Assembly (NCBI GenBank): GCA_043821645.1
Contig: JBDRCO010000072.1
Location: 79,962-143,961 of the forward strand
DNA from: Pseudomonadota bacterium
GTDB lineage: Bacteria > Myxococcota > JACRCW01 > JAFGSX01
Reading direction: 5' to 3'
DNA: 64,000 nucleotides
In this document: in pieces, positions 1 to 64,000 of the stretch
Numbering within the stretch: position 1 is the stretch's first letter
Layout of the letters: every line of letters starts with the position of its first letter
Made by a program: the position numbers and the translations under genes
Notes under the pieces: model-generated
Databases searched by the model: none
What the model was told of the DNA's origin: nothing
What the model saw: the letters and a program-made list of their open reading frames with translations, nothing else

Positions 1-405
1 CCAGCCAGGGACTGGTGATGCGGCTGCTGGGGGGAGCGCGCTCGCTGCTGTAGGCAGCGCCCCGGGGCACCCTCGTTCGCGCTCGCCCGCAGAACACCAC
101 GCGGCCCCGAGGTGCACGCGCACGTCGCGGGCGTTCTCACACGGACCCGTCAGGTGGTGAGGTCTCACCCATGGTGCTGGCGCCGGGGCGTTCAGGTGCT
201 ACCTAGTTCCCACGCGCTTGCTCGGAGCAACCGGCCGTGACCCTGCTGCCCCGCTGGTCGCCTCTACCGCTCGAATCATGTAGAGAGCGGAGTGGCGAGG
301 GGGGTACCGTCCGCCAGGGGCGTGCCACTCGCTGTGCTTCGACAACTCCGGCGCCGCTGGAACTTCGGTGACGGCGACCGCGGCAGCTGCGGATGGAGGA
401 CTCCC

Positions 406-1725
406 GTGCGCAAGGTGGTGCTTTACAGCGTCCTGCTGTTCGTCGGACTGGCGCTGTCCCAGGTCCTGCCGGCGTTGCTGGGCACAGCCCAGGACAGCGT
501 CGCCACGGCGATCCGCGTGCTGACCATGACGGGCCTGGCCTTCATCATGATCCACGTCGGCTTCGAGTTTCACCTCGACAAGTCGCGGCTCGGCTCCTAC
601 GGCTGGGACTACCTGGTGGCCTTCACCGCGGCCTCCTTTCCCTGGGTGCTGGTGACCGGCTACTTCGTGTTCGTGATGCTGCCGCCCGAGCTGTGGAGCA
701 ACTTCGACGCCTGGAAGGAGACCCTCCTGGCCGGCCGCTTCGCCTCGCCCACCTCGGCGGGGGTGCTGTTCAGCATGCTCGCCGCTGCGGGGCTGGGCGC
801 CACCTGGGTGTTCCGCAAGGCGCGGGTGCTGGCGATCTTCGACGACCTGGACACCGTGCTGCTGATGATCCCGCTGAAGATGCTCATGGTGGGTCTGGCC
901 TGGCAGCTGGGCCTGATCGTCGTGGTCATGGCTGCCCTGCTGGCTGTGGCCTACGTCTGGATGCACCGGGTGCGCCTGCCCCTGAGCTGGGGCTGGGTGC
1001 TGGGCTATGCCGCGGCGATCGTCGGCATCAGCGAAGTCCTGTACGCCAGCAGCAAGCTGGTGGACCCGTCGGTGCCCATCCACATCGAGGTGCTGCTGCC
1101 CGCCTTCGTGCTCGGCGTCATCGCACGGCCGCGGGAGACCGCCCCCGGCGCCGACGCCGCCGGGGTCGAGCACGCGCTGCACGCGCTGCTCGAGCGTCCT
1201 GGCGAGCAGCGCGCCACCTCCGTCATCTCGGCCGCCTTCATGGTGCTGGTGGGGCTGAGCATGCCTGCCATCCTCGGCGGGCTGGATGGGCAACATCCGC
1301 AGCCGGACCCGGCGGTGCTGCACGCCGCGGCCCCCGGCGCGGTGGTCGACGATCCTGTCCAGCACGGCGGCCCGGCGCCGGGGCAGGCGACCGTGACGGC
1401 CAGCCAGCCGAGCCTGGGATGGGGCCTGATCGCCCTGCACGTGCTGCTGATCACCCTGCTGAGCAATCTGGGCAAGATGTTCCCCGCCCTGGTCTACCGG
1501 CGTGAGGCACACTGGCGCCACCGCCTGGCCGTGGCCGTCGGCATGTGGCCCCGCGGCGAGGTCGGCGCCGGGGTACTGGTGCTCAGCCTCAGCTACGGCA
1601 TCGGCGGCCCCGTGGTCACCGTGGCCATGCTCTCGCTGGCGCTCAACCTGGCGCTCACCGGGGTGTTCATCCTTCTGGTCCGCAAGCTGATCCACGGCGT
1701 GCCAGAGGGGCCAGCTGCCGCCTGA
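406..1725 (+). CDS. Polytopic membrane protein, possibly cation/proton antiporter-like
   Basis: Track ORF 292..1725; many hydrophobic helices (VLYSVLLFVGLAL, LVGLAWQLGLIVVVMAALLAV). In-frame GTG at 406 chosen because N-terminal 38 aa are Arg-rich and non-membrane. Family assignment is by eye only. Confidence 0.45.
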   Translation: MRKVVLYSVLLFVGLALSQVLPALLGTAQDSVATAIRVLTMTGLAFIMIHVGFEFHLDKSRLGSYGWDYLVAFTAASFPWVLVTGYFVFVMLPPELWSNFDAWKETLLAGRFASPTSAGVLFSMLAAAGLGATWVFRKARVLAIFDDLDTVLLMIPLKMLMVGLAWQLGLIVVVMAALLAVAYVWMHRVRLPLSWGWVLGYAAAIVGISEVLYASSKLVDPSVPIHIEVLLPAFVLGVIARPRETAPGADAAGVEHALHALLERPGEQRATSVISAAFMVLVGLSMPAILGGLDGQHPQPDPAVLHAAAPGAVVDDPVQHGGPAPGQATVTASQPSLGWGLIALHVLLITLLSNLGKMFPALVYRREAHWRHRLAVAVGMWPRGEVGAGVLVLSLSYGIGGPVVTVAMLSLALNLALTGVFILLVRKLIHGVPEGPAAA

Positions 1726-1826
1726 GGCCCGGCTCGGTGCCGTCCCCTGCGGCGACCTCGACCGGAGACGGTGCCGCCAACCGGACGCAGGTGGCTCGCA
1801 GGCCGCCCATTGCATACCCTGAAGGG

Positions 1827-3074
1827 GTGATCGTTCTGTCTCCAGCCGCCGCCCGGCGCGGCAGGTGCTTCGTCGCCATCCCGCTGTGGCTTGTCGTGGC
1901 CTGCCCGGCCGTCCTACCTGGCGCGGATGCGGGCTCACCGCACCGCGACACGGGCCATGCAGACAGCGGCACGGTGGAGCTTGGATGGGTGGATGTGGCC
2001 TCGGGCGTCGACGCCACGACGGAGGAGGATGCGGGACGACGCCACGACGCTGCTGTCGGACTCGACAGCGGCACGCCGCCAGACGGCCCTGCGGACGCGG
2101 GCCACGGCGACAGCAGCGATGGCGCGACCGCCGGGGATATGGAGACGCTCCAGGACGCGTACATCGTCGAGGATGCCGGCCTGGACACTGACGCAGACCC
2201 GGGGCCCGATGCCGCAGAGCCGCCCGACGCCGGCTCTACCGACGCCCTGATCCTGACCGCGGTCACCCTCAACACCCACAGCTTTCAGGAAGGTCCGGAC
2301 TCCCTGGCCAAGCTGCAGCAGATCGGCCAGGGCCTGGCGGCCCTGCAGGCAGACGTGGTGGGCCTCAACGAGGTGATGAGCGGCGAGTTCTGGTCCTACG
2401 ACTACGGCGGTGCCAGCTACGACGGCACCGCGCTGATCCAGCAGGAGCTCGAGGACGCCAGCGGCGTGACCTGGTACCACGCTGCGGTCGGCTTCGCTCA
2501 CTGGAGTAGCGGCGAGCTGATGTCCAACGTGGTGCTGTCGCGCTATCCCCTTGTCGAGGTCGACAGCCGCGCGTTGACCACCACGGATTTCTGGCCGGCA
2601 CCCGACGAGCAGCGCAACGCGGTTTACGTGCGCATCGAGCTGCCCGCGCGCGGTCCGCTCAATCTTTTCGTGACGCACGCCTGGGGCTGGGACTCGGTGG
2701 ATACCCTGACCCAGATCGCCGAGGTCAAGACCTTCATGGCCAGCAAGGCCAGGGGCGATGAGGTCCTCGAGCTGCTGCTGGGGGATCTCAACATGCCCTC
2801 GACTTATGCAGGCTACGACGCATGGCTCGACGCGCCCCCCTTTGTGCTCGTCGACACCTCTGCCGTGGCCAACCCGTCCGGTATGGCCGACGCCACGACC
2901 GCGGATGAGATGTACCGCATCGACTACGTCCTGGCCCGCGAGGGTGCTGTGACGAACCAGCAACCGATGCGCCTGCAGTCGTTTCGGTCCTTTGATGGCC
3001 TCGAACACCTGGGTCTCACCCTGCCGCAGGTGTCGGACCACTACGGCGTGGTCACGGTGTTCGCGCTGGAGTGA
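1827..3074 (+). CDS. Endonuclease/exonuclease/phosphatase (EEP) family secreted protein
   Basis: Track ORF 1545..3074; GTG at 1827 precedes a signal-like stretch (AIPLWLVVACPAV); LTAVTLNTHSF near N-terminus and SDHYGVVTVF at C-terminus resemble EEP-fold motifs. Confidence 0.55.
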   Translation: MIVLSPAAARRGRCFVAIPLWLVVACPAVLPGADAGSPHRDTGHADSGTVELGWVDVASGVDATTEEDAGRRHDAAVGLDSGTPPDGPADAGHGDSSDGATAGDMETLQDAYIVEDAGLDTDADPGPDAAEPPDAGSTDALILTAVTLNTHSFQEGPDSLAKLQQIGQGLAALQADVVGLNEVMSGEFWSYDYGGASYDGTALIQQELEDASGVTWYHAAVGFAHWSSGELMSNVVLSRYPLVEVDSRALTTTDFWPAPDEQRNAVYVRIELPARGPLNLFVTHAWGWDSVDTLTQIAEVKTFMASKARGDEVLELLLGDLNMPSTYAGYDAWLDAPPFVLVDTSAVANPSGMADATTADEMYRIDYVLAREGAVTNQQPMRLQSFRSFDGLEHLGLTLPQVSDHYGVVTVFALE

Positions 3075-3140
3075 ATCGCCGCGGGGCCCGGTGGCGCACT
3101 GGCCGAGGTGAACACGGCAGTCCTGGCTGGACCGCGTCGT

Positions 3141-4430
3141 TCAACGCGGGGGTTCCACCACCGAGAAGTCCTGCGGATCGAAGCCTGCGGGCCGTGTGGC
3201 GTCGATGACCCACTTGCTGGTGGTCTCGGTGCGCGGGTCGCGCGAGGGATCCAGCGACGAGCCGTGGGCGCCGCCGACGATGACCAGGTCGCGGTCGGGT
3301 TGCACCCGCGTGGCGATGGCCCACTCCACGGCCACGGGGTCGTGAATGTCGACATCGCCGTCGACGACGACCACGCGCTTGAGCGACGGATGTGCGGCGA
3401 GGGCGGCCAGGCCGGCGTTCTTGCCCTGACCCGCGGCGCGCTGGTCGATGGACACCACGGCGTGCAGCCAGCCGCACCCGCCCTCGCTGAGCACCACGTC
3501 GCGCAGGCCGGCGACGGTGTTCTGCACGATGCGGAAGATGCGCGGCTCCTGGGGCACACCCATCAGGATGCGATGCTCGGAGCCTCCGGGCAGGATCACC
3601 TGGTAGATGTAATCATCGCGGTGATACAGCCGTTGCACCTCGAGCACGGGCTGCTGGCGGATGCCGTCGTAGGTGCCGGTGAGGTCGACAAAGGGTCCCT
3701 CGTCGGCGAGCTCGCCCGTGAAGCGCGCCTTCCACACCATCTCGGCGCCCGCGGGCACCTGCAGTCCGTCGAGGTCGAAGACGTCCAGGGGCTGGCCGAG
3801 CAGCGAGGCGGCACAGGCCATCTCGTCGAAGTCGGGGCCAAAGCTGATGGCCGCAGCGAGCCCGACCGCCGGGTGCAGGCCCACCACCACCGCGACCTCG
3901 GCCTGGCCACCTCCCAGCTCCAGGATCTGGTGCAGGTGGCGGGGCACGATGCGCACGGCAAAGCGGTTTCCGCCCAGGTACATCATGCGGTGATACGACA
4001 GGTTCATGCCGAAGGCCGGGTGGCGGGCGCAGATCACGCAGGCCGAGGCGTACACCCGCTCGCTGCGCGGGTAGAAGCGCATCAAGGGAACCAGGCTGTC
4101 GAGCTGCGGCGTGGCATGCTGGTTGGCGAGAAAGGGGGCGTCGGTGACGACGCGTAGCTCGCCGGGCGTCGAGATCGCGTCGGCCACATGGCGTACCAGC
4201 CCTTCGACGCTGCAGTCCAGGGCCCTGGCCAGCAAGGGACGGGTGGCTGCGATGTTGGCGAGCACAGGGGTACGATGGCCCTCGAGGTTCTCGAGCAGCA
4301 CCGCGCGCGATCCGGCGTCGAAGATGCGGCGCGCGGCCTGGTAGTTCGTGCTCAGGGGCTCCCGCACGCGATCGAGCCAGCCCAGGCTGTCGGCCTGCTG
4401 CACGAAGAAGCGAAGATCTGGACTGCTCAT
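3141..4430 (-). CDS. UbiD-family decarboxylase
   Basis: Track ORF 3141..4526, start taken at MSSPDLRFF (ATG at 4430). FVDLTGTYDG...YQVILPGGSEHRI region resembles the UbiD core (E. coli YGDHTGYY region). Confidence 0.6.
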   Translation of the reverse strand: MSSPDLRFFVQQADSLGWLDRVREPLSTNYQAARRIFDAGSRAVLLENLEGHRTPVLANIAATRPLLARALDCSVEGLVRHVADAISTPGELRVVTDAPFLANQHATPQLDSLVPLMRFYPRSERVYASACVICARHPAFGMNLSYHRMMYLGGNRFAVRIVPRHLHQILELGGGQAEVAVVVGLHPAVGLAAAISFGPDFDEMACAASLLGQPLDVFDLDGLQVPAGAEMVWKARFTGELADEGPFVDLTGTYDGIRQQPVLEVQRLYHRDDYIYQVILPGGSEHRILMGVPQEPRIFRIVQNTVAGLRDVVLSEGGCGWLHAVVSIDQRAAGQGKNAGLAALAAHPSLKRVVVVDGDVDIHDPVAVEWAIATRVQPDRDLVIVGGAHGSSLDPSRDPRTETTSKWVIDATRPAGFDPQDFSVVEPPR

Positions 4431-4482
4431 CGCCACATCCTCATGGTCGGGAACAGGGACGTGCGAGCTCGTGGCCTGGCCC

Positions 4483-6018
4483 TCAGAACTCGACGCGCCG
4501 CACCTCCCAGCTGCCTGCAGTGACACGCATGGGCGAGACCCAGCGCGACTTGTTGCCGTGCGCGATCTCGATCTCGTACACCTCCGGAGCCAGCTCCGCA
4601 GCCTCCCCTCCTCGCACGGTGACCGAAGGCGCCTTCGAACTCTTCTTGTAAAACCGAACCTCCGCGTCGACGCGGCTGCCGCGGTCGAAGGTGTCCAGGG
4701 TCAGGGTCCCGCGCTCGATGTTGACCAGGCGACGGGTCTCGCTCCCGCTCTCGATGACGACGTCCTTCAGTTGCTCGAGGTCGCCGCCGCGACCATTTGG
4801 ATAGAGCACATCGATATCGTAGCGCCCCGCCGCGATGGTCATGGGCTCGCCCGCCGCCCCTCCCGTGAGCTTCTGTCGCGGCGAGCTGGTCCACACGGTC
4901 AACGCCGCCACCTCGGGTTTGCCGTTCTTGGTGGCGTCGACGCGCAGCACGCCCGGCGTGAAGTTCAGGTGCAGCCGCTCGTTGCGGCCGACGCGGATCG
5001 TGACGGTGCGCTCCATGCCCAGCTCGCGGGGTCGTGCCGCGTCGTAGGACACGCTGTCGTCGAGGACCGCGCGCAATCGGTAGCGACCGGGCGAAAGATC
5101 CACATCCTGGTTCGCAGCGGTGAAGTTGAAATAATCAGTCGCCGCCGGCAGGTAGAGGTAGACGCGGCTGGGCACGGTCTCGCCGTAGAGCCGGGTGTCG
5201 ACGTGCAGGGTGCCCATGGTGAAGGCCACGCGCTCGCGCCGGGCCTTGCCAGGAAGCACCTCGACCTTGCGCAGGCGCTTGCCCTCGAAGTCGTACGAGC
5301 TCTCCAGCGACACCACCAGGTCGTAGGCGCCCGGCGGCACCAGTGCCTCGTGCCCGGTGGCAAACTCCGTCAGTCGCTCGGTGCTCCCCGGAGGGAACAG
5401 GGTCACCAGCCCCGCCGCGGCCTTGCCATTGCGCAGGGCATTGACGACCAGCGTGCCGTCGGAGAGATCCAGCGTGAGCCGGGCCGTGCGCCCCGCGGCC
5501 ACCTGCACCGCGCGGGTCACCTGGCACGGCAAGGCCCCCTCCTGCTCGAAGCGCACCCGTACCTGGTAGCGTCCTGCCGGAACGCGCAGTTCATTGCCAC
5601 TGCGGCCCTGGGCCACCACGATCTCGAGGCGCGGCTCCAGCACCTCCACCTCGGCGGTAACACGGCCGCCATCGCGCAGGGTCTGCACCACCACGTTGCC
5701 CCGGCGCAAGGACAGACGCTGGTGAGTGGTCGCCCCGGAACGCACCACCACATTGTCGACGACGCTGACCACGCCACCCTCGGCGTCACGGCACTCCACC
5801 CGCACCTGGTAACGACCCGCGGCGAGACGCAGGGGCTCCCCCAGCGAGCCGTCGAGGGCGAGCTCCCGGGGCCTCTCCTTGGCGTAGGCAAAACCCCGGC
5901 AGCGCTCGGTGTGCTCCTGGCCATCGACCAGGACCTGGAACTGGATCAGTCCTGGCACCTCGTACTGCGCCGGGGCGACGACGAGCAGAGCACCCCACAG
6001 CGTCGCCACCACCGCCAT
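4483..6018 (-). CDS. Secreted protein with about six to eight degenerate tandem modules
   Basis: Signal-like N-terminus MAVVATLWGALLVVAPAQ; recurring 40-50 aa modules each containing a GRYQVRV / GRYRLRA / GRYDIDV / GAYDLVV core; start codon overlaps stop of upstream TPR gene (ATGA at 6018). Confidence 0.5.
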   Translation of the reverse strand: MAVVATLWGALLVVAPAQYEVPGLIQFQVLVDGQEHTERCRGFAYAKERPRELALDGSLGEPLRLAAGRYQVRVECRDAEGGVVSVVDNVVVRSGATTHQRLSLRRGNVVVQTLRDGGRVTAEVEVLEPRLEIVVAQGRSGNELRVPAGRYQVRVRFEQEGALPCQVTRAVQVAAGRTARLTLDLSDGTLVVNALRNGKAAAGLVTLFPPGSTERLTEFATGHEALVPPGAYDLVVSLESSYDFEGKRLRKVEVLPGKARRERVAFTMGTLHVDTRLYGETVPSRVYLYLPAATDYFNFTAANQDVDLSPGRYRLRAVLDDSVSYDAARPRELGMERTVTIRVGRNERLHLNFTPGVLRVDATKNGKPEVAALTVWTSSPRQKLTGGAAGEPMTIAAGRYDIDVLYPNGRGGDLEQLKDVVIESGSETRRLVNIERGTLTLDTFDRGSRVDAEVRFYKKSSKAPSVTVRGGEAAELAPEVYEIEIAHGNKSRWVSPMRVTAGSWEVRRVEF

Positions 6019-7148
6019 CAGCGCCCCCGGGACCGCGGACCCTTGCGCGGGGCGGGTGCCGGCGTGGCCGGTGCGTCGAGCTGTTGCAGGGCGGCCTGAT
6101 CGCCCTGGGCCGTGAGCACCTCGCGCAACAGACTCCGGGCCCCGGCGTGATCCGCACGCCGCTCCAGGGCCTGTTCGAGCAGGCTCCGCGCCTGACCCAG
6201 ATCCTTCTTGCCGACGGCGATGCGCGCCAGCTCGACGTAGCCATCGGCGAAGCTCGGGTCCTCGGTCACGCTTGCGCGCAGGATTCGCTCGCTCTCCTCG
6301 ACGGAGCGGCCACCCACGCGGCGCAGCGACGCCGCCAGGGCCAGACGTGCCCGCTGATGGTCTGGTGCGCGCCGCAGCACGTCCCGGTAGCAGGCAATGG
6401 CGCCGGTCAGATCGTCCTTCTTCGCCAGCAACAGTCCCTTGTGAAAACGTGCACGCACCTTGGCGGGATCGAGATCCAGAGCGCGATCGTAACTATCCAG
6501 CGCCTTCTTGGGCAGCCCGTTGCCCGCGTAGGCATCCCCCAGGTGCGTGAACAGATCGGGGTTACCGCTACCATACGCCAGGGCGTCGGTGAGGGAGGTG
6601 ACCGCGTCGTTGTACAGACCGGCGCGGAGCTGCGCATAGCCCAGGTCACCCATGAGGTCCGCGTCTTCGGGACGCGTGCGCCGGGCAGCCTTCAGGTGCG
6701 TGACGGCGGACTCCACCTCGCCCACCATCAGCTCGGTGAGGCCCAGCTCGTGGAGCAAGGGCCCGTCGCCGGGAACCGCGGCGATGCCCCGCCGGTAGAC
6801 CTCGAGAGCCTTGGCTGGCTGCTCTGCCAGATCGTAGGACATGCCGAGCACCAGGTAGGCTTTGGCCAGCTTCGGATCCAGGGCCAGAGCCTGGTCCAGG
6901 TGCTGGATGGTGAGGTCGGACTTGTCGAGCTGGGCGTAGGAGATGCCGAGGCCAAGATGCGCTCGCGCTTGCTGCTCGGGGGGCACACCCTTGAGCTTGA
7001 GGACGCGCTGCAGCACAGGGATGGCCTTGCTGGCCGCGCCGCTCTCGGCGTAGGTTGTGCCTGCGCGCAGCAGCTCCTCGGCAGTGAGCGCCCGGACCGT
7101 GTTCGGCAACAAGCACAGGACAGCCGCGATCAGGAGGACAGGTCGCAT
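6018..7148 (-). CDS. TPR-repeat protein with signal peptide
   Basis: Track ORF 6018..7574; real start taken at MRPVLLIAAVLCLLPNTVRA (ATG at 7148); multiple 34-aa TPR-like units (AYLVLGMSYDLAEQPAKALEVYRRGIA etc.). Upstream 142 codons of the track ORF are Arg/Ser-rich junk. Confidence 0.6.
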   Translation of the reverse strand: MRPVLLIAAVLCLLPNTVRALTAEELLRAGTTYAESGAASKAIPVLQRVLKLKGVPPEQQARAHLGLGISYAQLDKSDLTIQHLDQALALDPKLAKAYLVLGMSYDLAEQPAKALEVYRRGIAAVPGDGPLLHELGLTELMVGEVESAVTHLKAARRTRPEDADLMGDLGYAQLRAGLYNDAVTSLTDALAYGSGNPDLFTHLGDAYAGNGLPKKALDSYDRALDLDPAKVRARFHKGLLLAKKDDLTGAIACYRDVLRRAPDHQRARLALAASLRRVGGRSVEESERILRASVTEDPSFADGYVELARIAVGKKDLGQARSLLEQALERRADHAGARSLLREVLTAQGDQAALQQLDAPATPAPAPRKGPRSRGR

Positions 7149-7182
7149 GCGCCCTCTATACCGCACTTGGGCACGGTGGGCG

Positions 7183-7803
7183 ATGCACGGTGTGTGGGCC
7201 TTGCTGCTGATGTCACTGCCGACCCGGAGCGCCGCCCATAACCTGGCCAGCATCGACGCGCGGCTGGAGCTGCGAGGGGCTCGTGCCGACCTCCTGATGC
7301 GCCTGGACCTGCGCGATCTGCGACATCTGGTCGAGGTGGATGCGGACGCCGATGGTCGTCTGACCCCTGCCGAGGTACTGGCCACCCGCGACGCCGTCGC
7401 CGAGCTCCTGGCCCAGTCCCTGCGCCTGGTGGCCGAGCCAGACACCACGTCCTGTCCGGTGCACCTGGCCGGCTTCAAGCTCGCCGATTTCTCCACCGTC
7501 GACGTGCACCTGCGCTTCTCGTGCAGCCATGCGATCGGCGGCGCGACCCTGCACAGTGGCCTGTTCGGGGGCACCGGCCATCGCTACCAGCTGCACCTCG
7601 TGGTGACGCGCGGCGACTGGTCCGAGACGCTGCAACTGGATGACGCCCACAACCGCGCCGTGCTGTCGGCGCCGCCTGCTGCGCACGCAGTGGCGTGGTG
7701 GCTTGGGCTCTGCTCCCTGGCCGTGGCGGTGGCGGCTGGACTGTTGCTGTGGGTACGCAGGGATCGCAAGGCAAACGGCCCGCCTGCCTCCCCGCGGGGC
7801 TGA
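7183..7803 (+). CDS. Hypothetical membrane-anchored protein
   Basis: Start at MHGVWALLLMSLPTRSAAH (signal-like), C-terminal hydrophobic helix WWLGLCSLAVAVAAGLLLWV followed by RRDRK; no recognisable domain. Confidence 0.4.
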   Translation: MHGVWALLLMSLPTRSAAHNLASIDARLELRGARADLLMRLDLRDLRHLVEVDADADGRLTPAEVLATRDAVAELLAQSLRLVAEPDTTSCPVHLAGFKLADFSTVDVHLRFSCSHAIGGATLHSGLFGGTGHRYQLHLVVTRGDWSETLQLDDAHNRAVLSAPPAAHAVAWWLGLCSLAVAVAAGLLLWVRRDRKANGPPASPRG

Positions 7804-7813
7804 CCTTCAGGGA

Positions 7814-8461
7814 TCAGGGGGCCGCGACCGGGCTCTCCGTCGACGGGCCTGGGGCTGCGACCGGCATCTCGAGCATCTCGACCATTTCCAGGGCGTCCTC
7901 TTCCATCTCGAGGACCAAGCCATCGACGCGACTCAACACGTAGCGATAGGCCACCAGCGCCGGGATCGCCACGATGAGGCCGTAGGCCGTGGTGAGCAGA
8001 GCCTCCCAGATGCCGGAGGCGAGATCGGCGGGGTTGCCGACGCCTTGCTTGGTGACGTCCTGGAACACGCGGATCATGCCGGTGACCGTTCCCAGCAGGC
8101 CCAGCAGTGGCGCGATCGCGGCGACGATGCCGATGACGCCGACGAAGCGCTCCAGGTTCGCCGCCTCGTGGCGTCCAACCTCCTGCACCGCCTCCTTGAT
8201 CTCGGCGCGCACGCGACCCCGGCGCTTGAGACCCGCCGCCAGCACCGCCGCCACCGAGGAGCTGTGATTCTGGCACAGGACGAGGGCATCACCGGTCTTG
8301 CCGCTGCCCACCAGGTCGTGGATCTTGCGCACGAAGCTCGCAGGCACCACGCGCCCGCGCTGCAGGCTCCACAGCCGCTCGAGGAGGACCGCCAGGGCGA
8401 TCACCGAGCAGGCCGCGATGATGTACATGAGCACGCCACCGCGCTGGAAGAGGTCGAGCAT
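7814..8461 (-). CDS. MotA/TolQ/ExbB-family proton channel protein
   Basis: Start taken at MLDLFQRGGVLMYIIAACSVIALAVLLERLW; three TM helices and the GLLGTVTGMIRVF...EALLTTAYGLIVAIPA core typical of ExbB/TolQ. Confidence 0.65.
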   Translation of the reverse strand: MLDLFQRGGVLMYIIAACSVIALAVLLERLWSLQRGRVVPASFVRKIHDLVGSGKTGDALVLCQNHSSSVAAVLAAGLKRRGRVRAEIKEAVQEVGRHEAANLERFVGVIGIVAAIAPLLGLLGTVTGMIRVFQDVTKQGVGNPADLASGIWEALLTTAYGLIVAIPALVAYRYVLSRVDGLVLEMEEDALEMVEMLEMPVAAPGPSTESPVAAP

Positions 8462-8626
8462 GTTGCGCTCCTTGATCCCCGCACAGGTCTGGCCGCGGCT
8501 CCACGCCGCGCTGCGGGGCGAATGTACCCGGTCCACCTGCCCTGTGCCAGCGGGCTCTGATTTTCCCGCCGGAGTCCGCCGTGGCTGGCGGCCCTGAGAA
8601 CAGCGCAGCAATGGCCTGACACCGAT

Positions 8627-9154
8627 CTACCTGTCGGGCGTTGTATCCAGGGCTCCGCCGATGGCCCGGGCAAGGTCCTCGTAGGCCTGCACGCCCTCGC
8701 GATCCCACACCACCCTCCGCGCAGCGTCGACAACGATCACGCGCGGGACACGCACGACCGGCCCCAGAGGGGAGCTGCCGGCGGCAAGACCGGGGCCGGC
8801 GCGCAGTACCGGAAAGGGGGATCCGAGCGCGTCGGCAAAGATGCGCACCACGCGCCCGTTGTCCGGGTCCATGGCCACCAGCACGATCTGCAGTCCTCGG
8901 CCTGCGAATTGCTCGTCGAGTGCCCGCAACTTGTTCTGGTCGGCCAGGCAGGCATCACAGCCCGTGGTGAGGAGGTACAGCACCAGCACACGCCCTGGCA
9001 GCTGCGCCGCGCTCGTCTCCCTGCCCTCCAGGGTCCACAGGCTCAGCTCCGCCACACGCGGCCCGCGGCTCGTGGTGGCGCACGCACTTGCCAGGAGGAA
9101 CAGCACGACCAGCGCCTGCGCCATGCAGGACATGAGGCGAGGCCACGCCTGCAT
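8627..9154 (-). CDS. Thioredoxin-like (TlpA/redoxin-type) thiol-disulfide oxidoreductase
   Basis: Signal-like N-terminus, CxxC motif (TTGCDACLA), thioredoxin-fold-like spacing; start codon chosen at MQAW, uncertain by a few codons. Confidence 0.5.
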   Translation of the reverse strand: MQAWPRLMSCMAQALVVLFLLASACATTSRGPRVAELSLWTLEGRETSAAQLPGRVLVLYLLTTGCDACLADQNKLRALDEQFAGRGLQIVLVAMDPDNGRVVRIFADALGSPFPVLRAGPGLAAGSSPLGPVVRVPRVIVVDAARRVVWDREGVQAYEDLARAIGGALDTTPDR

Positions 9155-9183
9155 CCTGCCTGGCCGCACGACCACCCCCGTCG

Positions 9184-9768
9184 TCAGTAGTAGACCGTGT
9201 AGCCCGCCAGCACCGAGACCGCCGGGAAGTAAATGGAGCCAATGGTAAAGAAGAACTCACCGGCCAGCTCCACGCTCAGGGACATCTCCTCGTGGAAGTA
9301 CCACTCGAGACCTCCAGCTCCCCGCGCCGCCAGGAACATGGCCTGCCCCCCGAGGGCCGGGTTGCCCTGCAATCCCGTCACCGTGTACAGGAACCACAGA
9401 TAGTGCAGATCGGCTTCGACGTAGGGGCGAATGTCCTCGTCGAGGAAGTTGTAGCGAATGCCGGAGATGGCGCTGAGGCTGGTCAGCATCTGCGGCTCGT
9501 CCGGGGTCGTATCGTGGATGGGCAGCGAGAAGCCGAGCATCAGGCGATAGGTCACCCAGAAATTGTATCCGATGGAGTTGGAGCCGCCCACGCCGAGCAG
9601 CACCGCGTCACTGGATCCGATGTCGTTGACCCCGAACAGCTCCAGGGTCAGGTAGCCCACCTGGGGCAGGAAGATCCCATTGTTGCGGAACTGTGCCCGC
9701 GCGGCGGTGGGCGCCAGCAGCGCCACCACCAGGACCAGCGCACCCCATCCTGCTCGACTCCCACTCAT
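9184..9768 (-). CDS. Putative outer-membrane beta-barrel protein
   Basis: Signal peptide MSGSRAGWGALVLVVALLAPTAARAQ; alternating aromatic/hydrophobic beta-strand pattern and C-terminal ...AGYTVYY ending in aromatic residue. Confidence 0.45.
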   Translation of the reverse strand: MSGSRAGWGALVLVVALLAPTAARAQFRNNGIFLPQVGYLTLELFGVNDIGSSDAVLLGVGGSNSIGYNFWVTYRLMLGFSLPIHDTTPDEPQMLTSLSAISGIRYNFLDEDIRPYVEADLHYLWFLYTVTGLQGNPALGGQAMFLAARGAGGLEWYFHEEMSLSVELAGEFFFTIGSIYFPAVSVLAGYTVYY

Positions 9769-9915
9769 GGACCCACCTCGTCGCCTGCTGGAGCCTCAGG
9801 CTGCACCCGTTTGGGTATCTCTTTTTGCCAGCGCTGTCGACCCGCTTGCCCAGGGCACCTGCACCCCGTATTCTCGGTCCGGTGGCGTGCTGGGTTGCGC
9901 CCTTGATCGGGGAGT

Positions 9916-11295
9916 ATGACGACGAGAAAAACGCAACACCCGGCCGTCTCCCGTAGCTTACCTCGACGTCGATCGCGGTTGCGGGGCACTGCCGTCCTCG
10001 CCCTGGTCGCGCTGACCGCATGCCCCGAACTTCCGGACGTGTTGCCGCTCCTCGATGGTGGCGCGGTAGAGGCTGGCGCCGGTGATGGGCGCATCGCCGA
10101 CCGGACGGGGGCAGATTTCGGCCACTTTGACGCAGCCGGCAACGACGCCTCCTGCGGCCCGAACACGCCGCTGTACGGAGATCCCTGCGGCGACTGTGGG
10201 ATGTACCTGTGCGATCTGACCGGCGCCCTGGTGTGCATCGATCCCGGGCGCAATGCCTGCAACGTCTGCGGCGAGCTCGACGAGAGTGCCGGCCGCCTCG
10301 GTCATCCCTGTGGCAGCTGTGGCCAGGTGCAATGCACCGCGGATGGCCTGGCGACCCACTGCGTGGGCGAACACACCCCCAACGCCTGTGGCGGCTGTGA
10401 GCCCATCAACCCCGTCGACGCCGGCTCCCCTGACGCGCACCTCAAAGGACCGCCGGGCGCGAGCTGCTCGTCGTGTGGCAGCGGGACCTGGCGCTGCACG
10501 GCGGACCTCAACGACCTGGCCTGCCACCGTGGTCGGGGTCTCACGGCCTGCGGCAGCTGTGAACGCTGCGTGCTCTACCACGCCACCATGGACCAGCGCT
10601 TCGGCGGCGCCTACCTCAAGGCGGGAACGCTGGCCCTGGTCGAGGACACCGGCACCGATGTCGACGTCGGCAGCAGCGAGGTGGCGGGTACCAGCCGCTC
10701 CCTGGTCTTCGATCCCCTCATCGCAGGACCGGGCGCCAGCGGACTGGCCCTGGCGTACGTTATGCTGTCCCCGACGGCCGATCCTGACGACTTCAACGCC
10801 ATGCTGATGTTCCCCGAATTCTCGGCTAGCGGCGACGGGATCCAGTCCGACGACCTGCGGCGCTACATCGTGTACAGCTGGATGTCCCTCGACGAGTACC
10901 GCTACGTGCTCATCTACGACTACTTTTTAGAGACCCTGATCTCGGTGGGAGAGCTGGTGCCCGGGCCACCCCTCGCTGCCGGTGTCGACGGAGGCCTGGA
11001 AGACGCGACCCTGACCGATGGCGCGAGGCAGGACGGCCCCATCGCGGAGGGCGGTGCTGGTACCGACGCCGGCGCGGGAGACGCGGCCCATTCCGACGGC
11101 ACTCTCGTCGACACCCGCGTCCCCGACGGCGCAATCTCCGACGGCGGACACGACACGTCACCCGACAGCAGCGCGGCTCTTGACGGCGGGCTTCCCGATC
11201 AGAACGCCGTCGACACGACGGTCGAGGATGTGAACACGACGGACGCCCGGACCGAAGACCTGGTGCTCGAGGACGTCCCCACCGACGCCAACTGA
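9916..11295 (+). CDS. Cys-rich lipoprotein with acidic Asp/Gly/Thr-rich C-terminal tail
   Basis: Lipobox-like LALVALTAC; about 24 Cys in CGxC/CxxC arrangements within first 230 aa; no enzymatic motif seen. Confidence 0.5.
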   Translation: MTTRKTQHPAVSRSLPRRRSRLRGTAVLALVALTACPELPDVLPLLDGGAVEAGAGDGRIADRTGADFGHFDAAGNDASCGPNTPLYGDPCGDCGMYLCDLTGALVCIDPGRNACNVCGELDESAGRLGHPCGSCGQVQCTADGLATHCVGEHTPNACGGCEPINPVDAGSPDAHLKGPPGASCSSCGSGTWRCTADLNDLACHRGRGLTACGSCERCVLYHATMDQRFGGAYLKAGTLALVEDTGTDVDVGSSEVAGTSRSLVFDPLIAGPGASGLALAYVMLSPTADPDDFNAMLMFPEFSASGDGIQSDDLRRYIVYSWMSLDEYRYVLIYDYFLETLISVGELVPGPPLAAGVDGGLEDATLTDGARQDGPIAEGGAGTDAGAGDAAHSDGTLVDTRVPDGAISDGGHDTSPDSSAALDGGLPDQNAVDTTVEDVNTTDARTEDLVLEDVPTDAN

Positions 11296-11372
11296 CCGCC
11301 TCCCGACCTCAGCGGAAGCGTCACGGGACGCCACCGGTCGTGGGGACGTCGAGCCTCGACGTTTTGCGAACC

Positions 11373-11945
11373 TTAGCGGGAACAACGCGGATACAGCGAA
11401 CTCTCCTGCAGCGCCTGGGTACAGACCTCCAGAGTGTGAGGCGCAAGTGCATCCAGCTGCAAACGCAGCGCCTGCTCGCACGAGGACTGGCCCAGGCAGA
11501 GCCGACCACCGTCAGCCACGGGCCCGCAGGTCCTGTCAACCAGGATGTCGCAGGTGTTGACGGCGTGGCAGTCGGGGTAACGCGCCGTGTCCTGCAGCGC
11601 GTTCCCGCAGCGCTCCAGGCCGTCCTCGAATTCCGTCATCAGCGTCACCGCGGCGCAGGCCGGAGAATCCTGGCAGGCGTGATCCGCGCCGCAGACCCGG
11701 CTCATGAGGTCCGCGCAGGCTCCGCTGGTCAACCGGCCCAGGTAGTCCGTGCAGCGTGCTGGCCAGTCCAGGGTGTCGACCACACCAGCGTCGAGGGCGG
11801 CACCAAGGTACTGATCCCAGCACTCCTGGGCCGACAGATTGTCAGCACTCAGATCGGTGGGCGCCCTGTCCTCTGCAGAACACTGCATGGCCGTCGAGCT
11901 GACCACGGCAAAACAGACAAGGAACACCGGCTTCAAGGTCGACAT
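11373..11945 (-). CDS. Cys-rich secreted protein (tandem paralog A)
   Basis: Track ORF 11373..12308; start taken at MSTLKPVFLVCFAVVSSTAMQC; repeated C...YPxC motifs (ARYPDCHAVN, SLYPRCSR). Upstream 121 codons overlap the neighbouring paralog out of frame. Confidence 0.45.
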   Translation of the reverse strand: MSTLKPVFLVCFAVVSSTAMQCSAEDRAPTDLSADNLSAQECWDQYLGAALDAGVVDTLDWPARCTDYLGRLTSGACADLMSRVCGADHACQDSPACAAVTLMTEFEDGLERCGNALQDTARYPDCHAVNTCDILVDRTCGPVADGGRLCLGQSSCEQALRLQLDALAPHTLEVCTQALQESSLYPRCSR

Positions 11946-12460
11946 GGGGGATACAGCGCCTTCTCGTTGAGGGCCGACACACACCGCTCCTGGCGCTCGA
12001 ACTCCTGCGCGCCAGTCTGCACATCGGACATGCCAGCGTCGGCCAGTGTGACGAGGGCGCCGACCAGGAGGTTGGCGTTGATGCAGGCGGGCGTCGCGTG
12101 GCAGGTGCGCGTACCCGTGGCAGGGTCCGGGCTCCCGCACACCACCTGCACGAGCTCCGCGCAGGAGTCCCCATCGAGCACCACACCCCCCAGGTCGCGG
12201 CACACGGGATAGCGCGAGACATCCTGCAAAGCCTGCTGACAGCGCTCGCCGCTGCGGTCTTGCTGCACCAGATAGCGCGCAGCCTCGCACGACAGCTCGT
12301 GTTCGCATTGCATGGCCGGACCACAGGTCGTGCTCAGGAGCACGGCACAGGCTTCCTCGGCCGGCACCAGACCCGCATCATCACCCAGGTTCTCCGGCAG
12401 CACGCAGGCCCCGAAGATGAGGCCGCCATAGACACCGAGCAGCAGGACCACGGTCTTCAT
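11933..12460 (-). CDS. Cys-rich lipoprotein (tandem paralog B)
   Basis: Start at MKTVVLLLGVYGGLIFGACV (lipobox); same C...YPxC motif set (SRYPVCRDLGG, ALYPPCRP) as 11373..11945. Confidence 0.45.
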   Translation of the reverse strand: MKTVVLLLGVYGGLIFGACVLPENLGDDAGLVPAEEACAVLLSTTCGPAMQCEHELSCEAARYLVQQDRSGERCQQALQDVSRYPVCRDLGGVVLDGDSCAELVQVVCGSPDPATGTRTCHATPACINANLLVGALVTLADAGMSDVQTGAQEFERQERCVSALNEKALYPPCRP

Positions 12461-12526
12461 GAGTGTGTAGTATACTCCATATCGGTCGCCACACACCGTG
12501 CGACCCCTGATTGCTGGTGCTGTCTG

Positions 12527-13396
12527 ATGAGATCATCCCTGGCCCTGCTCGCGCTCTATCTCCTGATCTCGCCGCACCCGGTGCGCGCGCAGGCCGAGTC
12601 CCGACCCCGCCAGAAGGTCGCGGTGTTCGATCTGCGCACCACCGGTCTCGACGACGGAGCCCGCGGATCCCTGATGGCCGTGTTGACCAAGGCCGTGGCG
12701 GCGGCCCCCTGGCTCGATGTGGTGAGCCGCGACGAGATCGCCACCATGCTCGACGCCGAGGCCCAGAAGCAACTGGTGGGCTGTGACGATACCGGCTGCC
12801 TGGCTGAGATCGCGGGAGCCCTCGACGTGGACATGCTGGTGGCAGGGAGCGTGACCCGGCTCGGCGAGTCGCTGGTGGTGACCCTGCAGCTCATCAACCA
12901 GCGCTTTGCCAATGTCATGAACCGGGTGGCTGTGACCTGGAATGGCCCGCACGATCGTCTGCCCGAGGTCCTGGAAGCCGCTGTGCAGTTGCTGATCCTG
13001 GAACCCGCAGACCGGGTGCCGGTGCGGGTTCAGGTGATCGAGGCGCCGGCGGAGACCGAGGTGTTCGTCGACGAGCACGAGAAGGGCCTGGTGGATGCCC
13101 AGGGTCAGCTCGAGGTGGTGGACGTGGCCGTGGGTCTGCACACGCTGCGCCTGACCGCGCCTGGTCACCAGATGCGCGAGATCCCCTTCGTCGCGCGCGT
13201 CGGCAAGAACATCCGCGTCAACGGAGCCCTGGAGCCGCTGCCCTTCTACGCCACCTGGTGGTTCTGGACCGGCGCGGCGGTGCTCGGTGGTGGCGCCATT
13301 CTGGCAGGTGCGGTGGCGACGGTGCTGGTGCTGTCGGATAACACCGGATCGGTGCGCATCGAAGCCAACCCCAACACGGCACAGGAGGTCCCATGA
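12527..13396 (+). CDS. Secreted protein with PEGA-like domain and C-terminal membrane anchor
   Basis: Track ORF 12098..13396; start at MRSSLALLALYLLISPHPVRAQA (ATG 12527); central VRVQVIEAPAETEVFVDEHEKG...HTLRLTAPGHQ resembles PEGA beta-sandwich; C-terminal helix WWFWTGAAVLGGGAILAGAVATVLVL. Confidence 0.5.
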   Translation: MRSSLALLALYLLISPHPVRAQAESRPRQKVAVFDLRTTGLDDGARGSLMAVLTKAVAAAPWLDVVSRDEIATMLDAEAQKQLVGCDDTGCLAEIAGALDVDMLVAGSVTRLGESLVVTLQLINQRFANVMNRVAVTWNGPHDRLPEVLEAAVQLLILEPADRVPVRVQVIEAPAETEVFVDEHEKGLVDAQGQLEVVDVAVGLHTLRLTAPGHQMREIPFVARVGKNIRVNGALEPLPFYATWWFWTGAAVLGGGAILAGAVATVLVLSDNTGSVRIEANPNTAQEVP

Positions 13397-14619
13397 TGCG
13401 GGGCGCGACCTGGCTGTTCGCACTCCTCGTGGTCGCCGCCACCAGCTGCGCCGGGGGAGGCCACGAGATCGCCCTGGGGCGACCGCAAACCCTGCGCGGC
13501 CTCGAGGGCGTCCCCCTGAGCGCGACCGCCGAGGTGTACCGCGAGGCCCAGGGATGCACGGGCAAGACCGTCACCACCGAGACCCTGGACGCGCAAGGTG
13601 ATCGCTTCGTGGGGACCCTGCACCTGCGCCCCGGCGCATATTTTTTCTGTGTGCGTTTTCGCTCCGGGGACACCGAGCTGGGTCTGTACCAGGACCTGGC
13701 TCTCGAGGTGACGCTGGGGGCCGACGACACCCTCAAGCTCCTCGATACCCATTTCCATTATCGCGACCTGGACGACGATCAGGATGGCATCGCCAACCTG
13801 GATGAGGTGCGCTTCAATTTCGATCTCAACACTCCGGACACGGACAGCAGCACCCGGGTCGACCTGCCGGCGCAGCCAAGCTTCGAGCTCGGTGCCTCGG
13901 ACAGTGCCGCAACCGTCGTCGAGATCCCGGCTCACAACATCGCGATACCCGCCTTCGCCATCGACAGGCTCGAGGTGAGCGTCGAGCGCTACCGCCTGTG
14001 TGTGGTGCGCAACCAGGATCCGTGCGCGCCGCCGCGCGGCATGGATCTGTTCGAGTTCATGAACCTCAACGCGACCGCCCGCCAGCTCCCGGCCACCGGC
14101 GTCGCGCTGGAGGATGCCAGACGTTTCTGCCAGGACGTGGCAGGGGGCGACCTGCCCCTGGAGCAGCAGTGGGAATATGCGGCACGGCCCGATGGCACGG
14201 TCTACCCGTGGGGCGACCAGCCCCCCGACGCTGGGCAGGCGCGCTGCGACTGGATCAACGCCCGCTGGCCGGCGGGTCCGTCCTCGTACCCGTGCTTCGG
14301 GGACAGTACGCCGGAACTGGTACCGGTCGCCCACTTTGACCTGACCGGAGATCTTCGCGGCTGCAGCCGACGCCCGGGCTCTTCGGCGCCGGACGGCCCC
14401 TGCCAGATGGCCGGCAACGCCTGGGAGTGGACGCGCAGTGACTTCGTGCCCTACGATGGTCCGGCCTGGCCTTCGCCGGGTGCGCTGACCGTCGTCCGCG
14501 GTGGCAGTGCGGACTCCCTCGACCACTCTCTCCGCTCGACCTTCCGCGTGGGGGTGGCCCCGGACCTGAGTGGCAGCGAGGCCTTGGCACCCCTGATCGG
14601 GTTCCGCTGCGTGTACTGA
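13393..14619 (+). CDS. FGE-sulfatase (formylglycine-generating-enzyme-like) domain lipoprotein
   Basis: Signal/lipobox LFALLVVAATSCAG; C-terminal half carries RFCQDVAGG...GNAWEWTRSDF...RGGS motifs typical of the FGE-sulfatase fold; start overlaps previous stop (ATGA). Confidence 0.55.
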   Translation: MMRGATWLFALLVVAATSCAGGGHEIALGRPQTLRGLEGVPLSATAEVYREAQGCTGKTVTTETLDAQGDRFVGTLHLRPGAYFFCVRFRSGDTELGLYQDLALEVTLGADDTLKLLDTHFHYRDLDDDQDGIANLDEVRFNFDLNTPDTDSSTRVDLPAQPSFELGASDSAATVVEIPAHNIAIPAFAIDRLEVSVERYRLCVVRNQDPCAPPRGMDLFEFMNLNATARQLPATGVALEDARRFCQDVAGGDLPLEQQWEYAARPDGTVYPWGDQPPDAGQARCDWINARWPAGPSSYPCFGDSTPELVPVAHFDLTGDLRGCSRRPGSSAPDGPCQMAGNAWEWTRSDFVPYDGPAWPSPGALTVVRGGSADSLDHSLRSTFRVGVAPDLSGSEALAPLIGFRCVY

Positions 14620-14631
14620 CGACACAACACG

Positions 14632-16512
14632 ATGCGCATCCAGACACGCCTGCTCCTGATCCTGCTCGTCGTGGCGCTCGTGCCCGTGACCGTGAGCGGT
14701 GTGACGGCCGTGATGCTGAGCCGGCGCGTGCTCACGCGGCAGATCCAGCAGGTGCAGGTCACCGAGGCGAGGACCCTGGCCGAGAACGTCGACAGCTACA
14801 TCGGAGAGGCACTGCGCGAGTTGCGCCTGGTCGCCGACATCACACCCTTCGCCACCCTGTCCGGCGAAGAACAGCGAGGTGCCCTGGGCCTGGTCTACCG
14901 CCTGCACGATGGATTCAACGTGGCCGGGCTGGTGGACAGTGCCGGCGAGGGCGTGGGACCCCCCGTCTTCACCACGGACAAGGCCAGCGACCCCAGCACC
15001 GCGCGCCACCACCCGGTCAACGAGGCCGAGCTGGTCCGTTTTGCCTCCAACATTCCGCTGCAAGCGGCGCTCACCGCCGGCGCCGCGGTGGGCCCGGTCT
15101 ACGTGTCGACCGAGAAGGGCTTGCCCCTGCTGGTGCTTGCCGTGCTGGTTCCGGGGCGGGTTCAGGATCGCGAGATCGTTCTCGCGGTGGAGCTGGCCCT
15201 GGATCCCGTGCTCAAGCGCGTGCAGGAGACGGCGTCGCAGGTCGGTGCCACGGCCTACATCGTGGACAGCCGCGGCCGCGTGGTGGCTCACAGCCTGCCC
15301 GAGGTTGCCCTCGCGCGCAGCGACTTCAGCGAGCGAAAGCCGGTCCAGGCCATCACGGGCAGCGCGCTCGATAGCCACGGCATGGTCCGCTACCGGGCCG
15401 GCGACACCCGGCTCGCCTCGGCCTTTGCCAGGCTCGGACGCTTGCCCTGGGGTGCCGTGGTCGAGCGGCCCGAACAGGAGGCCTTCGCCCCTGCCAACCA
15501 GATCGCCAAGCAAACCATCTTCTGGATCGCCGTCGCCCTCATCTGCGCCATCGCCGCAGGCCTGGTACTGTCGCGGAGCATTGGCGACCCCCTGCATGCA
15601 CTGACGCGGGTCGCCGAGTCCCTGGGGCAAGGCGACCTCGACGTGAGGGCCCGCGTCTCCGGCCGCGACGAGCTGTCGCAGTTGGCCTCCTCCTTCAACC
15701 AGATGGCCGACGCCATTGCCCGGCGTGACGAGGAGCTGCACGCCTTTGCCGACGACCTGCAAAAGCGTGTGGAGGAGCGAACCCGCGAACTCAAGCTGGC
15801 TCAGGACCAGCTGCTGCAATCCGAGAAGCTGGCTGCGGTGGGCGAGCTGGGCGCGGGCGTGGCACACGAGATCAACAACCCGCTGGCCGGTGTCCTGGGC
15901 TCTGCCCAGCTGTTGCTGCTGCGCACGGAGCCCGACCATCCGTCCCGCGAGCACCTGGGCAACATCGAATCCGAAGCTTTGCGGATCCGCGAGATCGTGC
16001 AGAACTTGCTACAACTGGCCCAGAGCAAGGAGAAGGCGGCGGGGACCTTGATCGACGTCAACCGGGTGGTCGAGGCCGCCCTGAGCCTAGTGGCCAGACC
16101 CATCATCGCCCAGCGCATCCGCGTGCACAAAGACCTGACCTCGGGATTGCCCAAGATCCGGGCCTCGGCCTCGGATCTGCAGCAGCTCTTCATGCACCTG
16201 CTGTCCAATGCCAAGAACGCCATGCCCGACGGCGGCGAGCTGCGTATCGCCTCGAGTGCCATCGAGAACAGGCTGGTCAAGGTCACCATCGCAGACACCG
16301 GCATCGGCATTCGCCAGGAGGACCTGGACAAGATCTTCGAGCCCTTCTTCACACGCAAGGAGGACTGGGACGGCAAGGGTCTTGGCCTGTCCGTCGTCCA
16401 CCGCACCGTCGAGCAGACAGGTGGCCGCGTGACCGTCGAGAGCGAGCGCGGTCATGGAGCCTGCTTCACGCTGGTCTTCCCCATGGCCCGCGACGGCCTG
16501 CACCTGGCCTGA
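14632..16512 (+). CDS. Sensor histidine kinase with periplasmic sensor and HAMP domain
   Basis: N-terminal TM, second TM IFWIAVALICAIAAGLVL, HAMP-like linker, H-box AGVAHEINNPLAGV, N/G boxes (LLSNAKNAM, DTGIGI, GKGLGLSVV). Confidence 0.7.
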   Translation: MRIQTRLLLILLVVALVPVTVSGVTAVMLSRRVLTRQIQQVQVTEARTLAENVDSYIGEALRELRLVADITPFATLSGEEQRGALGLVYRLHDGFNVAGLVDSAGEGVGPPVFTTDKASDPSTARHHPVNEAELVRFASNIPLQAALTAGAAVGPVYVSTEKGLPLLVLAVLVPGRVQDREIVLAVELALDPVLKRVQETASQVGATAYIVDSRGRVVAHSLPEVALARSDFSERKPVQAITGSALDSHGMVRYRAGDTRLASAFARLGRLPWGAVVERPEQEAFAPANQIAKQTIFWIAVALICAIAAGLVLSRSIGDPLHALTRVAESLGQGDLDVRARVSGRDELSQLASSFNQMADAIARRDEELHAFADDLQKRVEERTRELKLAQDQLLQSEKLAAVGELGAGVAHEINNPLAGVLGSAQLLLLRTEPDHPSREHLGNIESEALRIREIVQNLLQLAQSKEKAAGTLIDVNRVVEAALSLVARPIIAQRIRVHKDLTSGLPKIRASASDLQQLFMHLLSNAKNAMPDGGELRIASSAIENRLVKVTIADTGIGIRQEDLDKIFEPFFTRKEDWDGKGLGLSVVHRTVEQTGGRVTVESERGHGACFTLVFPMARDGLHLA

Positions 16513-16557
16513 GGGGCCGCGGGCTGGTAGTCTCTGGGTGAGGGAGAGAATGCATCC

Positions 16558-17304
16558 GTGAACCGGCCGACCATGCTCATCGTCGACGACGAGGCCACCC
16601 TGCGGACCGTGCTGGGTGCCATGTACACCGACGCTGGCTTCGAGGTCCGCACCTGCGGCAGCGCGGAAGAAGCCCTGGTGGACCTGGCCGCGAAGCCCTG
16701 CGACGTGCTGGTGGTGGACAAGAACCTTCCCGCGATGAACGGCATTGATCTGGCGCGCCAGGTGCTCGGCCTGGGCGCGGCCCAGCATGCGGTGATGATC
16801 ACAGGCTACCCCTCGACGACCTCGCTCATCGAGGCCATCAATGTTGGCATCCGCGGCTACCTCATGAAGCCCTTTCGAACCCTCGACGACGCGATCAAAG
16901 AAGCGCACTTCGTGGTGGACAATCCGCCCCGGCGAACGCGCCTGGGGCCGGTGGCCCTGCGCGCACACCTCGATGCAAGCAGCCCTCTGGATCCAGCGCC
17001 GAGCGCGGTGGTGGTGGTCAGCGACGTCAAAGTGCGCGACCAGTTCACGCGGCACCTGGGTGGGCCCATCCGCACCTTCGGGTCGGTGGAGTTCGGGTTG
17101 GCCGCACTCTACGATCGACCGCCCGACGTCGTCGCGGCGGACAGCGTCGTCGATCTGCTGCGAATGATCGAACGTGCTCCCGCGGCCTGTGGGTGTTACG
17201 TGGGCGCGTCGCCTGGCTTCGAGGACGCCCTGCGCTTGATGCGTGCTGGTCCCATGCTCGTGGCCGAGCCCGAGCAGCTCCGCGAGGGGAAACGGGGCAC
17301 ATGA
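16558..17304 (+). CDS. Response regulator, receiver domain plus degenerate C-terminal half
   Basis: MLIVDDE acidic pocket, phospho-acceptor-like D in VLVVDKNLP, conserved K in YLMKP; C-terminal 120 aa resemble a second receiver without the acidic residues. Confidence 0.6.
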   Translation: MNRPTMLIVDDEATLRTVLGAMYTDAGFEVRTCGSAEEALVDLAAKPCDVLVVDKNLPAMNGIDLARQVLGLGAAQHAVMITGYPSTTSLIEAINVGIRGYLMKPFRTLDDAIKEAHFVVDNPPRRTRLGPVALRAHLDASSPLDPAPSAVVVVSDVKVRDQFTRHLGGPIRTFGSVEFGLAALYDRPPDVVAADSVVDLLRMIERAPAACGCYVGASPGFEDALRLMRAGPMLVAEPEQLREGKRGT

Positions 17305-18287
17305 AGCGAAGCGTGCAGCTGGTGATCGTGCTGGTGCTCATCCTGGGCGGTGCGGCACTGCTGTACAGGCAGCTCTTTCCAGATGGCGGGGGCTCCCAGG
17401 TCTCGGCCACAGACGCGGCAACCCGGGTCCTTCCGAAGCTGGATGCAGCACAGGGCCCCGACGAGGACGCGGGTCGCGAGGATGGAGCCACGGCCACCGC
17501 GACGCGTGCCGAGATCATGGACCTCCGGGGGGTCGCGCAGCGCCGTCTGCCCGGGGGGCGCTGGGCAGACATCACCCAGGGCGACGCCCTCTCGCTCGAT
17601 GACACCATTCGAACCCTCGGCGGTGGCAGCGCCCTGGTGCAACTGGGCAACGCGGTCCAGGTTCGGCTGACGCCACACACCGAGGTCACCATCCGCGAGC
17701 TGACAGAGCGCACCTCGCGCGTCCGCATCGAAGAAGGCCGCATCGTGGCAGAGGTCAACCCGCAGGGGCGCACCGTGCTGCGTGTCGAGGCCAAGGGTTC
17801 CCGGGCCGTGGCTGAGGCCTCCGCGGGCAGCTTCTCGATGATCAGCGACGGCCGTGGCCAGGTGGCGGTCGCCACCAGTGCCGGATCGGTCAAGCTGGTT
17901 GCGGCCGGCGAGAGCGTGGACATCAGCGCCGGACAGGTGGCCCGGGTCAGTGGCGATGCAGCCCCCACGGCTCCGGCGGCCATTCCGACCTCGCTGTACC
18001 TCAAGGTCGCGGCCCCCTTGCGTGCGATCCAGCGCGAGAAAGAGACCGTGGTCCAGGGCACCGCAACACCCGGGGCACTGGTGCGCGCGGGCGAGCAGGT
18101 GGCCATGGCCGACGAGCGGGGGGCCTTCCGACTGCGCGTACCCCTGCGCGAGGGCAAGAACGACGTGCAGATCCGCGTCACCGATGTCGAGGGCCGGGAG
18201 CGCACTCAAAAGATGCCGGCGATCACCGTCGATACCCGCGAGCCCACGATCCAGAACCCCCAGGTGCAGTGGGGCGAGGACCCCTGA
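17301..18287 (+). CDS. FecR-domain protein (membrane-anchored)
   Basis: Track ORF 17193..18287; start at MKRSVQLVIVLVLILGGAALLY overlapping upstream stop; FecR-like beta-rich core (ALSLDDTIRTLGGGSALVQLGNAVQVRLTPHTEVTI). Confidence 0.5.
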   Translation: MKRSVQLVIVLVLILGGAALLYRQLFPDGGGSQVSATDAATRVLPKLDAAQGPDEDAGREDGATATATRAEIMDLRGVAQRRLPGGRWADITQGDALSLDDTIRTLGGGSALVQLGNAVQVRLTPHTEVTIRELTERTSRVRIEEGRIVAEVNPQGRTVLRVEAKGSRAVAEASAGSFSMISDGRGQVAVATSAGSVKLVAAGESVDISAGQVARVSGDAAPTAPAAIPTSLYLKVAAPLRAIQREKETVVQGTATPGALVRAGEQVAMADERGAFRLRVPLREGKNDVQIRVTDVEGRERTQKMPAITVDTREPTIQNPQVQWGEDP

Positions 18288-18362
18288 GCTCGGCCTCGCC
18301 CCGCCACCCAAACCCATGGTCCTTGCACGGCCACAAAGTGGCATGGTGGTGCCATCGCCGCT

Positions 18363-20360
18363 ATGCTGAAACGCGATGCGTCCGGAGTTCGCAGCGAGGA
18401 GAGTCCTGTGATCGGCAGCGTGTGCGCGCTGACCTGGATGGTGCTGTCCCAGCCCATGGCTGTGGATGGCATCCTGCCAGCCGGGGATATCCAGATCTCA
18501 GTCTCGCCGGACCATCTGGACCTCGGCGCCGAGCAGCCCGCCACGCTGACCCTGCATGTGTTCAACGCCGACGGCACACCCCAGGATCAGACGCCACCTG
18601 TCCTGCTCGCGTCGATGGGAACTGTTGACGGGCTCCGACGCGTGGCTCCCGGTGTGTTCGTGGCGTCCTACCTTCCTCCTCGATCTGGCTCCCCGCGGGT
18701 CGCGATCATCCTGGCTCGGACCCGGACGCGCAGCGGCCTCATTGCCGGTTGGGCCCGAATTCCGTTGTGGGGCAAGGGCAAGGTCAGCCTCGTCACCAAG
18801 CCGCAGTCCCAGGTCTGGCTCCGTATCGGCGAGACGGCGTTCGGACCGTCCGAGTCCGATCAGAAGGGCCGCGCCAACATCGCCATCCGGGTGCCGCCTG
18901 GGCCCCGCCAGGGCATTGCCGAGACCCTGGATCTCGCGGGCAACACGAGCAAGAAGACCATCGATCTGGGGGTCCGGTCCTTCAACCGGATGGCTGCCTT
19001 CGTCCTCGACGAGAGCATGGTGGCCGATGGCAGCGAGCAGTCCGGCCTGATCGCCTTCGTCGTCGACGACAGGGGAGATCCTCTCATCGAGGCGGACATC
19101 CAGGTCCAGGTCCGGCGCGGCCAGGTGGGTACCGTGCTGCCCCTGGCGCCAGGCGTTTATCGCATCGCCTACAGCTCCCCGAGGGAGATCGGCGATGGCA
19201 AGGACAGCGTCGAGCTGAGCCTCGCCCTGGACCAGACCTCGCGCCGGAACCTGCAGATCGCGCTGACCCCGGGCCTTCCCCAGCGCATTGAGCTGTCAGT
19301 GTATCCCCTGGAGTACCGGGCGGGGTCCGCGGTGCGCCCGGTCATCACCCTGCGGGCTTTCGACGCGTCGGGAAACGTGGCGCCCGCGTCCCTGGTGGAC
19401 CTCACCACCCAGGGTGGCGTGCTGGGCAATGCGCAGCCGGCGGCCCAGGGCGCCGTGCGCATCCCGATCGAACTCAGCGACCGATTCGGCGGGCGCGAGG
19501 TTCTGGTGGTGCGCGCCGAGGCCGTGCGCGGCCAGGCCCAGGCGGAGCTTCGTGTGCCCTTGCTGCCCGACCGCTGCGCCAGGATCACCCTCCGCGGTCC
19601 CGAGCAACTCATCGGCGACGAGCGGCGCGCGCAGTTCACCCTGCGCTGCACGGACCGCTTTGATAATCCCGCGCCCGCGGACGGCATCCAGGTCACGAGT
19701 GCTCTGCTCCTCGTCGAGAACGTGCAGCGGGCTGACGACGAGGTTCGCGTGACCGTGCGCACCCCCTTTCTGACCGCGCCCGACGACGCCACGCTGCTGG
19801 CCCAGGACGGCGAGGCAAGGACCAGCTCCCGCGTCCACCTGCTCCCGGGGATTGGTGTGCAGGCCGTGCTGGGGCCTCGCCTGGTGCTCGGCTGGGCCTA
19901 CGGCGAGCGCTGGCTCACCGGCGCGGCCCTGGACTGGTCGCTGGGGCTCCCGATTGGCCGCGACATGCTGCTTGTGGGCATGAGCCTGGGCGCGCTGCAG
20001 TCCCCCTCCGAGCGGCCACAACCAGGCCTCACGACGGGCGTACGCCGGCTGCTCACGTCCCCCCTGGTGTTCGCCGCGCAGTACGAAAAGCAGGTCCATC
20101 CGCGCATCGCGCTCCATGGTGGGTTGAGCGCAGGCCCGCTGTTCGTGGCACCGACGCTCGAACGCAACGGCGCACGCGTCGATGCTGCACTGCGAACCGC
20201 ACTCCTCGCGGAGGCCATCCTGGGCGCGGGACTGCGCCTCGGTGATGGCATGTTCACCCTGGACCTGCGGGGAGGCTATGCCCTACCCCTTGGCGACGAG
20301 TCCGGGCTCGGCATGCTGTCAGGGCTCTCCATGTCGATGGGCTACCGCTACTACTTCTGA
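18363..20360 (+). CDS. Large secreted protein with tandem Ig-like modules and C-terminal beta-rich (barrel-like) region
   Basis: 665-aa ORF; repeated beta-sandwich-like segments; C-terminus ...SMGYRYYF ends in aromatic residue as in OM barrels. Start uncertain (ATG 18363 or downstream GTG). Confidence 0.45.
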   Translation: MLKRDASGVRSEESPVIGSVCALTWMVLSQPMAVDGILPAGDIQISVSPDHLDLGAEQPATLTLHVFNADGTPQDQTPPVLLASMGTVDGLRRVAPGVFVASYLPPRSGSPRVAIILARTRTRSGLIAGWARIPLWGKGKVSLVTKPQSQVWLRIGETAFGPSESDQKGRANIAIRVPPGPRQGIAETLDLAGNTSKKTIDLGVRSFNRMAAFVLDESMVADGSEQSGLIAFVVDDRGDPLIEADIQVQVRRGQVGTVLPLAPGVYRIAYSSPREIGDGKDSVELSLALDQTSRRNLQIALTPGLPQRIELSVYPLEYRAGSAVRPVITLRAFDASGNVAPASLVDLTTQGGVLGNAQPAAQGAVRIPIELSDRFGGREVLVVRAEAVRGQAQAELRVPLLPDRCARITLRGPEQLIGDERRAQFTLRCTDRFDNPAPADGIQVTSALLLVENVQRADDEVRVTVRTPFLTAPDDATLLAQDGEARTSSRVHLLPGIGVQAVLGPRLVLGWAYGERWLTGAALDWSLGLPIGRDMLLVGMSLGALQSPSERPQPGLTTGVRRLLTSPLVFAAQYEKQVHPRIALHGGLSAGPLFVAPTLERNGARVDAALRTALLAEAILGAGLRLGDGMFTLDLRGGYALPLGDESGLGMLSGLSMSMGYRYYF

Positions 20361-20376
20361 GCGATGCAGCATCGCT
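20360..20376. terminator. Hairpin between convergent genes (candidate bidirectional terminator)
   Basis: agcgat-gcagc-atcgct: 6-bp perfect stem, 5-nt loop, lying in the 22-bp gap between stop codons at 20358-20360 (+) and 20383-20385 (-). Confidence 0.3.
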
Positions 20377-20382
20377 GCGGGC

Positions 20383-21906
20383 TCAGCGTGCTGTGAGATC
20401 GACGCTGCGCTGGACGCGTTCTCCAGCCCGGACCTCGACCTGGATCGTGCGCGTCAGGTCGAAGACCGGGTTGTGCAGGGTGATGCGGTGGGTTCCGACC
20501 GGCAACGAGAGGTCGCGCAGCGGTGTATGGCGCTTGATGGACACCCCGTCGATGGCCACCTGCGCCCAGGGCTCGGCGTGGAGATCCAGCCAGCCGTAGC
20601 CGGATGCCGCGTCCGCCGCCATCGAGGGCTGCGCCACCCGGATCGGTCTGCGGTGCGTGGGGCGGACAACGCCCGCATCCCGCCGCGACATCTCGTGCCC
20701 ATCCTGTGCCGTCCGCTGCACTGCCGCATCCTCCGTCGTGGGCGCGAGAATTCCGGCCTCGCGGCCAACGACCTGCATCACCAGGGCTGGCGCAGCATCC
20801 CGGGGCGTCTGCAGCACTGCAGCGTCGAGCACCTGCCCCTCCCCGGGTCGCTGCCAGTCCCGTAGGGCGATCCCTGTGGCCAGCACGACCAGCCCCACCA
20901 CCAGCGCTGGCACCCACCAGCGCCTGGAGTTGCCCGTGTCGGGCCTCCCCACGACCAGGGTCCGGCGTCGCGGTGCCGGACGCACCCTGTCCTCGAGCGG
21001 CTGGCGCTGACCCAGCACCTCGCTCATCAGCTCCTGCACCGGCACCGGCCCCAGCGACAGGCCCTCCTCGCGGGCGAGACGGCGCACCTGAGCGGCCACC
21101 TGCTCCGCGCCAGAAGGCCTCTCGCCGGCATCTCGCTGCAACAGCTGCAGGACCAGGGCATCGAGACCCGGCATCACCCCGTCGCGCAGCGACCCGGGCG
21201 CTGGAATCTCGGCATCGCGAACAGCCTGGACCGTGTCCAGGTCGGTGTCGCGGTCAAACAGGGGCCGACCGGCCAGCATCTCCCACAGCACGATGCCAGC
21301 GGAGAACAGGTCACTCGCAGGAGTCAGGGCCTCGCCGCGGGTCTGCTCGGGCGACATGTACGCGAACTTGCCCTTGAGGTCGCCGACCCGCGTCTTGTGC
21401 GTCTTGACCACCACCTGCACCACGCCGAAGTCCGTGAGCTTGACCGCACCATCGGTCCCGCACAGCAGGTTGCCCGGGCTCACGTCGCGATGGATCAAGC
21501 ACAACGTGCAGCCCTCCTCGTCCTCCATGGCATGCAGGTAGGCCATGGCGTCGAACAGGGCACAGGCCACGGTCAGGGCGAAGGCGAGCGGCAGGGGCTG
21601 ACTGCGGCGGTCCTGAAGCAGGGTGGCGAGGTCCGTGCCATCCACCAGCTCCATGGCCAGGAAGGGTCCCTCCTCGTCGCTGCCGTGTTCGAGCAAGCGC
21701 ACGACATTGGGATGGCGCAACCGCGCCCACACCCGGCACTCGTCCTGGAACATCTCGACGTAGTCCGGGTCCGCGTCGAAGGGCCGCTTGATGCGCTTGA
21801 GCGCAACCAGGGTGTCCCGGTCCAGGTCCCGGGCCAGGCAGATCTCTGCCATGCCGCCGTCGGCGAGCAGACCCAGGGATTGGTATCGAGACGTGCGTGG
21901 TTCCAT
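20383..21906 (-). CDS. Serine/threonine protein kinase with TM segment and C-terminal PEGA-like domain
   Basis: Track ORF 20383..22854; start at MEPRTSRYQ (ATG 21906). Hanks motifs: VALKRIK, HRDVSPGN, DFG, AYMSPE; TM WWVPALVVGLVVLATGIAL; C-terminal beta-rich segment. Upstream 316 codons of the track ORF are antisense to the next gene. Confidence 0.7.
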   Translation of the reverse strand: MEPRTSRYQSLGLLADGGMAEICLARDLDRDTLVALKRIKRPFDADPDYVEMFQDECRVWARLRHPNVVRLLEHGSDEEGPFLAMELVDGTDLATLLQDRRSQPLPLAFALTVACALFDAMAYLHAMEDEEGCTLCLIHRDVSPGNLLCGTDGAVKLTDFGVVQVVVKTHKTRVGDLKGKFAYMSPEQTRGEALTPASDLFSAGIVLWEMLAGRPLFDRDTDLDTVQAVRDAEIPAPGSLRDGVMPGLDALVLQLLQRDAGERPSGAEQVAAQVRRLAREEGLSLGPVPVQELMSEVLGQRQPLEDRVRPAPRRRTLVVGRPDTGNSRRWWVPALVVGLVVLATGIALRDWQRPGEGQVLDAAVLQTPRDAAPALVMQVVGREAGILAPTTEDAAVQRTAQDGHEMSRRDAGVVRPTHRRPIRVAQPSMAADAASGYGWLDLHAEPWAQVAIDGVSIKRHTPLRDLSLPVGTHRITLHNPVFDLTRTIQVEVRAGERVQRSVDLTAR

Positions 21907-22002
21907 TGCGACCCGGTCCAGGTTGCCTGTATCGTAGCCTGCCTGTTCAGGTGCGCAAAACTGCAGGTGGCGTGTCGTCCACGGAACCGGGAAGCATCGC
22001 TC

Positions 22003-23208
22003 GTGCTCGCTTGCTCCAGCATCCTGCTTGCTGCTCATCTGGCCCTGGCCAGCGCTCCCCGCGCGGCCATCCTGTCCCTCGACGACGGGGAGCAGGTCCC
22101 GGCGCAGCAGGCAGCCATCGAGGCGAGCCTGGCGGTCCGCGGCTACAGCAGCATCGACAGTGTGGATGCCCGCAGGTTGCTCGGCGACGAGCCTCCCGAG
22201 CAGGATGCCCAGGCGCTGGCCATCGAGGCCAAGAAAGCCTTTGGCGACTTCGATAGCACCACCGCACGCGAACGTCTGCGACAGGCCCAGGACATTCTGT
22301 TTGAATCGCCACGCATCCTTTCCGAGCGCACGCTGCTGGCGGACCTGCACCTGCTCGAGGGCCAGATCGCGCTCAGCGCGGGGCAGCACGACGAGGCCCT
22401 GCAGGCCCTGGCCCGCGCGGCACTGCTCGAGCCGGACAGGACCCTGCACCCCGGGCTGTATCCGCCGGACCTCATCGAGTCCTACACCGAGGCCCAGGAT
22501 TGGCTGAAGACCCAGGCCCAGGGCGCACTGGTGGTGACGACCTGGCCGGAGCATGCGCATGTCTACGTCGACGGCGTGTTCCGCGGCGAGGCGCCGGCGG
22601 TGATCGAAGGTCTGCCCGCAGGCTGGCACTACGCCACAGCCGCCGTGGATGGTCGGGGCGCGCGCACGCGGCCTTTCCTCGTCGAGGGAGGGCGCTCCAC
22701 ACAGACCACGCTGTTCGTGCCGGATGAAGCGGTCCGGGAGCAGCTCCCTTCGCTGCTGCGACGCTACCGGGCCCAGCCGGACGATGCCGATGTCGCCGCC
22801 AGGTTGCTCACCGCGGTGGGTGCACAGCTCCTCGTCGCCACGGGCACGAGCCACGACGCGGCGGCCCAGATTCTCGACGACGATCAGGCCGCGGTGGTCG
22901 TGGAGCCCGTCCTGGCGTCCACGATCGCCATCGAGGCGCGGGTCGACAAGCTCCTCGAAGCCCTCAGGAAAAAGCGCCCGGCCTCGCTGCCCGGCGTGGG
23001 CACCACAGCCACCTCGGACAGTCCACCGGCCTCGCTCGACCCGTCCGGCGATGGGGCTCCCTCACCCTGGCCCTGGATTGCCGCCGGGGCCGCAGGCCTG
23101 GTACTCGCAGGTGGAGTCACCGCCGCCATCGCCATCGCCATCGCCCTGGGGCAGCCCGAGGAGCCGGAGGATCGCGTCGATATCTACCTCGGGGGGCCCA
23201 GCCTGTGA
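22003..23208 (+). CDS. Secreted protein with TPR-like helices, PEGA-like domain and C-terminal TM
   Basis: Track ORF 21397..23208; earliest plausible start after the divergent kinase gene is GTG at 22003 (VLACSSILLAAHLALASA signal-like); PEGA-like VVTTWPEHAHVYVDGVFRGEAP...; C-terminal helix WIAAGAAGLVLAGGVTAAIAIAIAL. Confidence 0.45.
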   Translation: MLACSSILLAAHLALASAPRAAILSLDDGEQVPAQQAAIEASLAVRGYSSIDSVDARRLLGDEPPEQDAQALAIEAKKAFGDFDSTTARERLRQAQDILFESPRILSERTLLADLHLLEGQIALSAGQHDEALQALARAALLEPDRTLHPGLYPPDLIESYTEAQDWLKTQAQGALVVTTWPEHAHVYVDGVFRGEAPAVIEGLPAGWHYATAAVDGRGARTRPFLVEGGRSTQTTLFVPDEAVREQLPSLLRRYRAQPDDADVAARLLTAVGAQLLVATGTSHDAAAQILDDDQAAVVVEPVLASTIAIEARVDKLLEALRKKRPASLPGVGTTATSDSPPASLDPSGDGAPSPWPWIAAGAAGLVLAGGVTAAIAIAIALGQPEEPEDRVDIYLGGPSL

Positions 23209-24098
23209 TGCGGCTGCGCTCAGTTGCGCCGTGCGCGAGCGTCCTGGCCCTGGCCTGGATCCTCGGTGCATGCCCCAAGCCAGTGCCACCGCCAGTGCGC
23301 ACCGTGTCCATCAAGCCGTACTTCAAACCGTCGTGCGACTCGATCTGTGTCAGCACCTGTCTGGCCTGCGTCGACACCCTGCAGGTGTTCGCCATCGATG
23401 CCACGGGCCAGCGCCTGGTCGAGCGCTGTCTGGACGTCACCGGACGCTGGGAAACCCTGTGCGACCTGGCCACCGGCAGTGCCCAGCGATTGCTCGAAGA
23501 AGTCCCGACGAAAGAACCGGTGGTGCTCGAACTGCGGGCCTACCGTCGCCGCGACGCCTGGCGCCCGGATGCCGGTGTCGACGGAGGCAGCCTGTGCCAG
23601 GTGCTGCCGCGCAGCCGTGCGTGGAGCTGCGATGTCCACCAGAGCGACCTGATGCTGTGGGGCCGCGCGCGGCCCACGGATCTGAGCGCGGATGGGGGTC
23701 AGAGCAGCATCCTGGTCGAGTTCGAATGTCGCGCGGGCTGTGACTGCGTGGACATCGCAGCCCGCAAGCCGAGCTGCCCCGACGATCTGCCCGAGAGTGC
23801 GTGCGTCCCCGGCGATAGTTGCAGGCTGGGCTGCATCGATCAGACGGGCTGTTTCGAGGGTGCCCTGCGCTGCGACGTCGACGCCGGGCACTGTGACCCC
23901 GAATCTGCCGTCGGCTCGGCCACCCTCCCTTTCTGTGCGTCCTGCCAGCGTGCCAGCGACTGCCAGGACAGGTTGTGCATTGGCCGCCCGGGCCAGGATG
24001 GGGGCTTCTGCGCGCGCTCCTGCCCAGACCTGTCCTGTCCGCGCGGGGCGAAGTGCACAGCCATCGGCAATGACGGCGGATACAGCACCCTGCCCTGA
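23205..24098 (+). CDS. Cys-rich lipoprotein
   Basis: Lipobox ALAWILGACP; 30+ Cys in C-x-C / CxxxC clusters; start overlaps previous stop. Confidence 0.5.
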   Translation: MMRLRSVAPCASVLALAWILGACPKPVPPPVRTVSIKPYFKPSCDSICVSTCLACVDTLQVFAIDATGQRLVERCLDVTGRWETLCDLATGSAQRLLEEVPTKEPVVLELRAYRRRDAWRPDAGVDGGSLCQVLPRSRAWSCDVHQSDLMLWGRARPTDLSADGGQSSILVEFECRAGCDCVDIAARKPSCPDDLPESACVPGDSCRLGCIDQTGCFEGALRCDVDAGHCDPESAVGSATLPFCASCQRASDCQDRLCIGRPGQDGGFCARSCPDLSCPRGAKCTAIGNDGGYSTLP

Positions 24099-24129
24099 AC
24101 CTGCGGCGGCCCCACGACGACGGGTGCGC

Positions 24130-24981
24130 TCAGGCCAGAGCCACGGCCTCGGCCACCACCACCTGCCCGCGGTCCTCCCGCACCCTGCAGGCCGCCACCA
24201 CCGGGTCGTGCTCGAAGACCAGGATCCAGTTGTCCTCGACCGCCTGGGCCAGGATGGCTTTCTTCTCCTCGATGGTGGTCAGGGGATACAGGTCATAGCC
24301 CATGACCCACGGGATGCGCAGATGGGCTGTGGTCGGGATCACGTCGCCACAATACAGCAGGGTCTCGCCGCCACCCCGAACCCGTACCAGCTGCTGACCC
24401 ACGCTGTGTCCCTCGCTGACCAGCACCTCGACACCGTCGAAGATCTCGGTATCTCCGTCGAGCAGGTGCAGCCGGCCGCTGCGCGCGAGCAGGGTCACCT
24501 CGTCGAGCTTGAACGAACCGCGATCCTTCTCACTGGCGTGCTCTGCCCACTTGAAGTGCCGGCGCTGCAGGTGGTGGGTCGCCTCGGAAAATGTCGGCAC
24601 GAGGGTGCCCGCGCCATCCCGGCGCACGATGCCTCCGGCATGATCGAAATGCAGGTGGGTCAAGATCACATCCGTGACCTCGTCCGGCGCGACGCCGATG
24701 CGCTGCAGGGCGCCCAGGACACCTCCAGCCACGGGAGCCAGGTCGTAGATATCCTGCTCGCGCTCGCTCCAGTTCTCGCCGGCGCCGGTGTCGACCAGGA
24801 CCAGCCGACCGGCCACCCGCAGCAACAGGCAGCGCAGTGCCAGCGGGATGCGATTGCGCACATCCGCAGCGATCTGCTTCTCCCACAGCGGCTTGGGAAC
24901 GACGCCAAACATGGCGCCACCGTCGAGCGCGAAGCGTCCCATCTCGATCGTTCGAACCTCGATCTCGCCCAGCTGTCGCAT
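24130..24981 (-). CDS. MBL-fold metallo-hydrolase
   Basis: HxHxDH zinc motif (LTHLHFDHAGG) and downstream His/Asp ligands; start taken at MRQLGEIEV. Confidence 0.6.
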   Translation of the reverse strand: MRQLGEIEVRTIEMGRFALDGGAMFGVVPKPLWEKQIAADVRNRIPLALRCLLLRVAGRLVLVDTGAGENWSEREQDIYDLAPVAGGVLGALQRIGVAPDEVTDVILTHLHFDHAGGIVRRDGAGTLVPTFSEATHHLQRRHFKWAEHASEKDRGSFKLDEVTLLARSGRLHLLDGDTEIFDGVEVLVSEGHSVGQQLVRVRGGGETLLYCGDVIPTTAHLRIPWVMGYDLYPLTTIEEKKAILAQAVEDNWILVFEHDPVVAACRVREDRGQVVVAEAVALA

Positions 24982-25138
24982 CCTCGAACCTCGCACCTCA
25001 GACGTCCTGGTCGACCCCCTGGCACCTCGTCAATTCTGGGCCGTTCTCGCTCGAGCTGCAACGCTGGCGCTCGCGGGCACCGACGCCAGCGGCTTTCCTT
25101 GCACGCGGCCGCCGGAACGCGATACCACAGGAAAGGTG

Positions 25139-27019
25139 ATGCCACGCCAGCGCCACAGATGCGTGTTTTCGCGATACCGGACCAGGGCCGGTGCACTGTT
25201 CCTGTGCCTGACCCTGGCGTGTGAGCACACACCAATCAAACCGGACGAGACCAGCACCTTGACCCGGAGGTCGGCAAAGGACACGTCCCTGGCGACGCTG
25301 CCTGCCGACGAGGTTCGATTCATCTCCTCCGAGGCTTACTACCACTTCTTGCAGGGACAGCTTGCGGCCGATGCTGGGCAGTGTGAGCGCGCGATCGAGC
25401 ATTATCGAGAGGCCCTGTCCTTCGATCCGGACTCGGCACACCTGCACGTGCTCTGTGGCCGCTGCCTGCTTCGACTCGGACGCCTGGACGACAGCCTGCG
25501 CGAGGCCAGACGCGCCGTGGCACTCGATCCGTCGGGTGCCGATGCCTCCCTGCTGCTGGCCCGCGGCCTGATGCTCGCGCGGGATCTGCCGCAGGCCGCG
25601 CAGGTGCTCAAACGCGCCGCCGAGGCACACCCGGAGACCACGAGTCTCGTCGAACTGCAGGCGGAGATTGCCCTGGACCGGGGTCAGGACGAGTACGCGC
25701 TGCAGCTGATGCAGCGGCTCGCGACCCACGACCCCTCGGATCCGCGCCCAACCCTTGCTCTCGGCTTGTTGTTGCTGCGCCAGACCCGCTGGGAACTCGC
25801 GGCCCAGGCCCTGGAGCAGACACTGCAACGCGACCCCGATTCCCTCGACGCCATGGACGCCCTGACCCGAGCCTACGAGCACCTGGACCGCCGCGAAGAC
25901 GCCGCACGGGTGGCTGCACGCCGTCTCGATCTGACCCCGGACGACCGGGATGCCATCTATTCCTTCATGCGCCTGCAGGCGCGGACAGGTCAGCTGGGTC
26001 CCGCACAGGTGCTGATGCAGCGCTGGCACGACGAGGAAGGGAGCGCGGAGCTTTGGGTGGCGGCGGCCCAGGGACTGGCGGACGGAGGCGCCGACGCCAG
26101 CGCGGTCACGGTTCTCGACGAGATCCTGGCACGCGAACCGGATCTGGACCTGGCCCTGTTTACCGCAGGAAGCCTGCATGCGCGACACGGCCGCCTGAAA
26201 CGCGCCGATACCCTCCTGCGCCGCCTCGAGCCCGGTTCTCCACTCTTCTCCGAAGCGCAGGTCGAGCGCAGTCGCGTGCTGTGGCGCATGGGACGCCTCC
26301 GGGAATCGCGGGAGGTCCTGGAGCAAGCCCGCACCAGCGTCCCCGACAGCCTCGAGATAAGCCTGGCTCTCGCCGATGTCCTCGCCCGCCAGCAACAGTA
26401 CGAGAGGGCCTTCGCCATTCTCGAAGAGCTCCCCGTGCCCGCCCTGGGCCGCGAACTGGTCGTGGCGGCGCGCTCGCAGCTGCTGGCCGAGATGGGTCGT
26501 GCCGACGAGAGCGTGCAGGTTGTGTCTGACCTGGTGGCCCTGCGCCCCGACGATGCCGACCTGCTGGTGCTGCTGGCCATCGCCTACGAGCGCGCCGGAC
26601 GAAAAGCCGAGAGCGAGGGTGCGGCGCGCCAGGCCCTCACTGCCATGCCGGACCATGTGGCCGCCCAGAACTTCCTGGCCTACACCCTGGCTCAGCACGG
26701 GGACAGGCTGGACGAGGCCGTAGAACTCGCCCGGAGGGCGGTGTCGACCAGTCCAGACGACGGCTACATCGTCGACACTCTGGGTTTCGTGCTGCTGCAG
26801 CAGGGAAGCGTGGCTGAGGCCAGACAGGTCTTGCTCAGGGCAAATGAACTCAGCCCCGACGAGCCAGAGATCCTCCTGCACCTGGGAGATACGGAGCGCG
26901 CTCTGGGTCAACACCACAGCGCCCTGAAACGCTACCGCCGCGCACTCCAGCTGAGCCCGCGCGAGCGAAGCGTCCGCGAGGCGGTGCAGGAGCGCTTGAC
27001 CCGAGGAGGCTCGAGGTGA
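25139..27019 (+). CDS. TPR-repeat lipoprotein
   Basis: Track ORF 24788..27019; start at MPRQRHRCVFSRYRTRAGALFLCLTLAC (ATG 25139); more than 12 TPR-like units across 620 aa. Confidence 0.6.
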   Translation: MPRQRHRCVFSRYRTRAGALFLCLTLACEHTPIKPDETSTLTRRSAKDTSLATLPADEVRFISSEAYYHFLQGQLAADAGQCERAIEHYREALSFDPDSAHLHVLCGRCLLRLGRLDDSLREARRAVALDPSGADASLLLARGLMLARDLPQAAQVLKRAAEAHPETTSLVELQAEIALDRGQDEYALQLMQRLATHDPSDPRPTLALGLLLLRQTRWELAAQALEQTLQRDPDSLDAMDALTRAYEHLDRREDAARVAARRLDLTPDDRDAIYSFMRLQARTGQLGPAQVLMQRWHDEEGSAELWVAAAQGLADGGADASAVTVLDEILAREPDLDLALFTAGSLHARHGRLKRADTLLRRLEPGSPLFSEAQVERSRVLWRMGRLRESREVLEQARTSVPDSLEISLALADVLARQQQYERAFAILEELPVPALGRELVVAARSQLLAEMGRADESVQVVSDLVALRPDDADLLVLLAIAYERAGRKAESEGAARQALTAMPDHVAAQNFLAYTLAQHGDRLDEAVELARRAVSTSPDDGYIVDTLGFVLLQQGSVAEARQVLLRANELSPDEPEILLHLGDTERALGQHHSALKRYRRALQLSPRERSVREAVQERLTRGGSR

Positions 27020-27834
27020 CCCGGCACACTGTGCGTCGTCGGTTTCCAGCACCGCTGACCTTTGCTGTCGCGCTTGGTGTGCTCACCACGTCGGGGTGTC
27101 CGCACCCTGCCTCTCCCATCCCGCGCCTGGCCGGCGTCGAGCCGGCGGATCTGCTCGCGCGTCTGCAGGTCGCGTGGGATAAACCTCGCCAGGCGGTGGG
27201 CCTGGTCCTGCTGGAGTATCTGGCGAGCGACGGCTTTTTTCGCGGCGAGGCTGACGTGGCTGTGCAACGGCCGCGGAACCTGCGCATCGAGCTGCGGTCC
27301 TTCTTCGGGCAGCCGGCCGGGGCGCTGGTTTGTGATGGGCGACGTTACACCTTCGTGGACAACACCAGGGCGATCAGCCAGTCCGGCCCGCTGGACGACC
27401 CGGCCCTGCGTGCCCTGCTCCCCCTAGGGCTCGACGCCACGACGACGGTCTCGCTGCTCCTCGGAGGGCTCCCCGCCCTCGGACCCGGCTCCACCTCCTA
27501 CATCAAACCGCAACGACCTCCACACCTGGCGCTGCGGCACGACGACGAGGCAGGGCGCTGGCTGCTCGAGCTCGACGACAGGGCCGAGCGTCTGCTCCAG
27601 GTCGAGCACCAGGACAGCCGGGGCGATCTGCGCTTCCGGGCGCGCTTTGACGGCGCCGACTCCAGAGGCACCGTACGCTTCTCGCGCAAGGGTGAGGTCG
27701 AGGTGCGCGGGCGTGCAGGTGCCGTGAGCTGGGCTTGGAAGGACGTCGAGCTGGACGGTGAGGCCTTGCCGGCCGAGGCCTGGCAACTCAATCTACCAGG
27801 CAGCAGTTCCGACGACGACCAGAGCGAGGATTGA
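27016..27834 (+). CDS. Lipoprotein, possibly LolA/LolB-like fold
   Basis: Lipobox LGVLTTSGCP; beta-rich; start overlaps TPR stop. Fold assignment is a guess from architecture and adjacency to a TPR gene. Confidence 0.4.
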   Translation: MTRHTVRRRFPAPLTFAVALGVLTTSGCPHPASPIPRLAGVEPADLLARLQVAWDKPRQAVGLVLLEYLASDGFFRGEADVAVQRPRNLRIELRSFFGQPAGALVCDGRRYTFVDNTRAISQSGPLDDPALRALLPLGLDATTTVSLLLGGLPALGPGSTSYIKPQRPPHLALRHDDEAGRWLLELDDRAERLLQVEHQDSRGDLRFRARFDGADSRGTVRFSRKGEVEVRGRAGAVSWAWKDVELDGEALPAEAWQLNLPGSSSDDDQSED

Positions 27835-27844
27835 AGCCGTCGTC

Positions 27845-27923
27845 TTGCGACGAATTTTGCCCAGGTGCTAGCATGCGGTAGTCTGGTGTTCACACCTCGA
27901 GGTGCCGTGCGGGGACGGCACCA
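27845..27923 (+). promoter_or_regulatory. Candidate sigma-70-type promoter and 5-prime UTR hairpin upstream of first MshEN gene
   Basis: TTGCGA (27845-27850), 18-bp spacer, TAGCAT (27869-27874); then perfect inverted repeat ggtgccgt-gcgggg-acggcacc (27901-27922) 16 nt before the ATG at 27939. Confidence 0.25.
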
Positions 27924-27938
27924 GGTATAGGTTTGTCG

Positions 27939-28712
27939 ATGGATCGACGCATCCGGTTGGGCGAATTACTGCTGCGTGCGGGGCTGATCACCGAGATGCA
28001 GCTCAAGGCCGCCCTCGCGGAGCAGAAGAAGTGGGGAGGACGGCTGGGCACTATCCTCGTCAACATGAATTTCATCTCAGAGGATATCCTGGTCAAGGGC
28101 CTGGCACGCTTGCTCGAAGTGCCCCGGGCGGACTTCGAGAACATGAACGTGCCCGACGTGGTCCTGCAGCGCTTCGACCCCACCGACTGCCAGACCCGTG
28201 GCTACCTCCCGGTGCAGTACAGCCACGCAGAGAAGAAGCTCACCGTGGCATTCGTCGACGTCAACGATCTCGCCCTCGTCGACGAGCTGCGGTTCAAGCA
28301 CGGCCTCAACATTCAGCCCGCCATCACCGGCGAGCACGCCCTGCAGGCCTCGTTGCGCAGTCTTTTTTACAGCGAGGCGCTGGACGCGAGTGTCACCGGC
28401 CAGGAGCCTGGGCTCAAGCTCATCGACAGTCGCGGCGGGACCCTGGTCAAGAACCGCGCGGAGATCTTTGGCAACGAGCCTCCGCCGGCGCCGGTGGCCA
28501 CCACGGGGGTTGAGCGTGCACCCGCCGGTGTGGCCGCGGCCCTGCCGCCCCCCCCGGTGGGCGGGATCCCCGCAGGACTGCTCAACGAGCTCGAGATCGC
28601 GCAGCGGCGCCAGTCCAGAGCCATCAAGACCGTCCTGGAGCTCCTGATCGAGAAGGGAGTGATCTCTCGCGAGGAGTTCGTCGCCAGCGTCAACAAGCGC
28701 AGCGACAGTTAG
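27939..28712 (+). CDS. MshEN (T2SS GspE N-terminal) domain protein, predicted c-di-GMP receptor
   Basis: N-terminal RLGELLLRAGLITEMQLKAALAEQ fits the 24-residue MshEN motif RLGxx(L/I)(L/I)xxG(L/I)(L/I)xxxxLxxxLxxQ; followed by GGRLGTILV...ISEDILVKGLARLL second motif and remainder of a GspE_N fold; Pro/Ala-rich linker and short C-terminal helix. Confidence 0.65.
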   Translation: MDRRIRLGELLLRAGLITEMQLKAALAEQKKWGGRLGTILVNMNFISEDILVKGLARLLEVPRADFENMNVPDVVLQRFDPTDCQTRGYLPVQYSHAEKKLTVAFVDVNDLALVDELRFKHGLNIQPAITGEHALQASLRSLFYSEALDASVTGQEPGLKLIDSRGGTLVKNRAEIFGNEPPPAPVATTGVERAPAGVAAALPPPPVGGIPAGLLNELEIAQRRQSRAIKTVLELLIEKGVISREEFVASVNKRSDS

Positions 28713-28767
28713 GAGACTCAAACGGGCCGCTCGTCGATGACACGGCGGTGCGCACCCGGAGCGACTC

Positions 28768-31700
28768 ATGGCGCAGCGGAAACGTCTCGGCGACTACCTC
28801 ATCGAGGCTGGCATCATCGACCAGTTCCAGCTGCAGTCTGCGCTGGGGCATCAGAGGCAGTGGGGTGGCAAGCTCGGCCGGATCCTGGTCGAGAATCGCT
28901 TCGTCAAGGAAGACGTGATGGTGCGCGCGCTGTCCGAGCTGCTCCGCATCGATGCCGTCGAACTCTCCTTGATGACCATCCACGCCCGGGTCATCGAGCT
29001 GGTGCCCGTGGACATGGCCGAGCGCTTCGGGCTGATCCCGGTGGCACTCAAGCGCGAGAAAGCAGGCGAGTTCGTCTACATCGCCATGAGCGATCCCACC
29101 AATCTCGAGGCCGTCGACGCCATCCAGTTCAAGACCGGCAAGAAGGTCAGGTCGATGATCGCGGGGGACAGCGCGATCGATCGCGCCATCCGCCACTACT
29201 ATTACGGAGAGACCCCCCGCGAGACAGCCAGCACACCGGCCGGACAGGTCCAGTTCTCGGGCCGCGAGATCGCGCTGTCGCCTACCCATACGCCGCCTAC
29301 CCAGGCAGCGGTGCAGGCCCCTGCGGCGGCGGGCCACCCGGCGCTCGTGGTCCCTCCTCCGGCGACCTCGCAAGGTGCCATGCCGACGCCCCCTGTTCAT
29401 CCTTTCGCGGGGCAGCCCCAGCCAGCGCTCGCTCTCCCGGACGACGACGACGACATTCCTCTGATCACGGGCACTCCGGCGGGACCAGCGACGGCAGATG
29501 ACTGGTTCTTGCCTGGTGCACCCGCTCCGGCACAGGCACTCGCAACGGCTGTTTCAGCCCCACCTGTACCTGCGACGCCCGCAGTTCCCCCAGCGCTTCC
29601 CGTCGGGCCGGCCCCGCAGCAGCAGGCACCGGTGATCCTGGATGCGCGAGAATTGACGGCCGTGAATCCGCCCGAGGCGCCATTGCCGAACGCAGCGAGC
29701 GTGCTCTCTCCTTCTCAGGTGCCTCCCCCGACGCCAGTGTCGGCCTCCTCGAGTCTTTTTGGCCCGGCCGGGGGCCTCCTGGGGGGTGAGGATGCTGGAC
29801 CGGGTTTGTCGGCGCCGCGGCAGGATGTGGCATTCGGAACGCTGGAACTCCCGACACCGGGTGCTGGGACGGCTGCGACGAGACCGCCGGCGGCGAGGAC
29901 TCCGCCTGTGCAACCCGCAACCGCAGGTCCGGCCCCTGCAGGTCTGGGGCACGTCGAACCGCCGGACGCTGCCGGCACTCCAGCGGTCCTGGACAGCAAT
30001 CTTCTGCAACCCATCAAGGAACCTGCAGTCGCCAACGCTGTGCTGGGTGAGATGGAGTTTGCTGCCCCTGAAAGCCCGCCGAGCGCATCCACCGCACCGG
30101 GGCTGGAGCCTGGTGTGATCCCGGATCGATTCCCGGCGTCAGCGCCACTTCCGGAGCATCTTCTCGCCGCCTCGGGAATGGCATCCTTCGATCTGGGGCC
30201 CGGTGACGACGATCCGCTCGAATTGGACCTCCCGGGCACACCTGTCGCCACGCCGGGGCCTGCCACCTCCACCTTGACGGTGGCTCCGAACTATGAGGTT
30301 GACCTCGGACCCGAGTCCGCTGCGATTCCCCTCGACGAGGCGACATCTCCGGCCCCGCACTCCAGATCCCCTGTGTCCGACGACGGCAGTGCTGCGGCCA
30401 TGCCCGGGGCGGTCCTCGCCGCGTCGGGACTGGCAGACTTCGAACTCGACGAGGATGGCAGCAGCATCGAGCTCGACTTCGACACCCCGACCCCAGACGA
30501 CGCGCAGTCCGCGACCCCCGCGGATCCTCTGGCGAGCATGCTTCCTGTACAGCACGCGAGCGATGAGCCCCTCGAGAGCCGCACCGAGCCCGAGAGCCCT
30601 GGGGTTGACGACAGCCTGAGTTTCGTCCCCCTCGCTCCTCCCCAGCGTGTCTCCGCCGCGGCCGCCCAAGCTGCGACCATCACCCCGAGTATACCGGTGC
30701 AGGAGAACTCCTCGGCCGCCGAGACAGAGGCAGCGGTCACGGCGGACCCTGTCGACGTGCCGCCCCCGAGCGGCAGGGACCCGTCCGGGTTGGAGCTGGT
30801 CCCTCCGGTGTCCACGGCCTTCTCCTTCGAAGACCTGGATCGGCCCCCCGCCGACGCGGTTCCCCTCGGCACCGGCCCCGACCTCGAGGTGGTTCAAGCC
30901 GAGGAGATTAAGCGGCTGGACGCTCCGAGCCACAGTCCTCAGCTGGAGACGATCCCAGCCCAGGCTGACGATTCACCGGACGCCTCTCTGCGGGAGAAGA
31001 CAGAGACCCCAGCGGCGGTCGAAGATCCGCCCCTGCCAGACCTCCCGATGGAGGTCTTCAGCGATGTCGTCGACGTGGACGCACCGCCAGTGCTGGTCAC
31101 CCCTGCACGTCTGGCGGATCCCGCGGTCGAGACCCCAGCCCCGCCGCTGCCAGAGCGCACAACCGCTCCGGAGGTGGAAGGAGCACAGGCACCTCGACGC
31201 CCGCTGCCGCCAGACCCTGTGGCGGAGGCCTCGCTGGTCGCACTCGAGGACGGAGCCAGCGACGATCTCAGCGACCTCGACTTCTCGCTCGACATCGAGG
31301 ACCCACCTCCACCCCTGGCTGCGCGTGTGCCGAAAGAGCTGCAGGCCACCGAGGAACCCGCGGTACACGAAGGGGCCGCGTCCTCCGAGCAAGCACCTCC
31401 ACTCGAACTCAGCCCCACCACCCCGGCACTCATGACCGGGGGCAGCCCGGATATCGAACCGGGACAGGGCGTGAGCGACGATCTTTTGATCCCCGAAGTG
31501 CCTGCGCAGGACCTGGCCGAGGACACCGAGGACAGCACCGTCACCGATGGTGACGAACACGCGACGATGCACGATCCCGCGTCTGATACCCAGGCACCCC
31601 AGGAGCAAAGCCCGATGTCCGGCCTGGAGCGCACGATCGAAGACGCAGCGCCACAGGACACGGAACCAGCCAGCCCAGGCGTCTCCGCTCCACCCAGCGC

Positions 31701-33006
31701 ACTCACTCCCGTCGACACCCAGACCATGGATCTGGCCCAGGGGGCCTTTGACCCGTCGAACTGGAGTCTGGATGCCTTCCCCGAATCGCTCCCAGCAGCA
31801 TCGGTGGCAGCCCCTGCACCGATCGAGGACAAATTCGCCGAGCCTGCCGGCGCGATGCCGGGCCCGGAGGATCAGGACTTCGAATCCATCGTCGACTTCT
31901 CGGAGTCAGACTTTCCGAGCGAGGCCCAGAGTCAGGACGCCGTGCTGGGAGAGGAGGATGAGGACGTCGATTCCATCATCGATTTCAAGGAATCGGACTC
32001 CCCGCGCGAGGTCCAGGGTCCGGAGACCGCGCCGGGACCGGAAGCGGACGAGTTCGTGTCCATCCTTGACTTCTCGGAGTCGGACTCCCCGCGCGAGGCC
32101 CAGAGTCCGGAGCCCAGTGCTCCCGTCGCTGACGCTCCAGCCTCCGATGGTCCGATGCCGGCGACGATCGGCCGCGTGGAAGGTGAACCGAACGCGGCTT
32201 CCGTCTCCGATGATGAAGAAGCCTCGGACCTGGACCTGGGCGAGGATCTGCCAAACTCCGAGCCCATCTCGCTGCTACCTCCACCACCCAACTTCTCCTC
32301 GGCCTCCGCCCTGCTCTCCGCACTGGACCAGGGAGAGGATCTCCCCGACCTCGAGCAGCCAGACGCCTGGATAGATGCACCGGCGGCACCGATCGCGCGG
32401 GACCCGTCCGAGGCCTCCCTGGCCCGGTTCCACGACGACGCCGACCCGAGCGATGCGCTCGACCTCCCATTTGACGCGGAGCAGGCACCCTCGCCCGCTC
32501 CCAGTGCCACGACAGTCCTGGATGAGCCGCCATCCTCCAGCCACCCGATCGAGGATCTGAGCTCGGCCCTCGACGTGGCTTTCCCGGACCTCACCCTCGA
32601 TCCCCCGACGGAAGACAGCGTGCCACCGTCTCTCCCGGCAGCTGGGAGTCGGCTGCCAGAGGTCGCCCTGGACGCGCTCGGGGATGACATCGACGCGGTC
32701 GCGACGGAATTTCAGCTCGACCCACCGGCGAGCGAGCCCGCGATGACCCTGTCTGGATCTGACGTCGCGGTGCTACCCGAACTCCAGCTCGAGGGCCCGG
32801 AGCTGGCAGACGAATCCTTGACGGCCTCAGCGTCAGGGCCAGCCACCGAGAAGACGACGACACATCCGGTCCTGGCACCCGATGTGGAGGCTCTGCTCGA
32901 CAATATCGATGCCGCCAAGATGCCCGCGGTCCTCAAGCTGCTGCTGGAAAAGGGTCTGCTCTCCCTCGAGGACATCGAGGCGACCCTGGGCAAGAAGAAG
33001 GACTGA
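28768..33006 (+). CDS. Giant MshEN-domain protein with about 1200-aa acidic Pro/Ala/Glu/Asp-rich low-complexity region
   Basis: N-terminal RLGDYLIEAGIIDQFQLQSALGHQ (MshEN motif) and full GspE_N-like domain (about 155 aa); then continuous low-complexity P/A/E/D/S-rich sequence to near the C-terminus, ending in a conserved-looking helix MPAVLKLLLEKGLLSLEDIEATLGKKKD. Confidence 0.65.
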   Translation: MAQRKRLGDYLIEAGIIDQFQLQSALGHQRQWGGKLGRILVENRFVKEDVMVRALSELLRIDAVELSLMTIHARVIELVPVDMAERFGLIPVALKREKAGEFVYIAMSDPTNLEAVDAIQFKTGKKVRSMIAGDSAIDRAIRHYYYGETPRETASTPAGQVQFSGREIALSPTHTPPTQAAVQAPAAAGHPALVVPPPATSQGAMPTPPVHPFAGQPQPALALPDDDDDIPLITGTPAGPATADDWFLPGAPAPAQALATAVSAPPVPATPAVPPALPVGPAPQQQAPVILDARELTAVNPPEAPLPNAASVLSPSQVPPPTPVSASSSLFGPAGGLLGGEDAGPGLSAPRQDVAFGTLELPTPGAGTAATRPPAARTPPVQPATAGPAPAGLGHVEPPDAAGTPAVLDSNLLQPIKEPAVANAVLGEMEFAAPESPPSASTAPGLEPGVIPDRFPASAPLPEHLLAASGMASFDLGPGDDDPLELDLPGTPVATPGPATSTLTVAPNYEVDLGPESAAIPLDEATSPAPHSRSPVSDDGSAAAMPGAVLAASGLADFELDEDGSSIELDFDTPTPDDAQSATPADPLASMLPVQHASDEPLESRTEPESPGVDDSLSFVPLAPPQRVSAAAAQAATITPSIPVQENSSAAETEAAVTADPVDVPPPSGRDPSGLELVPPVSTAFSFEDLDRPPADAVPLGTGPDLEVVQAEEIKRLDAPSHSPQLETIPAQADDSPDASLREKTETPAAVEDPPLPDLPMEVFSDVVDVDAPPVLVTPARLADPAVETPAPPLPERTTAPEVEGAQAPRRPLPPDPVAEASLVALEDGASDDLSDLDFSLDIEDPPPPLAARVPKELQATEEPAVHEGAASSEQAPPLELSPTTPALMTGGSPDIEPGQGVSDDLLIPEVPAQDLAEDTEDSTVTDGDEHATMHDPASDTQAPQEQSPMSGLERTIEDAAPQDTEPASPGVSAPPSALTPVDTQTMDLAQGAFDPSNWSLDAFPESLPAASVAAPAPIEDKFAEPAGAMPGPEDQDFESIVDFSESDFPSEAQSQDAVLGEEDEDVDSIIDFKESDSPREVQGPETAPGPEADEFVSILDFSESDSPREAQSPEPSAPVADAPASDGPMPATIGRVEGEPNAASVSDDEEASDLDLGEDLPNSEPISLLPPPPNFSSASALLSALDQGEDLPDLEQPDAWIDAPAAPIARDPSEASLARFHDDADPSDALDLPFDAEQAPSPAPSATTVLDEPPSSSHPIEDLSSALDVAFPDLTLDPPTEDSVPPSLPAAGSRLPEVALDALGDDIDAVATEFQLDPPASEPAMTLSGSDVAVLPELQLEGPELADESLTASASGPATEKTTTHPVLAPDVEALLDNIDAAKMPAVLKLLLEKGLLSLEDIEATLGKKKD
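31876..32115 (+). repeat. Three tandem about 75-bp coding repeats inside the giant gene
   Basis: Peptide units ESIVDFSESDFPSEAQSQD / DSIIDFKESDSPREVQGPE / VSILDFSESDSPREAQSPE; DNA units share ...gacttctcggagtc(a/g)gact(tt/cc)cc...gaggcccagagtc.... Confidence 0.5.
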
Positions 33007-33040
33007 TCCCCCACGCGGCACCATCGTCGGGACGCTCGGC

Positions 33041-33409
33041 TCAGTCTTCTCCGCGCGCTGCCACGATGGTGTCAATGAGCTGTCGGCTCTCGTCGTCGAG
33101 GCTGAGGAACTCGATACCCATGCCTGGCACCTGATCGGCACTCGCCTGGGCGCTGGCCCACACGACGCGACCGATGCCCTCGATGAGAGGCATCCCATCT
33201 GCCAGGGCAAAGCGCAGGTAGATGGTCGAGCCGATCGCATGCGGCGAATCGGTGCGCAGGAACAGTCCCCCGGCCGACAGGTCGGTCGCGATCTCTTCCA
33301 TGAAGGCTTCGAGGGTCTCGAAGCGGTGCTGAACCAGGAGGTTGAGCGGGACGCGACGGTGGCGACGCCGGTCCTTCGGATCAGACGATGCCCCATGCGG
33401 CTTTGCCAT
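33041..33409 (-). CDS. Single-domain PilZ protein, predicted c-di-GMP receptor
   Basis: C-terminal 122 codons of track ORF 33041..34276; start MAKPHG (ATG 33409); RxxxR motif (DRRRHRRV) followed about 25 aa later by DxSxxG (DLSAGG). Confidence 0.65.
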   Translation of the reverse strand: MAKPHGASSDPKDRRRHRRVPLNLLVQHRFETLEAFMEEIATDLSAGGLFLRTDSPHAIGSTIYLRFALADGMPLIEGIGRVVWASAQASADQVPGMGIEFLSLDDESRQLIDTIVAARGED

Positions 33410-33463
33410 CCCTGACCTCCCTGTGCCTGGCGTGCTGCATGAGTCTAGCGCGAATTCAGTTCG

Positions 33464-33498
33464 GGTAAAAAAGAAGACGCTCGCGCGCCAGGTGCCGG
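33464..33498 (-). terminator. Candidate intrinsic terminator after the metallophosphoesterase-like gene
   Basis: On the minus strand a GC-rich segment (ggcgcgcgagcg) is followed by a U-rich run (ucuucuuuuuua); stem is imperfect. Confidence 0.25.
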
Positions 33499-33500
33499 GC

Positions 33501-34565
33501 TCAGGGCTGCAGGGCCGCACGCTGGGCTGCCACCTCCGGGTCATCGGGAAGCCGGGCATCGAGCTCAAGCAGCCGGTAGCGGTAGCGGGTCTTGCCACGC
33601 TGTCTCTCGAGCCAGGCGGCAGTCTCCGCCTGCTCTGCGCGCGCCTGTGCATCCTCGGGCCTGCGCACGAGTCTCTGCACCGCCAGCTCCCGGCGCTCCC
33701 GCGCGTCCTCGGTGACGGCCCCGCCACGCCAGGTGGCGTCACCCCGAACAGCCCACACCTCGAACTGGACGAGGTAGTGACCTTGCTGGCCGGCGGCCAC
33801 CACGGGCACGCTGCTGCCGTCCCTCTCCGGGTGCTGGCCAGGCCGGGCCTCCTCGCGAGGCAGAAAAGAAACCAGCCCACGCTGGGCGACCAGCACCACC
33901 GACACCTGTGGCAACCCCTGCGCCAGCCTGGCCGCGGCGTCGGAGGACATGCGTGCCACCAGCACCACATGATCACCGGGCCGGGCCACCTTCGCCAGCA
34001 CCCCGCGCAGCGCAGGCAGGGCGGGTGTCGGGTCCAGGCCCGTCGCGGGTGGCCAGTTGGCCGGATCCAGCGCACTGACGACGACGATACGCTGCCCACC
34101 GAGCTGCCGCACCACGTGGCTCTGGTAGGCCGGTCGGCGATCCGCGACCCGCACCAGGTTGCTGGCCACCACGGGGAGCTTGTACGCGCGCACCAGCTCG
34201 TCGAAGCGCGCAAGCCCCAGGCCGAGGTCACCCGGCCCGGGTACCAGCGCATCCAGCTCAGCCCTGTGGAGAGCACTTGCGATCACACGTGCCCGCGCCA
34301 GCGCAAGGACGCCATTGTCCCCTGGCGACGCCGCCTCGTCGAAGAAGCTGTTACCACCCTCGATGTGGAGCACGGGTCCGCGCTCCCGCAGTGCCCGGAT
34401 CGTTCCCACCTGCCTGGCCAGACCGCCAAGCGGACCACTGGGTCAGCCACAGGGGTCGAGGGCCCCCTCCCGGTCGTGGGCATAAAGCACCGTGAAGCTC
34501 ACGGGCTCGTCGTCGAGGTTGGCGGCGCAGAGCAGGACAGACGCCACCACGGCCAGGGCGTGCAT
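33501..34565 (-). pseudogene. Metallophosphoesterase/5-prime-nucleotidase-like gene interrupted by in-frame TGA, catalytic motifs degenerate
   Basis: Signal peptide + FTVLYAHDREGALDPCG (ORF 34443..34706, start ATG 34565) is in the same frame as ORF 33501..34409 but separated by TGA at 34443-34445; downstream sequence continues ...PSGPLGGLARQVGTIRAL...; expected GDxxD/GNHE metal ligands are replaced (LHIEGGNSFF, PGPGDLGLG). Confidence 0.4.
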
Positions 34566-34572
34566 GCTTCGC

Positions 34573-35889
34573 TCAGCCCGTGATCTCGGCGTTGCCTGGG
34601 CGGATGGCCTGCGGCCCGAAGGGGCAGCGTTGGAGCCGGATGTGCTCCTCGAACTCGTGCCGGAACTTCTTGACGAAGGCTCGGGCCGGGATCGCGGCCG
34701 CGTCACCCAGCGGGCAGATGGTGTTGCCGAGGATGTTGGCGGCGACCTCGTCGAACAGCGTGATGTCCTCGCTGCTTCCGTGGCCCTGCTCGACCCGGGT
34801 CGCCATCTTGGCGATCCAGTGCGTGCCCTCGCGGCAGGGCGTGCACTGCCCGCAGGACTCGTGGGCGTAGAAGCGCATCAGCCGGGCGGTCAGGCGCACC
34901 GTGCAGGTACTCTCGTCGAGGACCGCGGCACAGCCTGTGCCCAGCATGGTGCCCGCCTTCGACATGGCATCAAAAGTGAGAGGCACATCGATCTCGTCTG
35001 GAAGCAGCACCGGTGTCGACGAACCGCCGGGGATCACACCCTTGAGCGCCTTGCCATCGCGCAGACCCCCGCCATGCTCGAAGATCAGTTCCTTGAGCGA
35101 GATGCCCTGGGGGAGTTCCCACAGACCGGGCCTCGCCACGTGGCCAGAGGCGCCGTACAGCTTGGTGCCCACACCGCCGTTGACGCCCAGGCTCTTCCAG
35201 GCGTCGGCACCACGCTCGAGGATGTGCGGCACCTGGGCCAGGGTCTCGACGTTATTGACGATGGTGGGCTGGCCAAACACGCCGACCACTGCGGGAAACG
35301 GAGGCTTGAGACGCGGCTTGCCCGGTTTCCCTTCGATGGACTCGATGAGCGCGGTCTCCTCGCCACAGACGTAAGCGCCTGCACCACGATGCACGAAGAC
35401 GTCGAGGTCGAAACCTTTACCCAGGATGTTCTTGCCCAGATAGTGCGCGTCCACGGCCTCGGCGATGGCCTGCTCCAGGCGTCGGGCGATGGCGTGAAAC
35501 TCGCCGCGAATATAGATGTAGGCCGTATGGGCGCCGATGGCATGGCAGGCGATCGCGATGCCCTCGAGCATCATGTGGGGATCGCGGTCCATGATGTAAC
35601 GATCTTTGTATGTGCCCGGCTCACCCTCGTCAGCGTTGATGCACAGGTAGCGGGGACCGGGCTTGTCCTTGGGCACGAAGCTCCACTTCATGCCCGTCGA
35701 GAAGCCGGCGCCGCCCATGCCGCGCAGTCCTGACTTCTTGACCTCCTCGATGAGGTCGCCCGGAGCCATGGCCAGGGCCTTTGCCAGCGACGTGTAGCCG
35801 CCACCCTGCAGGTAGGTCTTGAGCGTGTGGCTCTCGGGCTTGCCCCAGTTGCGCGACAGCAGTCGCTCGCCCATTGCGTACCTCGTCAT
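34573..35889 (-). CDS. nuoF: NADH-quinone oxidoreductase subunit F (51 kDa flavoprotein)
   Basis: Full-length NuoF-like sequence: YLCINADEGEPGTYKDRYIM, GAGAYVCGEETALIESIEGK, 4Fe-4S ligands ESCGQCTPCREG. Confidence 0.8.
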   Translation of the reverse strand: MTRYAMGERLLSRNWGKPESHTLKTYLQGGGYTSLAKALAMAPGDLIEEVKKSGLRGMGGAGFSTGMKWSFVPKDKPGPRYLCINADEGEPGTYKDRYIMDRDPHMMLEGIAIACHAIGAHTAYIYIRGEFHAIARRLEQAIAEAVDAHYLGKNILGKGFDLDVFVHRGAGAYVCGEETALIESIEGKPGKPRLKPPFPAVVGVFGQPTIVNNVETLAQVPHILERGADAWKSLGVNGGVGTKLYGASGHVARPGLWELPQGISLKELIFEHGGGLRDGKALKGVIPGGSSTPVLLPDEIDVPLTFDAMSKAGTMLGTGCAAVLDESTCTVRLTARLMRFYAHESCGQCTPCREGTHWIAKMATRVEQGHGSSEDITLFDEVAANILGNTICPLGDAAAIPARAFVKKFRHEFEEHIRLQRCPFGPQAIRPGNAEITG

Positions 35890-35916
35890 CGCGGCTGTCG
35901 GTTCGCCCGGTCCGCG

Positions 35917-36384
35917 TCAGTCGGCGGCCCGCAGCACCGCCGCCACCTTCTCAGGGGTCATGTTCTCGTGAAAATCGCCGTCCACCTGCAGGGCAGGCGC
36001 CGTGCCACAGGAGCCCAGGCACTCGACCTCGTGAACGGTGAAACGGCCGTCGGCGGTGGTCTCTCCCGGCTTGACGCCGAGTTCGTGGCACACGCTGTCG
36101 AGCAGTTCCTGACCGCCGGTGAGGTGGCAGGACAGGTTGGTGCAGATCTCGACCAGGTGCTTTCCGACGGGGTGCTTGTGGTACATGGTGTACCAGGTCG
36201 CCACCTCGCGCACCCGGATCTCGTCGAGCTCGAGCAGCGCCGCCACCTCGCGCACGCCCTCGTCGTCGACCAGCTCGCGCTCACGCTGCACCACGTAAAG
36301 CGCGGGCAGGGTGGCTGCCGCCCGATCCGGGTAGCGTGTCTTGAGGGATGCGATCTCCTTCTTGGATGCCTCGCTCAGAGCCAT
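35917..36384 (-). CDS. nuoE: NADH-quinone oxidoreductase subunit E (24 kDa, 2Fe-2S)
   Basis: Thioredoxin-like 2Fe-2S pattern CTNLSCHLTGG ... ECLGSCGTAP; immediately upstream of nuoF on the same strand. Confidence 0.75.
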   Translation of the reverse strand: MALSEASKKEIASLKTRYPDRAAATLPALYVVQRERELVDDEGVREVAALLELDEIRVREVATWYTMYHKHPVGKHLVEICTNLSCHLTGGQELLDSVCHELGVKPGETTADGRFTVHEVECLGSCGTAPALQVDGDFHENMTPEKVAAVLRAAD

Positions 36385-36640
36385 GCCGCGTACCTCGTTG
36401 GTTCATCGCTGGGGACGTCCTGCGTCCCCGCTGGCGCCCGACCCACAGCCGCCGACGCCTTCACCCTGGTCGCACGTTCCCGCGATGGGATCTGCGTGCC
36501 GCAGTGCACCATGGGCGAAGCGACCGTAGGAGAGGGCAGGTCACAAGTCAAGGTGAGCCTGCGTCGTCACTGCCTTTCCTGGGCAGCCCAACGAAGCTCG
36601 CGCTCGGACCTGGAACGGAGGGCAGGAAAGGGGACGCGCC

Positions 36641-37723
36641 TCAGCCGCGACAGTTGTCGATGATAGTGCTGCCATCGGTGAAGACCTCGAGATCGCAGGT
36701 CTCGGCACTGCCCCCGACGACGTAGGTGGTGATGGTGCCCGTGGCATGGCCGCCGAGGTCGTAGTGCAGCTCGCCCTCTTGCTCCTTGGGCTGGGCCGTG
36801 AGCTCGTCGTCGAACACCCAGGTCTCGCGGTAGGCTCCACTGTATTCGATATCCTGATGCACGGTCAGGGTCGAGCCATCGGCGTAGTTCTGCGTGTAGT
36901 CGCCCTGCCCCGTGCCCGCAGGCGAGAAATCGTACTGGCCCTGGTAGTCCGGAAAGACCTCGGTGCCCAGGTCATCGTACCGGAACTCGTACCTCAAGCT
37001 GCCGTCGGGAAGCGCTGTCAGCTTCTCGCGCACACCCCAGCCGTCGGTGGTGCTGTCTATGGTCTGCTGGATGGTGCCATCGTGCTGCTCGACCTGGACC
37101 AGGGTCCAGTCCGGACTGATCTCGGTGCCCAGGTCATCGTAGCTCACGCTGCCATTGAAGCGCCCCTCGTCGTCGCTCAGGCCCTCGACCACGAACACGT
37201 GGTCCGGGTAGGCGTACACTTCGCGCAGTTCGGTCAGACCGTTGGCCAGCTCTCGGTACTCGCCCTCGAAGCCGCCGCCCTGGCTCGAGCTGCCGGTGTA
37301 GACGGTGGCGCCGGGCTCCACGGGATCTGGTCGGAAGTTGAACTCCCAGGTGACCTCACTACCGTTGCGAAGCTGGTACACGGTGCTGTAGTGACCGCTG
37401 CCGTCGCCGTTATCCACGCCCTGGGTCAGGACCCTGGCCACCTCGCCGCCCTCGGCGCAGGAATACGCCACCTCGAAGGCTCCCGTGGCATCGGTGTAGT
37501 GCTCGTAATCGGTGCTCCACTCCTGGCAGCTATCGGACTGGGCCTCACCCTCGGCGAGAGCCTTGGCCTCGATGGACGGGATGCCCCGGGCTCCGGTTTC
37601 ATTCGGGGGGGTCAGGTGTGGCACCACGGTGCCAAAGGCGTGAACCGCAGGCACACCCACGTCACAGCCGCCTGCGGCGACCGCCACCCATGCCAGCACA
37701 ACCGTCACAGACGCAATGCGCAT
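36641..37723 (-). CDS. Hypothetical lipoprotein
   Basis: Lipobox VAVAAGGCD; acidic, Gly/Tyr/Asp-rich beta-type sequence; no known motif recognised. Confidence 0.4.
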   Translation of the reverse strand: MRIASVTVVLAWVAVAAGGCDVGVPAVHAFGTVVPHLTPPNETGARGIPSIEAKALAEGEAQSDSCQEWSTDYEHYTDATGAFEVAYSCAEGGEVARVLTQGVDNGDGSGHYSTVYQLRNGSEVTWEFNFRPDPVEPGATVYTGSSSQGGGFEGEYRELANGLTELREVYAYPDHVFVVEGLSDDEGRFNGSVSYDDLGTEISPDWTLVQVEQHDGTIQQTIDSTTDGWGVREKLTALPDGSLRYEFRYDDLGTEVFPDYQGQYDFSPAGTGQGDYTQNYADGSTLTVHQDIEYSGAYRETWVFDDELTAQPKEQEGELHYDLGGHATGTITTYVVGGSAETCDLEVFTDGSTIIDNCRG

Positions 37724-37969
37724 GTCCCGTCCGTCGCGAACACCTCGACGCGGTACATGGATGCGAAACCCGGGCCATCGGGATCAGGTCCGAAGGCGCA
37801 GAAGATCCGGGCAGATCGAGAGGTGATCCGGATTTCGCCCATGATAAATGCGGCCGATTTCATCCAGAGTGGCTGATATGCTCCAGCAGCCTGGTGGATC
37901 CGAACCTCCCGCTCCTGCCCCGACAAGCGCGGATCAGGTGCGGCGCGGCTCTGCCGGGCGGAACATGGC

Positions 37970-40039
37970 TTGCTTCGCACGGAGGCGATGACGGATCGCA
38001 TGCCAACCCTGTCCTGCATCCCACGCAGCCGCGGCCTCGCCCGCGCCGCAACCCGTGTCGGGCTGGTGCTGGCCTGCGCGGTGTTCGGGGCGCCCGCCGT
38101 GGCGCAGGAGGCCGATCTGTTCGGGCTCGGCGAGGACGAGGGCGACGACGTGGCCAGTGTCCCCATGGTCATCGGTTTGCGCCCCGCCAGCGCCACCGTG
38201 CTCACCGGCGAGGATCTGCTGCGCCAGGGCTACCGCACCCTGGGCGATGCCCTGGCCGATGTGGTGGGCATCGACCTGCAGCGCACCACCCAGGAAAGGC
38301 GCTACGGCCTGCGCGGTATCCCCGACGGCATCCTGCTGGTCATCGACGGAGTGCCGACCCTGGTCGATGGCGAGCGCGACGTGCTCGACGTGGACGAGGG
38401 CCTGGATCTCAACGATGTGGAGCGGGTCGAGGTGATCCGCGGCCCGTCCTCGGCGGTCCACGGCGTGGCCTCGCTCTCCGGTGTGGTGCAGGTGACCACG
38501 CGTCGCCCCGGGCTGACCAGTGCACGGCTCCGCCTGGGCACCACCCACCTGGGCGAGCGCGAGGTCAGCGCCGACGGCACGGTGCGCTATGACGTGGCCG
38601 CCCTGCGCGCGTCGGTGCTCCACCGCGAAGGGCCCAATGGTGTGTGGCGCCTGGAGAACGTCCCCACACGCTTCATCCGGGTGGGGCGCGCGGTGGTTCC
38701 CTCGACCAAGGAGAACACCGAGATCATTCCCCAGGACGACAGCACCACCCACCTCCGGCTGACCGGCAGCATTGGAGCACTGCAGCTCGACGGGCGTTTC
38801 AGCCGCAGCGACGTGCACACTCCCATCTCCAGCTTCAGCCATGGCCTGCTGTCGACGGGCCCCCAGCAGCGGCAGCTGCGCGAACGCCAGCGCATGCAGC
38901 TGAGCTGGAACCGCCACCTGGGCCCACTGTTCGTCGAGACCTCCGCCTACGGCGCGCGCAACCTGCGCACGGACCTGATCGTGCTGTACCCGTCCCGCGG
39001 GCTGTTTCCGACGGGGGGCAGTGTCACCGTCGACAGTGAGGCCGACACTGCGGGCCTGTTGCTCACCGCGGGCGTGCCTGTGCTGCGCGACCACCGGCTG
39101 CTGCTGACCTGCTTCGGCGACCTGACCCGACAGTGGGCCGTGACCCGCGCGGTGGACCCCGAAGAGGAACGCGTGTACCCGCGACTGGTCGAGTTCGACG
39201 AGCTCACCGGCACGGCCACCGCAGCCTTCGAGTACCAGGGTGACTTCGGAGCGGGCTGGCATCTGACGGCGGGCGCCGCGGTGGAGTGGCGCACCGGCTA
39301 TGGCGCAGCCCTGGTGCCCCGGGCTTCCCTGAGCTACCTGCCGCTGTCCTGGCTCGCCCTGCGCGCATCGTACGCCGAGGGCTCGCGCACCCCGGACCGC
39401 TACGACCTGGCCTTGCTCACCCAGGCCGTGATCGCTGGCCGCGCCATCGGCGCCGGTGTCAATCCCGACCTGCAGCCCGAGCACGCGCGCAGCCTCGAGC
39501 TGGCGTTGCGTCTGGAGCCGTCGGCTCAGCTTCACGCCGAGCTTGACCTGTTTGCCTCACGCCACGAGAACGCCATCGAGCCAGAGATCGTGGGTGCGCG
39601 CATGGTGCCGCAGAACCTGCCTCCCCGGCTGGTCCTCGGCGGCGAGCTGTCGACGGAGATCGAGGCCATCCCGACCCTGCTGCACCTGGGTGCGGGTGTG
39701 GCTCTGGCACGGACCGTCGATGGACCCGCGCTGGAAAACCGCTTGCTGCTGGTGACCGCCACGGCCGAGGTGACACCCCTGACCGGTATCGCGCTGGGTG
39801 CGCGCGGCCGCGCCGGCTGGCGAGAGCAGAGCGATGCCGCATCGGGAACCTCGGGGAACGCCGAGATCTTTGGCTCGTACCGCGCCCTCGACGAGCGGCT
39901 GAGCTTCTCGCTGGTGCTGCGCAACGCCATCGATGGGCAGGACGATTCCCCGGACGTCGCCGTGCTCACCGGGACCTCTGACGTGGCCATCCCCAGCCGC
40001 GGCCGCGTGCTGTTCGTCGCCATCGAGGGCCGCCTGTGA
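37970..40039 (+). CDS. TonB-dependent outer-membrane receptor
   Basis: Signal peptide (VGLVLACAVFGAPAVAQ), plug-domain motifs (VIGLRPASATVLTGEDL, ERVEVIRGPSSAVHGVASLSGVVQVTT), long beta-barrel. Start may be 37988 or 38000. Confidence 0.65.
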   Translation: MLRTEAMTDRMPTLSCIPRSRGLARAATRVGLVLACAVFGAPAVAQEADLFGLGEDEGDDVASVPMVIGLRPASATVLTGEDLLRQGYRTLGDALADVVGIDLQRTTQERRYGLRGIPDGILLVIDGVPTLVDGERDVLDVDEGLDLNDVERVEVIRGPSSAVHGVASLSGVVQVTTRRPGLTSARLRLGTTHLGEREVSADGTVRYDVAALRASVLHREGPNGVWRLENVPTRFIRVGRAVVPSTKENTEIIPQDDSTTHLRLTGSIGALQLDGRFSRSDVHTPISSFSHGLLSTGPQQRQLRERQRMQLSWNRHLGPLFVETSAYGARNLRTDLIVLYPSRGLFPTGGSVTVDSEADTAGLLLTAGVPVLRDHRLLLTCFGDLTRQWAVTRAVDPEEERVYPRLVEFDELTGTATAAFEYQGDFGAGWHLTAGAAVEWRTGYGAALVPRASLSYLPLSWLALRASYAEGSRTPDRYDLALLTQAVIAGRAIGAGVNPDLQPEHARSLELALRLEPSAQLHAELDLFASRHENAIEPEIVGARMVPQNLPPRLVLGGELSTEIEAIPTLLHLGAGVALARTVDGPALENRLLLVTATAEVTPLTGIALGARGRAGWREQSDAASGTSGNAEIFGSYRALDERLSFSLVLRNAIDGQDDSPDVAVLTGTSDVAIPSRGRVLFVAIEGRL

Positions 40040-40911
40040 TGCTGCCCGCCCTGGCCACCGCGCTGTGCCTGGTCTTCGCTGCCGACGTCACCCCGGCCTC
40101 GCAGCCAGCCCCTGCCAGGGGCCCCGTGGTGGTGCTCGCGGATCGCGACACCCGCGCCTACAAGGAGGCGCGCGCAGGCATCGAGGCCGCCGCCGGGCGC
40201 CCGGTGCTGCTGGTGAACAGCAGCGAGACGGAGCGCTGGCATCAGCTCCAGCGCAGCCACGGCGATGCGACCTGGCTCGCCCTGGGACCCCGCGCCACCG
40301 CCCTGCTGAAGAGTTCACCCCACCCGCGCCGGGCCGCGCTGCTGGTGCAGCAGCAGGAGATACCGCCTGGTCTTGCCGCGGTCCCCCTCGAGCTGCCCTA
40401 CGCGCAGCAGGTCGCCTGGCTCAAGACCGGATTTCCGGGAAGGTTGCGCCTGGTGGTGCTGCGCCAGCCCGGTGGTCCGGTCGACGACGAGGCGCTGCGC
40501 CAGGCCGCCCAGGCGGCGGAACTGGATCTGGTCCTGGTCGACGTGCGCCGCAGCGGAGATGCGGTCCCAGCCCTGGAGGGTGCGCTGCGCGATCGTCGCC
40601 ACAGCTCGCTGCTGTGGGTCCTGCCGGATCCCGTTGCGGTGAGCACGGACACAGTGGCGCCGCTGGTGCAGGCCGCGCTCGCAGCGCGCGTACCCGTGGT
40701 CGGTTTCAGCGACTACTTCCTCCGCGTGGGCGCGCTGGGCGCGGTGGTGGTCGACTACCGTGCCGTGGGCTCCCAGGCGTACGGGATGGCGCGGGATCTG
40801 GCGACGAGCACGCAGGCTGCCGCGTCGGCGCACCTGGAGGTGGATGGCCGGCTCGCCGAGCGCCTTGGCATCGCCGTGGACAGTGGTCCCGGTGTCCAGG
40901 TGCGGAGATGA
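40036..40911 (+). CDS. Periplasmic substrate-binding-like protein
   Basis: Signal peptide MMLPALATALCLVFAA; alpha/beta pattern resembling periplasmic binding proteins that accompany two-component sensors; overlaps neighbours by 4 nt on both sides. Confidence 0.4.
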   Translation: MMLPALATALCLVFAADVTPASQPAPARGPVVVLADRDTRAYKEARAGIEAAAGRPVLLVNSSETERWHQLQRSHGDATWLALGPRATALLKSSPHPRRAALLVQQQEIPPGLAAVPLELPYAQQVAWLKTGFPGRLRLVVLRQPGGPVDDEALRQAAQAAELDLVLVDVRRSGDAVPALEGALRDRRHSSLLWVLPDPVAVSTDTVAPLVQAALAARVPVVGFSDYFLRVGALGAVVVDYRAVGSQAYGMARDLATSTQAAASAHLEVDGRLAERLGIAVDSGPGVQVRR

Positions 40912-42440
40912 ACACACCTCGTCGCTGGCGTCTGGGCCTGCGCGAACGGCTGGTGGCCGCGGTGCTGGGCGTGCTCACGGCACTGCTCGCCATCACCGCC
41001 GCGCTCGTCGTCATGCGCTCCGAGCTGGCCCTGGTCGAGGCCCAGCAGACGCGCTTCGCCGCACTCACGCGTCAGCTCGCGGACTCGCTGCGCTACGCCG
41101 TGCTGGCGCAGAGTCCCGCGCTCATGGAGCCCTCCCTCGACGTGTTCGCGCGCAGCCCCGACCTGGTGCAGGTGGAGGTGCGCGACGAGCGGCGTGCCTT
41201 GCTGGCGGTGAAGAGTGGCCCCCAGGGCCCCGTGGGTGATGGCGTCGAGCGCAGTGACGTGGTGACCGTGGAAGTTCCCGTCAACACCCGCGAGCAGGCG
41301 CCCGGCGATGAAGACGATGAGCTCGCGATCTTTGGTCTGGGCAGCGAGGGCACGCGCCTGGTGGGCTACGTGCAGGCGGTGTTCTCCACCGAGGCCACGG
41401 CACGCATCCAGGACAGGCTGCGGCGCGAGATCCTGGCGGCCTTCACGATCCTGGGCGGGCTGGGATTGCTCGCCGTGTTTGGGCTGGCGTCGTCCGTGGT
41501 GCGACGCACGCGCTTCCTGGCGCAGGCGGCGGCTCGGGTGGCTGAGGGCGACCTCGGGGTGCGCGTCGAGGACCCGGCAAGCGACGAGCTGGCAGCTCTG
41601 GCGCAGGACTTCAACGCCATGACCACCGCCCTGGCCGAGCAGCACGTCGCCCTCGACCAGGCCGCCTCGCAGCTCGCCGAACAGGAAGCGCTGAGTGCCA
41701 TTGGACGTGCCACCGCAGTCATCGCCCACGAGCTCAAGAACCCCCTGGGCATCCTGCTCGGAGCTGCCCAGATCGCGGCCAATGACGAGCGTCCCGAGAC
41801 CGCGCGGCGCAAGGCTGCGGGCATCATCGTCGAGGAGGTGCAGCGGCTCGAGCGAACCCTCAACGAGCTGCTTCACTACGCCCGTCCGCGTCCGGCCAGC
41901 CGCATGCCGGTCGACGTCCTGGAGCTGTGCCGGCGCAGCGTGCAGCGCGTGCGTTCGCCGGGCGGCCCCGCCGAGGGCGCGTCCATCGACGTGAGCGGCG
42001 AGAGCTGCACGGTGCTCGCCGACGAGCAGCAGCTGGCGCAGATCCTGCTCAACTTGCTGACCAACGCCGCCCAGGCCGGTGCCAAGCACATCGCGATCGC
42101 CGTGCAGCGCGCGGCAAGCCGCGTGCGTGTCGAGGTGCAGGACGACGGACCCGGGATCGCCCCGAGTGTGCAGGATCAGCTGTTCCGACCCTTCGTCACC
42201 ACCAAGCAGCGGGGAGCGGGCCTGGGCCTGGCTGGCTCGCGGCGCATGGCACGGGAGAACGCAGGGGACCTGCGACACGAGCCGGGCGAACAGGGCGCGC
42301 GCTTCGTGCTGGAACTCGAGATGGCCGCTCCAGGGAGCCCGCCACGACCGTCGGAACCACACACAGAGGCGTCAGAGCCAGGGCTCGACACCGCGGGGGC
42401 GGCGCACGAACGCCCTGACAAGAAAGAGGTCCAGGGATGA
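40908..42440 (+). CDS. Sensor histidine kinase (two TM, HAMP, HisKA, HATPase)
   Basis: Track ORF 39933..42440; start MNTPRRWRL (ATG 40908, ATGA overlap); H-box TAVIAHELKNPLGIL, N-box LLNLLTNAAQAG, G-boxes DDGPGI / GAGLGLAGS. Confidence 0.65.
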   Translation: MNTPRRWRLGLRERLVAAVLGVLTALLAITAALVVMRSELALVEAQQTRFAALTRQLADSLRYAVLAQSPALMEPSLDVFARSPDLVQVEVRDERRALLAVKSGPQGPVGDGVERSDVVTVEVPVNTREQAPGDEDDELAIFGLGSEGTRLVGYVQAVFSTEATARIQDRLRREILAAFTILGGLGLLAVFGLASSVVRRTRFLAQAAARVAEGDLGVRVEDPASDELAALAQDFNAMTTALAEQHVALDQAASQLAEQEALSAIGRATAVIAHELKNPLGILLGAAQIAANDERPETARRKAAGIIVEEVQRLERTLNELLHYARPRPASRMPVDVLELCRRSVQRVRSPGGPAEGASIDVSGESCTVLADEQQLAQILLNLLTNAAQAGAKHIAIAVQRAASRVRVEVQDDGPGIAPSVQDQLFRPFVTTKQRGAGLGLAGSRRMARENAGDLRHEPGEQGARFVLELEMAAPGSPPRPSEPHTEASEPGLDTAGAAHERPDKKEVQG

Positions 42441-43828
42441 CACACCGCGTGCTGCTGGTCGAGGACGAGCAGAACTACCGGCAGGTGATCGCCATGATGA
42501 TCGCCGATCTCGATGTGACGCTCATCGAGGCGGGCGATGGCCGCGAGGCTCTGGAGAAGCTGGACAGTCACGAGGTCGACCTCATCATCACCGACCTCAA
42601 CATGCCGCGCATGGACGGCATGGCCTTGCTGGCAGAGCTCAAGACCCGCCAGCTCAACCTGCCTGTCGTCGTCATCACGGCCTACGGCACGGTGGACTCG
42701 GCGGTGGAGGCCATGCGTCTGGGAGCCATCGACTACCTGCAAAAACCCTTCGAAGAAGCGCGCCTGCGCCTGACCTTGCAACGTGTGCTGCAGGTCAGTG
42801 ACCTGATGGCCGAGAACAGGCGGCTGCGCGACGCCGTGGAAAAGAAGTTCGACTTCTCACAGATCATCGGTGAGTCGGCGGCCATGGTCGCGGCGCTGAG
42901 GGTGGCCGGCCAGGTTGCGGGCACCGACGCCACGGTGCTGGTCGAAGGCGAGAGCGGCACTGGCAAGGAACTGGTGGCCCGGGCCATTCATTTCAACAGC
43001 CGGCGGGCCCGCAAACCCTTCGTGGCCGTGAACTGCGCGGCCCTGCCCGATACCTTGCTCGAGGCGGAACTCTTCGGCAGCGAGGTTGGCGCCTACACCG
43101 GAGCCACGCGCCGCCGCCGCGGCCGGGTCGAGCTGGCCCAGGGGGGAACCCTGTTCCTCGACGAGATAGGCGATATGCCGGCCATGCTGCAGGCCAAGAT
43201 CCTGCGCCTGATCCAGGAGAAGACCTACACACCGCTGGGCGGCGAGCAGGAAGCCCGCGCCGACGTGCGCTTCGTGCTGGCGACCCACCGCGACCTCAAA
43301 TCCCTGGTGGCCGAGGGCCGCTTTCGCGAGGACCTGTACTACCGGGTGAGCGGACTGCCCGTGCGTCTACCGCCCTTGAGGCAACGCGGTGACGACGTGG
43401 TGTTGCTCGCCGAGGCCCTGATCAAGCAAGCCTGCCAGAACCTGGACCGCCCTCCCCTGGAGCTGACCCCGGCCGCGCGCGATGCCCTGCGAGGCTACGG
43501 TTTCCCGGGCAACGTGCGCGAGCTGGCCAATCTGGTGGAGCGCGCCACCTTGCTGAGCGAAGGCACCACCATCGACGCGACGGACCTGGAACTCGACGAC
43601 AACCCCGCCTCGGCACCGGCAGCGGGATCGGTCCCCGGAGCCTCGACCACGGCGGTCAGCGGTGTGTTCACCCTGCCCGAGCAGGGCGTGTCTCTCGAGG
43701 AACTCGAGCGCAGCATGGTCAAGCAAGCCCTCGATCGCGCTGCGGGCAACAAGAGCCGCGCGGCCAAGTTGCTGGGCCTGTCCCGCGCCACCCTGCGCTA
43801 CCGCATCGAGAAGTTCGGGCTCGAGTGA
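42437..43828 (+). CDS. Sigma-54-dependent response regulator (NtrC family: receiver + AAA+ + HTH)
   Basis: Receiver ([14 protein letters not shown]), Walker A GESGTGKE, sigma-54 interaction motif [13 protein letters not shown], arginine finger region, C-terminal Fis-type HTH ([24 protein letters not shown]). Confidence 0.8.
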
Positions 43829-43896
43829 CACAGCCGGGCGCCCTGAGCCGCCGGCCGCATCCATGCTAAGCTGCACACTCCGCCCCGGAGTGCCAC

Positions 43897-46026
43897 ATGC
43901 AGGGAGTCCCTTCGAGACGATCCGCCATCGCCTGCTCGCTGGTCCTCGTGCTGGGAGCTGCGCTCCTGGCGTGCCCGCAACCCGCAGGGACCTGCAGCAC
44001 CCAGGCGCACTGTGCCACCGGCGAGCTCTGCATCGAGGGCCGGTGCCGGCAGGCCTGTGCCTCCAGTGCCGTGGATTGCCCATCTGACCAACAGTGCCAC
44101 GACGGTGTGTGCCTCCCCCTCGGCAACGCCTGTTCCAGCCCCGCCGACTGCCTAGGTATCGAGGCCTGTGTCCAGGGACTCTGCCATCTGCTGTGCAGCA
44201 CCAGCGTGCCCTGCCCGGGATCACAGCAGTGCATGCAAGGGTCCTGCATCGCGGCCACCGATGCCGCGACCCTGGACGGCTCTGGCAGCGACCAGCGCGC
44301 CCGGGACAGCGTGCAGCAAGATTCGGCTGCGGCGTCGGACCTTGGCATGTCCCCGGATGGACCGGTGTCCCGGGATGCCATGAGCGGCCAGGACAGGGCC
44401 GATGCGTCGGCCGTTGACATCGTTCGCAACGCTGACGCGACAGTCTTGTCCGATCACCCGACGGCAAGCGATGTTCCTGCCATCGTCGATGGTTCGACTG
44501 TCATCTCCGATGGCATGACTGTCCTGTCCGATGCCGGAACCGCCGACCTGGACCTGTGCAGCGATTCGGTATGTCCGGCGCCTGGTCAGTGTCACAACGT
44601 CGACGGAGGTGGGCACCAGTGTGCCTGCGGCGACGAGGTGTGTGCCAGCGGTCTGCTGTGCGTGGCCGACCGGGGCGACGCCGGCGTCGGGGACGCAGCA
44701 CCGGTGTGTTGCGCGGACGGCCTGACCAACTGCAGCAGCACCTGCGTCGACACCGCGCAGGACACGCGCCACTGCGGCGCGTGCGGCCACAGCTGTGCCT
44801 TCGGCGAGAGCTGCAGCAACGGATCGTGTGTGTGCGGTGCCACCCCCGGCTGCAACGCTGGCAGCCAGGATTGCTGTGGTGGCGTCTGCCGCGATGTGCT
44901 GACGGATCCCCTGCACTGCGGGCCCGTGGGCACAGGAATAGGCTGCTCGGCAAACTGTGTCTCGATGTCCGGGGTGGACTGCAGCCGCGCCTGCAGTCAG
45001 GCCCTGGTGACGCTGTCGGGCACCGTGTCCGGCCCCTTTGCCTTTCCGCAATATGACGTGGTGATCACCGACCTCGCCGTGACGCCCTTCGACGGGATCA
45101 ACGCGGGTGTCCTGCTGGTGACCGGCGCCAACATTCAGGTCACGGGGACCCTCGACGCCACGGGGGCCGGCTACGGCGGTGGCGGCGGTGGCGGGGGTGG
45201 CGCCGGCGGGGCGGGAGGCTACGATCAGGACCAGCTGGGTGGCGAGGGAGGCAACGCCGTCGCCGGAAGCATCGCGGGCATGGCGGGAACGGGGTGCGTG
45301 AGCGACCCGGGAAGCAGTCCTGACTGGACCTGCGAGATCCTGGGGAGTCGCCCCGGCGGCAATGGCGGCAAGGGTGGAGGCAGCTTCGGTGGGTCGGGGG
45401 GTACAGGCACCACGGCGGCCGGCGCCGGCGGCTATCTGGCCACCGGGGTCAATGGCGACAGCACGACCGACAGCCAGGTGTGGATGGGGGGTGGCGGTGG
45501 CGGCGGACGCGGCGGACGCGGCGCCGACGGCTGGAACGACTCCGGCACCTACTGCGGCGGTGGCGGTGGGGGCGGCGCCGGCGCCGGCTACCGAGGTGGC
45601 GGGGCCATCCTCCTGGTGAGTTCGGGCGAACTGGTGGTGACAGGCAGCATCCTCACCCGTGCGCAGGTGAGCTCCGTCGGCGCCAGCGGCGGCAACGGGC
45701 ACGCCTCGATGGGCTGGGAGGGTGGGGACGGTGGCCGTGGCGGCCACGCGCCCCAGGGTGGTGGCGAGGGCGGGACCGGTGGCATGGGTTGGTCGGCCTG
45801 TAGCGGTGCGGCGGCACATAGCGGCACGACCGGTGCCGCGGGCGGCGGCGGTGCCGGTGGCGGCATCCTGCTGCAAGCTGACGTCGTGAACATCGACGGG
45901 GTCCTCGACGCCCGGGGAACGGGGGACCAGCTCGCCAACAGCGGAACCATCAAGATCTTCTGGCACAACAGCTATCTGAACAACGGGGACCCGGCCACCA
46001 TTCGGGCCTTGATCGAGCAGCGGTAG
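43897..46026 (+). CDS. Cys-rich lipoprotein with Gly-rich C-terminal half
   Basis: Lipobox LVLGAALLAC; N-terminal 350 aa with about 50 Cys in EGF/defensin-like CxxxC spacing; C-terminal 300 aa dominated by GGGG/GAGG runs. Confidence 0.5.
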   Translation: MQGVPSRRSAIACSLVLVLGAALLACPQPAGTCSTQAHCATGELCIEGRCRQACASSAVDCPSDQQCHDGVCLPLGNACSSPADCLGIEACVQGLCHLLCSTSVPCPGSQQCMQGSCIAATDAATLDGSGSDQRARDSVQQDSAAASDLGMSPDGPVSRDAMSGQDRADASAVDIVRNADATVLSDHPTASDVPAIVDGSTVISDGMTVLSDAGTADLDLCSDSVCPAPGQCHNVDGGGHQCACGDEVCASGLLCVADRGDAGVGDAAPVCCADGLTNCSSTCVDTAQDTRHCGACGHSCAFGESCSNGSCVCGATPGCNAGSQDCCGGVCRDVLTDPLHCGPVGTGIGCSANCVSMSGVDCSRACSQALVTLSGTVSGPFAFPQYDVVITDLAVTPFDGINAGVLLVTGANIQVTGTLDATGAGYGGGGGGGGGAGGAGGYDQDQLGGEGGNAVAGSIAGMAGTGCVSDPGSSPDWTCEILGSRPGGNGGKGGGSFGGSGGTGTTAAGAGGYLATGVNGDSTTDSQVWMGGGGGGGRGGRGADGWNDSGTYCGGGGGGGAGAGYRGGGAILLVSSGELVVTGSILTRAQVSSVGASGGNGHASMGWEGGDGGRGGHAPQGGGEGGTGGMGWSACSGAAAHSGTTGAAGGGGAGGGILLQADVVNIDGVLDARGTGDQLANSGTIKIFWHNSYLNNGDPATIRALIEQR

Positions 46027-46055
46027 CCCCTCGCTGTGACCCGCGAGAAATCCGT

Positions 46056-47966
46056 TCAGGCTCCTGCCTCCGGACGCTCGCTGCGCGGTCGACGACGCAG
46101 GCCTGCCAGCGCCAGCGCCAGCAGTCCCGATGGCGCCGAGGGAAAGCCCTCGCGGCAGCTACAGCCGCGGGCGACCACCGTCGAGAGTTTCTGACTGTCC
46201 GTCGTGACAGGGGCGTCCGCGATCGCACCTCCCTCGACGACGCTGGCCGCGTCCTCGCGGCTTCCATCAACCGCGGCAACATCCGCCCCCATGGCCTGAT
46301 CCGCGGCGAGCAGATCGGCCCGGGCAGTGTCGAGAGGGGAGGCGTCGCCGACGACCTGTGCATCACCGGCCATGGCTGCATCACCTGCGGGCGAAGCATC
46401 GGCAAGCGGTGCACTGTCCACCCTGGCGACGTCGGCCGCGGTCGCAGCATCGGACAGGGCTCCCGAGTCCGCCACCGTTCCTGCATCCGTTCCTGCGTCC
46501 CCGGACAGACCGGCATCCTCGACCGCCTGTGCATCGAGGTTAGAAGTCGCGTCTCGCAGCGGCCCCGCGTCTGTCCCGGGTGGCAGGTACTCGTAGGCGC
46601 CCAGGTCCTCGACGCCCTCCTGCGGCCGCGGCACGCGGTCCCTGTCGTCGACGGGGGCCAGGACGGACGAGCCTACATTGCGCGCCGGGCTGCTGGGGAT
46701 CAGGTGCAGGTCCCCGCCCAGGTAGTTGACGAAGTACGCGTCGACGTCGCTGATCAGAGCGTTGTGGTCCTCGGTCACATCCTGGCCGGCGGCGATGCTG
46801 AGCGCGGTGGTCAGGTTGTTCCGCACCACGCAGCCCGTGCTCGCCGTGCCGTCCTTGTGCAGGCCGATGCTGATCCAGGGCGGGCCTGGGGTCGTGTCGT
46901 TGAGGTCGAGCACGGTGTTGTTGACGATGCGGCTGTTGCGGGCACCGAGCAGGGTGATGCCATGCCAGTGATCGGTGAGGATGACATTGTTCTCGATCAC
47001 CCAGTCGACGAAGAAGCCGTCGAAGCAGCCTATGCCCTGCAGGGTGCCGCGAAAGGGCTGGTTGGGGTCCGTGTAGTTGATGATGGTATTTCCGCGCAGG
47101 GTGATGCCGACGACCTCGCCAGTGCCGACGCCACCAGGGCCCACGGACCAGGACTGAAAGCCGTCGTCGTGGTTGGCATTGACGTCGTAGCAGTTCTTGA
47201 CCGTGTTGTACTGAAAGGTGTCGTGGTCGCCCAGGCCGCGCAGGCCGTCACCGGCGAAGTTCTCGATCACGTTACCCTCGACCAGGCCTCGCGCGCCGCT
47301 CACGGTGATGCCGAAATTGACGTTGAGCAGGTGATTGTCCCGCGCCACGCAGTCGTCGCCGGACACGCTGATGCCATTGCAGGCCAGGTTGTTCCAGTCG
47401 TCTAGGGTCCAGGCCGAGGTGTCGCGCACGCTGAACAGCTCGCAGCCTTCGATGACGACATCGTGGGCGGGCCCGCTGTAGTTGTGCGAGGTCACTTCGA
47501 CCAGGTGCACGGTGGTGTAGCTGGCGTCGTGACTGGGGCTGATGGAGACGCCGCGCAGGAGCCAGTTGGCCGAGGCCACGATGCGGGCGCGCCTGAGCTG
47601 CGGGCTATGCCCGGGTTCGGCAGCGATGGTGACCAGGGCGCTGTTGTACATGCGAAGCAGGTCGAGCTCGCCGTGGTAGCCCGAGCGCAGCCAGATCGTG
47701 TCGCCGGCCTTCACCGGTGCGCCGACGTTGCGCGGCACCAGGGTCGAGCTCGCCGTGTAGGGCAAGGCATCCCAGGTCCGTGTCTCGACAAGGTCGTCGG
47801 CGATCACCTCCTGCAGGGTGCGCCAGGGGTGCGCCGCGCTGCCATCGTTGCCAGGATCGCCAGTGGCAGGGTCGACGTAGAACTCCTCGGCGCGTGCGGC
47901 TGGAACCAGGAGCAGGACCACACCGAGCAGAACGATCGCGGATGGCCGGGTTCCGGAGCAGCGCAT
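46056..47966 (-). CDS. Right-handed beta-helix (pectate-lyase-fold) protein with MYXO-CTERM sorting tag
   Basis: Signal peptide (start MRCSGTRPSAIVLLGVVLLLVPAARA); repeated NxxG/IENN beta-helix rungs (GNVIENFAGDG, NTVKNCYDVNANHDDG, IENNVILTDHWHGIT); C-terminus ARGCSCREGFPSAPSGLLALALAGLRRRP. Confidence 0.6.
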   Translation of the reverse strand: MRCSGTRPSAIVLLGVVLLLVPAARAEEFYVDPATGDPGNDGSAAHPWRTLQEVIADDLVETRTWDALPYTASSTLVPRNVGAPVKAGDTIWLRSGYHGELDLLRMYNSALVTIAAEPGHSPQLRRARIVASANWLLRGVSISPSHDASYTTVHLVEVTSHNYSGPAHDVVIEGCELFSVRDTSAWTLDDWNNLACNGISVSGDDCVARDNHLLNVNFGITVSGARGLVEGNVIENFAGDGLRGLGDHDTFQYNTVKNCYDVNANHDDGFQSWSVGPGGVGTGEVVGITLRGNTIINYTDPNQPFRGTLQGIGCFDGFFVDWVIENNVILTDHWHGITLLGARNSRIVNNTVLDLNDTTPGPPWISIGLHKDGTASTGCVVRNNLTTALSIAAGQDVTEDHNALISDVDAYFVNYLGGDLHLIPSSPARNVGSSVLAPVDDRDRVPRPQEGVEDLGAYEYLPPGTDAGPLRDATSNLDAQAVEDAGLSGDAGTDAGTVADSGALSDAATAADVARVDSAPLADASPAGDAAMAGDAQVVGDASPLDTARADLLAADQAMGADVAAVDGSREDAASVVEGGAIADAPVTTDSQKLSTVVARGCSCREGFPSAPSGLLALALAGLRRRPRSERPEAGA

Positions 47967-48038
47967 GGGGCCTCCGTGGCACACAAGGCCCGAGTATAAC
48001 GTTCTGTCGACGGTTGGGCGACGCGGCAAGGCCCGTGC

Positions 48039-49589
48039 TCAGCCCCGATACTCCCAGTGCCAGTGCTCCGACGGGATGCGCGAGAAGCCGAAGCGGTGGC
48101 CGTTGCGGGCCAGCCAGTTGTAGACCGCGCCCGTGCCCTGGCTGCGGCTCACGCCCTGGGTGTTCAGGTCCAGGGCAATGCCACTTTGGTGGTTGGAGTA
48201 ACCCGGAGGTGCTGCCGGGTTGAAACCGGGCAGGCGGTTGACCCAGCCGTTGTACAGGTACTGCTGCTCGGACATGGTCCTGAAGCCCGAGATGAGCGCG
48301 ATGTTCACGCCGTCCTTGCGCGCGGCGGCCTTCATTTTCAGGTAGGCGCGCGCCGTGTCCTTCTCGACCAGCTCGCCCTCGATGGGCACGACCTTGATGT
48401 TCCGGGACACGCCATTGACGTAGCCGGTGGCCGCACGCACCGGCAAGCCGTGAATGGGATCGCGCTGCGCCTTCTCGACCCGCTTGAGCGCCTTGAGCGT
48501 GGCCTGGCCCACGCCGTTGCCCTTGCCGTCGAGGTGGTGCTTCTGCCGGAAGCGATCCAGGGCGCGCTGGGTGCCCTCGGTGTACAGGCCGTCGACCTTG
48601 CCCGGATGGAAGCCGACCTTCTTAAGCAGCTGCTCGGTGCGCTTGACCGCGGCCGAGTGCTCGCCGATGCGCTGGTGTGGCGAGGTGGCGCTCTTCGCTT
48701 CCAGCGTCGCCCTGGACAGGCGATTCCAGGTGGCGGCGTCGACGCGGCCGCTGACCTCGAGACCGGTCTTGCGCTGGAACTCCTTGACCATGCCCTCGGT
48801 GCGGTCGTCAAACATTCCATCCTTGCGCTGCGGATCAAAACCCGCGGCCTTGAGGTGACCCTGCACCACCTGCACGGCGCGGCTCTTGTCACCGCGACCG
48901 AGGCCACCGCTGCCGTCGGCGTGCTGCTGGGCGGCGGCCCGCTCGACGATGCGATCGCTGCGGCGGCGCGCGTCCGAGGGCTTGACCCGCGCGCGATGGG
49001 GCGCGTGGTTGAGCGCTGCAGTCTCGTGCCGCAACACCGAACGACTGTTATTGCCGAGCAGGCCGCTCTTGGCTTGCCGCCTGAGCTCGGGCTGGTCGCG
49101 CTTGAAGGCCTTGACTGCGTCGGCGGTCTGGCCGTCGAACACGCCGTCGACCTTGCCCACGTCGTAACCCAAGCGGCGCATGCGTTGCTCGAGCTTCTCG
49201 ATGTGCTCGCCCTTCTGGCCACGCCCCACCTTGCCATTGTGCTCGCGCTTGGCGGTGCGCGCGCGCTCGTTGACCTTGCCCAGCTTGTTCAGGGTCGCAC
49301 TGGTGATGCGACCGTCTGCCGTCAGGCCCATGGAGGTCTGGAACTCCTTGAGCGCGTCCTGGGTCAAGCGCGTGTACTTTCCATCGACCTTGCCTGGCTT
49401 GAATCCCGCGCCCTTGAGCAGGCGCTCGGCTTTGCGCACGGTGGCGGGCTCGTACACATCTGCGGGATTCGTCTCGGCCGGGGGTGTGGGTTCGGTGGGC
49501 GGGGCCGCTGCTGGAGGCTGGCTGCTCGCTGCCGCAGGCTGGCGTGCCGCGCGGATGCCGCGAGTAGTCGAAGAAGTGGTGGCCACCAT
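48039..49589 (-). CDS. Peptidoglycan-binding-domain protein with C-terminal M15-type (VanY-like) peptidase domain
   Basis: Four repeats of GKVDGxxxxxTxxAxKxFQ (PG_binding-like); C-terminal SGFRTMSEQQYLY ... GYSNHQSGIALDL ... SEHWHWEY zinc-peptidase motifs. Confidence 0.6.
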   Translation of the reverse strand: MVATTSSTTRGIRAARQPAAASSQPPAAAPPTEPTPPAETNPADVYEPATVRKAERLLKGAGFKPGKVDGKYTRLTQDALKEFQTSMGLTADGRITSATLNKLGKVNERARTAKREHNGKVGRGQKGEHIEKLEQRMRRLGYDVGKVDGVFDGQTADAVKAFKRDQPELRRQAKSGLLGNNSRSVLRHETAALNHAPHRARVKPSDARRRSDRIVERAAAQQHADGSGGLGRGDKSRAVQVVQGHLKAAGFDPQRKDGMFDDRTEGMVKEFQRKTGLEVSGRVDAATWNRLSRATLEAKSATSPHQRIGEHSAAVKRTEQLLKKVGFHPGKVDGLYTEGTQRALDRFRQKHHLDGKGNGVGQATLKALKRVEKAQRDPIHGLPVRAATGYVNGVSRNIKVVPIEGELVEKDTARAYLKMKAAARKDGVNIALISGFRTMSEQQYLYNGWVNRLPGFNPAAPPGYSNHQSGIALDLNTQGVSRSQGTGAVYNWLARNGHRFGFSRIPSEHWHWEYRG

Positions 49590-49726
49590 GGCGGACTCCT
49601 TGTTCGAGGACGTCCGGGGTATCGGTGGGTCTATGTGCGCAGGTGTGGGATTCGGGGTCGGTCAACGGGTGGTCCGCCACATGACCGATGCTTCCGTGAT
49701 CGCCCAGATATCCGCGAATTTCTGGC

Positions 49727-50584
49727 TCAATCGAAATCCAGCCAAAGCACGGTGTCGGCGTCGCGGACCACCGGGCCAGGGACAAAGGACTGGCGGTGGC
49801 GGACCACCTTCGAAATGTGGACCTCATCGATCTCGCCCAAGAAGGGCGTGCGCAGACCCGTGTCCCCCTGGGGGCTGCGACACAACCACAGGCTGTCCAC
49901 GGCATGGGCCACCCCCTCTCCTGCAGGCCACTGGCCACCCGCGGTGGCGCGCTCGCCGTCGATGTACAGGTTGGTGCGCACCACACCGTCGGGCTGGGTC
50001 TCCACCGACGCGGCCAGGTGATGCCAGGTGCCGGGCTCGACCGGGTGCAGCCACCCCATGCCCCGTCCGCCGTTGACTTGACCCTCGCGCAGACGGTGGC
50101 TCTTGAAGCTCACGGTGCGGTAGGTGCGCCCCACGCCGTCACCCAGCTCGACGTGAAAGTCGTCCTCGCGGGTGTCGCGGCGTGGCGCCACCAGCAGGTC
50201 CACCGGCCGCGAGCCCAGGTCGCCCACGGCAGCGGGCCTGAACCAGAACTCCACGCTCAGGGCCTGGGTACCGTCAAGGGCAGCGTCGAGATCCAGCTGC
50301 ATGCCGTCGATGCCATCGCAGCGGAGCGACTGACCCGAGGGCGCCCGCGGCGGCGACCCAGGCAGCACCAGCGCCTCGGCCACGGCGACCTTAGGCGCCC
50401 CTGACCCAACGCGACGCCCGGATAGTCGCGGCGCCTCAGCGCGCTGCAGGGCGCCGGTGACGACGGGAGCGGGGAGATCCTGCGCGGGCCCGGGCGGCAA
50501 CCAGCCCTGCTCGCACTGCTCGCCACTGCCGGCGAGGGCCATGGTCAGCACGAGCACAAGGCGAACCATCGATGCCGATTTCAT
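49727..50584 (-). CDS. Secreted protein with LamG/concanavalin-A-like domain
   Basis: Signal peptide MKSASMVRLVLVLTMALAGS; beta-sandwich-type sequence (ALSVEFWFRP, WHHLAASV, LYIDGE) typical of LamG-like lectin fold. Confidence 0.4.
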   Translation of the reverse strand: MKSASMVRLVLVLTMALAGSGEQCEQGWLPPGPAQDLPAPVVTGALQRAEAPRLSGRRVGSGAPKVAVAEALVLPGSPPRAPSGQSLRCDGIDGMQLDLDAALDGTQALSVEFWFRPAAVGDLGSRPVDLLVAPRRDTREDDFHVELGDGVGRTYRTVSFKSHRLREGQVNGGRGMGWLHPVEPGTWHHLAASVETQPDGVVRTNLYIDGERATAGGQWPAGEGVAHAVDSLWLCRSPQGDTGLRTPFLGEIDEVHISKVVRHRQSFVPGPVVRDADTVLWLDFD

Positions 50585-50685
50585 GACCGCACTCCTGTCT
50601 GCTGGGCAGCGTCCTCAACGCGCGATCTCCGGCCACGATCCAGCGCGCGAACAAAAAAATTGTGGACCGAGGGTGTGGTCAAAGG

Positions 50686-50703
50686 TGCGTAAGCTTTTAC
50701 GCA
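50686..50703. promoter_or_regulatory. Perfect 7-bp inverted repeat (candidate operator) in divergent promoter region
   Basis: tgcgtaa-gctt-ttacgca at 50686-50703, in the 258-bp gap between divergent genes (LamG-like minus, lipid kinase plus), next to an A7 tract and an unusually AT-rich stretch (50741-50800). Confidence 0.3.
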
Positions 50704-50842
50704 GTGGCGTGTAAACGGCTTCCCGATCCAGCGCTGGGCGCGACCCGGCACCATTTTGTGTTCTTAACTAATTGTTATTAAACGTGAATACAGTACGTCG
50801 CGCCGCCAAATGGTGGTCCAGGTCTTGCGAGCAAACGCGCAC

Positions 50843-51922
50843 ATGTCCATGAACACCTATCTCAATCCGACCCAGCTGGCCGCGGATCGCACAGCGGTCA
50901 TGCTCAACATCAACGCCAAGAAGGTCACCTCGCGGGTGGTGGATCGCGTGGCCCAGGTGGTGCCGCACACCGACCTGTTCCTGTCGCGCTCCTTTGACGA
51001 TGCTCGCAAGCAGGTCGAGACCGTGGTGGCGCGAGGCTACGGCCGCGTGCTCGCCGGCGGTGGCGACGGTACCCTGGTGACGCTGATCAATCTCATCGAT
51101 CGCACCATTCGACGCTGCCTGGATCGCGGCCAGCAGGTACCCTTTCCCGAGATGGGCATGTTGCGCCTGGGCACGGGCAACGCCGTGGCCTCGGTGCTCG
51201 GTGCGGGTTCTCTCATTCCCGACGTGAAGAGGCACCTGCGCGGAGAGGATCAGCTCCGCGTGCAGCTCGACATGTTGCGCGTCGGCGATCAGGACACGCT
51301 GTGCCCCTTTGCCGGCATTGGCTACGACGGCGAGATCCTGGGCGACTACAACTGGGTCAAGGCGCATGCCCAGAATCCCGTGGCCAAGGCCCTGATGCAG
51401 ACCTCACTCGGCTACCTGGCCGGACTGTTCCTGCGTACCTTGCCGCGCAAGCTGGCCGAGTTCGGGCGCAACCTGCCCGAGATCGAGGTGCGCGCGCGCG
51501 GCCGCGCCTTCCGCGTCGACCACCAGGCCAACGATGCCCTGGTGCGAGCCGATGACGAGCTGCTGTACCGCGGTCCCGTGGGCTTCGCGGGCGCTGGCAC
51601 GGTGCCGGTGTACGGCTTCAACTTCCGGGTGTTCCCCTTTGCCGGTCGCGTGCCTGGCCTGATGCACCTGCGCGTCACCGACGTCAGTGCGCTCACCGCC
51701 GTGGCCAACCTGGGCGGCCTGTGGCGCGGTACCTGGCGGCATCCGCAGCTGCACGATTTCCTGGTCGAGGGTGTCGAGATCGTGGGCGATCGCCCCCTGC
51801 CCTACCAGCTCGGTGGCGACGCGGCTGGTGCGCGGGCGAACCTCGACCTACGCGTGGCCGAACAGCCCCTGGCCATGGCCGCCCTGGCCCCGCCCCGGCT
51901 GGCACTGCCCGCAGCAGCCTGA
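50843..51922 (+). CDS. Diacylglycerol-kinase-like lipid kinase (DAGK catalytic domain family)
   Basis: Track ORF 50810..51922; GGGDGTL signature (VLAGGGDGTLVTLIN) and surrounding fold typical of DAGK_cat / YegS-type lipid kinases. Confidence 0.65.
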   Translation: MSMNTYLNPTQLAADRTAVMLNINAKKVTSRVVDRVAQVVPHTDLFLSRSFDDARKQVETVVARGYGRVLAGGGDGTLVTLINLIDRTIRRCLDRGQQVPFPEMGMLRLGTGNAVASVLGAGSLIPDVKRHLRGEDQLRVQLDMLRVGDQDTLCPFAGIGYDGEILGDYNWVKAHAQNPVAKALMQTSLGYLAGLFLRTLPRKLAEFGRNLPEIEVRARGRAFRVDHQANDALVRADDELLYRGPVGFAGAGTVPVYGFNFRVFPFAGRVPGLMHLRVTDVSALTAVANLGGLWRGTWRHPQLHDFLVEGVEIVGDRPLPYQLGGDAAGARANLDLRVAEQPLAMAALAPPRLALPAAA

Positions 51923-52032
51923 ACCCTCCGCCAGATTCGCTTTCTTCATGATAAGAAAGGTACGCGCCGTCGCGTCCCGCCCACAGCACCTGCACGCCAG
52001 CAGGAGTCCGGGCGGCAGAGGGGAGCCAACGC

Positions 52033-53142
52033 ATGACAGGCATCAAGGGACCGGCCACCGGCTACCGCATCACCCCGCACGCGCAGGACCAGGGCACAGC
52101 CCTGACCAACAAGGACGTGCACGCCTCGTCGTCGCGCGCCGGTGAAGCCAGCGCTCCCAAGGTTGCCAAGGCCCTGGACAGCGCCCTGGCCGACGGGCGA
52201 CTGACCCTGCAGGAGTTCGAGGGCGGAAGGACAGAGCGCTTTTTACGCACCCTCGGCGTCGACGGCGGGTCGTCGGTGCTGGGCGCCATGCGCGACGACG
52301 GCTTGCTGGCCAAGAACCAGATCGACCCCGTGGACTACCGCGACTGCCAGCGCCTGCTCGAGCGCGCACAGCTCCCGGCGGGCCACCCCGACCACATCAC
52401 CCTCGACGCTGGCGTGCCCGAACGGCTGGGCAAGGTGGTCGACGAGTTTCAGGCACGGATGCTAAAAGGCCCGCAGGCCGGCGCCTTCATCGAGAAGATC
52501 CAGGACGAGAAACTGGGCCCGCAAAAGGTGGTCAACCAGACCGCCATGACCCTGGCCCCCGTCGACACCGGCACCTTCCTCGACCGCCTGCCGCCCGAGC
52601 GCTGGGCCGAGGAGTGCTATGACCTCAAGAGCCTGCACAACCAGGTGCTGGACCGCCAGGAGCTGCCCGACGGCGGCTACCAGGTGACCATGCTGCAGCG
52701 CATGGAGTTCGGCGACGGCGGCACCGCCACCGACATGACCAAGCGCACGGTGGTGCGCAAGTGGAGGGACGCGGACAGCGGGCAGTGGCACGCCACCGCC
52801 GAGTGGAAGGTGTACAGCTCCGATCCCACGAGCCAGATCCCGCACGCGGGATCCATGCGCATCGACACCGGGCGCATGGAGTTCAAGCCGGTGCAGAAGG
52901 ACGGCCGCTGGCACACCGAGGTGCTGTTCAACAACGCCACCCAGACCAACACCGCCACCGAGGAGAAGCTGCTGGGCCTGCTGGGCAAGAACACGCCGCT
53001 CAGGCAGAACATCTCGGCCCAGCTCGGCGCCTCGCCCCTGGGTATCACGCCCTTTGCCAGCAGCGTGGTCGAGCGCTACCGCGATGTGGGCAGCGGTCAG
53101 ACACCGCCGCGCTGGCAGGGCCTGGCCACCCACACCGAGTAG
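52033..53142 (+). CDS. Hypothetical cytoplasmic protein
   Basis: 369-aa ORF with protein-like composition, no signal peptide, no recognisable motif; sits between lipid kinase and phosphatase genes on same strand. Confidence 0.4.
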   Translation: MTGIKGPATGYRITPHAQDQGTALTNKDVHASSSRAGEASAPKVAKALDSALADGRLTLQEFEGGRTERFLRTLGVDGGSSVLGAMRDDGLLAKNQIDPVDYRDCQRLLERAQLPAGHPDHITLDAGVPERLGKVVDEFQARMLKGPQAGAFIEKIQDEKLGPQKVVNQTAMTLAPVDTGTFLDRLPPERWAEECYDLKSLHNQVLDRQELPDGGYQVTMLQRMEFGDGGTATDMTKRTVVRKWRDADSGQWHATAEWKVYSSDPTSQIPHAGSMRIDTGRMEFKPVQKDGRWHTEVLFNNATQTNTATEEKLLGLLGKNTPLRQNISAQLGASPLGITPFASSVVERYRDVGSGQTPPRWQGLATHTE

Positions 53143-53252
53143 AAGGACACGCCGGCGCTTTCGGCCTGGGCTCCTGGTCGAGCCGCCCGGGTTCTGCTAT
53201 CTCGGACCGATTGGAAGGACACGCTTGCTGGCGCCGCCAACGAGGATCTCGC

Positions 53253-54683
53253 ATGACGAGACTGCTACCCAACTTCTTCCGCCGCATCGAGAATCTGTTT
53301 CATCCGGCACCCCTGTCGCCCACACGCGACGCCTCGACCACGACGGAAACCTTGCCCGAGGGCGACCGCTTCAGCCCCGATGGCCACGCCTCGCCGCTGC
53401 CTAGCACACAGCCGCCGGCGGGGACCGTGACATCTCCCCTGGGCGCGCGCCTGTCGGCCATGGGCGTGGGCGCACAGACCGACGTGGCGACGGTGCAGGC
53501 CCGCATCGAGACGCTGCTGGCCAGCCCCACCGAGAAGCCCCAGGAGGCCGAAGTGCTGGGGCTGCTGCGCGGCAGCGGCGGCCAGGCCCTCGATCAGCTG
53601 GTGCAGCAGCTGGACCTGTCGCGCCTGGTCGAGGCCATGGACGACCGCTGGTTCGGCCCGGACAACCGCGAGGCCCTGCTCGACCTGCTCACCGACGAGC
53701 GCGTGGGCGACCTGAGCACCGATAGCCGGGCGCGCCTGATCACCGCCCTGCAGCGCGGCGAGACCCCGCGGCAGTCCGAGCGCGCCATCGAGAGCCTTTT
53801 TCTCGCCACCACCGGCAGCGAGCTGACCGCACTGAAGAACGCCATCGACGCCGGTGGCGATCACCGCGACCTGCTGCAGCTGCTGCACCACGACATCGAC
53901 GCGGGCGGCATCCGGCGGCGCATCCTGCGCCACATCGAGGCGCAGGCTCCGGCGCGCCAGCCTGGTCGGCTCAAGGTGCTCAGCGACATCGACGACACCT
54001 TCTACGCCAACCTCAAGGACAAGCGCTTTCCGTCGAAGACGGTGTACCCGGGCGTGCGCAGCTTCTACGAGGCCCTGGCCGGTGAGCGCATGACTGGCGG
54101 CGGCGCCGAGGCGCGGGTGGGCTTCTTGACCGCGCGCCCCGAGGACCCCACGGGCCTGATCGAGGACGAGACCCTGCGCATGCTGCGCGAGCGCGGCGTC
54201 GACCAAGCCATGGTGCTCAGCGGCGATATCGGCCACGTCGTGGGCAACGAAGAGATCGCCGAGAAGAAGCGCGAGAACTTCGACCAGTTCGCGGCGCTGT
54301 ATCCCGAGTACGGCTTCGTGTTCGTGGGCGACAGTGGCCAGGGCGACGCCCTGCTGGCCCAGGGCCTGACCGCGGATCACGGCGGCCAGGTGCCCGCGAC
54401 CTTCATCCACGACGTGGTGGGCCTGCCGGAGACGCAGCGTGCCTCCCTGGCGGCGCAGGGGGTGATGGTCTTCGACACCTACGCCGGGGCGGCCCTGGCA
54501 GCGCACAACAAGGGCCTCATCGGGCTGCCTGCGCTGACCAAGGTGGCCCGCGACAGCGTCGCCGAGCTCAAGGCCGTATCCTTTGGCGATGCCGCGCAAC
54601 GGACTGCGCGCTTCGAGGATCTCGGCCGCGACCTCGTGGCCATCAACGCCTTGCTGCCCACAGACCAGCAGATCGTGCTCTGA
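53253..54683 (+). CDS. App1-like phosphatidate-phosphatase-type domain protein with N-terminal extension
   Basis: Track ORF 52761..54683; start MTRLLPNFF (ATG 53253); C-terminal half has VLSDIDDTF ... FLTARPE ... FVFVGDSGQGDA resembling the App1/DUF2183 HAD-like phosphatase signature; N-terminal 240 aa unassigned. Confidence 0.5.
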   Translation: MTRLLPNFFRRIENLFHPAPLSPTRDASTTTETLPEGDRFSPDGHASPLPSTQPPAGTVTSPLGARLSAMGVGAQTDVATVQARIETLLASPTEKPQEAEVLGLLRGSGGQALDQLVQQLDLSRLVEAMDDRWFGPDNREALLDLLTDERVGDLSTDSRARLITALQRGETPRQSERAIESLFLATTGSELTALKNAIDAGGDHRDLLQLLHHDIDAGGIRRRILRHIEAQAPARQPGRLKVLSDIDDTFYANLKDKRFPSKTVYPGVRSFYEALAGERMTGGGAEARVGFLTARPEDPTGLIEDETLRMLRERGVDQAMVLSGDIGHVVGNEEIAEKKRENFDQFAALYPEYGFVFVGDSGQGDALLAQGLTADHGGQVPATFIHDVVGLPETQRASLAAQGVMVFDTYAGAALAAHNKGLIGLPALTKVARDSVAELKAVSFGDAAQRTARFEDLGRDLVAINALLPTDQQIVL

Positions 54684-54786
54684 GTCGACGCCCTCTCCCC
54701 CTCCCAGAAGAATCCTGTCGTCGCGCGTTGGGCTTGGCGCAGTCAACAGCTTCGCGGACAATGGCGCCACGATTCCGGGGAGGACC

Positions 54787-55725
54787 ATGACAGGCTCTTT
54801 TTCACGCGAGGACGTCCTGGCGCTCATGCCCGAGTGGGCGGACCAGGTGCTGGACATCCAGCCGCTGACTGGCGGCATTACCAACACCCTGTATCGCGTG
54901 CGCACCGGCCGCGGTGACGACGTGGTGGTGCGCCTGCACGGTGCGCGCACCGAGATCTTCATCGACCGCGACCTCGAGGTCGAGAACCTGCGAAGACTCG
55001 AAAACACGGGTGTGACCCCAAGACTCGTCCGTTACCTGCCCGCGCAGCGCGCCACGCTGGTCGCTTTCATCCCGGGCCGTGTGCTCAAGAACCCTGACTT
55101 TCTCGACGAGAAACTGTGGCCGGTGCTGGTCGAACCCATTCACCGTGTGCACCGCAGCGGCGTGGTCCTGCCGCGCGTGTTCGAGCCCCTGGTCGAGGTG
55201 AGACGGCTGGCACGAGTCTTCGGCGATCTCAACGTCGACTATCCGGAGTTCGACATTCCTGGCACCTTGGACAGGCTGGAGCGCCTGGCCGCGGCCGCGG
55301 CCGCCCCCGTCGACGATTACGTGGCCTGCCACAACGACCTGCTGGCCGAGAACTTCGTGCTGGCCGGCGAGGGCGAGGCTGCACGCATGCACCTCATCGA
55401 CTGGGAGTACGCGGGCCAGAGCACGCCGCACTATGACCTGGCGGACATGTTCCAGGAGATAGCGGTGCCGCGCGCGATCGAGCGCGAGCTGCTGCGCCTG
55501 TACTGGCAGGACCAGGACCTGGACACAGCGATCCGCCTGTGCGACCTGCACAAGCCCTTTCCGGATATCTACTGGTTCTTGTGGAGCCTCATCCAGCGCG
55601 CGGTGTCGACGATAAACTTCGACTACTACAGCTACGGCGCCACCAAATACCGCAACGCCTGGGCCAACATCAAAGCCGCGCGCACGCTGCATGGGGTGCG
55701 CAGCGACGGCGCACGCTCGGGCTGA
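54787..55725 (+). CDS. Choline/ethanolamine-kinase-like phosphotransferase (APH fold)
   Basis: Track ORF 54583..55725; start MTGSFSRED (ATG 54787); GGITNTLYRV nucleotide loop, Brenner motif HNDLLAENFV, IDWEYAG motif. Confidence 0.65.
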   Translation: MTGSFSREDVLALMPEWADQVLDIQPLTGGITNTLYRVRTGRGDDVVVRLHGARTEIFIDRDLEVENLRRLENTGVTPRLVRYLPAQRATLVAFIPGRVLKNPDFLDEKLWPVLVEPIHRVHRSGVVLPRVFEPLVEVRRLARVFGDLNVDYPEFDIPGTLDRLERLAAAAAAPVDDYVACHNDLLAENFVLAGEGEAARMHLIDWEYAGQSTPHYDLADMFQEIAVPRAIERELLRLYWQDQDLDTAIRLCDLHKPFPDIYWFLWSLIQRAVSTINFDYYSYGATKYRNAWANIKAARTLHGVRSDGARSG

Positions 55726-55848
55726 ACATGCCTCATCCAGGAAGCTCGAGAACCTCTTCGCGCTGCTCCCTAGGCAGCGCGCGCCATCCACGCCACAATG
55801 CGCAACCACACGCGCGCCTCTGGACCTCGCGCGTCAACGGAGCTTCCC

Positions 55849-56892
55849 ATGCAACGCAACAACATCCTGGTTCTGGCCCTGCTGCTGACCAGCGGCCTGG
55901 CCCTGCTGGTTGGCGTGTTCAGGCTCGCCTCGGCGCCAGCGCCGGCGGAACAGAGCGAGTCTGACGACGTCGAGGGTTTGGTTGGCGAGCTGTGGTCCGG
56001 AGGTAAAGACGCCCGCGACGGCGTGGGCGTGGTCGAGCTCAGCGGCGTGATCCAGTTCGGTAGCGAGGACATGGGTCCCTTCTCGACGGTGTCGCCCACC
56101 GACCTGGCCCTGCGCAAGCTGCGCGCCTTTGCCAAGGACAACAAGGTCAAGGCCGTGGTGCTGAGGGTCAATAGTCCGGGCGGCTCGCTGGCGGCGTCAC
56201 AGGAGATCGCGGACGAGGTCAAGCGCCTGGTCAACGATCTGAAGAAGCCCGTGGTGGTGTCCATGGGCGACGTGGCCGCCTCGGGCGGGTACTACGTGTC
56301 GGCGCCGGCGAGCAAGATCCTGGCGCAGCCCGGCACGCTCACCGGCAGCATCGGCGTCATCACCAGCGGTCTCAACCTGGCCGGCCTGATGGAGAAGCAC
56401 GGGGTCAAGGTCAACAGCATCACCAGCGGCCCCAACAAGGACACCCTGGCCTACTGGCGCGAGCCTCGCCCTGACGAGATCGCGCTGATGCAGAAGCTGG
56501 TCGACGACGCGTACGGTCAGTTCCTGGAACAGGTGGCCACGGGCCGGCACATCGATATTGAGGTGCTCCGACCAAACGCCGATGGCCGCGTTCTTCTCGG
56601 CAGCCAGGCTCTGGAACTCGGGCTGGTCGACGCCCTGGGTTCGTTTCGCGACGCCGTGCGCCTGGCCTGCGAGCTGTCGGGCCTGGACCCCGACGACCCG
56701 CACCTGATCCGCGACAGCGGCTCGTGGATGGATCGTGTGCGCCTCAACTTCGATTCCCGCCTGGGCTCGTGGCTCGGAGCTCGGGCTCCGGGTACGACGG
56801 GCGCCCAGCTTCTCGCCGCCTCGACCTTGCCCGTGGCCTACCTGTACCTGCCACCAGCCTCGTTGCGCCAGCTGGTCGAGGTGCTGCCGTGA
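55849..56892 (+). CDS. sppA: Signal peptide peptidase SppA (36K type)
   Basis: N-terminal TM anchor (ILVLALLLTSGLALLVGV); ClpP/crotonase-like core with KAVVLRVNSPGGS and GDVAASGGYYVSAPASKI catalytic Ser region. Confidence 0.7.
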   Translation: MQRNNILVLALLLTSGLALLVGVFRLASAPAPAEQSESDDVEGLVGELWSGGKDARDGVGVVELSGVIQFGSEDMGPFSTVSPTDLALRKLRAFAKDNKVKAVVLRVNSPGGSLAASQEIADEVKRLVNDLKKPVVVSMGDVAASGGYYVSAPASKILAQPGTLTGSIGVITSGLNLAGLMEKHGVKVNSITSGPNKDTLAYWREPRPDEIALMQKLVDDAYGQFLEQVATGRHIDIEVLRPNADGRVLLGSQALELGLVDALGSFRDAVRLACELSGLDPDDPHLIRDSGSWMDRVRLNFDSRLGSWLGARAPGTTGAQLLAASTLPVAYLYLPPASLRQLVEVLP

Positions 56893-57437
56893 GCCGCGCC
56901 CTCGAGCTGTGTCGACTTCTGGTGGTGGCGCCGGAAGAAGCCGCCCAGTCCGTGCTGCAACGACCCCTGGAGTCGTCCACAGTGGTCCTGCTGCTGTGGG
57001 GCGTGTTCGCCCAGGCCGTGTCCCAGGCCCTGAGTGCAGGCCATGCACCACTCGGTCTGGCAGCAAGCTTCCTTGCCGCCCTGATCGCGGCCAGCGTGGC
57101 CATCTTGCTCGGCGGAGCCCTGATCCACCTGAGCGCGGGCCTGCTCGGAGGCAATGGCAGCGCCGGAGACCTGGTGCGCGTGCTGGCCCTGGTCTACGCC
57201 CCCAACATTTTTCTGCCAGCATTTGCCCTGGCAGGCGACGGCGCGCTGTTTCTGGCGCGCGTACTGATCGGGCTGTGGCAGCTTTGGATCCTCGTCGTCG
57301 GCGTGCGCGAGGCGCACCGACTGAGCACCTCCACAGCAGCCAGCGCCGTGATCATTCCCGCGGTGTTCCTGCTGTTCGCCCTGCCCCTGGCGGGGATCAG
57401 CGTGCTGATGCTCGGCCTGCTGTCTGCGATGGGCTGA
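56889..57437 (+). CDS. Yip1-like multi-pass membrane protein
   Basis: Track ORF 56724..57437; GTG start at 56889 overlapping sppA stop; four to five hydrophobic helices. Confidence 0.4.
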   Translation: MSRALELCRLLVVAPEEAAQSVLQRPLESSTVVLLLWGVFAQAVSQALSAGHAPLGLAASFLAALIAASVAILLGGALIHLSAGLLGGNGSAGDLVRVLALVYAPNIFLPAFALAGDGALFLARVLIGLWQLWILVVGVREAHRLSTSTAASAVIIPAVFLLFALPLAGISVLMLGLLSAMG

Positions 57438-57446
57438 GCGCGTCGC

Positions 57447-58388
57447 TCACAACAGCGCGGTCGAGAAGTAGCGCTCGGCGCGGTCGGGCAGGATCGTGGC
57501 CACCCTGGACCTGGGTCCCAGCCGTTCGGCGACGATGCGCGCGGCAAACACATTGGCGCCGGCCGAGGTCCCGACCAGCAGGCCCTGGGCGCGCGCCAGC
57601 TTGCGCGTGGTGTACACCGCGTCATCGTCGGAGACGGTCACCACCTCGTCGATGATGCGCGGGTCGAGCACCTTGGGCACGAAGCCATCACCGATGCCCT
57701 GGATCTGGTGGATCACGTGCAGGCCGGGCTCGATGCCAAGCAGCGCCGAGAAGCCGTCGGGCTCCACCGCCACCAGCGTGACCTCGGGGTTCTTCTGCTT
57801 GAGGAAGCTGCCCACGCCCTGCAAGGTGCCACCCGAGCCCACTCCAGCGACAAAGGCGTCGACGCGGCCATCCATCTGCTGCCACAGCTCGGGTCCGGTG
57901 GTCTGGAAGTGGATCTCGGGGTTGTGTGGGTTGTCGAACTGACCCACACGCCAGACGTTCTTGTTGAGGGCCACCAGCTCCTCGAGCCGCCGCACGGAGC
58001 CTTCGATGCTCTGCTCGGTGGGCGTCAGGATCAGATCAGCGCCAAGGGCGCGGATCAGCTTCTTGCGTTCCTCGCTCATGGACTCGGGCATCACCACCAC
58101 CACCCGGTAGCCCTTGCAGCGCCCGACCATCGCAACACCTATGCCGGTGTTTCCCGAGGTGGCCTCGGCGATGATCATGCCCTTGCGCAGATCTCCCTTG
58201 GCCTCGGCCTGCTCGATCATGTGCTTGGCCACGCGGTCCTTGACCGAGCCCCCCGGATTGAGGAATTCGGCCTTGCCGAACACGGAGCCGGTGCGCTCGC
58301 CCGGCTCATCGATGTGGACCATCGGCGTGTTGCCGATGAGCTGTAAGACGCCCGTGGCCTGGCTCCGCACGTGCTCGATGACGTTCAT
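57447..58388 (-). CDS. cysK: Cysteine synthase (PLP-dependent, CysK/CysM family)
   Basis: Start MNVIEHVRSQ; PLP-lysine motif SVKDR, TSGNTGIG loop, GxGSGGT glycine loop. Confidence 0.8.
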   Translation of the reverse strand: MNVIEHVRSQATGVLQLIGNTPMVHIDEPGERTGSVFGKAEFLNPGGSVKDRVAKHMIEQAEAKGDLRKGMIIAEATSGNTGIGVAMVGRCKGYRVVVVMPESMSEERKKLIRALGADLILTPTEQSIEGSVRRLEELVALNKNVWRVGQFDNPHNPEIHFQTTGPELWQQMDGRVDAFVAGVGSGGTLQGVGSFLKQKNPEVTLVAVEPDGFSALLGIEPGLHVIHQIQGIGDGFVPKVLDPRIIDEVVTVSDDDAVYTTRKLARAQGLLVGTSAGANVFAARIVAERLGPRSRVATILPDRAERYFSTALL

Positions 58389-58494
58389 GCTGTACTCCCG
58401 CAGCGGGGGAAAAACCTGCCGCGCTTTCGCTGCGATGAGCCTATCGCGAGTTGAGCTGCCCGGAGAGTGAAGATTGCACACGCTGGGTCCCGAC

Positions 58495-60922
58495 TCAGCG
58501 TCGCCGACCCCGGATCAGCAGCACGGCGAGGACACACAGCAGCGCCAGGCCGCCGGACCGAGGAACAGCGCTGCATCCTCCCGCCACTGCCGTGCCCTCG
58601 TCGTCGACGGTCCCCGCGAGACCGGGGTCCATTTCCGGCTCCAGGGTCTCCACGTCGATGCCGCTTGCGGCGTCGTCCACCGAGGCCTCGGCGGCGTCGG
58701 GACTCGCCCCGCCATCTCCGCCGCCATCGAAGACGGGCGGCATTCCTGCGTCGGCCTCGCCGGTCGCATCCGCCGAGCCATTCGAATCCGTTCCGGCGCC
58801 GGTGTCCGCAGCGAGGTTGGCATCCACAAGACCGGCATCAGGTGCCACGCAGGTCCCCTCGTCGACCAGGCCATCCCCGTCGTCGTCCCGGCCATTGCAC
58901 CGCTCCACACCCCCGCCGCGGTCCCGCGAAGCGCAGCGTGCTGTAGTACTTGAGACTGCCCCAGCCCACCTCGTCCGTGAGTGCTGGGCCCATGATCGCG
59001 GCCGAGAACCCGCTGCCCGTGGAGCGGTAGCAGCGCACACCAGCCGAGCCGCGCGCGCACAGATCGGCCTTGCCGTCCCCGTCGAGGTCACCCAGGCGCA
59101 GACTGCTGTAGTAGGTGTGGAAGTTCCAACCCGAGGCGTCGCTGAGTGTGGGTCCGTCAACGCGCTCGCCGAAACTCGAGCCCAGCCACTTCCAGCAATA
59201 CACCCGCGCGTTGGCACGGGCGCACAGGTCCAGGTCGCCGTCACCGTCGATGTCTCCCAGGCGCAGGCTGGCGTAGTTGCCGTGATCACGCCAGCCCGAG
59301 CTGTCAGCCATGCCAGGTCCCGCGGTGGCAGGGACGAAACCTCTCCCCGTCGACAGGTGGCACTCGAAGCTGGCGCTGCCTCGACCACACAGGTCCGCCT
59401 TGCCGTCGTTGTCGATGTCGGCCAGGCGTATGGTGCTCCAGTAGGGCACCTGGGCCCAGCCGGAGGCATCACTCCAGGCCGGACCGTTGATCAGGGTCGG
59501 GAAGCCCACACCGTCGGACAGCCAGCACTGCATGCGGTTGTTGCTGCGTGCACAGACGTCCTCCTTGCCGTCGCCATCGACGTCGCCCATGCGGATGGTG
59601 CCGAAGTGATCCTCGGTGTTCCAGCCGTTGGCGTCTGATAGAGCCGGACCGCTGATGGCGGCGCCAAATCCACTGCCGGTCGAGGGATAGCAACGAAAAC
59701 CCGCGGCGGCCCGGGCGCAGAGGTCGTCCCTGCCGTCGCCATTGATGTCTGCAAGGCGCAGGGTCGAGAAGTACTGCGGCTTGCTCCAGCCCGACGCGTC
59801 AGACAGGGCCGGTCCGTCCTGGCGGGGCGCGAAGCCACTGCCCGTGGAGCGCCAGCACGAGAAGCCCGCATCGCGCCGTGCGCACACGTCGCCCAGGCCG
59901 TCGCCGTCCACGTCGCCAATGCGCAGGGTGGCGAAGTTGGTCTCGTCGTCAAAGCCCGAGGCGTTGGACAGATCGCCCAGCTGCCAGCGCGCACCGAAGC
60001 CACTGCCCGTCGAGGGGTAGCACAGCAAGCCACCCGAGGAGCGAGCACACAGGTCGGCCTGGCCGTCGCCGTCGAGGTCGGTGGAGCGTGCATCGTCCTG
60101 CTGGTGCGCCTGAAGGACCACCTCGTCGACGGACCAGTCGCAGGACCCGGGGTTGCCGCTACCGGTGGCGTGCACGGCCAGGTGATTGCCCACCACCCGC
60201 TCGCTTCCGTCCGACGGATGATTGACCACGCCGGAGCCACGGAGCCACATGGTGGTCGAGCCTCCGCCGTCGAGATTGATCGCGGTCCAGGCTCCCAGAC
60301 CCTTCATCAGGGTGCCGAGCTCGGCGCAGGTCATACCGATGCTCGCGCTGGTGCGCCCATCGACCACTGCCAGGAACAGGGTCTGTCTATCGCGGGAGAA
60401 ACCCGCGGCGGTGCGCGGGTGGCGCTGGGAGCAGTCGGAGCGGTTGAAGCTCGCCGGCACGCCACCGTCCTGCACGAGGATGGGTCGTCCTCCCACCGCC
60501 TGCTGGACCCAGGACGGCACGCTGCTCAGGGTGCTTAGGTTGACCAGCGCCGTGTCATCCCCGAACACCAGCTCCAGCGACCCACTGCGGTCCGGCTTCC
60601 ACACGTGGCCGTTGCCCACCGCGAGATCCGTCGGGAAGTAATCGGTGTAGCTGAAGAAATCGCCGTTGATCGCAGCCTCGGCGCCCACCAGATTGGCAAA
60701 GGATGAGGTGGTGCGACGGTGCTGGCTCTCGTCGGTGGCCTGCAGGCGGACCCCGCGGGCGCACAGGTCAATCTTGAGCGCGTGGATGCGCCAGGGATTG
60801 CTGGTGCTGCGCGTCAGATGGCGAATCCCGGGATGCGGTGTGGTCCAGGTGTCGGTGGCGCGGACAGGAACGACCAGCAGCAGCACAGGAAGGATCGCGA
60901 GAACACTGTTCCGGGGTTTCAT
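58495..60922 (-). pseudogene. Secreted phosphodiester-glycosidase-like / FG-GAP-repeat protein with MYXO-CTERM tag, reading frame broken at a C5 run
   Basis: ORF 58838..60958 (start MKPRNSVLAILPVLLLVVPVRA at 60922) carries NAGPA-like region and six DxDGDGxxDLCAR repeats, then turns to nonsense after ...STLRFAG; ORF 58495..59472 in another frame supplies ...ERCNGRDDDGDGLVDEGTC... and the tag GGCSAVPRSGGLALLCVLAVLLIRGRRR. Removing one base in the ccccc run near 58910-58914 joins them. Confidence 0.5.
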
Positions 60923-61027
60923 GTTCCAGATTTCAGCAGGCGCGAGCGCACCCGCCATCCGTCAAGCGGGGGAGGGTCGGACAGAGGGAGGAGGATGAGA
61001 CGGCCAGGTGCCGACCCCGGCTGATGG

Positions 61028-61708
61028 TCAGCGCTGCGGGGCGCGAACCCGCCGTTGCACCTCGTCCCGGGTGGCGCGGGCCACCATCATGGCCGTGGTG
61101 ATGGTGACCCCGGTCATGAACTCCGGCTCATCGCGGAACATGCTCCCGAGCCCCCATCCGAGCTGGGTGAGATCCGTGTACGTGGTGTAGAAGCACAGCG
61201 TCCGCGGTCCCGCCGCCACCAGCTCCCAGCGGCCACGGGTTCCTGGAAGCTCACCGTCAACCTGCCAGAAGCTCACCCGAGTCGGCGGATCCAGGCGGTG
61301 CGCCAGGGTGTAGTGAACCTCGATGGCGGGCAGGCGCCACACGCGCATGGCCACGGTCTGCTGCACGCGCACAGTGCCTGCGGGGCTGCCATCGAGCACC
61401 TTCGCCTCGGTGTTCTGAGGCATGAAGCTTGGGTAGTGCTCGAAGTCGGTGATGGTCTGCCACACACGATCTACGGGCGCGTCCACCAGCACACCGGCGG
61501 TCACCTCGCGCAGTGTGCCGTCGGCCTGGCGCGCGACCAGCACCAGCTCCCCCTGACGCAGGAGGTCCTGCACTGCGCTGGCCGGCAGAGCGGGCAGACC
61601 CTTGTCGACGGGGGACGAGGGCTGCGAACTCGCCGCGCCGAGGATCAGCAGACCGCACCCCAGCACCATGAACACGGCGTGCCGGGTGGCACCGGACCCG
61701 ACGCTCAT
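61028..61708 (-). CDS. Secreted SRPBCC-like (START/polyketide-cyclase fold) protein
   Basis: Signal peptide AVFMVLGCGLLILGAASS; VDAPVDRVWQTITDFEHYPSFMP is typical of the SRPBCC ligand-binding fold. Confidence 0.45.
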   Translation of the reverse strand: MSVGSGATRHAVFMVLGCGLLILGAASSQPSSPVDKGLPALPASAVQDLLRQGELVLVARQADGTLREVTAGVLVDAPVDRVWQTITDFEHYPSFMPQNTEAKVLDGSPAGTVRVQQTVAMRVWRLPAIEVHYTLAHRLDPPTRVSFWQVDGELPGTRGRWELVAAGPRTLCFYTTYTDLTQLGWGLGSMFRDEPEFMTGVTITTAMMVARATRDEVQRRVRAPQR

Positions 61709-63141
61709 GACGGCGCCGTCACGGCGTGCAGGCGTTCGCGCACCACATCGCGCAGCAGGCGCAGGCTGTCGTCGTCACCAGGCTCCAGCGCGTCGATGAC
61801 CGACACAAGACCATTCATCTCGGGTCGCGCATGACTGGCCAGGACGCCGAGCGCCGCACCGCGTACAGAGACGTCGCGGGCAGAGAGCAAGGCCGCCACT
61901 CGATCGGCATCGTCGACGGAGAGTTGCGACGAGGAACCGTGCAGACGATCCAGGACACCCAGGGCCGCTGTCACACGTTCGGGCTCACCGCTGCGAAGGT
62001 GAGCGCGTGCCAGGGGAAGCAGTGCATCGCGAAAAGGTCCGTCGAGGGGCAGCGGCGACAGCGGACCGGTCAGGGAGCGCAGCAGCGGCGCCTGGCACCG
62101 GGGCGTCGCCCGCGCGAGCCGGTCGATGAGTGCGTCGACCTGAGCGTCGGGCACGCCGGTGCGAGACAGCGCGCGAGCGGCCTCCTCGGCGACAAAGCTG
62201 TCCCTGTCGTCGAGCATGGGCAGCAGCGCCGCGACAGATTCTGTGAAGGCCAGGCAGCCCAGGGCCGCAGCCGTGCCCGCCCGCACGAAGCGATCGGGAT
62301 CGTGCGTGAGCTCGGTGAGATCGTCGACAATGTGCTGCTCGCTCCCGGTGAGACTGCTGGCCAGGGCGCGCAGGGCCATGGCGCGCAGGTCTGCGGCGGC
62401 AGGACCGTCCCCACCCGAGGCCGCGAGCAACAGCAGGGCGCCACTGGCCTCGGGCGCAGGCCGCTGCAACAACAGACGCACGGCGGTCGAGCGAACGGCG
62501 AGCACGGGATCACCCAGCGCTTCGATGAGCACGGTCTGACCACGAGGCCCTGCCTGCAACAGCTCCTGCTCGGCTCTGGCGCGCTGGCTGGCCACCGCGT
62601 GAGCAGCCTGGCGCAGGGCGTGCCGCAGGTCCGCATCATCGGCCCCCGAGACCAGCTCGGCGAAGCTCGACAGGTCCTCGGGCTCCACCTCGATGCTCGT
62701 CAGCGCCGCCGCCGGCATCGCCGCAGGTTGCGGGCTGGCGATGCCATCGAGTGCCCGCTGGGCCGCCGCACGCACGTCCAGGTCGTCATCGCGCGTCAGA
62801 TCGCGCAGGCGTTGGCGGTCTCCCTCGTCATGCCAGCTCGCATCCGCCAGGTCCGCCGCAGCTCCGAGCAGGATCGCACGCAGGTCGGCATGCGTCTCGG
62901 CTGTCGCGGCCTGCACCAGTGCCGGGCGAGCCTCGAGGTCCCGCAACGCCGCGAGCAGCAGGGCAGCCTGGGCCACCAGCAGGGGGCGTTCGCCGAGCTG
63001 CAGGGCGTTGCGCAACAGGGGCCTGGCAAGTTCGGCCTTCTCCTGCAGGGCCTGCTCCGCGGCCTGGCGTCGTTCTGGATGGGTCGCATCCAGATCGTTG
63101 ATCCAGCGCACGACCTCGTCGGTGGGATCGGGCTTGCTCAT
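61705..63141 (-). CDS. HEAT-repeat protein
   Basis: Track ORF 61705..63411; start MSKPDPTDEVVRWI (ATG 63141); repeated D..VR..AA.ALG helical pairs; stop overlaps downstream start. Confidence 0.5.
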   Translation of the reverse strand: MSKPDPTDEVVRWINDLDATHPERRQAAEQALQEKAELARPLLRNALQLGERPLLVAQAALLLAALRDLEARPALVQAATAETHADLRAILLGAAADLADASWHDEGDRQRLRDLTRDDDLDVRAAAQRALDGIASPQPAAMPAAALTSIEVEPEDLSSFAELVSGADDADLRHALRQAAHAVASQRARAEQELLQAGPRGQTVLIEALGDPVLAVRSTAVRLLLQRPAPEASGALLLLAASGGDGPAAADLRAMALRALASSLTGSEQHIVDDLTELTHDPDRFVRAGTAAALGCLAFTESVAALLPMLDDRDSFVAEEAARALSRTGVPDAQVDALIDRLARATPRCQAPLLRSLTGPLSPLPLDGPFRDALLPLARAHLRSGEPERVTAALGVLDRLHGSSSQLSVDDADRVAALLSARDVSVRGAALGVLASHARPEMNGLVSVIDALEPGDDDSLRLLRDVVRERLHAVTAPS

Positions 63142-63237
63142 GGCGGTCTGTGTAGCACGAAGCGCGCAGGGCTCCAATGCGACCTGCCAGTACGGGCGTG
63201 CGTGGTATATCTCGACCCGTCCTGCCAAGAGGTGCCC

Positions 63238-64000
63238 ATGCGCGTCATCACCTGGAACGTCAACGGCGTCCGAGCTGTCCTCGGCAAGGGGCTCAAGCCC
63301 TGGAGCATTGTCCCAAAATGCGACGTGGTGTGCATTCAGGAGACCAAGGCCCAACCCGACCAACTTGACGCGGACGTGGTGACACCACGCAACTGGCACG
63401 GCTTCTGGCACTCGGCCCAGAAGAAGGGCTACTCGGGTGTGGCCACCTTCTGCCGCGCTCAGCCAGACGAGGTGGTCGAGGGCCTGGGTGATCGCCGCTT
63501 CGACGACGAAGGCCGCGTGCTGGCCGTGCGCTTTGGTGAGCTGGTGGTGGTCAACGCCTACTTTCCGAATAGCCAGGACGAGGGCCGGCGGCTCGACTAC
63601 AAGCTGGCGTTCTGCGCCTCGGTCGAAGAATTATTACGCGTCTGGCAGAGCAAGGGCTGCGAGGTGTTGCTGGTCGGTGACTACAACATCGCGCACCAGC
63701 CCATGGACCTCGCCAGACCTAAGCAGAACGAGAAGAACGCGGGCTACCTTCCCGAGGAGCGCGCCTGGTTCAGCCATTACCTGTCCCTGGGCTATCGCGA
63801 CGTGTTTCGCGAGCGCTACCCCGAGCGGGAAGGTGCCTACACCTGGTGGAGCTACCGCGGTGGCGCGCGCGCGAAGAACGTGGGGTGGAGACTGGACTAC
63901 GGCACCACCACGCATGCTCTCGCGGATCGCGTGGCCGACATCATCATCCACCCCGACCTCGAGGGCAGCGATCACTGTCCGGTGCGCATCGAGCTGCGCT
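63238..64000 (+). CDS. xth: Exodeoxyribonuclease III (AP endonuclease), 3-prime partial at window edge
   Basis: My own translation from ATG 63238: MRVITWNVNGVRAV...CIQETKA...VNAYFPN...GDYNIAHQP...SDHCPV; not in the ORF track because no stop lies within the window. Confidence 0.75.
   Translation, partial: MRVITWNVNGVRAVLGKGLKPWSIVPKCDVVCIQETKAQPDQLDADVVTPRNWHGFWHSAQKKGYSGVATFCRAQPDEVVEGLGDRRFDDEGRVLAVRFGELVVVNAYFPNSQDEGRRLDYKLAFCASVEELLRVWQSKGCEVLLVGDYNIAHQPMDLARPKQNEKNAGYLPEERAWFSHYLSLGYRDVFRERYPEREGAYTWWSYRGGARAKNVGWRLDYGTTTHALADRVADIIIHPDLEGSDHCPVRIELR

Follow-up and report, generated by a model that had tools for sequence, protein, structure and literature searches.

The window (the whole stretch of DNA that we analysed, 64 kb, from an uncultured MAG) contains a conserved unit of five genes: a four-gene operon that faces a divergent lipoprotein gene, up360. 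The operon encodes a TonB-dependent receptor (TBDR), a periplasmic binding protein (BP), a histidine kinase (HK), and an NtrC-type sigma-54 enhancer-binding response regulator (EBP). Judging from the sequences, we propose that this unit is probably an envelope-sensing module, in which the receptor would import a ligand, BP and HK would sense it, and the EBP would activate both its own operon and up360. The module is restricted to one lineage, a rare group of uncultured bacteria, and it is a new variation on the known binding-protein-assisted two-component systems.

The operon and the divergent lipoprotein gene

All four genes of the operon are on the plus strand: TBDR (37988..40039, or 37970-40039 as the longest ORF), BP (40036..40911), HK (40908..42440), and EBP (42437..43828). 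A sequence-only reading of this DNA had described a chain of genes joined by 4-nt overlaps, and the chain holds up, with the same ORF coordinates (GTGA at 40036-40039 between TBDR and BP, ATGA at 40908-40911 between BP and HK, and ATGA at 42437-42440 between HK and EBP). The same gene order, overlapping or closely abutting, is repeated in related metagenome and MAG loci wherever the contig reaches (complete in L001, L002, L004, L007, L008, and L020, and by tblastn in L011-L013). Thus, the four ORFs did not line up by chance but form a genuine operon.

The receptor has the N-terminal plug and the barrel that characterise TonB-dependent receptors, whose barrel has 22 strands (Pfam Plug, 2e-15; TonB_dep_Rec_b-barrel, 8e-20). 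The Pfam search found only these two domains and no STN signalling domain, and no NCBIfam equivalog matched at or above its cutoff. A signal peptide and then an acidic extension precede the plug. In a comparison of orthologue N-termini, the extension is of low complexity and 15-45 aa long, and its D-x-F/L-G repeats stand ahead of a putative TonB box.

BP is a secreted protein of the PF04392 (ABC_sub_bind) clade with a confident two-lobe type I periplasmic binding protein fold and five invariant arginines. There are no ABC permease or ATPase genes among the annotated neighbours in the window or in any orthologous locus. A binding-protein gene that overlaps a kinase gene and has no transporter genes of its own is the arrangement of the solute-binding-protein-dependent sensor kinases, a class that includes systems of the AioXS, TorTS, LuxPQ, and ChvE-VirA type. 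The kinase consists of TM1, a periplasmic domain of ~135 aa, TM2, and the Pfam domains HAMP, HisKA, and HATPase_c. A motif in the periplasmic domain, PGD(D/E)xx(E/D)LxxFG, is invariant in all 10 of the kinases that we compared.

That the last gene of the operon encodes a sigma-54 enhancer-binding regulator, as had been read from the sequence, is borne out by its NtrC-family architecture: a receiver domain (Response_reg, 4e-30), an AAA+ domain (Sigma54_activat, 5e-68), and a Fis-type helix-turn-helix (HTH_8, 3e-16). Its Walker A motif is GESGTGKE, and the GAFTGA loop is intact as GAYTGA. The helix-turn-helix is nearly invariant across orthologues. This is the only EBP in the window, and the 4-nt overlap with a HAMP-HisKA-HATPase_c gene is what we would expect of a cognate kinase. 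rpoN is not in the 64-kb window, where no ORF carries an RpoN box.

The divergent gene, up360 (36641..37723, minus strand), encodes a lipoprotein of 360 aa. It is divergent from the TBDR gene in 11 of the 11 loci whose sequence covers this upstream part (by tblastn among other comparisons). The protein has a signal peptide, a disordered linker of ~45 aa, and then ~24 antiparallel strands of beta structure, in which YDDLGTE-like motifs repeat. The lipobox cysteine (Cys20) is invariant (the boxes are AGGC, LAGC, LLAC, and ASAC in four homologues). In a set of 1.84 billion proteins, up360 has only 44 representatives, and it matched no Pfam or NCBIfam family. An AF2 model (pLDDT ~80 over residues 66-360) gave no clear structural relative.

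Candidate promoters between the divergent genes

The intergenic region between up360 and TBDR is ~260 bp long. It contains candidate sigma-54-type sites (GG-N10-GC) that point each way, with a dyad between them. So, one outcome that the sequence-only reading had named as counting against it, a locus without any sigma-54 promoter, is not what we found. By their sequences, the likely sigma-54 promoters of the locus are upstream of the operon and not in the 68-nt gap downstream of it.

In the candidate promoter for up360 (TGGCCCGGGTTTCGCA, 37762..37777, minus strand), the GC precedes the start codon (ATG, 37723) by 40 nt. With an empirical weight matrix built from 51 published sigma-54 sites (PMC12316311, S2 Table), this site ranks second of the 128,000 positions in the window. 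The copy in L023 differs by one base, and five other loci (L008, L011, L012, L013, and L022) have a strong TGGCAC-N5-TTGC at the equivalent place. The orthologous sites score 13.9-17.9. In L004 and L014, the element is present without its GC.

The candidate promoter for the operon (CGGAACATGGCTTGCT, 37959..37974, plus strand) has its GC 15 nt before ATG 37988. In 11/11 loci, a GG-N10-GC precedes the start of TBDR by 14-19 nt. It is the best plus-strand match in the intergenic region in 10 of these and the second best in the eleventh, while of 63 other gene starts in these loci, just one has a comparable site. In the window, the site stands out from shuffled sequence (p = 0.009), yet it is weak with the empirical matrix (4.3, rank 90).

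Between the two sites is a candidate activator-binding dyad (AGTGGCTGATATGCTCCAGC, 37868..37887), which is a degenerate copy of GGTGGC-N8-GCCACC. This dyad occurs with 0-1 mismatch, and always with a spacer of 8, in 7/11 intergenic regions; the copies in the window, L001, L023, and L020 have 3 mismatches. In 9/11 loci, 81-110 bp separate its centre from the plus-strand GG downstream of it. By sequence, the GG-N10-GC promoter and the upstream activator site are conserved candidates, although the window's own copies of the plus-strand site and of the dyad are weak.

The Cys/Gly-rich gene and the lineage-specific block

Downstream of the operon, a gap of 68 nt (43829..43896, plus strand) separates EBP from a gene for a Cys-rich and Gly-rich protein of 709 aa (43897..46026, plus strand), as had been described from the sequence. 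In the gap, we found neither a terminator nor unusual RNA structure. The sequence-only reading had called the protein a lipoprotein with a Cys-rich N-terminal half and a Gly-rich C-terminal half. The composition is right: 44 of 48 cysteines are within residues 1-380, and 106 of 151 glycines are within residues 381-709. The signal peptide ends in LLAC, a lipobox that is plausible but non-canonical and comes from a single sequence, so we describe the protein as secreted and possibly a lipoprotein.

The protein is a near-orphan and is outside the conserved module. Among 5.8 billion proteins there were no full-length homologues, and the database matches cover 14-19% of it. Residues 269-373 match a Cys-rich domain (NF041328, E = 7e-11; Stig1, E = 3e-4), and the likeness to MXAN_6577-like and Stig1 Cys-rich proteins is confined to this segment. 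(We rejected membership in the MXAN_6577-like family because the score of 42.2 bits is below the NCBIfam cutoff of 100; this is a local domain resemblance only.) For the N-terminal Cys repeats and the entire Gly-rich C-terminal half, we found no relatives.

The gene is also absent from all of the orthologous loci (by tblastn). Synteny with L001, L002, and L007 delimits a lineage-specific block of ~6.8 kb (43829..50660), which parts EBP from its ancestral neighbours, that is, the genes that directly follow EBP in the relatives. The block, annotated with Pfam, encodes the Cys/Gly-rich protein (plus strand) and, on the minus strand, a beta-helix protein, a protein with four PG_binding domains and VanY, and a Laminin_G_3 protein. 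It has no flanking repeats, and its GC3 is like that of the rest of the window. On this evidence, the Cys/Gly-rich gene is an unrelated lineage-specific insertion and, in our reading, not a dedicated target of the activator, which would reach it at most by read-through.

Just beyond the block is a gene for a DAGK-like kinase (coding sequence at about 50843-51922). When aligned with L007, its regulatory region (50686..50829, plus strand) shows a palindrome at 50686-50703 (TGCGTAAGCTTTTACGCA), then an A/T-rich block at 50764-50783, and finally a sigma-54-type site at 50814-50829 (TGGTCCAGGTCTTGCG). In L007, the DAGK-like kinase gene directly follows EBP, and the sigma-54-type site there scores 15.4.

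Proposed signal path, alternatives, and related systems

We propose that the receptor would bring a ligand into the periplasm, where the transporter-less binding protein would bind it and modulate the kinase via its periplasmic domain, by analogy with AioX/AioS, TorT/TorS, and LuxP/LuxQ. Given its domain content, the kinase would phosphorylate the activator. From the dyad, the activator would then fire two back-to-back sigma-54 promoters; their sites are conserved, and their function we infer. One promoter would serve the lipoprotein gene and the other would serve the operon itself, which would create positive feedback.

It is possible, though we think unlikely, that only the lipoprotein gene depends on sigma-54, and that the conserved GGAAC-N5-TTGC ahead of TBDR combines a ribosome-binding site with a TTG or GTG start, with the operon expressed from some other promoter. 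As the T(T/G)G of the -12 element is in frame with the receptor ORF, without a stop, in 8/11 loci, it could be a start codon after a GGA ribosome-binding site; with that start, the signal peptide would gain a short n-region rich in Arg, and a gene caller picked a start of this type in L023. Also, if the site is a promoter, the leader is unusually short, at only 3-7 nt, and the empirical matrix gives the window's site a low score. However, the motif is at the same distance in L008 (where it is out of frame), L020 (where there is an in-frame TAG), and L013 (where the triplet is CTG), and two of these have the best scores. What is invariant in the motif is GG and GC and not the triplet's first base, and the distance between GG and GC is exactly 10 nt in 11/11 loci. 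Furthermore, the GC3 of the codons between the -12 triplet and the ATG or GTG is 0.69, versus 0.84 after it (P = 0.01), which argues that 37973-37987 is non-coding. TTG 37970, which begins the longest ORF and had been taken as the receptor's start, is part of the predicted -12 element; translation more likely starts at ATG 37988. A broader objection is that all of the sites are conserved by chance or for other reasons, with the activator's real targets at other places in the genome and constitutive expression of the four genes. EBPs of myxobacteria-like genomes do often act at distant loci, GG-N10-GC is common in DNA of 68% GC (45 matches of at least 9 in the window), and the shuffle p-values for single loci are only 0.0005-0.26. 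This seems improbable because the positions of the sites are kept in 11 loci even though the intergenic DNA is otherwise poorly alignable, and because of the rarity of such sites at the control starts, the fixed distance of the dyad, and the rank of the minus-strand site.

The sequence-only reading had suggested that the Cys/Gly-rich gene is the natural target of the activator. As a rival explanation, this would make the gene the dedicated target, read from a sigma-54 promoter within the 68-nt gap or close to it. The gene does adjoin EBP on the same strand, at a short distance and with no terminator between, and there is a weak GG-N10-GC in the gap (cGGCCGcatccaTGCT, 43852-43867). But the sequence-only reading had itself seen no convincing promoter there, and our matrix scans agree: the best scores, 5.0 and 2.3, are background, as 346 window positions score at least 5.0 and 173 at least 2.3. 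There is no dyad of the conserved type near the gap, and the gene, a near-orphan within an inserted block, is missing from every orthologous locus. We consider this explanation very improbable. Another idea concerns how the signal is passed on: rather than a small-ligand sensor, BP could be a YfiR-like periplasmic regulator that docks either on the ...DLxxFG loop of the kinase or on the D-x-F-G extension of the receptor and relays the receptor's occupancy. The kinase motif is invariant and the receptors carry similar acidic repeats (in the window, the pair is IFGLGSE and LFGLGED). The similarity of receptor and kinase within a locus exceeds that of composition shuffles (0/100) and, marginally, that of cross-locus pairs (p = 0.05), and BP has the five invariant arginines. 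In favour, too, structures of PF04392 proteins bind aromatic amino acids (PMC10443332), and YfiR is structurally related to these proteins (PMC4655355). Nevertheless, the statistics are marginal, the segments are of low complexity, and a full two-lobe protein is as expected of a small-ligand binder, so docking is doubtful. Equally doubtful is its fuller form, a new kind of TonB-dependent cell-surface signalling with a sigma-54 activator at its end in place of an ECF sigma factor and with the PF04392-type protein as a shuttle between the acidic ...D-L-x-x-F-G motifs of the receptor extension and the kinase sensor loop. If this were true, kinase activity would be set by receptor occupancy and not by free periplasmic ligand.

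The envelope-sensing module that we prefer resembles AioX-AioS-AioR, in which the gene of an orphan binding protein likewise adjoins those of a histidine kinase and an NtrC-type sigma-54 activator, with a neighbouring gene set as the output. The output of AioXSR is a sigma-54-dependent promoter. However, AioX is of the Phosphonate-bd family (PF12974) and BP is of the PF04392 clade; the AioXSR operon lacks a TonB-dependent receptor; and its targets are the arsenite oxidase genes, whereas the candidate targets here are up360 and the operon itself. AioX, an orphan periplasmic solute-binding protein, stimulates the kinase AioS in arsenite sensing (PMC8050422).

PfeS/PfeR-PfeA and PirS/PirR-PirA of Pseudomonas aeruginosa are also two-component systems beside a TonB-dependent receptor gene. 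In PfeS/PfeR, a ligand that was first imported by the receptor is sensed in the periplasm, and the receptor gene is induced, with positive feedback (PMC8001512). The Pfe and Pir ligand is a catecholate siderophore. These systems act through OmpR-type regulators at sigma-70 promoters, in contrast to the NtrC-type regulator and candidate sigma-54 promoters here, and they have neither an accessory binding protein nor a divergent lipoprotein, both of which are encoded here.

In FecA-FecR-FecI, too, the gene of an outer-membrane TonB-dependent receptor is accompanied by genes for the regulators of the receptor's expression; there, a TonB-dependent transducer with an STN domain is combined with an anti-sigma/ECF sigma pair. 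The receptor in the window does not belong to the transducer class, as it has a short acidic extension in place of the STN domain (by Pfam) and its neighbours are a kinase and an EBP and not an anti-sigma/ECF sigma pair.

Finally, in YfiB-YfiR-YfiN, a periplasmic protein that resembles a binding protein controls the periplasmic domain of an inner-membrane sensor, with an outer-membrane partner (PMC4655355). YfiR is single-lobed (DUF4154) while BP has two lobes, and the output is a diguanylate cyclase instead of a kinase/EBP pair. The outer-membrane partner, YfiB, is an OmpA/Pal-like lipoprotein and not a TonB-dependent receptor.

Gene content and conservation of the five-gene unit

Four plus-strand genes form an operon that is real and conserved: a TonB-dependent receptor (37970-40039 as called; Pfam Plug and TonB-dependent-receptor barrel), a binding protein (40036-40911; a weak match to Pfam ABC_sub_bind, PF04392), a histidine kinase (40908-42440; Pfam HAMP, HisKA, and HATPase_c), and an enhancer-binding activator (42437-43828; Pfam Response_reg, Sigma54_activat, AAA lid, and HTH_8). 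The sequence-only reading had placed these ORFs correctly, and it was right that consecutive genes overlap (the junctions are GTGA, ATGA, and ATGA) and that the last one encodes a sigma-54 regulator. The activator has the motif GESGTGKE and a GAYTGA loop, is a generic NtrC/AtoC-like protein with no NCBIfam equivalog at cutoff, and is the only enhancer-binding protein in the window. The binding protein is secreted and has the fold of a two-lobe type I periplasmic binding protein of the PF04392 clade, whose solved members have L-Trp, L-Tyr, or L-Phe as ligands (PMC10443332). Its gene has no ABC permease or ATPase genes nearby, either here or at the related loci. A second histidine kinase plus receiver-domain gene, at about 15517-16875 (+), gave weak tblastn matches to the kinase and activator of the related locus L001 (30-34% identity).

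The related loci (numbered with L) are from metagenome-assembled genomes labelled Deltaproteobacteria or Myxococcota, and scans of genome and metagenome collections gained few further loci. The order of the four genes is kept wherever the contig extends: it is complete in L001, L002, L004, L007, L008, and L020, and it was found via tblastn in L011-L013. (The contigs of L014 and L022 stop past the start of the kinase gene.)

The conserved unit includes a fifth gene. Wherever a locus covers the upstream side (the window, L001, L004, L008, L011, L012, L013, L014, L020, L022, and L023), a gene of about 360 codons is divergent from the receptor gene; in the window it lies at 36641-37723 (−). The copy in L022 is shorter (235 aa), and we counted it as a member because of its position and its 235-aa family match. 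The product is a lipoprotein, with a signal peptide containing an invariant Cys, a disordered linker, and then about 24 antiparallel strands with YDDLGTE-like repeats; two Cys pairs are conserved. It matched no family in Pfam or NCBIfam, has only 44 representatives among 1.84 billion proteins, and gave no convincing structural relatives. Genes similar to nuoF (Complex1_51K) and nuoE (2Fe-2S thioredoxin-like) adjoin the lipoprotein gene (34573-36384, minus strand). They are also present in L001 and are absent from more distant loci.

A candidate bidirectional control region

We scanned for GG-N10-GC sites with two weight matrices: a consensus-derived matrix (TGGCACG-N4-TTGCW) and an empirical matrix built from 51 curated sites from E. 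coli and Desulfomicrobium (PMC12316311 S2 Table). Two such sites and a dyad between them are conserved, in sequence and in placement, in the divergent intergenic region (37724-37987). The minus-strand site (TGGCCCGGGTTTCGCA, 37762-37777) lies 40 nt ahead of the lipoprotein ATG and has the second-highest score by the empirical matrix among the 128,000 positions of the window. L023 has this site with one base changed; the equivalent place in L008, L011, L012, L013, and L022 has TGGCAC-N5-T(T/C)GC, with scores of 13.9-17.9, and L004 and L014 have a common variant, TGGCAC-N5-GTGAA. We consider it quite likely that this site is a sigma-54 promoter.

The plus-strand site (CGGAACATGGCTTGCT, 37959-37974) lies ahead of the receptor gene. 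Its counterparts are the top intergenic match in 10 of 11 loci and the second in the eleventh, and in all 11 the GC lies 14-19 nt before the receptor start. As a control, we looked at 63 further gene starts called in these loci, and just one (the DAGK-like kinase gene of L007) has a site scoring at least 7.5 at that distance. The window's copy is weak by the empirical matrix (4.3).

The start that had been called for the receptor (37970) is a TTG that belongs to the predicted −12 element. Because the −12 triplet is in frame with the receptor ORF in 8 of the 11 loci, the plus-strand motif could instead be a GGA ribosome-binding site followed by a TTG start codon. A promoter at this position implies a leader of 3-7 nt, which is unusual. 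However, L008, L020, and L013 retain the motif even though the triplet is unusable as a start there, and L008 and L020 hold the strongest plus-strand scores. Also, the letters that never vary are the GG and the GC, whereas the triplet's first base does vary. Finally, the codons between the triplet and the ATG or GTG have a GC3 of 0.69, versus 0.84 in the first 20 codons past it (P = 0.01). On balance we lean toward a plus-strand sigma-54 promoter, with somewhat less confidence than for the minus strand. The receptor ORF itself stands, but its called start falls inside this likely promoter, and the ATG at 37988 is the likelier start.

A third site, TGGAAAACCGCTTGCT at 39732-39747 (+), has the top consensus-matrix score of the whole window (14.7) and lies inside the receptor gene, 304 nt before the start of the binding protein. 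It is conserved in no orthologue, so we consider it a chance match.

The candidate activator site is a 20-bp dyad, GGTGGC-N8-GCCACC (consensus GGTGGCTGAGGTCAGCCACC), between the two promoter candidates; its spacer is always 8. It is perfect in L004, L011, L012, and L014, has one mismatch in L008, L013, and L022, and has three in the window (37868-37887), L001, L023, and L020. The distance from its centre to the plus-strand GG downstream is 81-110 bp in 9 of the 11 loci. As the 64-kb window contains about two dyads with at most one mismatch per spacer length, about 0.01 would be expected per intergenic region by chance. The activator's helix-turn-helix (24 residues) is almost invariant among the orthologues. 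We infer that one DNA site may be recognised by the activator across all orthologues and that the window's dyad would be a weaker version of it. Several orthologues also have short tandem direct repeats in their divergent intergenic regions (TGGCTGAAGA three times in L004, 7713-7790; CAGCTGGGTTGAC three times in L014, 3366-3410; and CATCCGGCTTGT three times in L008, 1035-1065), which are absent from the window.

Genes downstream of the activator

The Cys/Gly-rich gene (43897-46026, plus strand) begins 68 nt after the activator gene, as had been noted, and its product is as had been described: 44 of 48 Cys are in residues 1-380 of the 709-aa protein and 106 of 151 Gly are in residues 381-709. 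The signal peptide has LLAC at its end. The suggestion that this gene is a target of the activator is not supported, because the gap (43829-43896) has only background scores with both matrices and tblastn found the protein in no related locus. The best scores in the gap are 5.0 and 2.3, and 346 and 173 window positions, respectively, score at least as high; this agrees with the failure to find a convincing promoter there by eye. Among 5.8 billion proteins, we found only the protein's own record and four partial matches (14-19% coverage), which run through the Stig1/MXAN_6577-like Cys-rich domain. The gene is not a conserved regulon member. As we found no terminator in the gap, it may be transcribed by read-through; the RNA fold of the gap is not unusual (z = −0.3), and the gap matches no family in Rfam. 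Two sigma-54-like sites inside the gene, an antisense one (GATGGCAGGAACATCGCTT, 44466-44484, minus strand; the second-best minus-strand match of the window, at 11.7 by the empirical matrix) and another at 44122-44137, are probably chance matches in coding DNA.

What lies 3′ of the activator varies. L001 and L002 have an S49 peptidase and Yip1 there, L007 has a DAGK-like kinase, L004 and L008 have small ORFs, and L020 has a convergent gene. Sigma-54 scores ahead of the peptidase gene and of the small ORFs are at background; the exception is the DAGK-like gene of L007. In the window, the orthologue of this gene (about 50843-51922; 63% identity) and the S49/Yip1 pair (55798-57425) are displaced, which leaves the stretch from 43829 to about 50660 specific to this lineage. 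Besides the Cys/Gly protein, this block encodes, on the minus strand, a secreted right-handed beta-helix protein of 657 aa with an Asp/Ala-rich low-complexity region (46056-48029), a protein with four PG_binding_1 repeats and a VanY D-Ala-D-Ala carboxypeptidase domain (48039-49589), and a Laminin_G_3 lectin-like protein (49727-50584). The C-terminal tail of the beta-helix protein (GCSCREGF...LLALALAGLRRRPR) resembles a MYXO-CTERM-type sorting signal; no NCBIfam match was reported for it. The block codes for secreted proteins only. We found no signs of a mobile insertion: there are no flanking direct or inverted repeats of at least 10 nt, and codon GC3 is normal, like that of the neighbours.

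Upstream of the DAGK-like gene, the window and L007 (4990-5157) can be aligned over a classical sigma-54 arrangement: a perfect palindrome (TGCGTAAGCTTTTACGCA, 50686-50703), an A/T-rich IHF-like block (50764-50783), and a GG-N10-GC site (TGGTCCAGGTCTTGCG, 50814-50829) that lies 15 nt ahead of the ATG at 50843 and whose L007 counterpart scores 15.4. In L007 the gene is directly 3′ of the activator gene, whose stop codon the palindrome overlaps. We therefore take the DAGK-like kinase as the gene that probably followed the activator ancestrally and had a sigma-54 promoter. The palindrome is unlike the dyad of the divergent region, and neither the rest of the window nor the loci gave another copy. 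The gene belongs to a lipid-related run at 50810-55725: after the DAGK_cat kinase come an ORF with an APP1-like phosphatidate phosphatase domain (52761-54683) and a gene for a choline/ethanolamine kinase (54583-55725). In this stretch the called ORFs overlap and are not certain.

A proposed signalling route

As targets of the activator, its own operon and the divergent lipoprotein gene are better supported than the Cys/Gly gene. (As a practical caution, a neighbouring position by itself suggested the wrong target, and the start codon of the longest ORF fell within a likely promoter.) We propose that the receptor brings in a ligand, that the orphan binding protein would sense it and modulate the kinase, and that the activator would then bind the dyad and switch on both promoters. 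AioX/AioS and other kinases that depend on a solute-binding protein are a precedent for a binding protein acting on a kinase (PMC8050422), and in PfeS/PfeR, import of the ligand by the receptor is required (PMC8001512). Each part of the module is of an already known kind, and our literature searches found no description of a system that combines a TonB-dependent receptor, a PF04392 protein, a kinase, and an enhancer-binding protein. If this architecture is right, three well-known parts (a TonB-dependent importer, an orphan binding protein, and a sigma-54 two-component system) have come together in a small, Myxococcota-like uncultured lineage as one unit that activates itself and co-regulates a lipoprotein. 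Practical consequences are limited, as the components are ordinary and the host is uncultured. The locus offers a clean and testable bidirectional sigma-54 control region, and the dyad is a putative binding site for an NtrC-like activator, a type of regulator of which such bacteria have many uncharacterised examples.

The kinase and the receptor may also have an acidic motif in common. PGD(D/E)xx(E/D)LxxFG is invariant in the periplasmic domain of the kinase (residues 36-170) in all 10 orthologues compared (in the window, APGDEDDELAIFGLGSEG, about 41292-41345, residues ~129-146), and receptor N-termini have acidic D-x-F/L-G repeats ahead of the putative TonB box (in the window, QEADLFGLGEDEGDD, about 38105-38149, residues 40-54). 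This likeness is the basis for an improbable reading, in which the binding protein would dock on the motif in either partner, the kinase's sensor loop or the receptor's N-terminus. In a permutation test the similarity was marginal (p = 0.05); the pair in the window is IFGLGSE and LFGLGED.

Follow-up and report, generated by a model that had tools for sequence, protein, structure and literature searches.

Four genes on one strand

Positions 50843-55725 of the window (the whole 64,000-nucleotide stretch that was analysed) contain four intact ORFs on the + strand, g1 to g4. This is the gene group described in an earlier reading of the DNA (the original prediction), whose outer coordinates were also right: the g1 start at 50843 is backed by a homolog of 359 aa, which matches g1 over residues 1-359 of both proteins. 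All four ORFs start with ATG and have a Shine-Dalgarno-like sequence upstream. The features of the locus are as follows:

g1, 50843..51922, + strand: 359 aa; soluble lipid-kinase-family protein (DAGK_cat) of an uncharacterised subfamily
g1-g2 spacer, 51923..52032, + strand: 110 nt; AT-rich palindrome CTTTCTTCATGATAAGAAAG at 51940-51959
g2, 52033..53142, + strand: 369 aa; rare protein of a family without a Pfam or NCBIfam name
g3, 53253..54683, + strand: 476 aa; APP1_cat (DUF2183) HAD-type phosphatase family
g4, 54787..55725, + strand: 312 aa; LicA-like small-molecule kinase of the choline/ethanolamine-kinase family
SppA (S49 peptidase), 55849-56892, + strand: downstream, outside the proposed module; Pfam Peptidase_S49, 158 bits, NCBIfam SppA_dom, 206 bits
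Yip1-domain membrane protein, 56889-57437, + strand: downstream, outside the proposed module; Yip1, 45.9 bits

The same-strand run continues past g4 into the SppA and Yip1-domain genes (55849..57437), and transmembrane segments are predicted in both of their products. These two genes overlap by 4 nt. In contrast, the gaps g1-g2, g2-g3 and g3-g4 are 110, 110 and 103 nt long, with no start/stop overlap, so that g1-g4 lack the tight spacing expected for co-translation. Spacers of about 100 nt are compatible with co-transcription.

The four spacers share no motif; the repeat search matched nothing but GC-rich background in coding regions. The consensus scan found no promoters and three terminator-like sites (2.8 expected), and in the g1-g2 spacer neither a terminator nor a promoter consensus rose above the level of shuffled sequences. 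The predicted RNA fold of this spacer has a z-score of -2.1, and only the CATGATA core of its palindrome is kept in the nearest relative (locus L173). We infer that the four genes are transcribed separately.

Family and fold assignments

Every motif quoted in the original prediction was found in g1, g3 and g4, and its three family calls (DAGK_cat, APP1_cat and Choline_kinase) were borne out by profile searches, all scoring above the curated Pfam cut-offs. The gene between g1 and g3, which it had left unassigned, was not placed in any Pfam or NCBIfam family by the same searches. None of the four proteins reached a curated NCBIfam cut-off. Because no gene reaches an equivalog cut-off, the substrates of g1-g4 are all putative, and diacylglycerol (DAG), phosphatidate, choline and ethanolamine are assumed in what follows.

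The g1 protein matches PF00781 (DAGK_cat) with 43.9 bits (cut-off 23.6) and carries the motifs GGGDGTL (nt 51056-51076, aa 72-78) and GTGNA (aa 110-114). In an alignment of 30 members of its family Gly73, Gly74, Asp75 and Gly76 are invariant; DAGK_cat is matched by all 30 sequences, YegS_C by 13. The best PDB matches of the family profile are YegS (2e-12), DgkB (1e-8) and SphK1 (0.02). The DAGK_cat domain with its GGDGT motif is common to g1, Escherichia coli YegS and Staphylococcus aureus DgkB, and the YegS_C beta-sandwich domain is present in members of the g1 family. However, g1 is part of a distinct subfamily, whose proteins are about 340-370 aa long and often encoded next to dnaK, and the score of g1 by itself against YegS is no more than about 22 bits. 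The YegS/DgkB-type NCBIfam equivalog models give 18-32 bits, far below cut-offs of 118-387 (TIGR00147, 31.7 against 118.65; YegS models, 28.6 against 284 and 27.6 against 387.45; DAG kinase, 19.9 against 385). No transmembrane segment is predicted in g1. By its sequence, g1 is a soluble lipid kinase of the YegS/DgkB type, from an uncharacterised subfamily and with a putative substrate; it would phosphorylate a lipid hydroxyl with ATP, presumably bound at the GGDGT motif.

Profile searches of g2 (Pfam, NCBIfam) gave no match to START or Polyketide_cyc models, and the only match of any kind was a sub-threshold one to DUF1707 (20.3 bits, cut-off 27.6). In the predicted structure an N-terminal helical region (about aa 15-112) precedes a START-like domain (about aa 128-355), whose helix-grip fold, characteristic of START/SRPBCC proteins, encloses a ligand cavity. 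The likeness to the lipid-transfer domains of StAR, STARD5, CERT, BmCBP and Ups1 lies in the fold of a predicted, not a solved, structure; identity to these proteins is 4-10%, sequence similarity is not detectable, and the N-terminal helical region is an extra element of g2. We are confident in the prediction of a START-like lipid-transfer fold for g2, which would bind a hydrophobic ligand, and this fold strengthens the lipid theme of the gene group. Between g2 and the weakly SRPBCC-like ORF at 36641-37783 no similarity was found.

The match of g3 to PF09949 (APP1_cat) scores 32.2 bits (cut-off 27.1) and covers positions 2-153 of the 154 in the profile. A disordered N-terminus rich in Pro, Ser and Thr (aa 1-74) is followed by a conserved helical domain (aa 78-231) and the catalytic domain (aa 240-476), which contains DIDDTF (nt 53985-54002) and GDSGQGDA (nt 54327-54350). 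The DxDxT motif (DIDDT) and the acidic motif GDSGQGD are invariant across the g3 family, and a HAD fold is predicted, which places DxDx(T/V) on a HAD fold. Among PDB sequences the family profile matched nothing meaningful.

Saccharomyces cerevisiae App1 (APP1_cat, PF09949) is a Mg2+-dependent, promiscuous lipid phosphate phosphatase. The likeness of g3 to App1 consists in an above-threshold catalytic domain with DxDxT, GDSGQGD and the predicted HAD fold, whereas the match is short and low-scoring (about 150 aa, 32 bits), and g3 adds the conserved bacterial N-terminal helical domain and the disordered N-terminus. App1 is the only characterised member of the APP1_cat/DUF2183 family, and its described role is in signalling or endocytosis, not in de novo lipid synthesis (PMC11586075). 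No paper on bacterial members turned up in a literature search for this family and for phosphatidate phosphatases. We classify g3 as an APP1_cat HAD-type phosphatase with predicted activity; phosphatidate-type lipid phosphates are our best guess for its substrate. It would act as a Mg2+-dependent HAD phosphatase in which the first Asp of DIDDT forms the aspartyl-phosphate intermediate.

The g4 protein matches PF01633 (Choline_kinase) with 107.4 bits (cut-off 29) and APH (Pfam) with 54.3 bits. It contains the Brenner motif HNDLLAENF (nt 55330-55356) and the choline-kinase motif IDWEYAG...YDLADMFQE (IDWEYAG at nt 55396-55416). Full-length alignments were obtained with the structural-genomics protein 3dxq (7.8e-25) and the choline kinase LicA of Streptococcus pneumoniae (4r77; 2.4e-20). 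Both motifs of g4 line up with the corresponding segments of LicA, and HxDxxxEN, IDWEY, a D-L-A-x-x-F-x-E segment and a W-x-L-W helix are common to LicA, 3dxq and g4. Unlike licA, g4 has no licB-, licC- or licD-type neighbours, and its best NCBIfam partial matches are to GntI (111.9 against 357) and ThiK (69.7 against 299.45), both below the equivalog cut-off, as were APH(3') (18.9 against 205) and AmgK (17.7 against 500). Sequence places g4 in the choline/ethanolamine-kinase family, with a putative substrate; it would, like LicA, use ATP to phosphorylate a small molecule of the amino-alcohol type.

Neighbourhoods of the homologs

The original prediction had named lack of co-localisation in relatives as evidence against its proposal. 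We searched 176 loci of relatives with BLAST and family-specific HMMs. The full g1-g4 arrangement was present in none of them, and linkage between any of the genes was absent save for g1-g2 at one locus, L173. No g1, g2 or g4 homolog was found near g3 homologs (0 of 81 loci, mostly with 10 kb on either side, 1.47 Mb in all; searched by tblastn and with family HMMs), no g2, g3 or g4 homolog near g1 homologs (0 of 80 loci; 0.62 Mb, 44 loci with at least 2 kb downstream), and no g1, g2 or g3 homolog near the g4 homologs (0 of 3), which are 55-60% identical to g4 and lie in three unrelated contexts. A scan of metagenome contigs with the single g1 protein gave nothing, and the family alignment was then used. 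In the CAZONM MAG the g2 homolog (L084) and the g3 homolog (L049) are on different contigs.

Clustering of the genes around g3 homologs, which is complicated by spurious ORFs in high-GC DNA, revealed no universal partner, only clade-level synteny at up to 22 of 80 loci. The g1 family has a recurrent neighbour of its own: at 33 loci a dnaK gene lies beside it in divergent orientation. The four families are also discordant in size and host range: 704 cluster representatives for g1, 15 proteins for g2, more than 447 matches for g3, mostly in Myxococcota, and more than 1857 for g4, extending across other phyla. Gene order in large Myxococcota genomes is generally poorly conserved.

Eleven of the 12 g2 loci lack g1, g3 and g4. 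The exception is L173, the nearest g2 relative (about 80% identity), where a g1 homolog (82% identity) lies about 100 nt upstream of the g2 homolog (79% identity). The gene after g2 in this locus is not g3-like, and the contig stops 35 codons into it; g3 and g4 could sit further downstream, beyond the contig end. The adjacency kept in L173 would fit a functional pair of g1 and g2, a soluble lipid kinase and a START-like lipid carrier or presenter, with g3 and g4 as unrelated neighbours, and a lipid-transfer fold next to such a kinase would make mechanistic sense. However, at about 80% identity recent common descent alone predicts shared gene order. More distant g2 homologs, at 51-71% identity (L082-L089, L174-L176), are flanked by other genes, with g1 absent, and none of the 80 g1-family loci has a g2 homolog nearby. 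We regard such a pair as unlikely.

Independent genes or a lipid pathway

The original prediction combined family calls with a pathway, in which the genes formed a lipid remodelling or lipid-signalling module. The family calls hold; the pathway claim, whose sole basis was adjacency, fails the conservation test that the original prediction itself had set, so that the case for a dedicated lipid pathway lacks support. We favour, with moderate confidence, the reading that g1-g4 are independent, intact genes for cytoplasmic proteins, lying side by side in one Myxococcota-like MAG lineage, and not a conserved pathway module. The absent linkage, the discordant families, the dnaK neighbour of the g1 family, the spacers and the lack of partner enzymes among the window ORFs scanned all point this way.

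Counted against independent genes is the fact that four contiguous genes on one strand all have products related to lipids by fold or by family. The g1-g2 adjacency kept in L173, spacers compatible with co-transcription and the generally poor conservation of gene order in large Myxococcota genomes count on the same side. No g1-, g2- or g4-type gene was found in the 1.47 Mb around g3 homologs; as such families are rare in the background, four in a row would be unlikely under random placement, although the group was picked post hoc in a scan. The arrangement could reflect a lineage-specific cluster for lipid-phosphate cycling: a membrane lipid such as DAG or ceramide, extracted or presented by g2, would be phosphorylated by g1, g3 would reverse the reaction, and g4 would supply a phospho-headgroup. 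This is the idea of the original prediction with g2 added. We consider such a cluster improbable. More doubtful still is that the four genes were recruited in this lineage into a new bacterial lipid-phosphate switch, in which g2 would hand a DAG- or ceramide-type lipid to g1, g3 would reset the system and g4 would give the phospho-headgroup.

In eukaryotes, phosphatidate phosphatase and choline/ethanolamine kinase activities feed the CDP-choline and CDP-ethanolamine pathways, and here a phosphatidate-phosphatase-type gene adjoins one of the choline/ethanolamine-kinase type. A Kennedy-type route to phosphatidylcholine or phosphatidylethanolamine, in which DAG would come from phosphatidate through g3, and phosphocholine or phosphoethanolamine from g4, is nevertheless very improbable and was rejected, because its partner enzymes, a cytidylyltransferase and a CDP-alcohol phosphotransferase, were not found when window ORFs outside about 28.7-33.3 kb were searched with Pfam models; moreover, g3 and g4 are adjacent in none of the 81 g3 loci and none of the 3 g4 loci, and yeast App1 itself stands outside de novo lipid synthesis (PMC11586075). 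The cytidylyltransferase and phosphotransferase genes that accompany lic-type phosphocholine decoration were likewise not found in the same ORFs.

On the favoured reading of independent genes, the locus illustrates that, where genomes are large and rearranged, a shared theme among adjacent genes is by itself weak ground for inferring a pathway. The Myxococcota-wide DUF2183 family emerges as a two-domain HAD phosphatase without a conserved gene partner, and the g2 family, which numbers just 15 known proteins, gains a confident START-like fold prediction. Were the lipid-phosphate switch real, prokaryotes would have a counterpart to the PA/DAG or ceramide/ceramide-1-phosphate signalling cycles of eukaryotes. 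Joint action of the four proteins, if true, would represent a rare bacterial case in which a kinase/phosphatase pair, served by a START-type carrier of its own, cycles a signalling lipid, and would provide the first functional context for bacterial APP1/DUF2183 proteins.

Gene arrangement and surroundings

The original prediction had suggested a lipid remodelling or lipid-signalling module for g1, g3 and g4, with the unassigned g2 between them (50843-55725), and all the motifs it quoted were found where it had placed them, in genes lying on one strand. RBS-guided gene models gave g1 to g4, all starting with ATG; they are listed here with the two genes that follow:

50843-51922, + strand: g1, DAGK_cat gene, 359 aa
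52033-53142, + strand: g2, gene between g1 and g3, 369 aa
53253-54683, + strand: g3, APP1_cat gene, 476 aa
54787-55725, + strand: g4, choline/ethanolamine-kinase-family gene, 312 aa
55849-56892, + strand: SppA (signal-peptide peptidase), continuing the same-strand run after g4
56889-57437, + strand: Yip1-domain membrane protein, next after SppA

The g1 start is backed by a 359-aa homolog aligning end to end. The gaps are 110 nt (g1-g2), 110 nt (g2-g3) and 103 nt (g3-g4), and no transmembrane segment was predicted in any of the four products. The SppA and Yip1-domain genes are probably translationally coupled because they overlap by 4 nt; their linkage is tighter than that of any gene pair of the proposed module. 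Upstream of g1 the opposite strand encodes a Laminin_G_3 protein and a VanY/PG-binding peptidase.

A consensus scan revealed no prominent promoter or terminator, and no motif common to the intergenic spacers was found. The g1-g2 spacer contains a perfect AT-rich palindrome (CTTTCTT-CATGAT-AAGAAAG, 51940-51959), a possible operator or hairpin, within sequence of about 68% G+C, the value for the window. In L173, the contig of the nearest relative, no more than the CATGATA core of the palindrome is kept.

The named best matches of g2 and g3 are mostly from Myxococcota or Myxococcales, and the NCBI label of the MAG is 'Pseudomonadota bacterium'. The window content looks myxobacterial (Ser/Thr kinase, TPR proteins, sigma-54 activator, FG-GAP and beta-helix secreted proteins).

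Family assignment of the four products

All four belong to known superfamilies, of which they are new, uncharacterised members. NCBI annotates g2 as hypothetical, g3 as a phosphatase domain-containing protein and g4 as a choline/ethanolamine kinase family protein. Judged by sequence, g1 is a lipid-kinase-family protein: it scored 43.9 bits against Pfam DAGK_cat (cut-off 23.6) and fell far under all NCBIfam YegS and DgkB equivalog cut-offs. It belongs to a subfamily of its own, whose proteins of about 340-370 aa conserve GGDG and GTGN; at E<=1e-3 this subfamily counts 704 cluster representatives, and 30 of 30 aligned members matched DAGK_cat and 13 of 30 YegS_C. The solved structures closest to the family profile are YegS, DgkB and BmrU, with AGK and SphK1 farther off.

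The g3 product is a predicted APP1-type phosphatase, matching APP1_cat over the C-terminal ~150 aa with 32.2 bits (cut-off 27.1). The more than 447 members of its family come mainly from Myxococcus, Corallococcus, Archangium, Sorangium and Polyangium, some also from Planctomycetota and other MAGs; conserved among them are K-[VI]-LSDIDDT, [TS]ARP, KK and GDSGQGD as well as an N-terminal helical domain. The AlphaFold2 model (pLDDT 79) comprises a disordered stretch (aa 1-74), the helical domain and a Rossmann-type domain. The P/S/T-rich extension at aa 1-74 (53253-53474, pLDDT <50) is missing or unalignable in most of 24 aligned homologs. Among APP1 proteins only yeast App1 has been characterised: a Mg2+-dependent enzyme, it promiscuously dephosphorylates phosphatidate, lysophosphatidate and DAG pyrophosphate, and it plays no part in de novo synthesis (PMC11586075).

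The g4 sequence is that of a choline/ethanolamine-kinase-family protein (107 bits against Choline_kinase; under every NCBIfam equivalog cut-off); it can be aligned from end to end with 3dxq and pneumococcal LicA, and the catalytic motifs are kept. No Pfam or NCBIfam family matched g2, which has 15 homologs in the whole 5.8-billion-cluster collection. From its confident AlphaFold2 model (pLDDT 82, pTM 0.83), g2 is best read as a predicted START-like helix-grip domain preceded by an N-terminal helical region.

Neighbourhoods in relatives

Around g3 homologs we searched 81 loci (80 from species-representative genomes, mostly +-10 kb, plus that of the closest homolog; 1.47 Mb in total) with tblastn and family-specific HMMs, and none contained a relative of g1, g2 or g4; SppA was near the g3 homolog in only four. 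The closest homolog (57% identity; L081, 7118-8440) is adjoined on the opposite strand by a DUF3626 protein and several ~450-aa proteins without a Pfam family, a context unrelated to the window's.

Likewise, g2, g3 and g4 were absent from all 80 metagenome loci of the g1 family (L093-L172; 0.62 Mb, with at least 2 kb downstream in 44). The recurrent neighbour there is a divergently oriented dnaK/HSP70 gene (33 of 80 loci; 38 of the 80 reach 2 kb or more upstream). A conserved opposite-strand gene for a ~250-aa protein without a Pfam family follows the g1-type gene in 29; this dnaK and ~250-aa gene context is absent from the window. Homologs of g4 at 55-60% identity lay on three long contigs in three mutually unrelated contexts.

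All three other genes were missing from 11 of 12 g2 homolog loci; one MAG carries its g2 and g3 homologs on separate contigs (L084 and L049). In two loci (L175, 952-4934; L176, 2-4002) a g2 homolog of 67% identity starts 17 nt past the gene for a 787-793 aa protein and is followed after 48 nt by that for a 146 aa protein, neither with a Pfam family; this may be the commoner neighbourhood of the rare g2 family.

The sole exception is L173, a contig of 1.8 kb on which the g2 homolog (79% identity) follows a homolog of g1 (82%) at a distance of ~100 nt. The next gene begins 19 nt after that g2 homolog, its product starting MTRRFYVLHETRRVLVFDD and showing no resemblance to g3 before the contig ends. 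L173 adds little, because common descent alone predicts the same gene order at ~80% identity. Co-localisation in relatives, the test that the original prediction had named, thus failed for a conserved module: the four genes stood together in no locus, and g1 and g2 only in this nearest relative.

Readings of the cluster

We lean, by a modest degree, towards g1 to g4 being independent genes that came to lie side by side in a single lineage. That they form a lipid cluster of four genes specific to this lineage is improbable. Such a cluster would account for four contiguous genes on a single strand with lipid-flavoured products, from families rare in the background (no g1-, g2- or g4-type match in the 1.47 Mb of Myxococcota neighbourhoods). 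It is opposed by the absence of the set from every relative's locus, with g1-g2 kept by the nearest relative only, by family sizes and host ranges orders of magnitude apart, and by the absence of translational coupling among the four; the substrates of all members are putative, and the cluster was picked post hoc out of a scan. That g1 and g2 pair as kinase and carrier is equally doubtful. A Kennedy-type route is very improbable, since neither completing enzyme (cytidylyltransferase, CDP-alcohol phosphotransferase) turned up among the other window ORFs scanned against Pfam.

Further lipid- or phosphoester-flavoured ORFs occur in the window:

61028-61774, - strand: SRPBCC/Polyketide_cyc protein
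61711-64000, + strand: Exo_endo_phos-family protein
1506-3074, + strand: Exo_endo_phos-family protein
36641-37783, - strand: ORF with a weak SRPBCC match and no similarity to g2

The new information is confined to two points: bacterial DUF2183 (APP1_cat) proteins lack any conserved partner, and a START-like fold is predicted for the rare g2 family.

Follow-up and report, generated by a model that had tools for sequence, protein, structure and literature searches.

On the minus strand of the window, which is the whole 64 kb stretch of DNA analysed here and has a GC content of 68%, a gene for a putative surface glycosidase is spread over two reading frames (Table 1). The first of these, referred to as frame A, opens with an ATG at 60922-60920 and ends at a stop codon at 58838-58840, and its translation is deposited at NCBI under the title 'MAG: phosphodiester glycosidase family protein [Pseudomonadota bacterium]', the source being a MAG and the contig 161 kb long. 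The second, frame B, is shifted by +1 relative to frame A and, starting far upstream, stays open as far as the stop codon at 58495-58497; over 58498-58908 it encodes a CNGRDDD cysteine motif, followed by an acidic linker and then by a MYXO-CTERM-like tail, reading VERCNGRDDDGDGLVDEGTC, then the linker, then GGCSAVPRSGGLALLCVLAVLLIRGRRR and the stop. Once a single base is removed, the two frames join into a product composed, in order, of a signal peptide, a NAGPA domain, a seven-bladed FG-GAP propeller, the Cys motif, the acidic linker and the MYXO-CTERM-like tail. As annotated, MFH1810237.1 is a truncated reading of this gene, in which the sorting tail has been missed. The downstream neighbour is a PALP/cysteine-synthase-like gene (57450-58412, minus strand), while an SRPBCC/polyketide-cyclase-like gene and a HEAT-repeat gene lie upstream, and genes for an S49 peptidase and a Yip1-domain protein are found nearby on the other strand. 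No neighbouring genes are held in common with the nearest homologues (L001 and L082-L085), and for this reason orthology cannot be demonstrated by synteny and no operon logic can be drawn from the surroundings.

Table 1. Positions of the disrupted gene and its constituent features within the window
Feature	Position	Strand	Remark
Whole disrupted gene	58495..60922	minus	808 aa once one base is removed
Frame-A ORF, 694 aa	58838..60922	minus	Identical to NCBI MFH1810237.1
Signal-peptide-like N-terminus, MKPRNSVLAILPVLLLVVPVRA followed by TD	60854..60922	minus	Read off the sequence
NAGPA (phosphodiester glycosidase) domain, residues 80-250	60173..60685	minus	Pfam PF09992
Seven-bladed FG-GAP / integrin-like beta-propeller, residues ~276-668	58919..60097	minus	Pfam, motif count, AlphaFold2 model
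G5 run on the coding strand (C5 on the plus strand)	58910..58914	minus	Likeliest place of the extra base by parsimony (G4 to G5)
Out-of-frame tail of the truncated product, ending in CGAVQWPGRRRGWPGRRGDLRGT, with stop codon	58838..58909	minus	ORF reading
Frame-B Cys-rich acidic motif, ERCNGRDDDGDGLVDEGTC	58849..58905	minus	Homologue alignment
Frame-B acidic low-complexity linker	58582..58848	minus	Equivalent D/G/A/P-rich linker in homologues
MYXO-CTERM-like sorting tail, GGCSAVPRSGGLALLCVLAVLLIRGRRR	58498..58581	minus	Stop codon 58495-58497 follows

The domain content of the frame-A half can be assigned with well-supported models. Directly after the signal-peptide-like N-terminus, the alignment of homologues displays the family consensus AxAxDTW. 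The phosphodiester-glycosidase-like region that a preliminary description of this DNA had placed in the N-terminal ORF corresponds to the Pfam model PF09992 (NAGPA), which is matched over positions 2-168 of 169 at 134.8 bits against a cut-off of 25. Further along, PF13517 (FG-GAP_3) scores 100.9 bits against a cut-off of 26.9 and PF01839 (FG-GAP) 71.2 bits against 22.1. The DxDGDGxxDLCAR repeats described earlier are indeed carried by the N-terminal ORF, but there are seven of them rather than six, the motif DxDGDGxxDxCAR starting at residues 282, 337, 392, 447, 502, 557 and 612 with an exact period of 55 residues, and all seven propeller blades lie upstream of the frameshift. The 694-residue product was modelled as encoded with AlphaFold2 from a 70-sequence alignment, giving a mean pLDDT of 92.5 and a pTM of 0.89; residues ~23-670 are predicted at pLDDT above 90, and values below 50 are confined to residues 1-4 and to the out-of-frame tail at residues 673-694, the latter being the only disordered part beyond the extreme N-terminus, a pattern in line with a real mutation.

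The frame-B half is likewise intact, although it returned no matches in Pfam. When it is aligned with homologues, its cysteine motif represents a two-Cys variant of the family motif CxxExCNGxDDDCDGxxDEGC, the first of the four cysteines being replaced by R and the third by G in the repaired product, while the nearly invariant family residues E673, C675, G677, D679, D681, D687, E688 and G689 are all kept. The same paired loss of cysteines is observed in the intact homologues P0011, P0021, P0027 and P0030, and the two-Cys motif is therefore not regarded as a sign of decay. The acidic double-disulfide repeat model NF033662 matched the Cys motif weakly (E = 4.7e-4), below its cut-off. Conserved residues, cysteines, TM segment and RRR end are all preserved downstream of the break, and an artefact would look alike.

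The extreme C-terminus of frame B is laid out as GGC-SAVPRSGG-LALLCVLAVLLI-RGRRR before the stop, in agreement with the tripartite definition of MYXO-CTERM signals, in which an invariant Cys motif is followed by a TM helix and finally by a cytoplasmic end rich in Arg (Guo, Haft & Wall 2025; PMC11980579). When compared with the NCBIfam models, it scores 15.1 bits against TIGR03901 (cut-off 20) and 14.2 bits against TIGR03382 (cut-off 15.85), both below threshold, whereas the tails of six of eight homologues at the same alignment position pass the TIGR03901 cut-off. In an alignment of 18 sequences G782, C783 and R806 are invariant, and in one of 70 sequences C783 alone is invariant and G782 nearly so. 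Since the tail falls below the cut-offs yet is tripartite and aligns with homologue tails that pass, it is referred to as MYXO-CTERM-like by virtue of its position and layout, rather than as a model-certified member; the C-terminal sorting tag proposed in the preliminary description is upheld to that extent. With the MYXO-CTERM/myxosortase (MrtX) system it shares the Gly-Cys signature, the hydrophobic helix, the Arg-rich end and the position, and it departs from that system in carrying GGCSAV in place of the commoner GGCGC, in its sub-threshold score, and in being out of frame as sequenced, since it is shifted by +1 against the ORF that carries the signal peptide and is thus not in frame with the exported protein.

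Comparison with homologues, which come almost entirely from Myxococcota or Bradymonadales, supports the view that the two frames are parts of a single gene broken by a one-base frameshift. A protein search returned 2,510 matches at E ≤ 1e-10, and the best 119 of these (the protein's own entry left out) have a median length of 786 residues, each being a single gene product. All of the homologue C-termini inspected cross the junction in one frame, reading YYSTLRLAGPRCxPExCNGRDDDCDGxxDEGC, an acidic linker, GGCGC, a hydrophobic helix and RRRR, and none of them ends at this point. Over its whole length, the repaired product can be aligned with homologues some 800 residues long, at 46-61% identity, and among the matches listed after the protein's own 694-residue entry the nearest homologues are at most 64% identical. 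The protein belongs, at 61-64% identity, to a family already known and widespread. A profile HMM confined to the C-terminal parts, derived from 58 homologues to the exclusion of the window, ranked the stretch 58498-59490 on the minus strand first among 927 six-frame stretches of the window (E = 4e-8; runner-up 0.027). With a full-length family HMM, profile positions 7-674 of 776 could be aligned to frame A, and the alignment breaks off near the junction, at residue 697 when 58401-61000 (minus strand) is translated in frame 0; the short, low-complexity frame-B piece was not reported by this full-length model. The 137 stop-free codons of frame B constitute weak evidence by themselves, because 9-23% of off-frame 137-codon windows are likewise stop-free. 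The earlier proposal of a split FG-GAP surface-protein gene is supported by the homologue alignments, the codon comparison and the profile searches taken together.

The site of the lesion can be narrowed considerably by the family alignment. On the coding strand the run reads GGGGG (CCCCC on the plus strand, flanked by TGCACCGCTCCACA and GCCGCGGTCCCGCG), and deletion of one of its bases yields an uninterrupted ORF of 808 residues, as had been anticipated in the preliminary description. Every one-base deletion from 58900 to 58934 has the same result, and for this reason restoration of the ORF alone cannot place the lesion. Frame A matches the family through STLRFAGPR and frame B from (V)ERCNG, while the five nearest homologues (P0002-P0006; 58-64% identity) carry (A/S/R)GPRC, four residues and then CNG. 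The family spacing between GPR and CNG is five residues, and it is recovered only by the removal of one base, which gives GPR-RGVER-CNG. At the codon level, the window reads CCG CGG CGG GGG T GTG GAG CGG TGC where homologue L082 reads CCG CGC TGT GGG GCC GAG CGC TGC, exactly one surplus base being present within CGGGGGTGTG (58906-58916). The position is hence known to within about 10 nucleotides: the alignment bounds the indel to approximately 58906-58916, half of which is filled by the G5 run. Given that share of the interval and the return of the family spacing upon removal of one G, a change from G4 to G5 is the most parsimonious event; the run named in the preliminary description thus stays the favoured site within a slightly wider interval. 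A codon-usage Viterbi frame tracker applied to the whole 64 kb placed the junction at 58922/58923. An indel at the TT dinucleotide at 58929-58930, which would give LRSRDRGGGVERCNG as in some distant homologues, was discarded in view of the (A/S/R)GPRC of P0002-P0006 and the AGPR of frame A.

The same tracker provides a view of the sequence quality of the window, in which the junction is the only true same-strand frame switch. Three further candidates (~7664-7863, 49477-49729 and 54680) proved to be N-termini of low complexity or the ordinary starts of genes, and a naive GC3 strand plot was too noisy to serve in the search for other frameshifts. Runs of five C or G occur 84 times in the window and runs of six 21 times, alongside a single G7 (37605-37611) and a single C8 (28548-28555), and the longer and more error-prone of these (C8, G7 and the six-mers) all lie inside intact coding frames. 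Because the longer runs are in frame and no other frameshift was found, indels are not a general problem of this assembly, and a real mutation is thereby modestly favoured.

The most likely reading, with a probability that we put just under an even chance, is that the extra G is a genuine, very recent and unprogrammed mutation in the sampled population. In this scenario, strand slippage would have added one G, most parsimoniously by extending G4 to G5 at 58910-58914, and the frame would move by +1 immediately beyond the final blade of the propeller. The resulting product would retain complete catalytic and propeller domains and end in about 24 aberrant residues, with Cys motif, linker and sorting tail all missing. 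Such a protein would presumably still be exported and yet not be processed or anchored via myxosortase, with surface display lost or altered. If the frameshift is real, the population has just lost the surface anchoring of one enzyme, an everyday event of genome evolution. Homopolymer frameshift pseudogenes and MAG assembly indels have in common with this locus a one-base change at a short G/C run, recognisable halves and repair by a single edit; no feature sets the present gene apart from them, and it is an ordinary case.

The principal alternative, to which we assign a substantial probability somewhat further below an even chance, is an assembly or consensus error, in which case the gene of the organism is intact with G4 and its true product is the anchored 808-residue protein. 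Consensus indels do occur in MAGs, and homopolymers are where they arise; here the record is a MAG, a single contig carries the protein and the lesion sits at a homopolymer. The 137 downstream codons, moreover, keep every family-conserved residue and a coding-like composition, and at least one other homologue (P0073, 631 residues) ends in an apparently out-of-frame Arg-rich tail, so that breaks of this kind are probably present in assemblies of the family. Weighing against an error, no other frameshift is present in the approximately 55 genes of the window, with the C8, the G7 and the six-mers all in frame, and a five-base run is short for systematic homopolymer error. A DNA pattern of exact flanks with a gap of 4-6 bases had no match in JGI metagenomes, protein-seeded scans of GTDB representatives and JGI metagenomes found nothing closer than 61%, and no second contig of the same population, by which the allele might be confirmed, was found in JGI metagenomes, GTDB representatives or the protein collection.

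It is improbable that the truncation is both real and maintained, as a functional allele from which a released, unanchored enzyme brings an advantage. The catalytic and propeller domains of the truncated product are complete and confidently folded in the AlphaFold2 model, and about 19 of the 119 listed homologues have no recognisable tail according to a crude pattern, as would suit such an allele; however, most short homologues look like truncations at contig ends or by frameshift, and the dead frame-B sequence lacks any decay, which argues against a long-term truncated state.

An equally small probability is given to the idea that the G tract is a phase-variable contingency locus, slipping usefully so as to toggle surface anchoring or expression. 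The preliminary description had raised a slippery homopolymer as an expression switch, and a homopolymer lesion in a surface-protein gene does belong to a class in which switches are generally known. Homopolymer switches typically comprise at least 7 bases, as in glpK of M. tuberculosis (7C) and in the poly-G tracts of Campylobacter and Neisseria (G8-G13). The Neisseria and Campylobacter poly-G loci and the glpK tract share with the present locus a frame-controlling G/C homopolymer in a surface-protein gene, but the tract here is much shorter, at only 5 bases, is usual for a genome of 68% GC, being one of 84 C5/G5 runs in the window, and is missing from the site in the four nearest homologues (TGCCGACCC, TGTGGGGCC, TGCCGGCCC and TGTCGCCCC), the longest run being the GGGG of L082. 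Together with the longer runs that stay in frame elsewhere in the window, these observations speak against the proposed switch. Slightly less probable still is a particular form of this idea, in which the tract is length-polymorphic (G5/G4) in the population and toggles at a low rate between two forms of a GlcNAc-phosphodiester glycosidase-lectin, one anchored via myxosortase and the other released; if true, this would be a contingency locus with a short tract, in a Myxococcota-like bacterium of high GC.

Least credible of all is programmed +1 ribosomal frameshifting or transcriptional slippage, by which a full-length protein reading FAGPRRGVERCNG across the junction would be made: although the shift needed is +1 and GGG-G could in principle permit re-pairing of tRNA-Gly, the two-frame arrangement is not conserved, the best 119 homologues being single products, the 106-nt downstream fold is unremarkable against shuffled sequences (z = -0.30, no unusual RNA structure), the shift site itself has no stop or hungry codon of the kind used in prfB, frame A terminating only some 70 nt further on, and G5 is, to our knowledge, too short for known RNA-polymerase slippage.

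Regardless of how the extra base arose, the family itself, with more than 2,500 matches and a widespread occurrence in Myxococcota, combines an uncovering-enzyme-like glycosidase with a propeller, and may be of more use than the frameshift. A literature search for phosphodiester glycosidase and FG-GAP in combination found no papers. Structural comparison of the AlphaFold2 model with the PDB by Foldseek matched the catalytic domain to BACOVA_00430 (3ohg; E = 2e-14) and to vertebrate NAGPA (6pku, 6u11 and 6pki; E ~5e-12 for 6pku and 6u11), with an overall range of 1e-11 to 2e-14. The domain thus has in common with the NAGPA / DUF2233 family, which includes the vertebrate 'uncovering enzyme' and BACOVA_00430, both a Pfam score well above the cut-off and a predicted fold, and differs from it in being joined to a propeller and a myxobacterial sorting tail. 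We know of no bacterial member of the NAGPA / DUF2233 family with a demonstrated substrate.

For the propeller, the best structural matches were the GlcNAc lectins PVL and PAL of Psathyrella (2bwr, 4up4 and 5mb4), with a target-normalised TM of 0.80-0.81 and an rmsd of 2.5-2.8 Å over about 410 columns, and AAL2 of Agrocybe (4tqm) was likewise matched. Closure of the seven-blade ring is indicated by superposition of the model on the seven-bladed PVL (target-normalised TM 0.81). On the basis of this predicted fold, the propeller is probably a GlcNAc-binding lectin module, and its closeness to GlcNAc-specific fungal lectins suggests that the family comprises surface enzymes aimed at GlcNAc-phosphate-linked glycans. 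From the two modelled domains we infer a surface glycosidase for GlcNAc-phosphodiester-type linkages, which would be targeted by a GlcNAc-binding propeller. The features shared with PVL, PAL and AAL2, all of which bind GlcNAc, are the seven-bladed FG-GAP propeller fold and DxDxDG loops of the Ca-binding type; sequence identity to these lectins is only about 20%. GlcNAc binding by the bacterial propeller is no more than a lead taken from the fold comparison. Each of the bacterial blades also carries a conserved Cys pair (C..R...C), which is absent from the description of the fungal lectins.

The structures nearest to the predicted propeller of the split gene are fungal GlcNAc-specific lectins, namely Psathyrella PVL/PAL and Agrocybe AAL2 (target-normalised TM about 0.8). 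This lectin-like fold is joined, within the same protein, to an NAGPA (uncovering-enzyme-like) domain, and the combination hints at a GlcNAc-directed enzyme-lectin pair in a family that numbers more than 2,500 database matches at E <= 1e-10. Each blade of the propeller contains a conserved Cys pair. In the Cys motif that follows the propeller, the first and third cysteines are both missing, being replaced by R and G, and the same joint loss is found in four intact homologues (P0011, P0021, P0027, and P0030). For the CxxExCNGxDDDCDGxxDEGC module, this pattern fits disulfide bonds that link C1 with C3 and C2 with C4.

Positions in the window of the features discussed
Feature	Position	Strand	Remarks
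Propeller of split gene	58919-60097	minus	beta-propeller, predicted structure
Cys motif of split gene	58849-58905	minus	
Right-handed beta-helix protein	46059-48038	minus	660 aa, PF13229
C8	28548-28555		one of two longest window homopolymers; inside ORF 27882-28712 (+)
G7	37605-37611		one of two longest window homopolymers; inside minus-strand gene at about 36651-37724

Another family member, P0073 (631 aa, from a Logan assembly), stops suddenly partway through a blade, and its Arg-rich end (...DLCGGRRRAALLEVRGRGVR) seems to be read in the wrong frame. Public assemblies probably contain repeated cases in which this GC-rich repeat gene is cut short in a frameshift-like manner. Judged by tract length, C8 and G7 would make stronger candidates for slippage than the split gene's G5 run (58910-58914); the coding frames around both are unbroken.

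The C-terminus of the beta-helix protein (...GCSCREGFPSAPSGLLALALAGLRRRPRSER) looks like a MYXO-CTERM-type signal. An NCBIfam search of this protein returned no match at E <= 1, and the C-terminal profile built from 58 homologues of the split-gene protein reached only E = 0.039.

The MAG behind MFH1810237.1, the first-frame product of the split gene, is labelled 'Pseudomonadota bacterium' in its NCBI record. Both the homologues of the split gene and the gene's own MYXO-CTERM-type tail instead suggest Myxococcota or Bradymonadota. The label probably survives from an older assignment to 'Deltaproteobacteria'.
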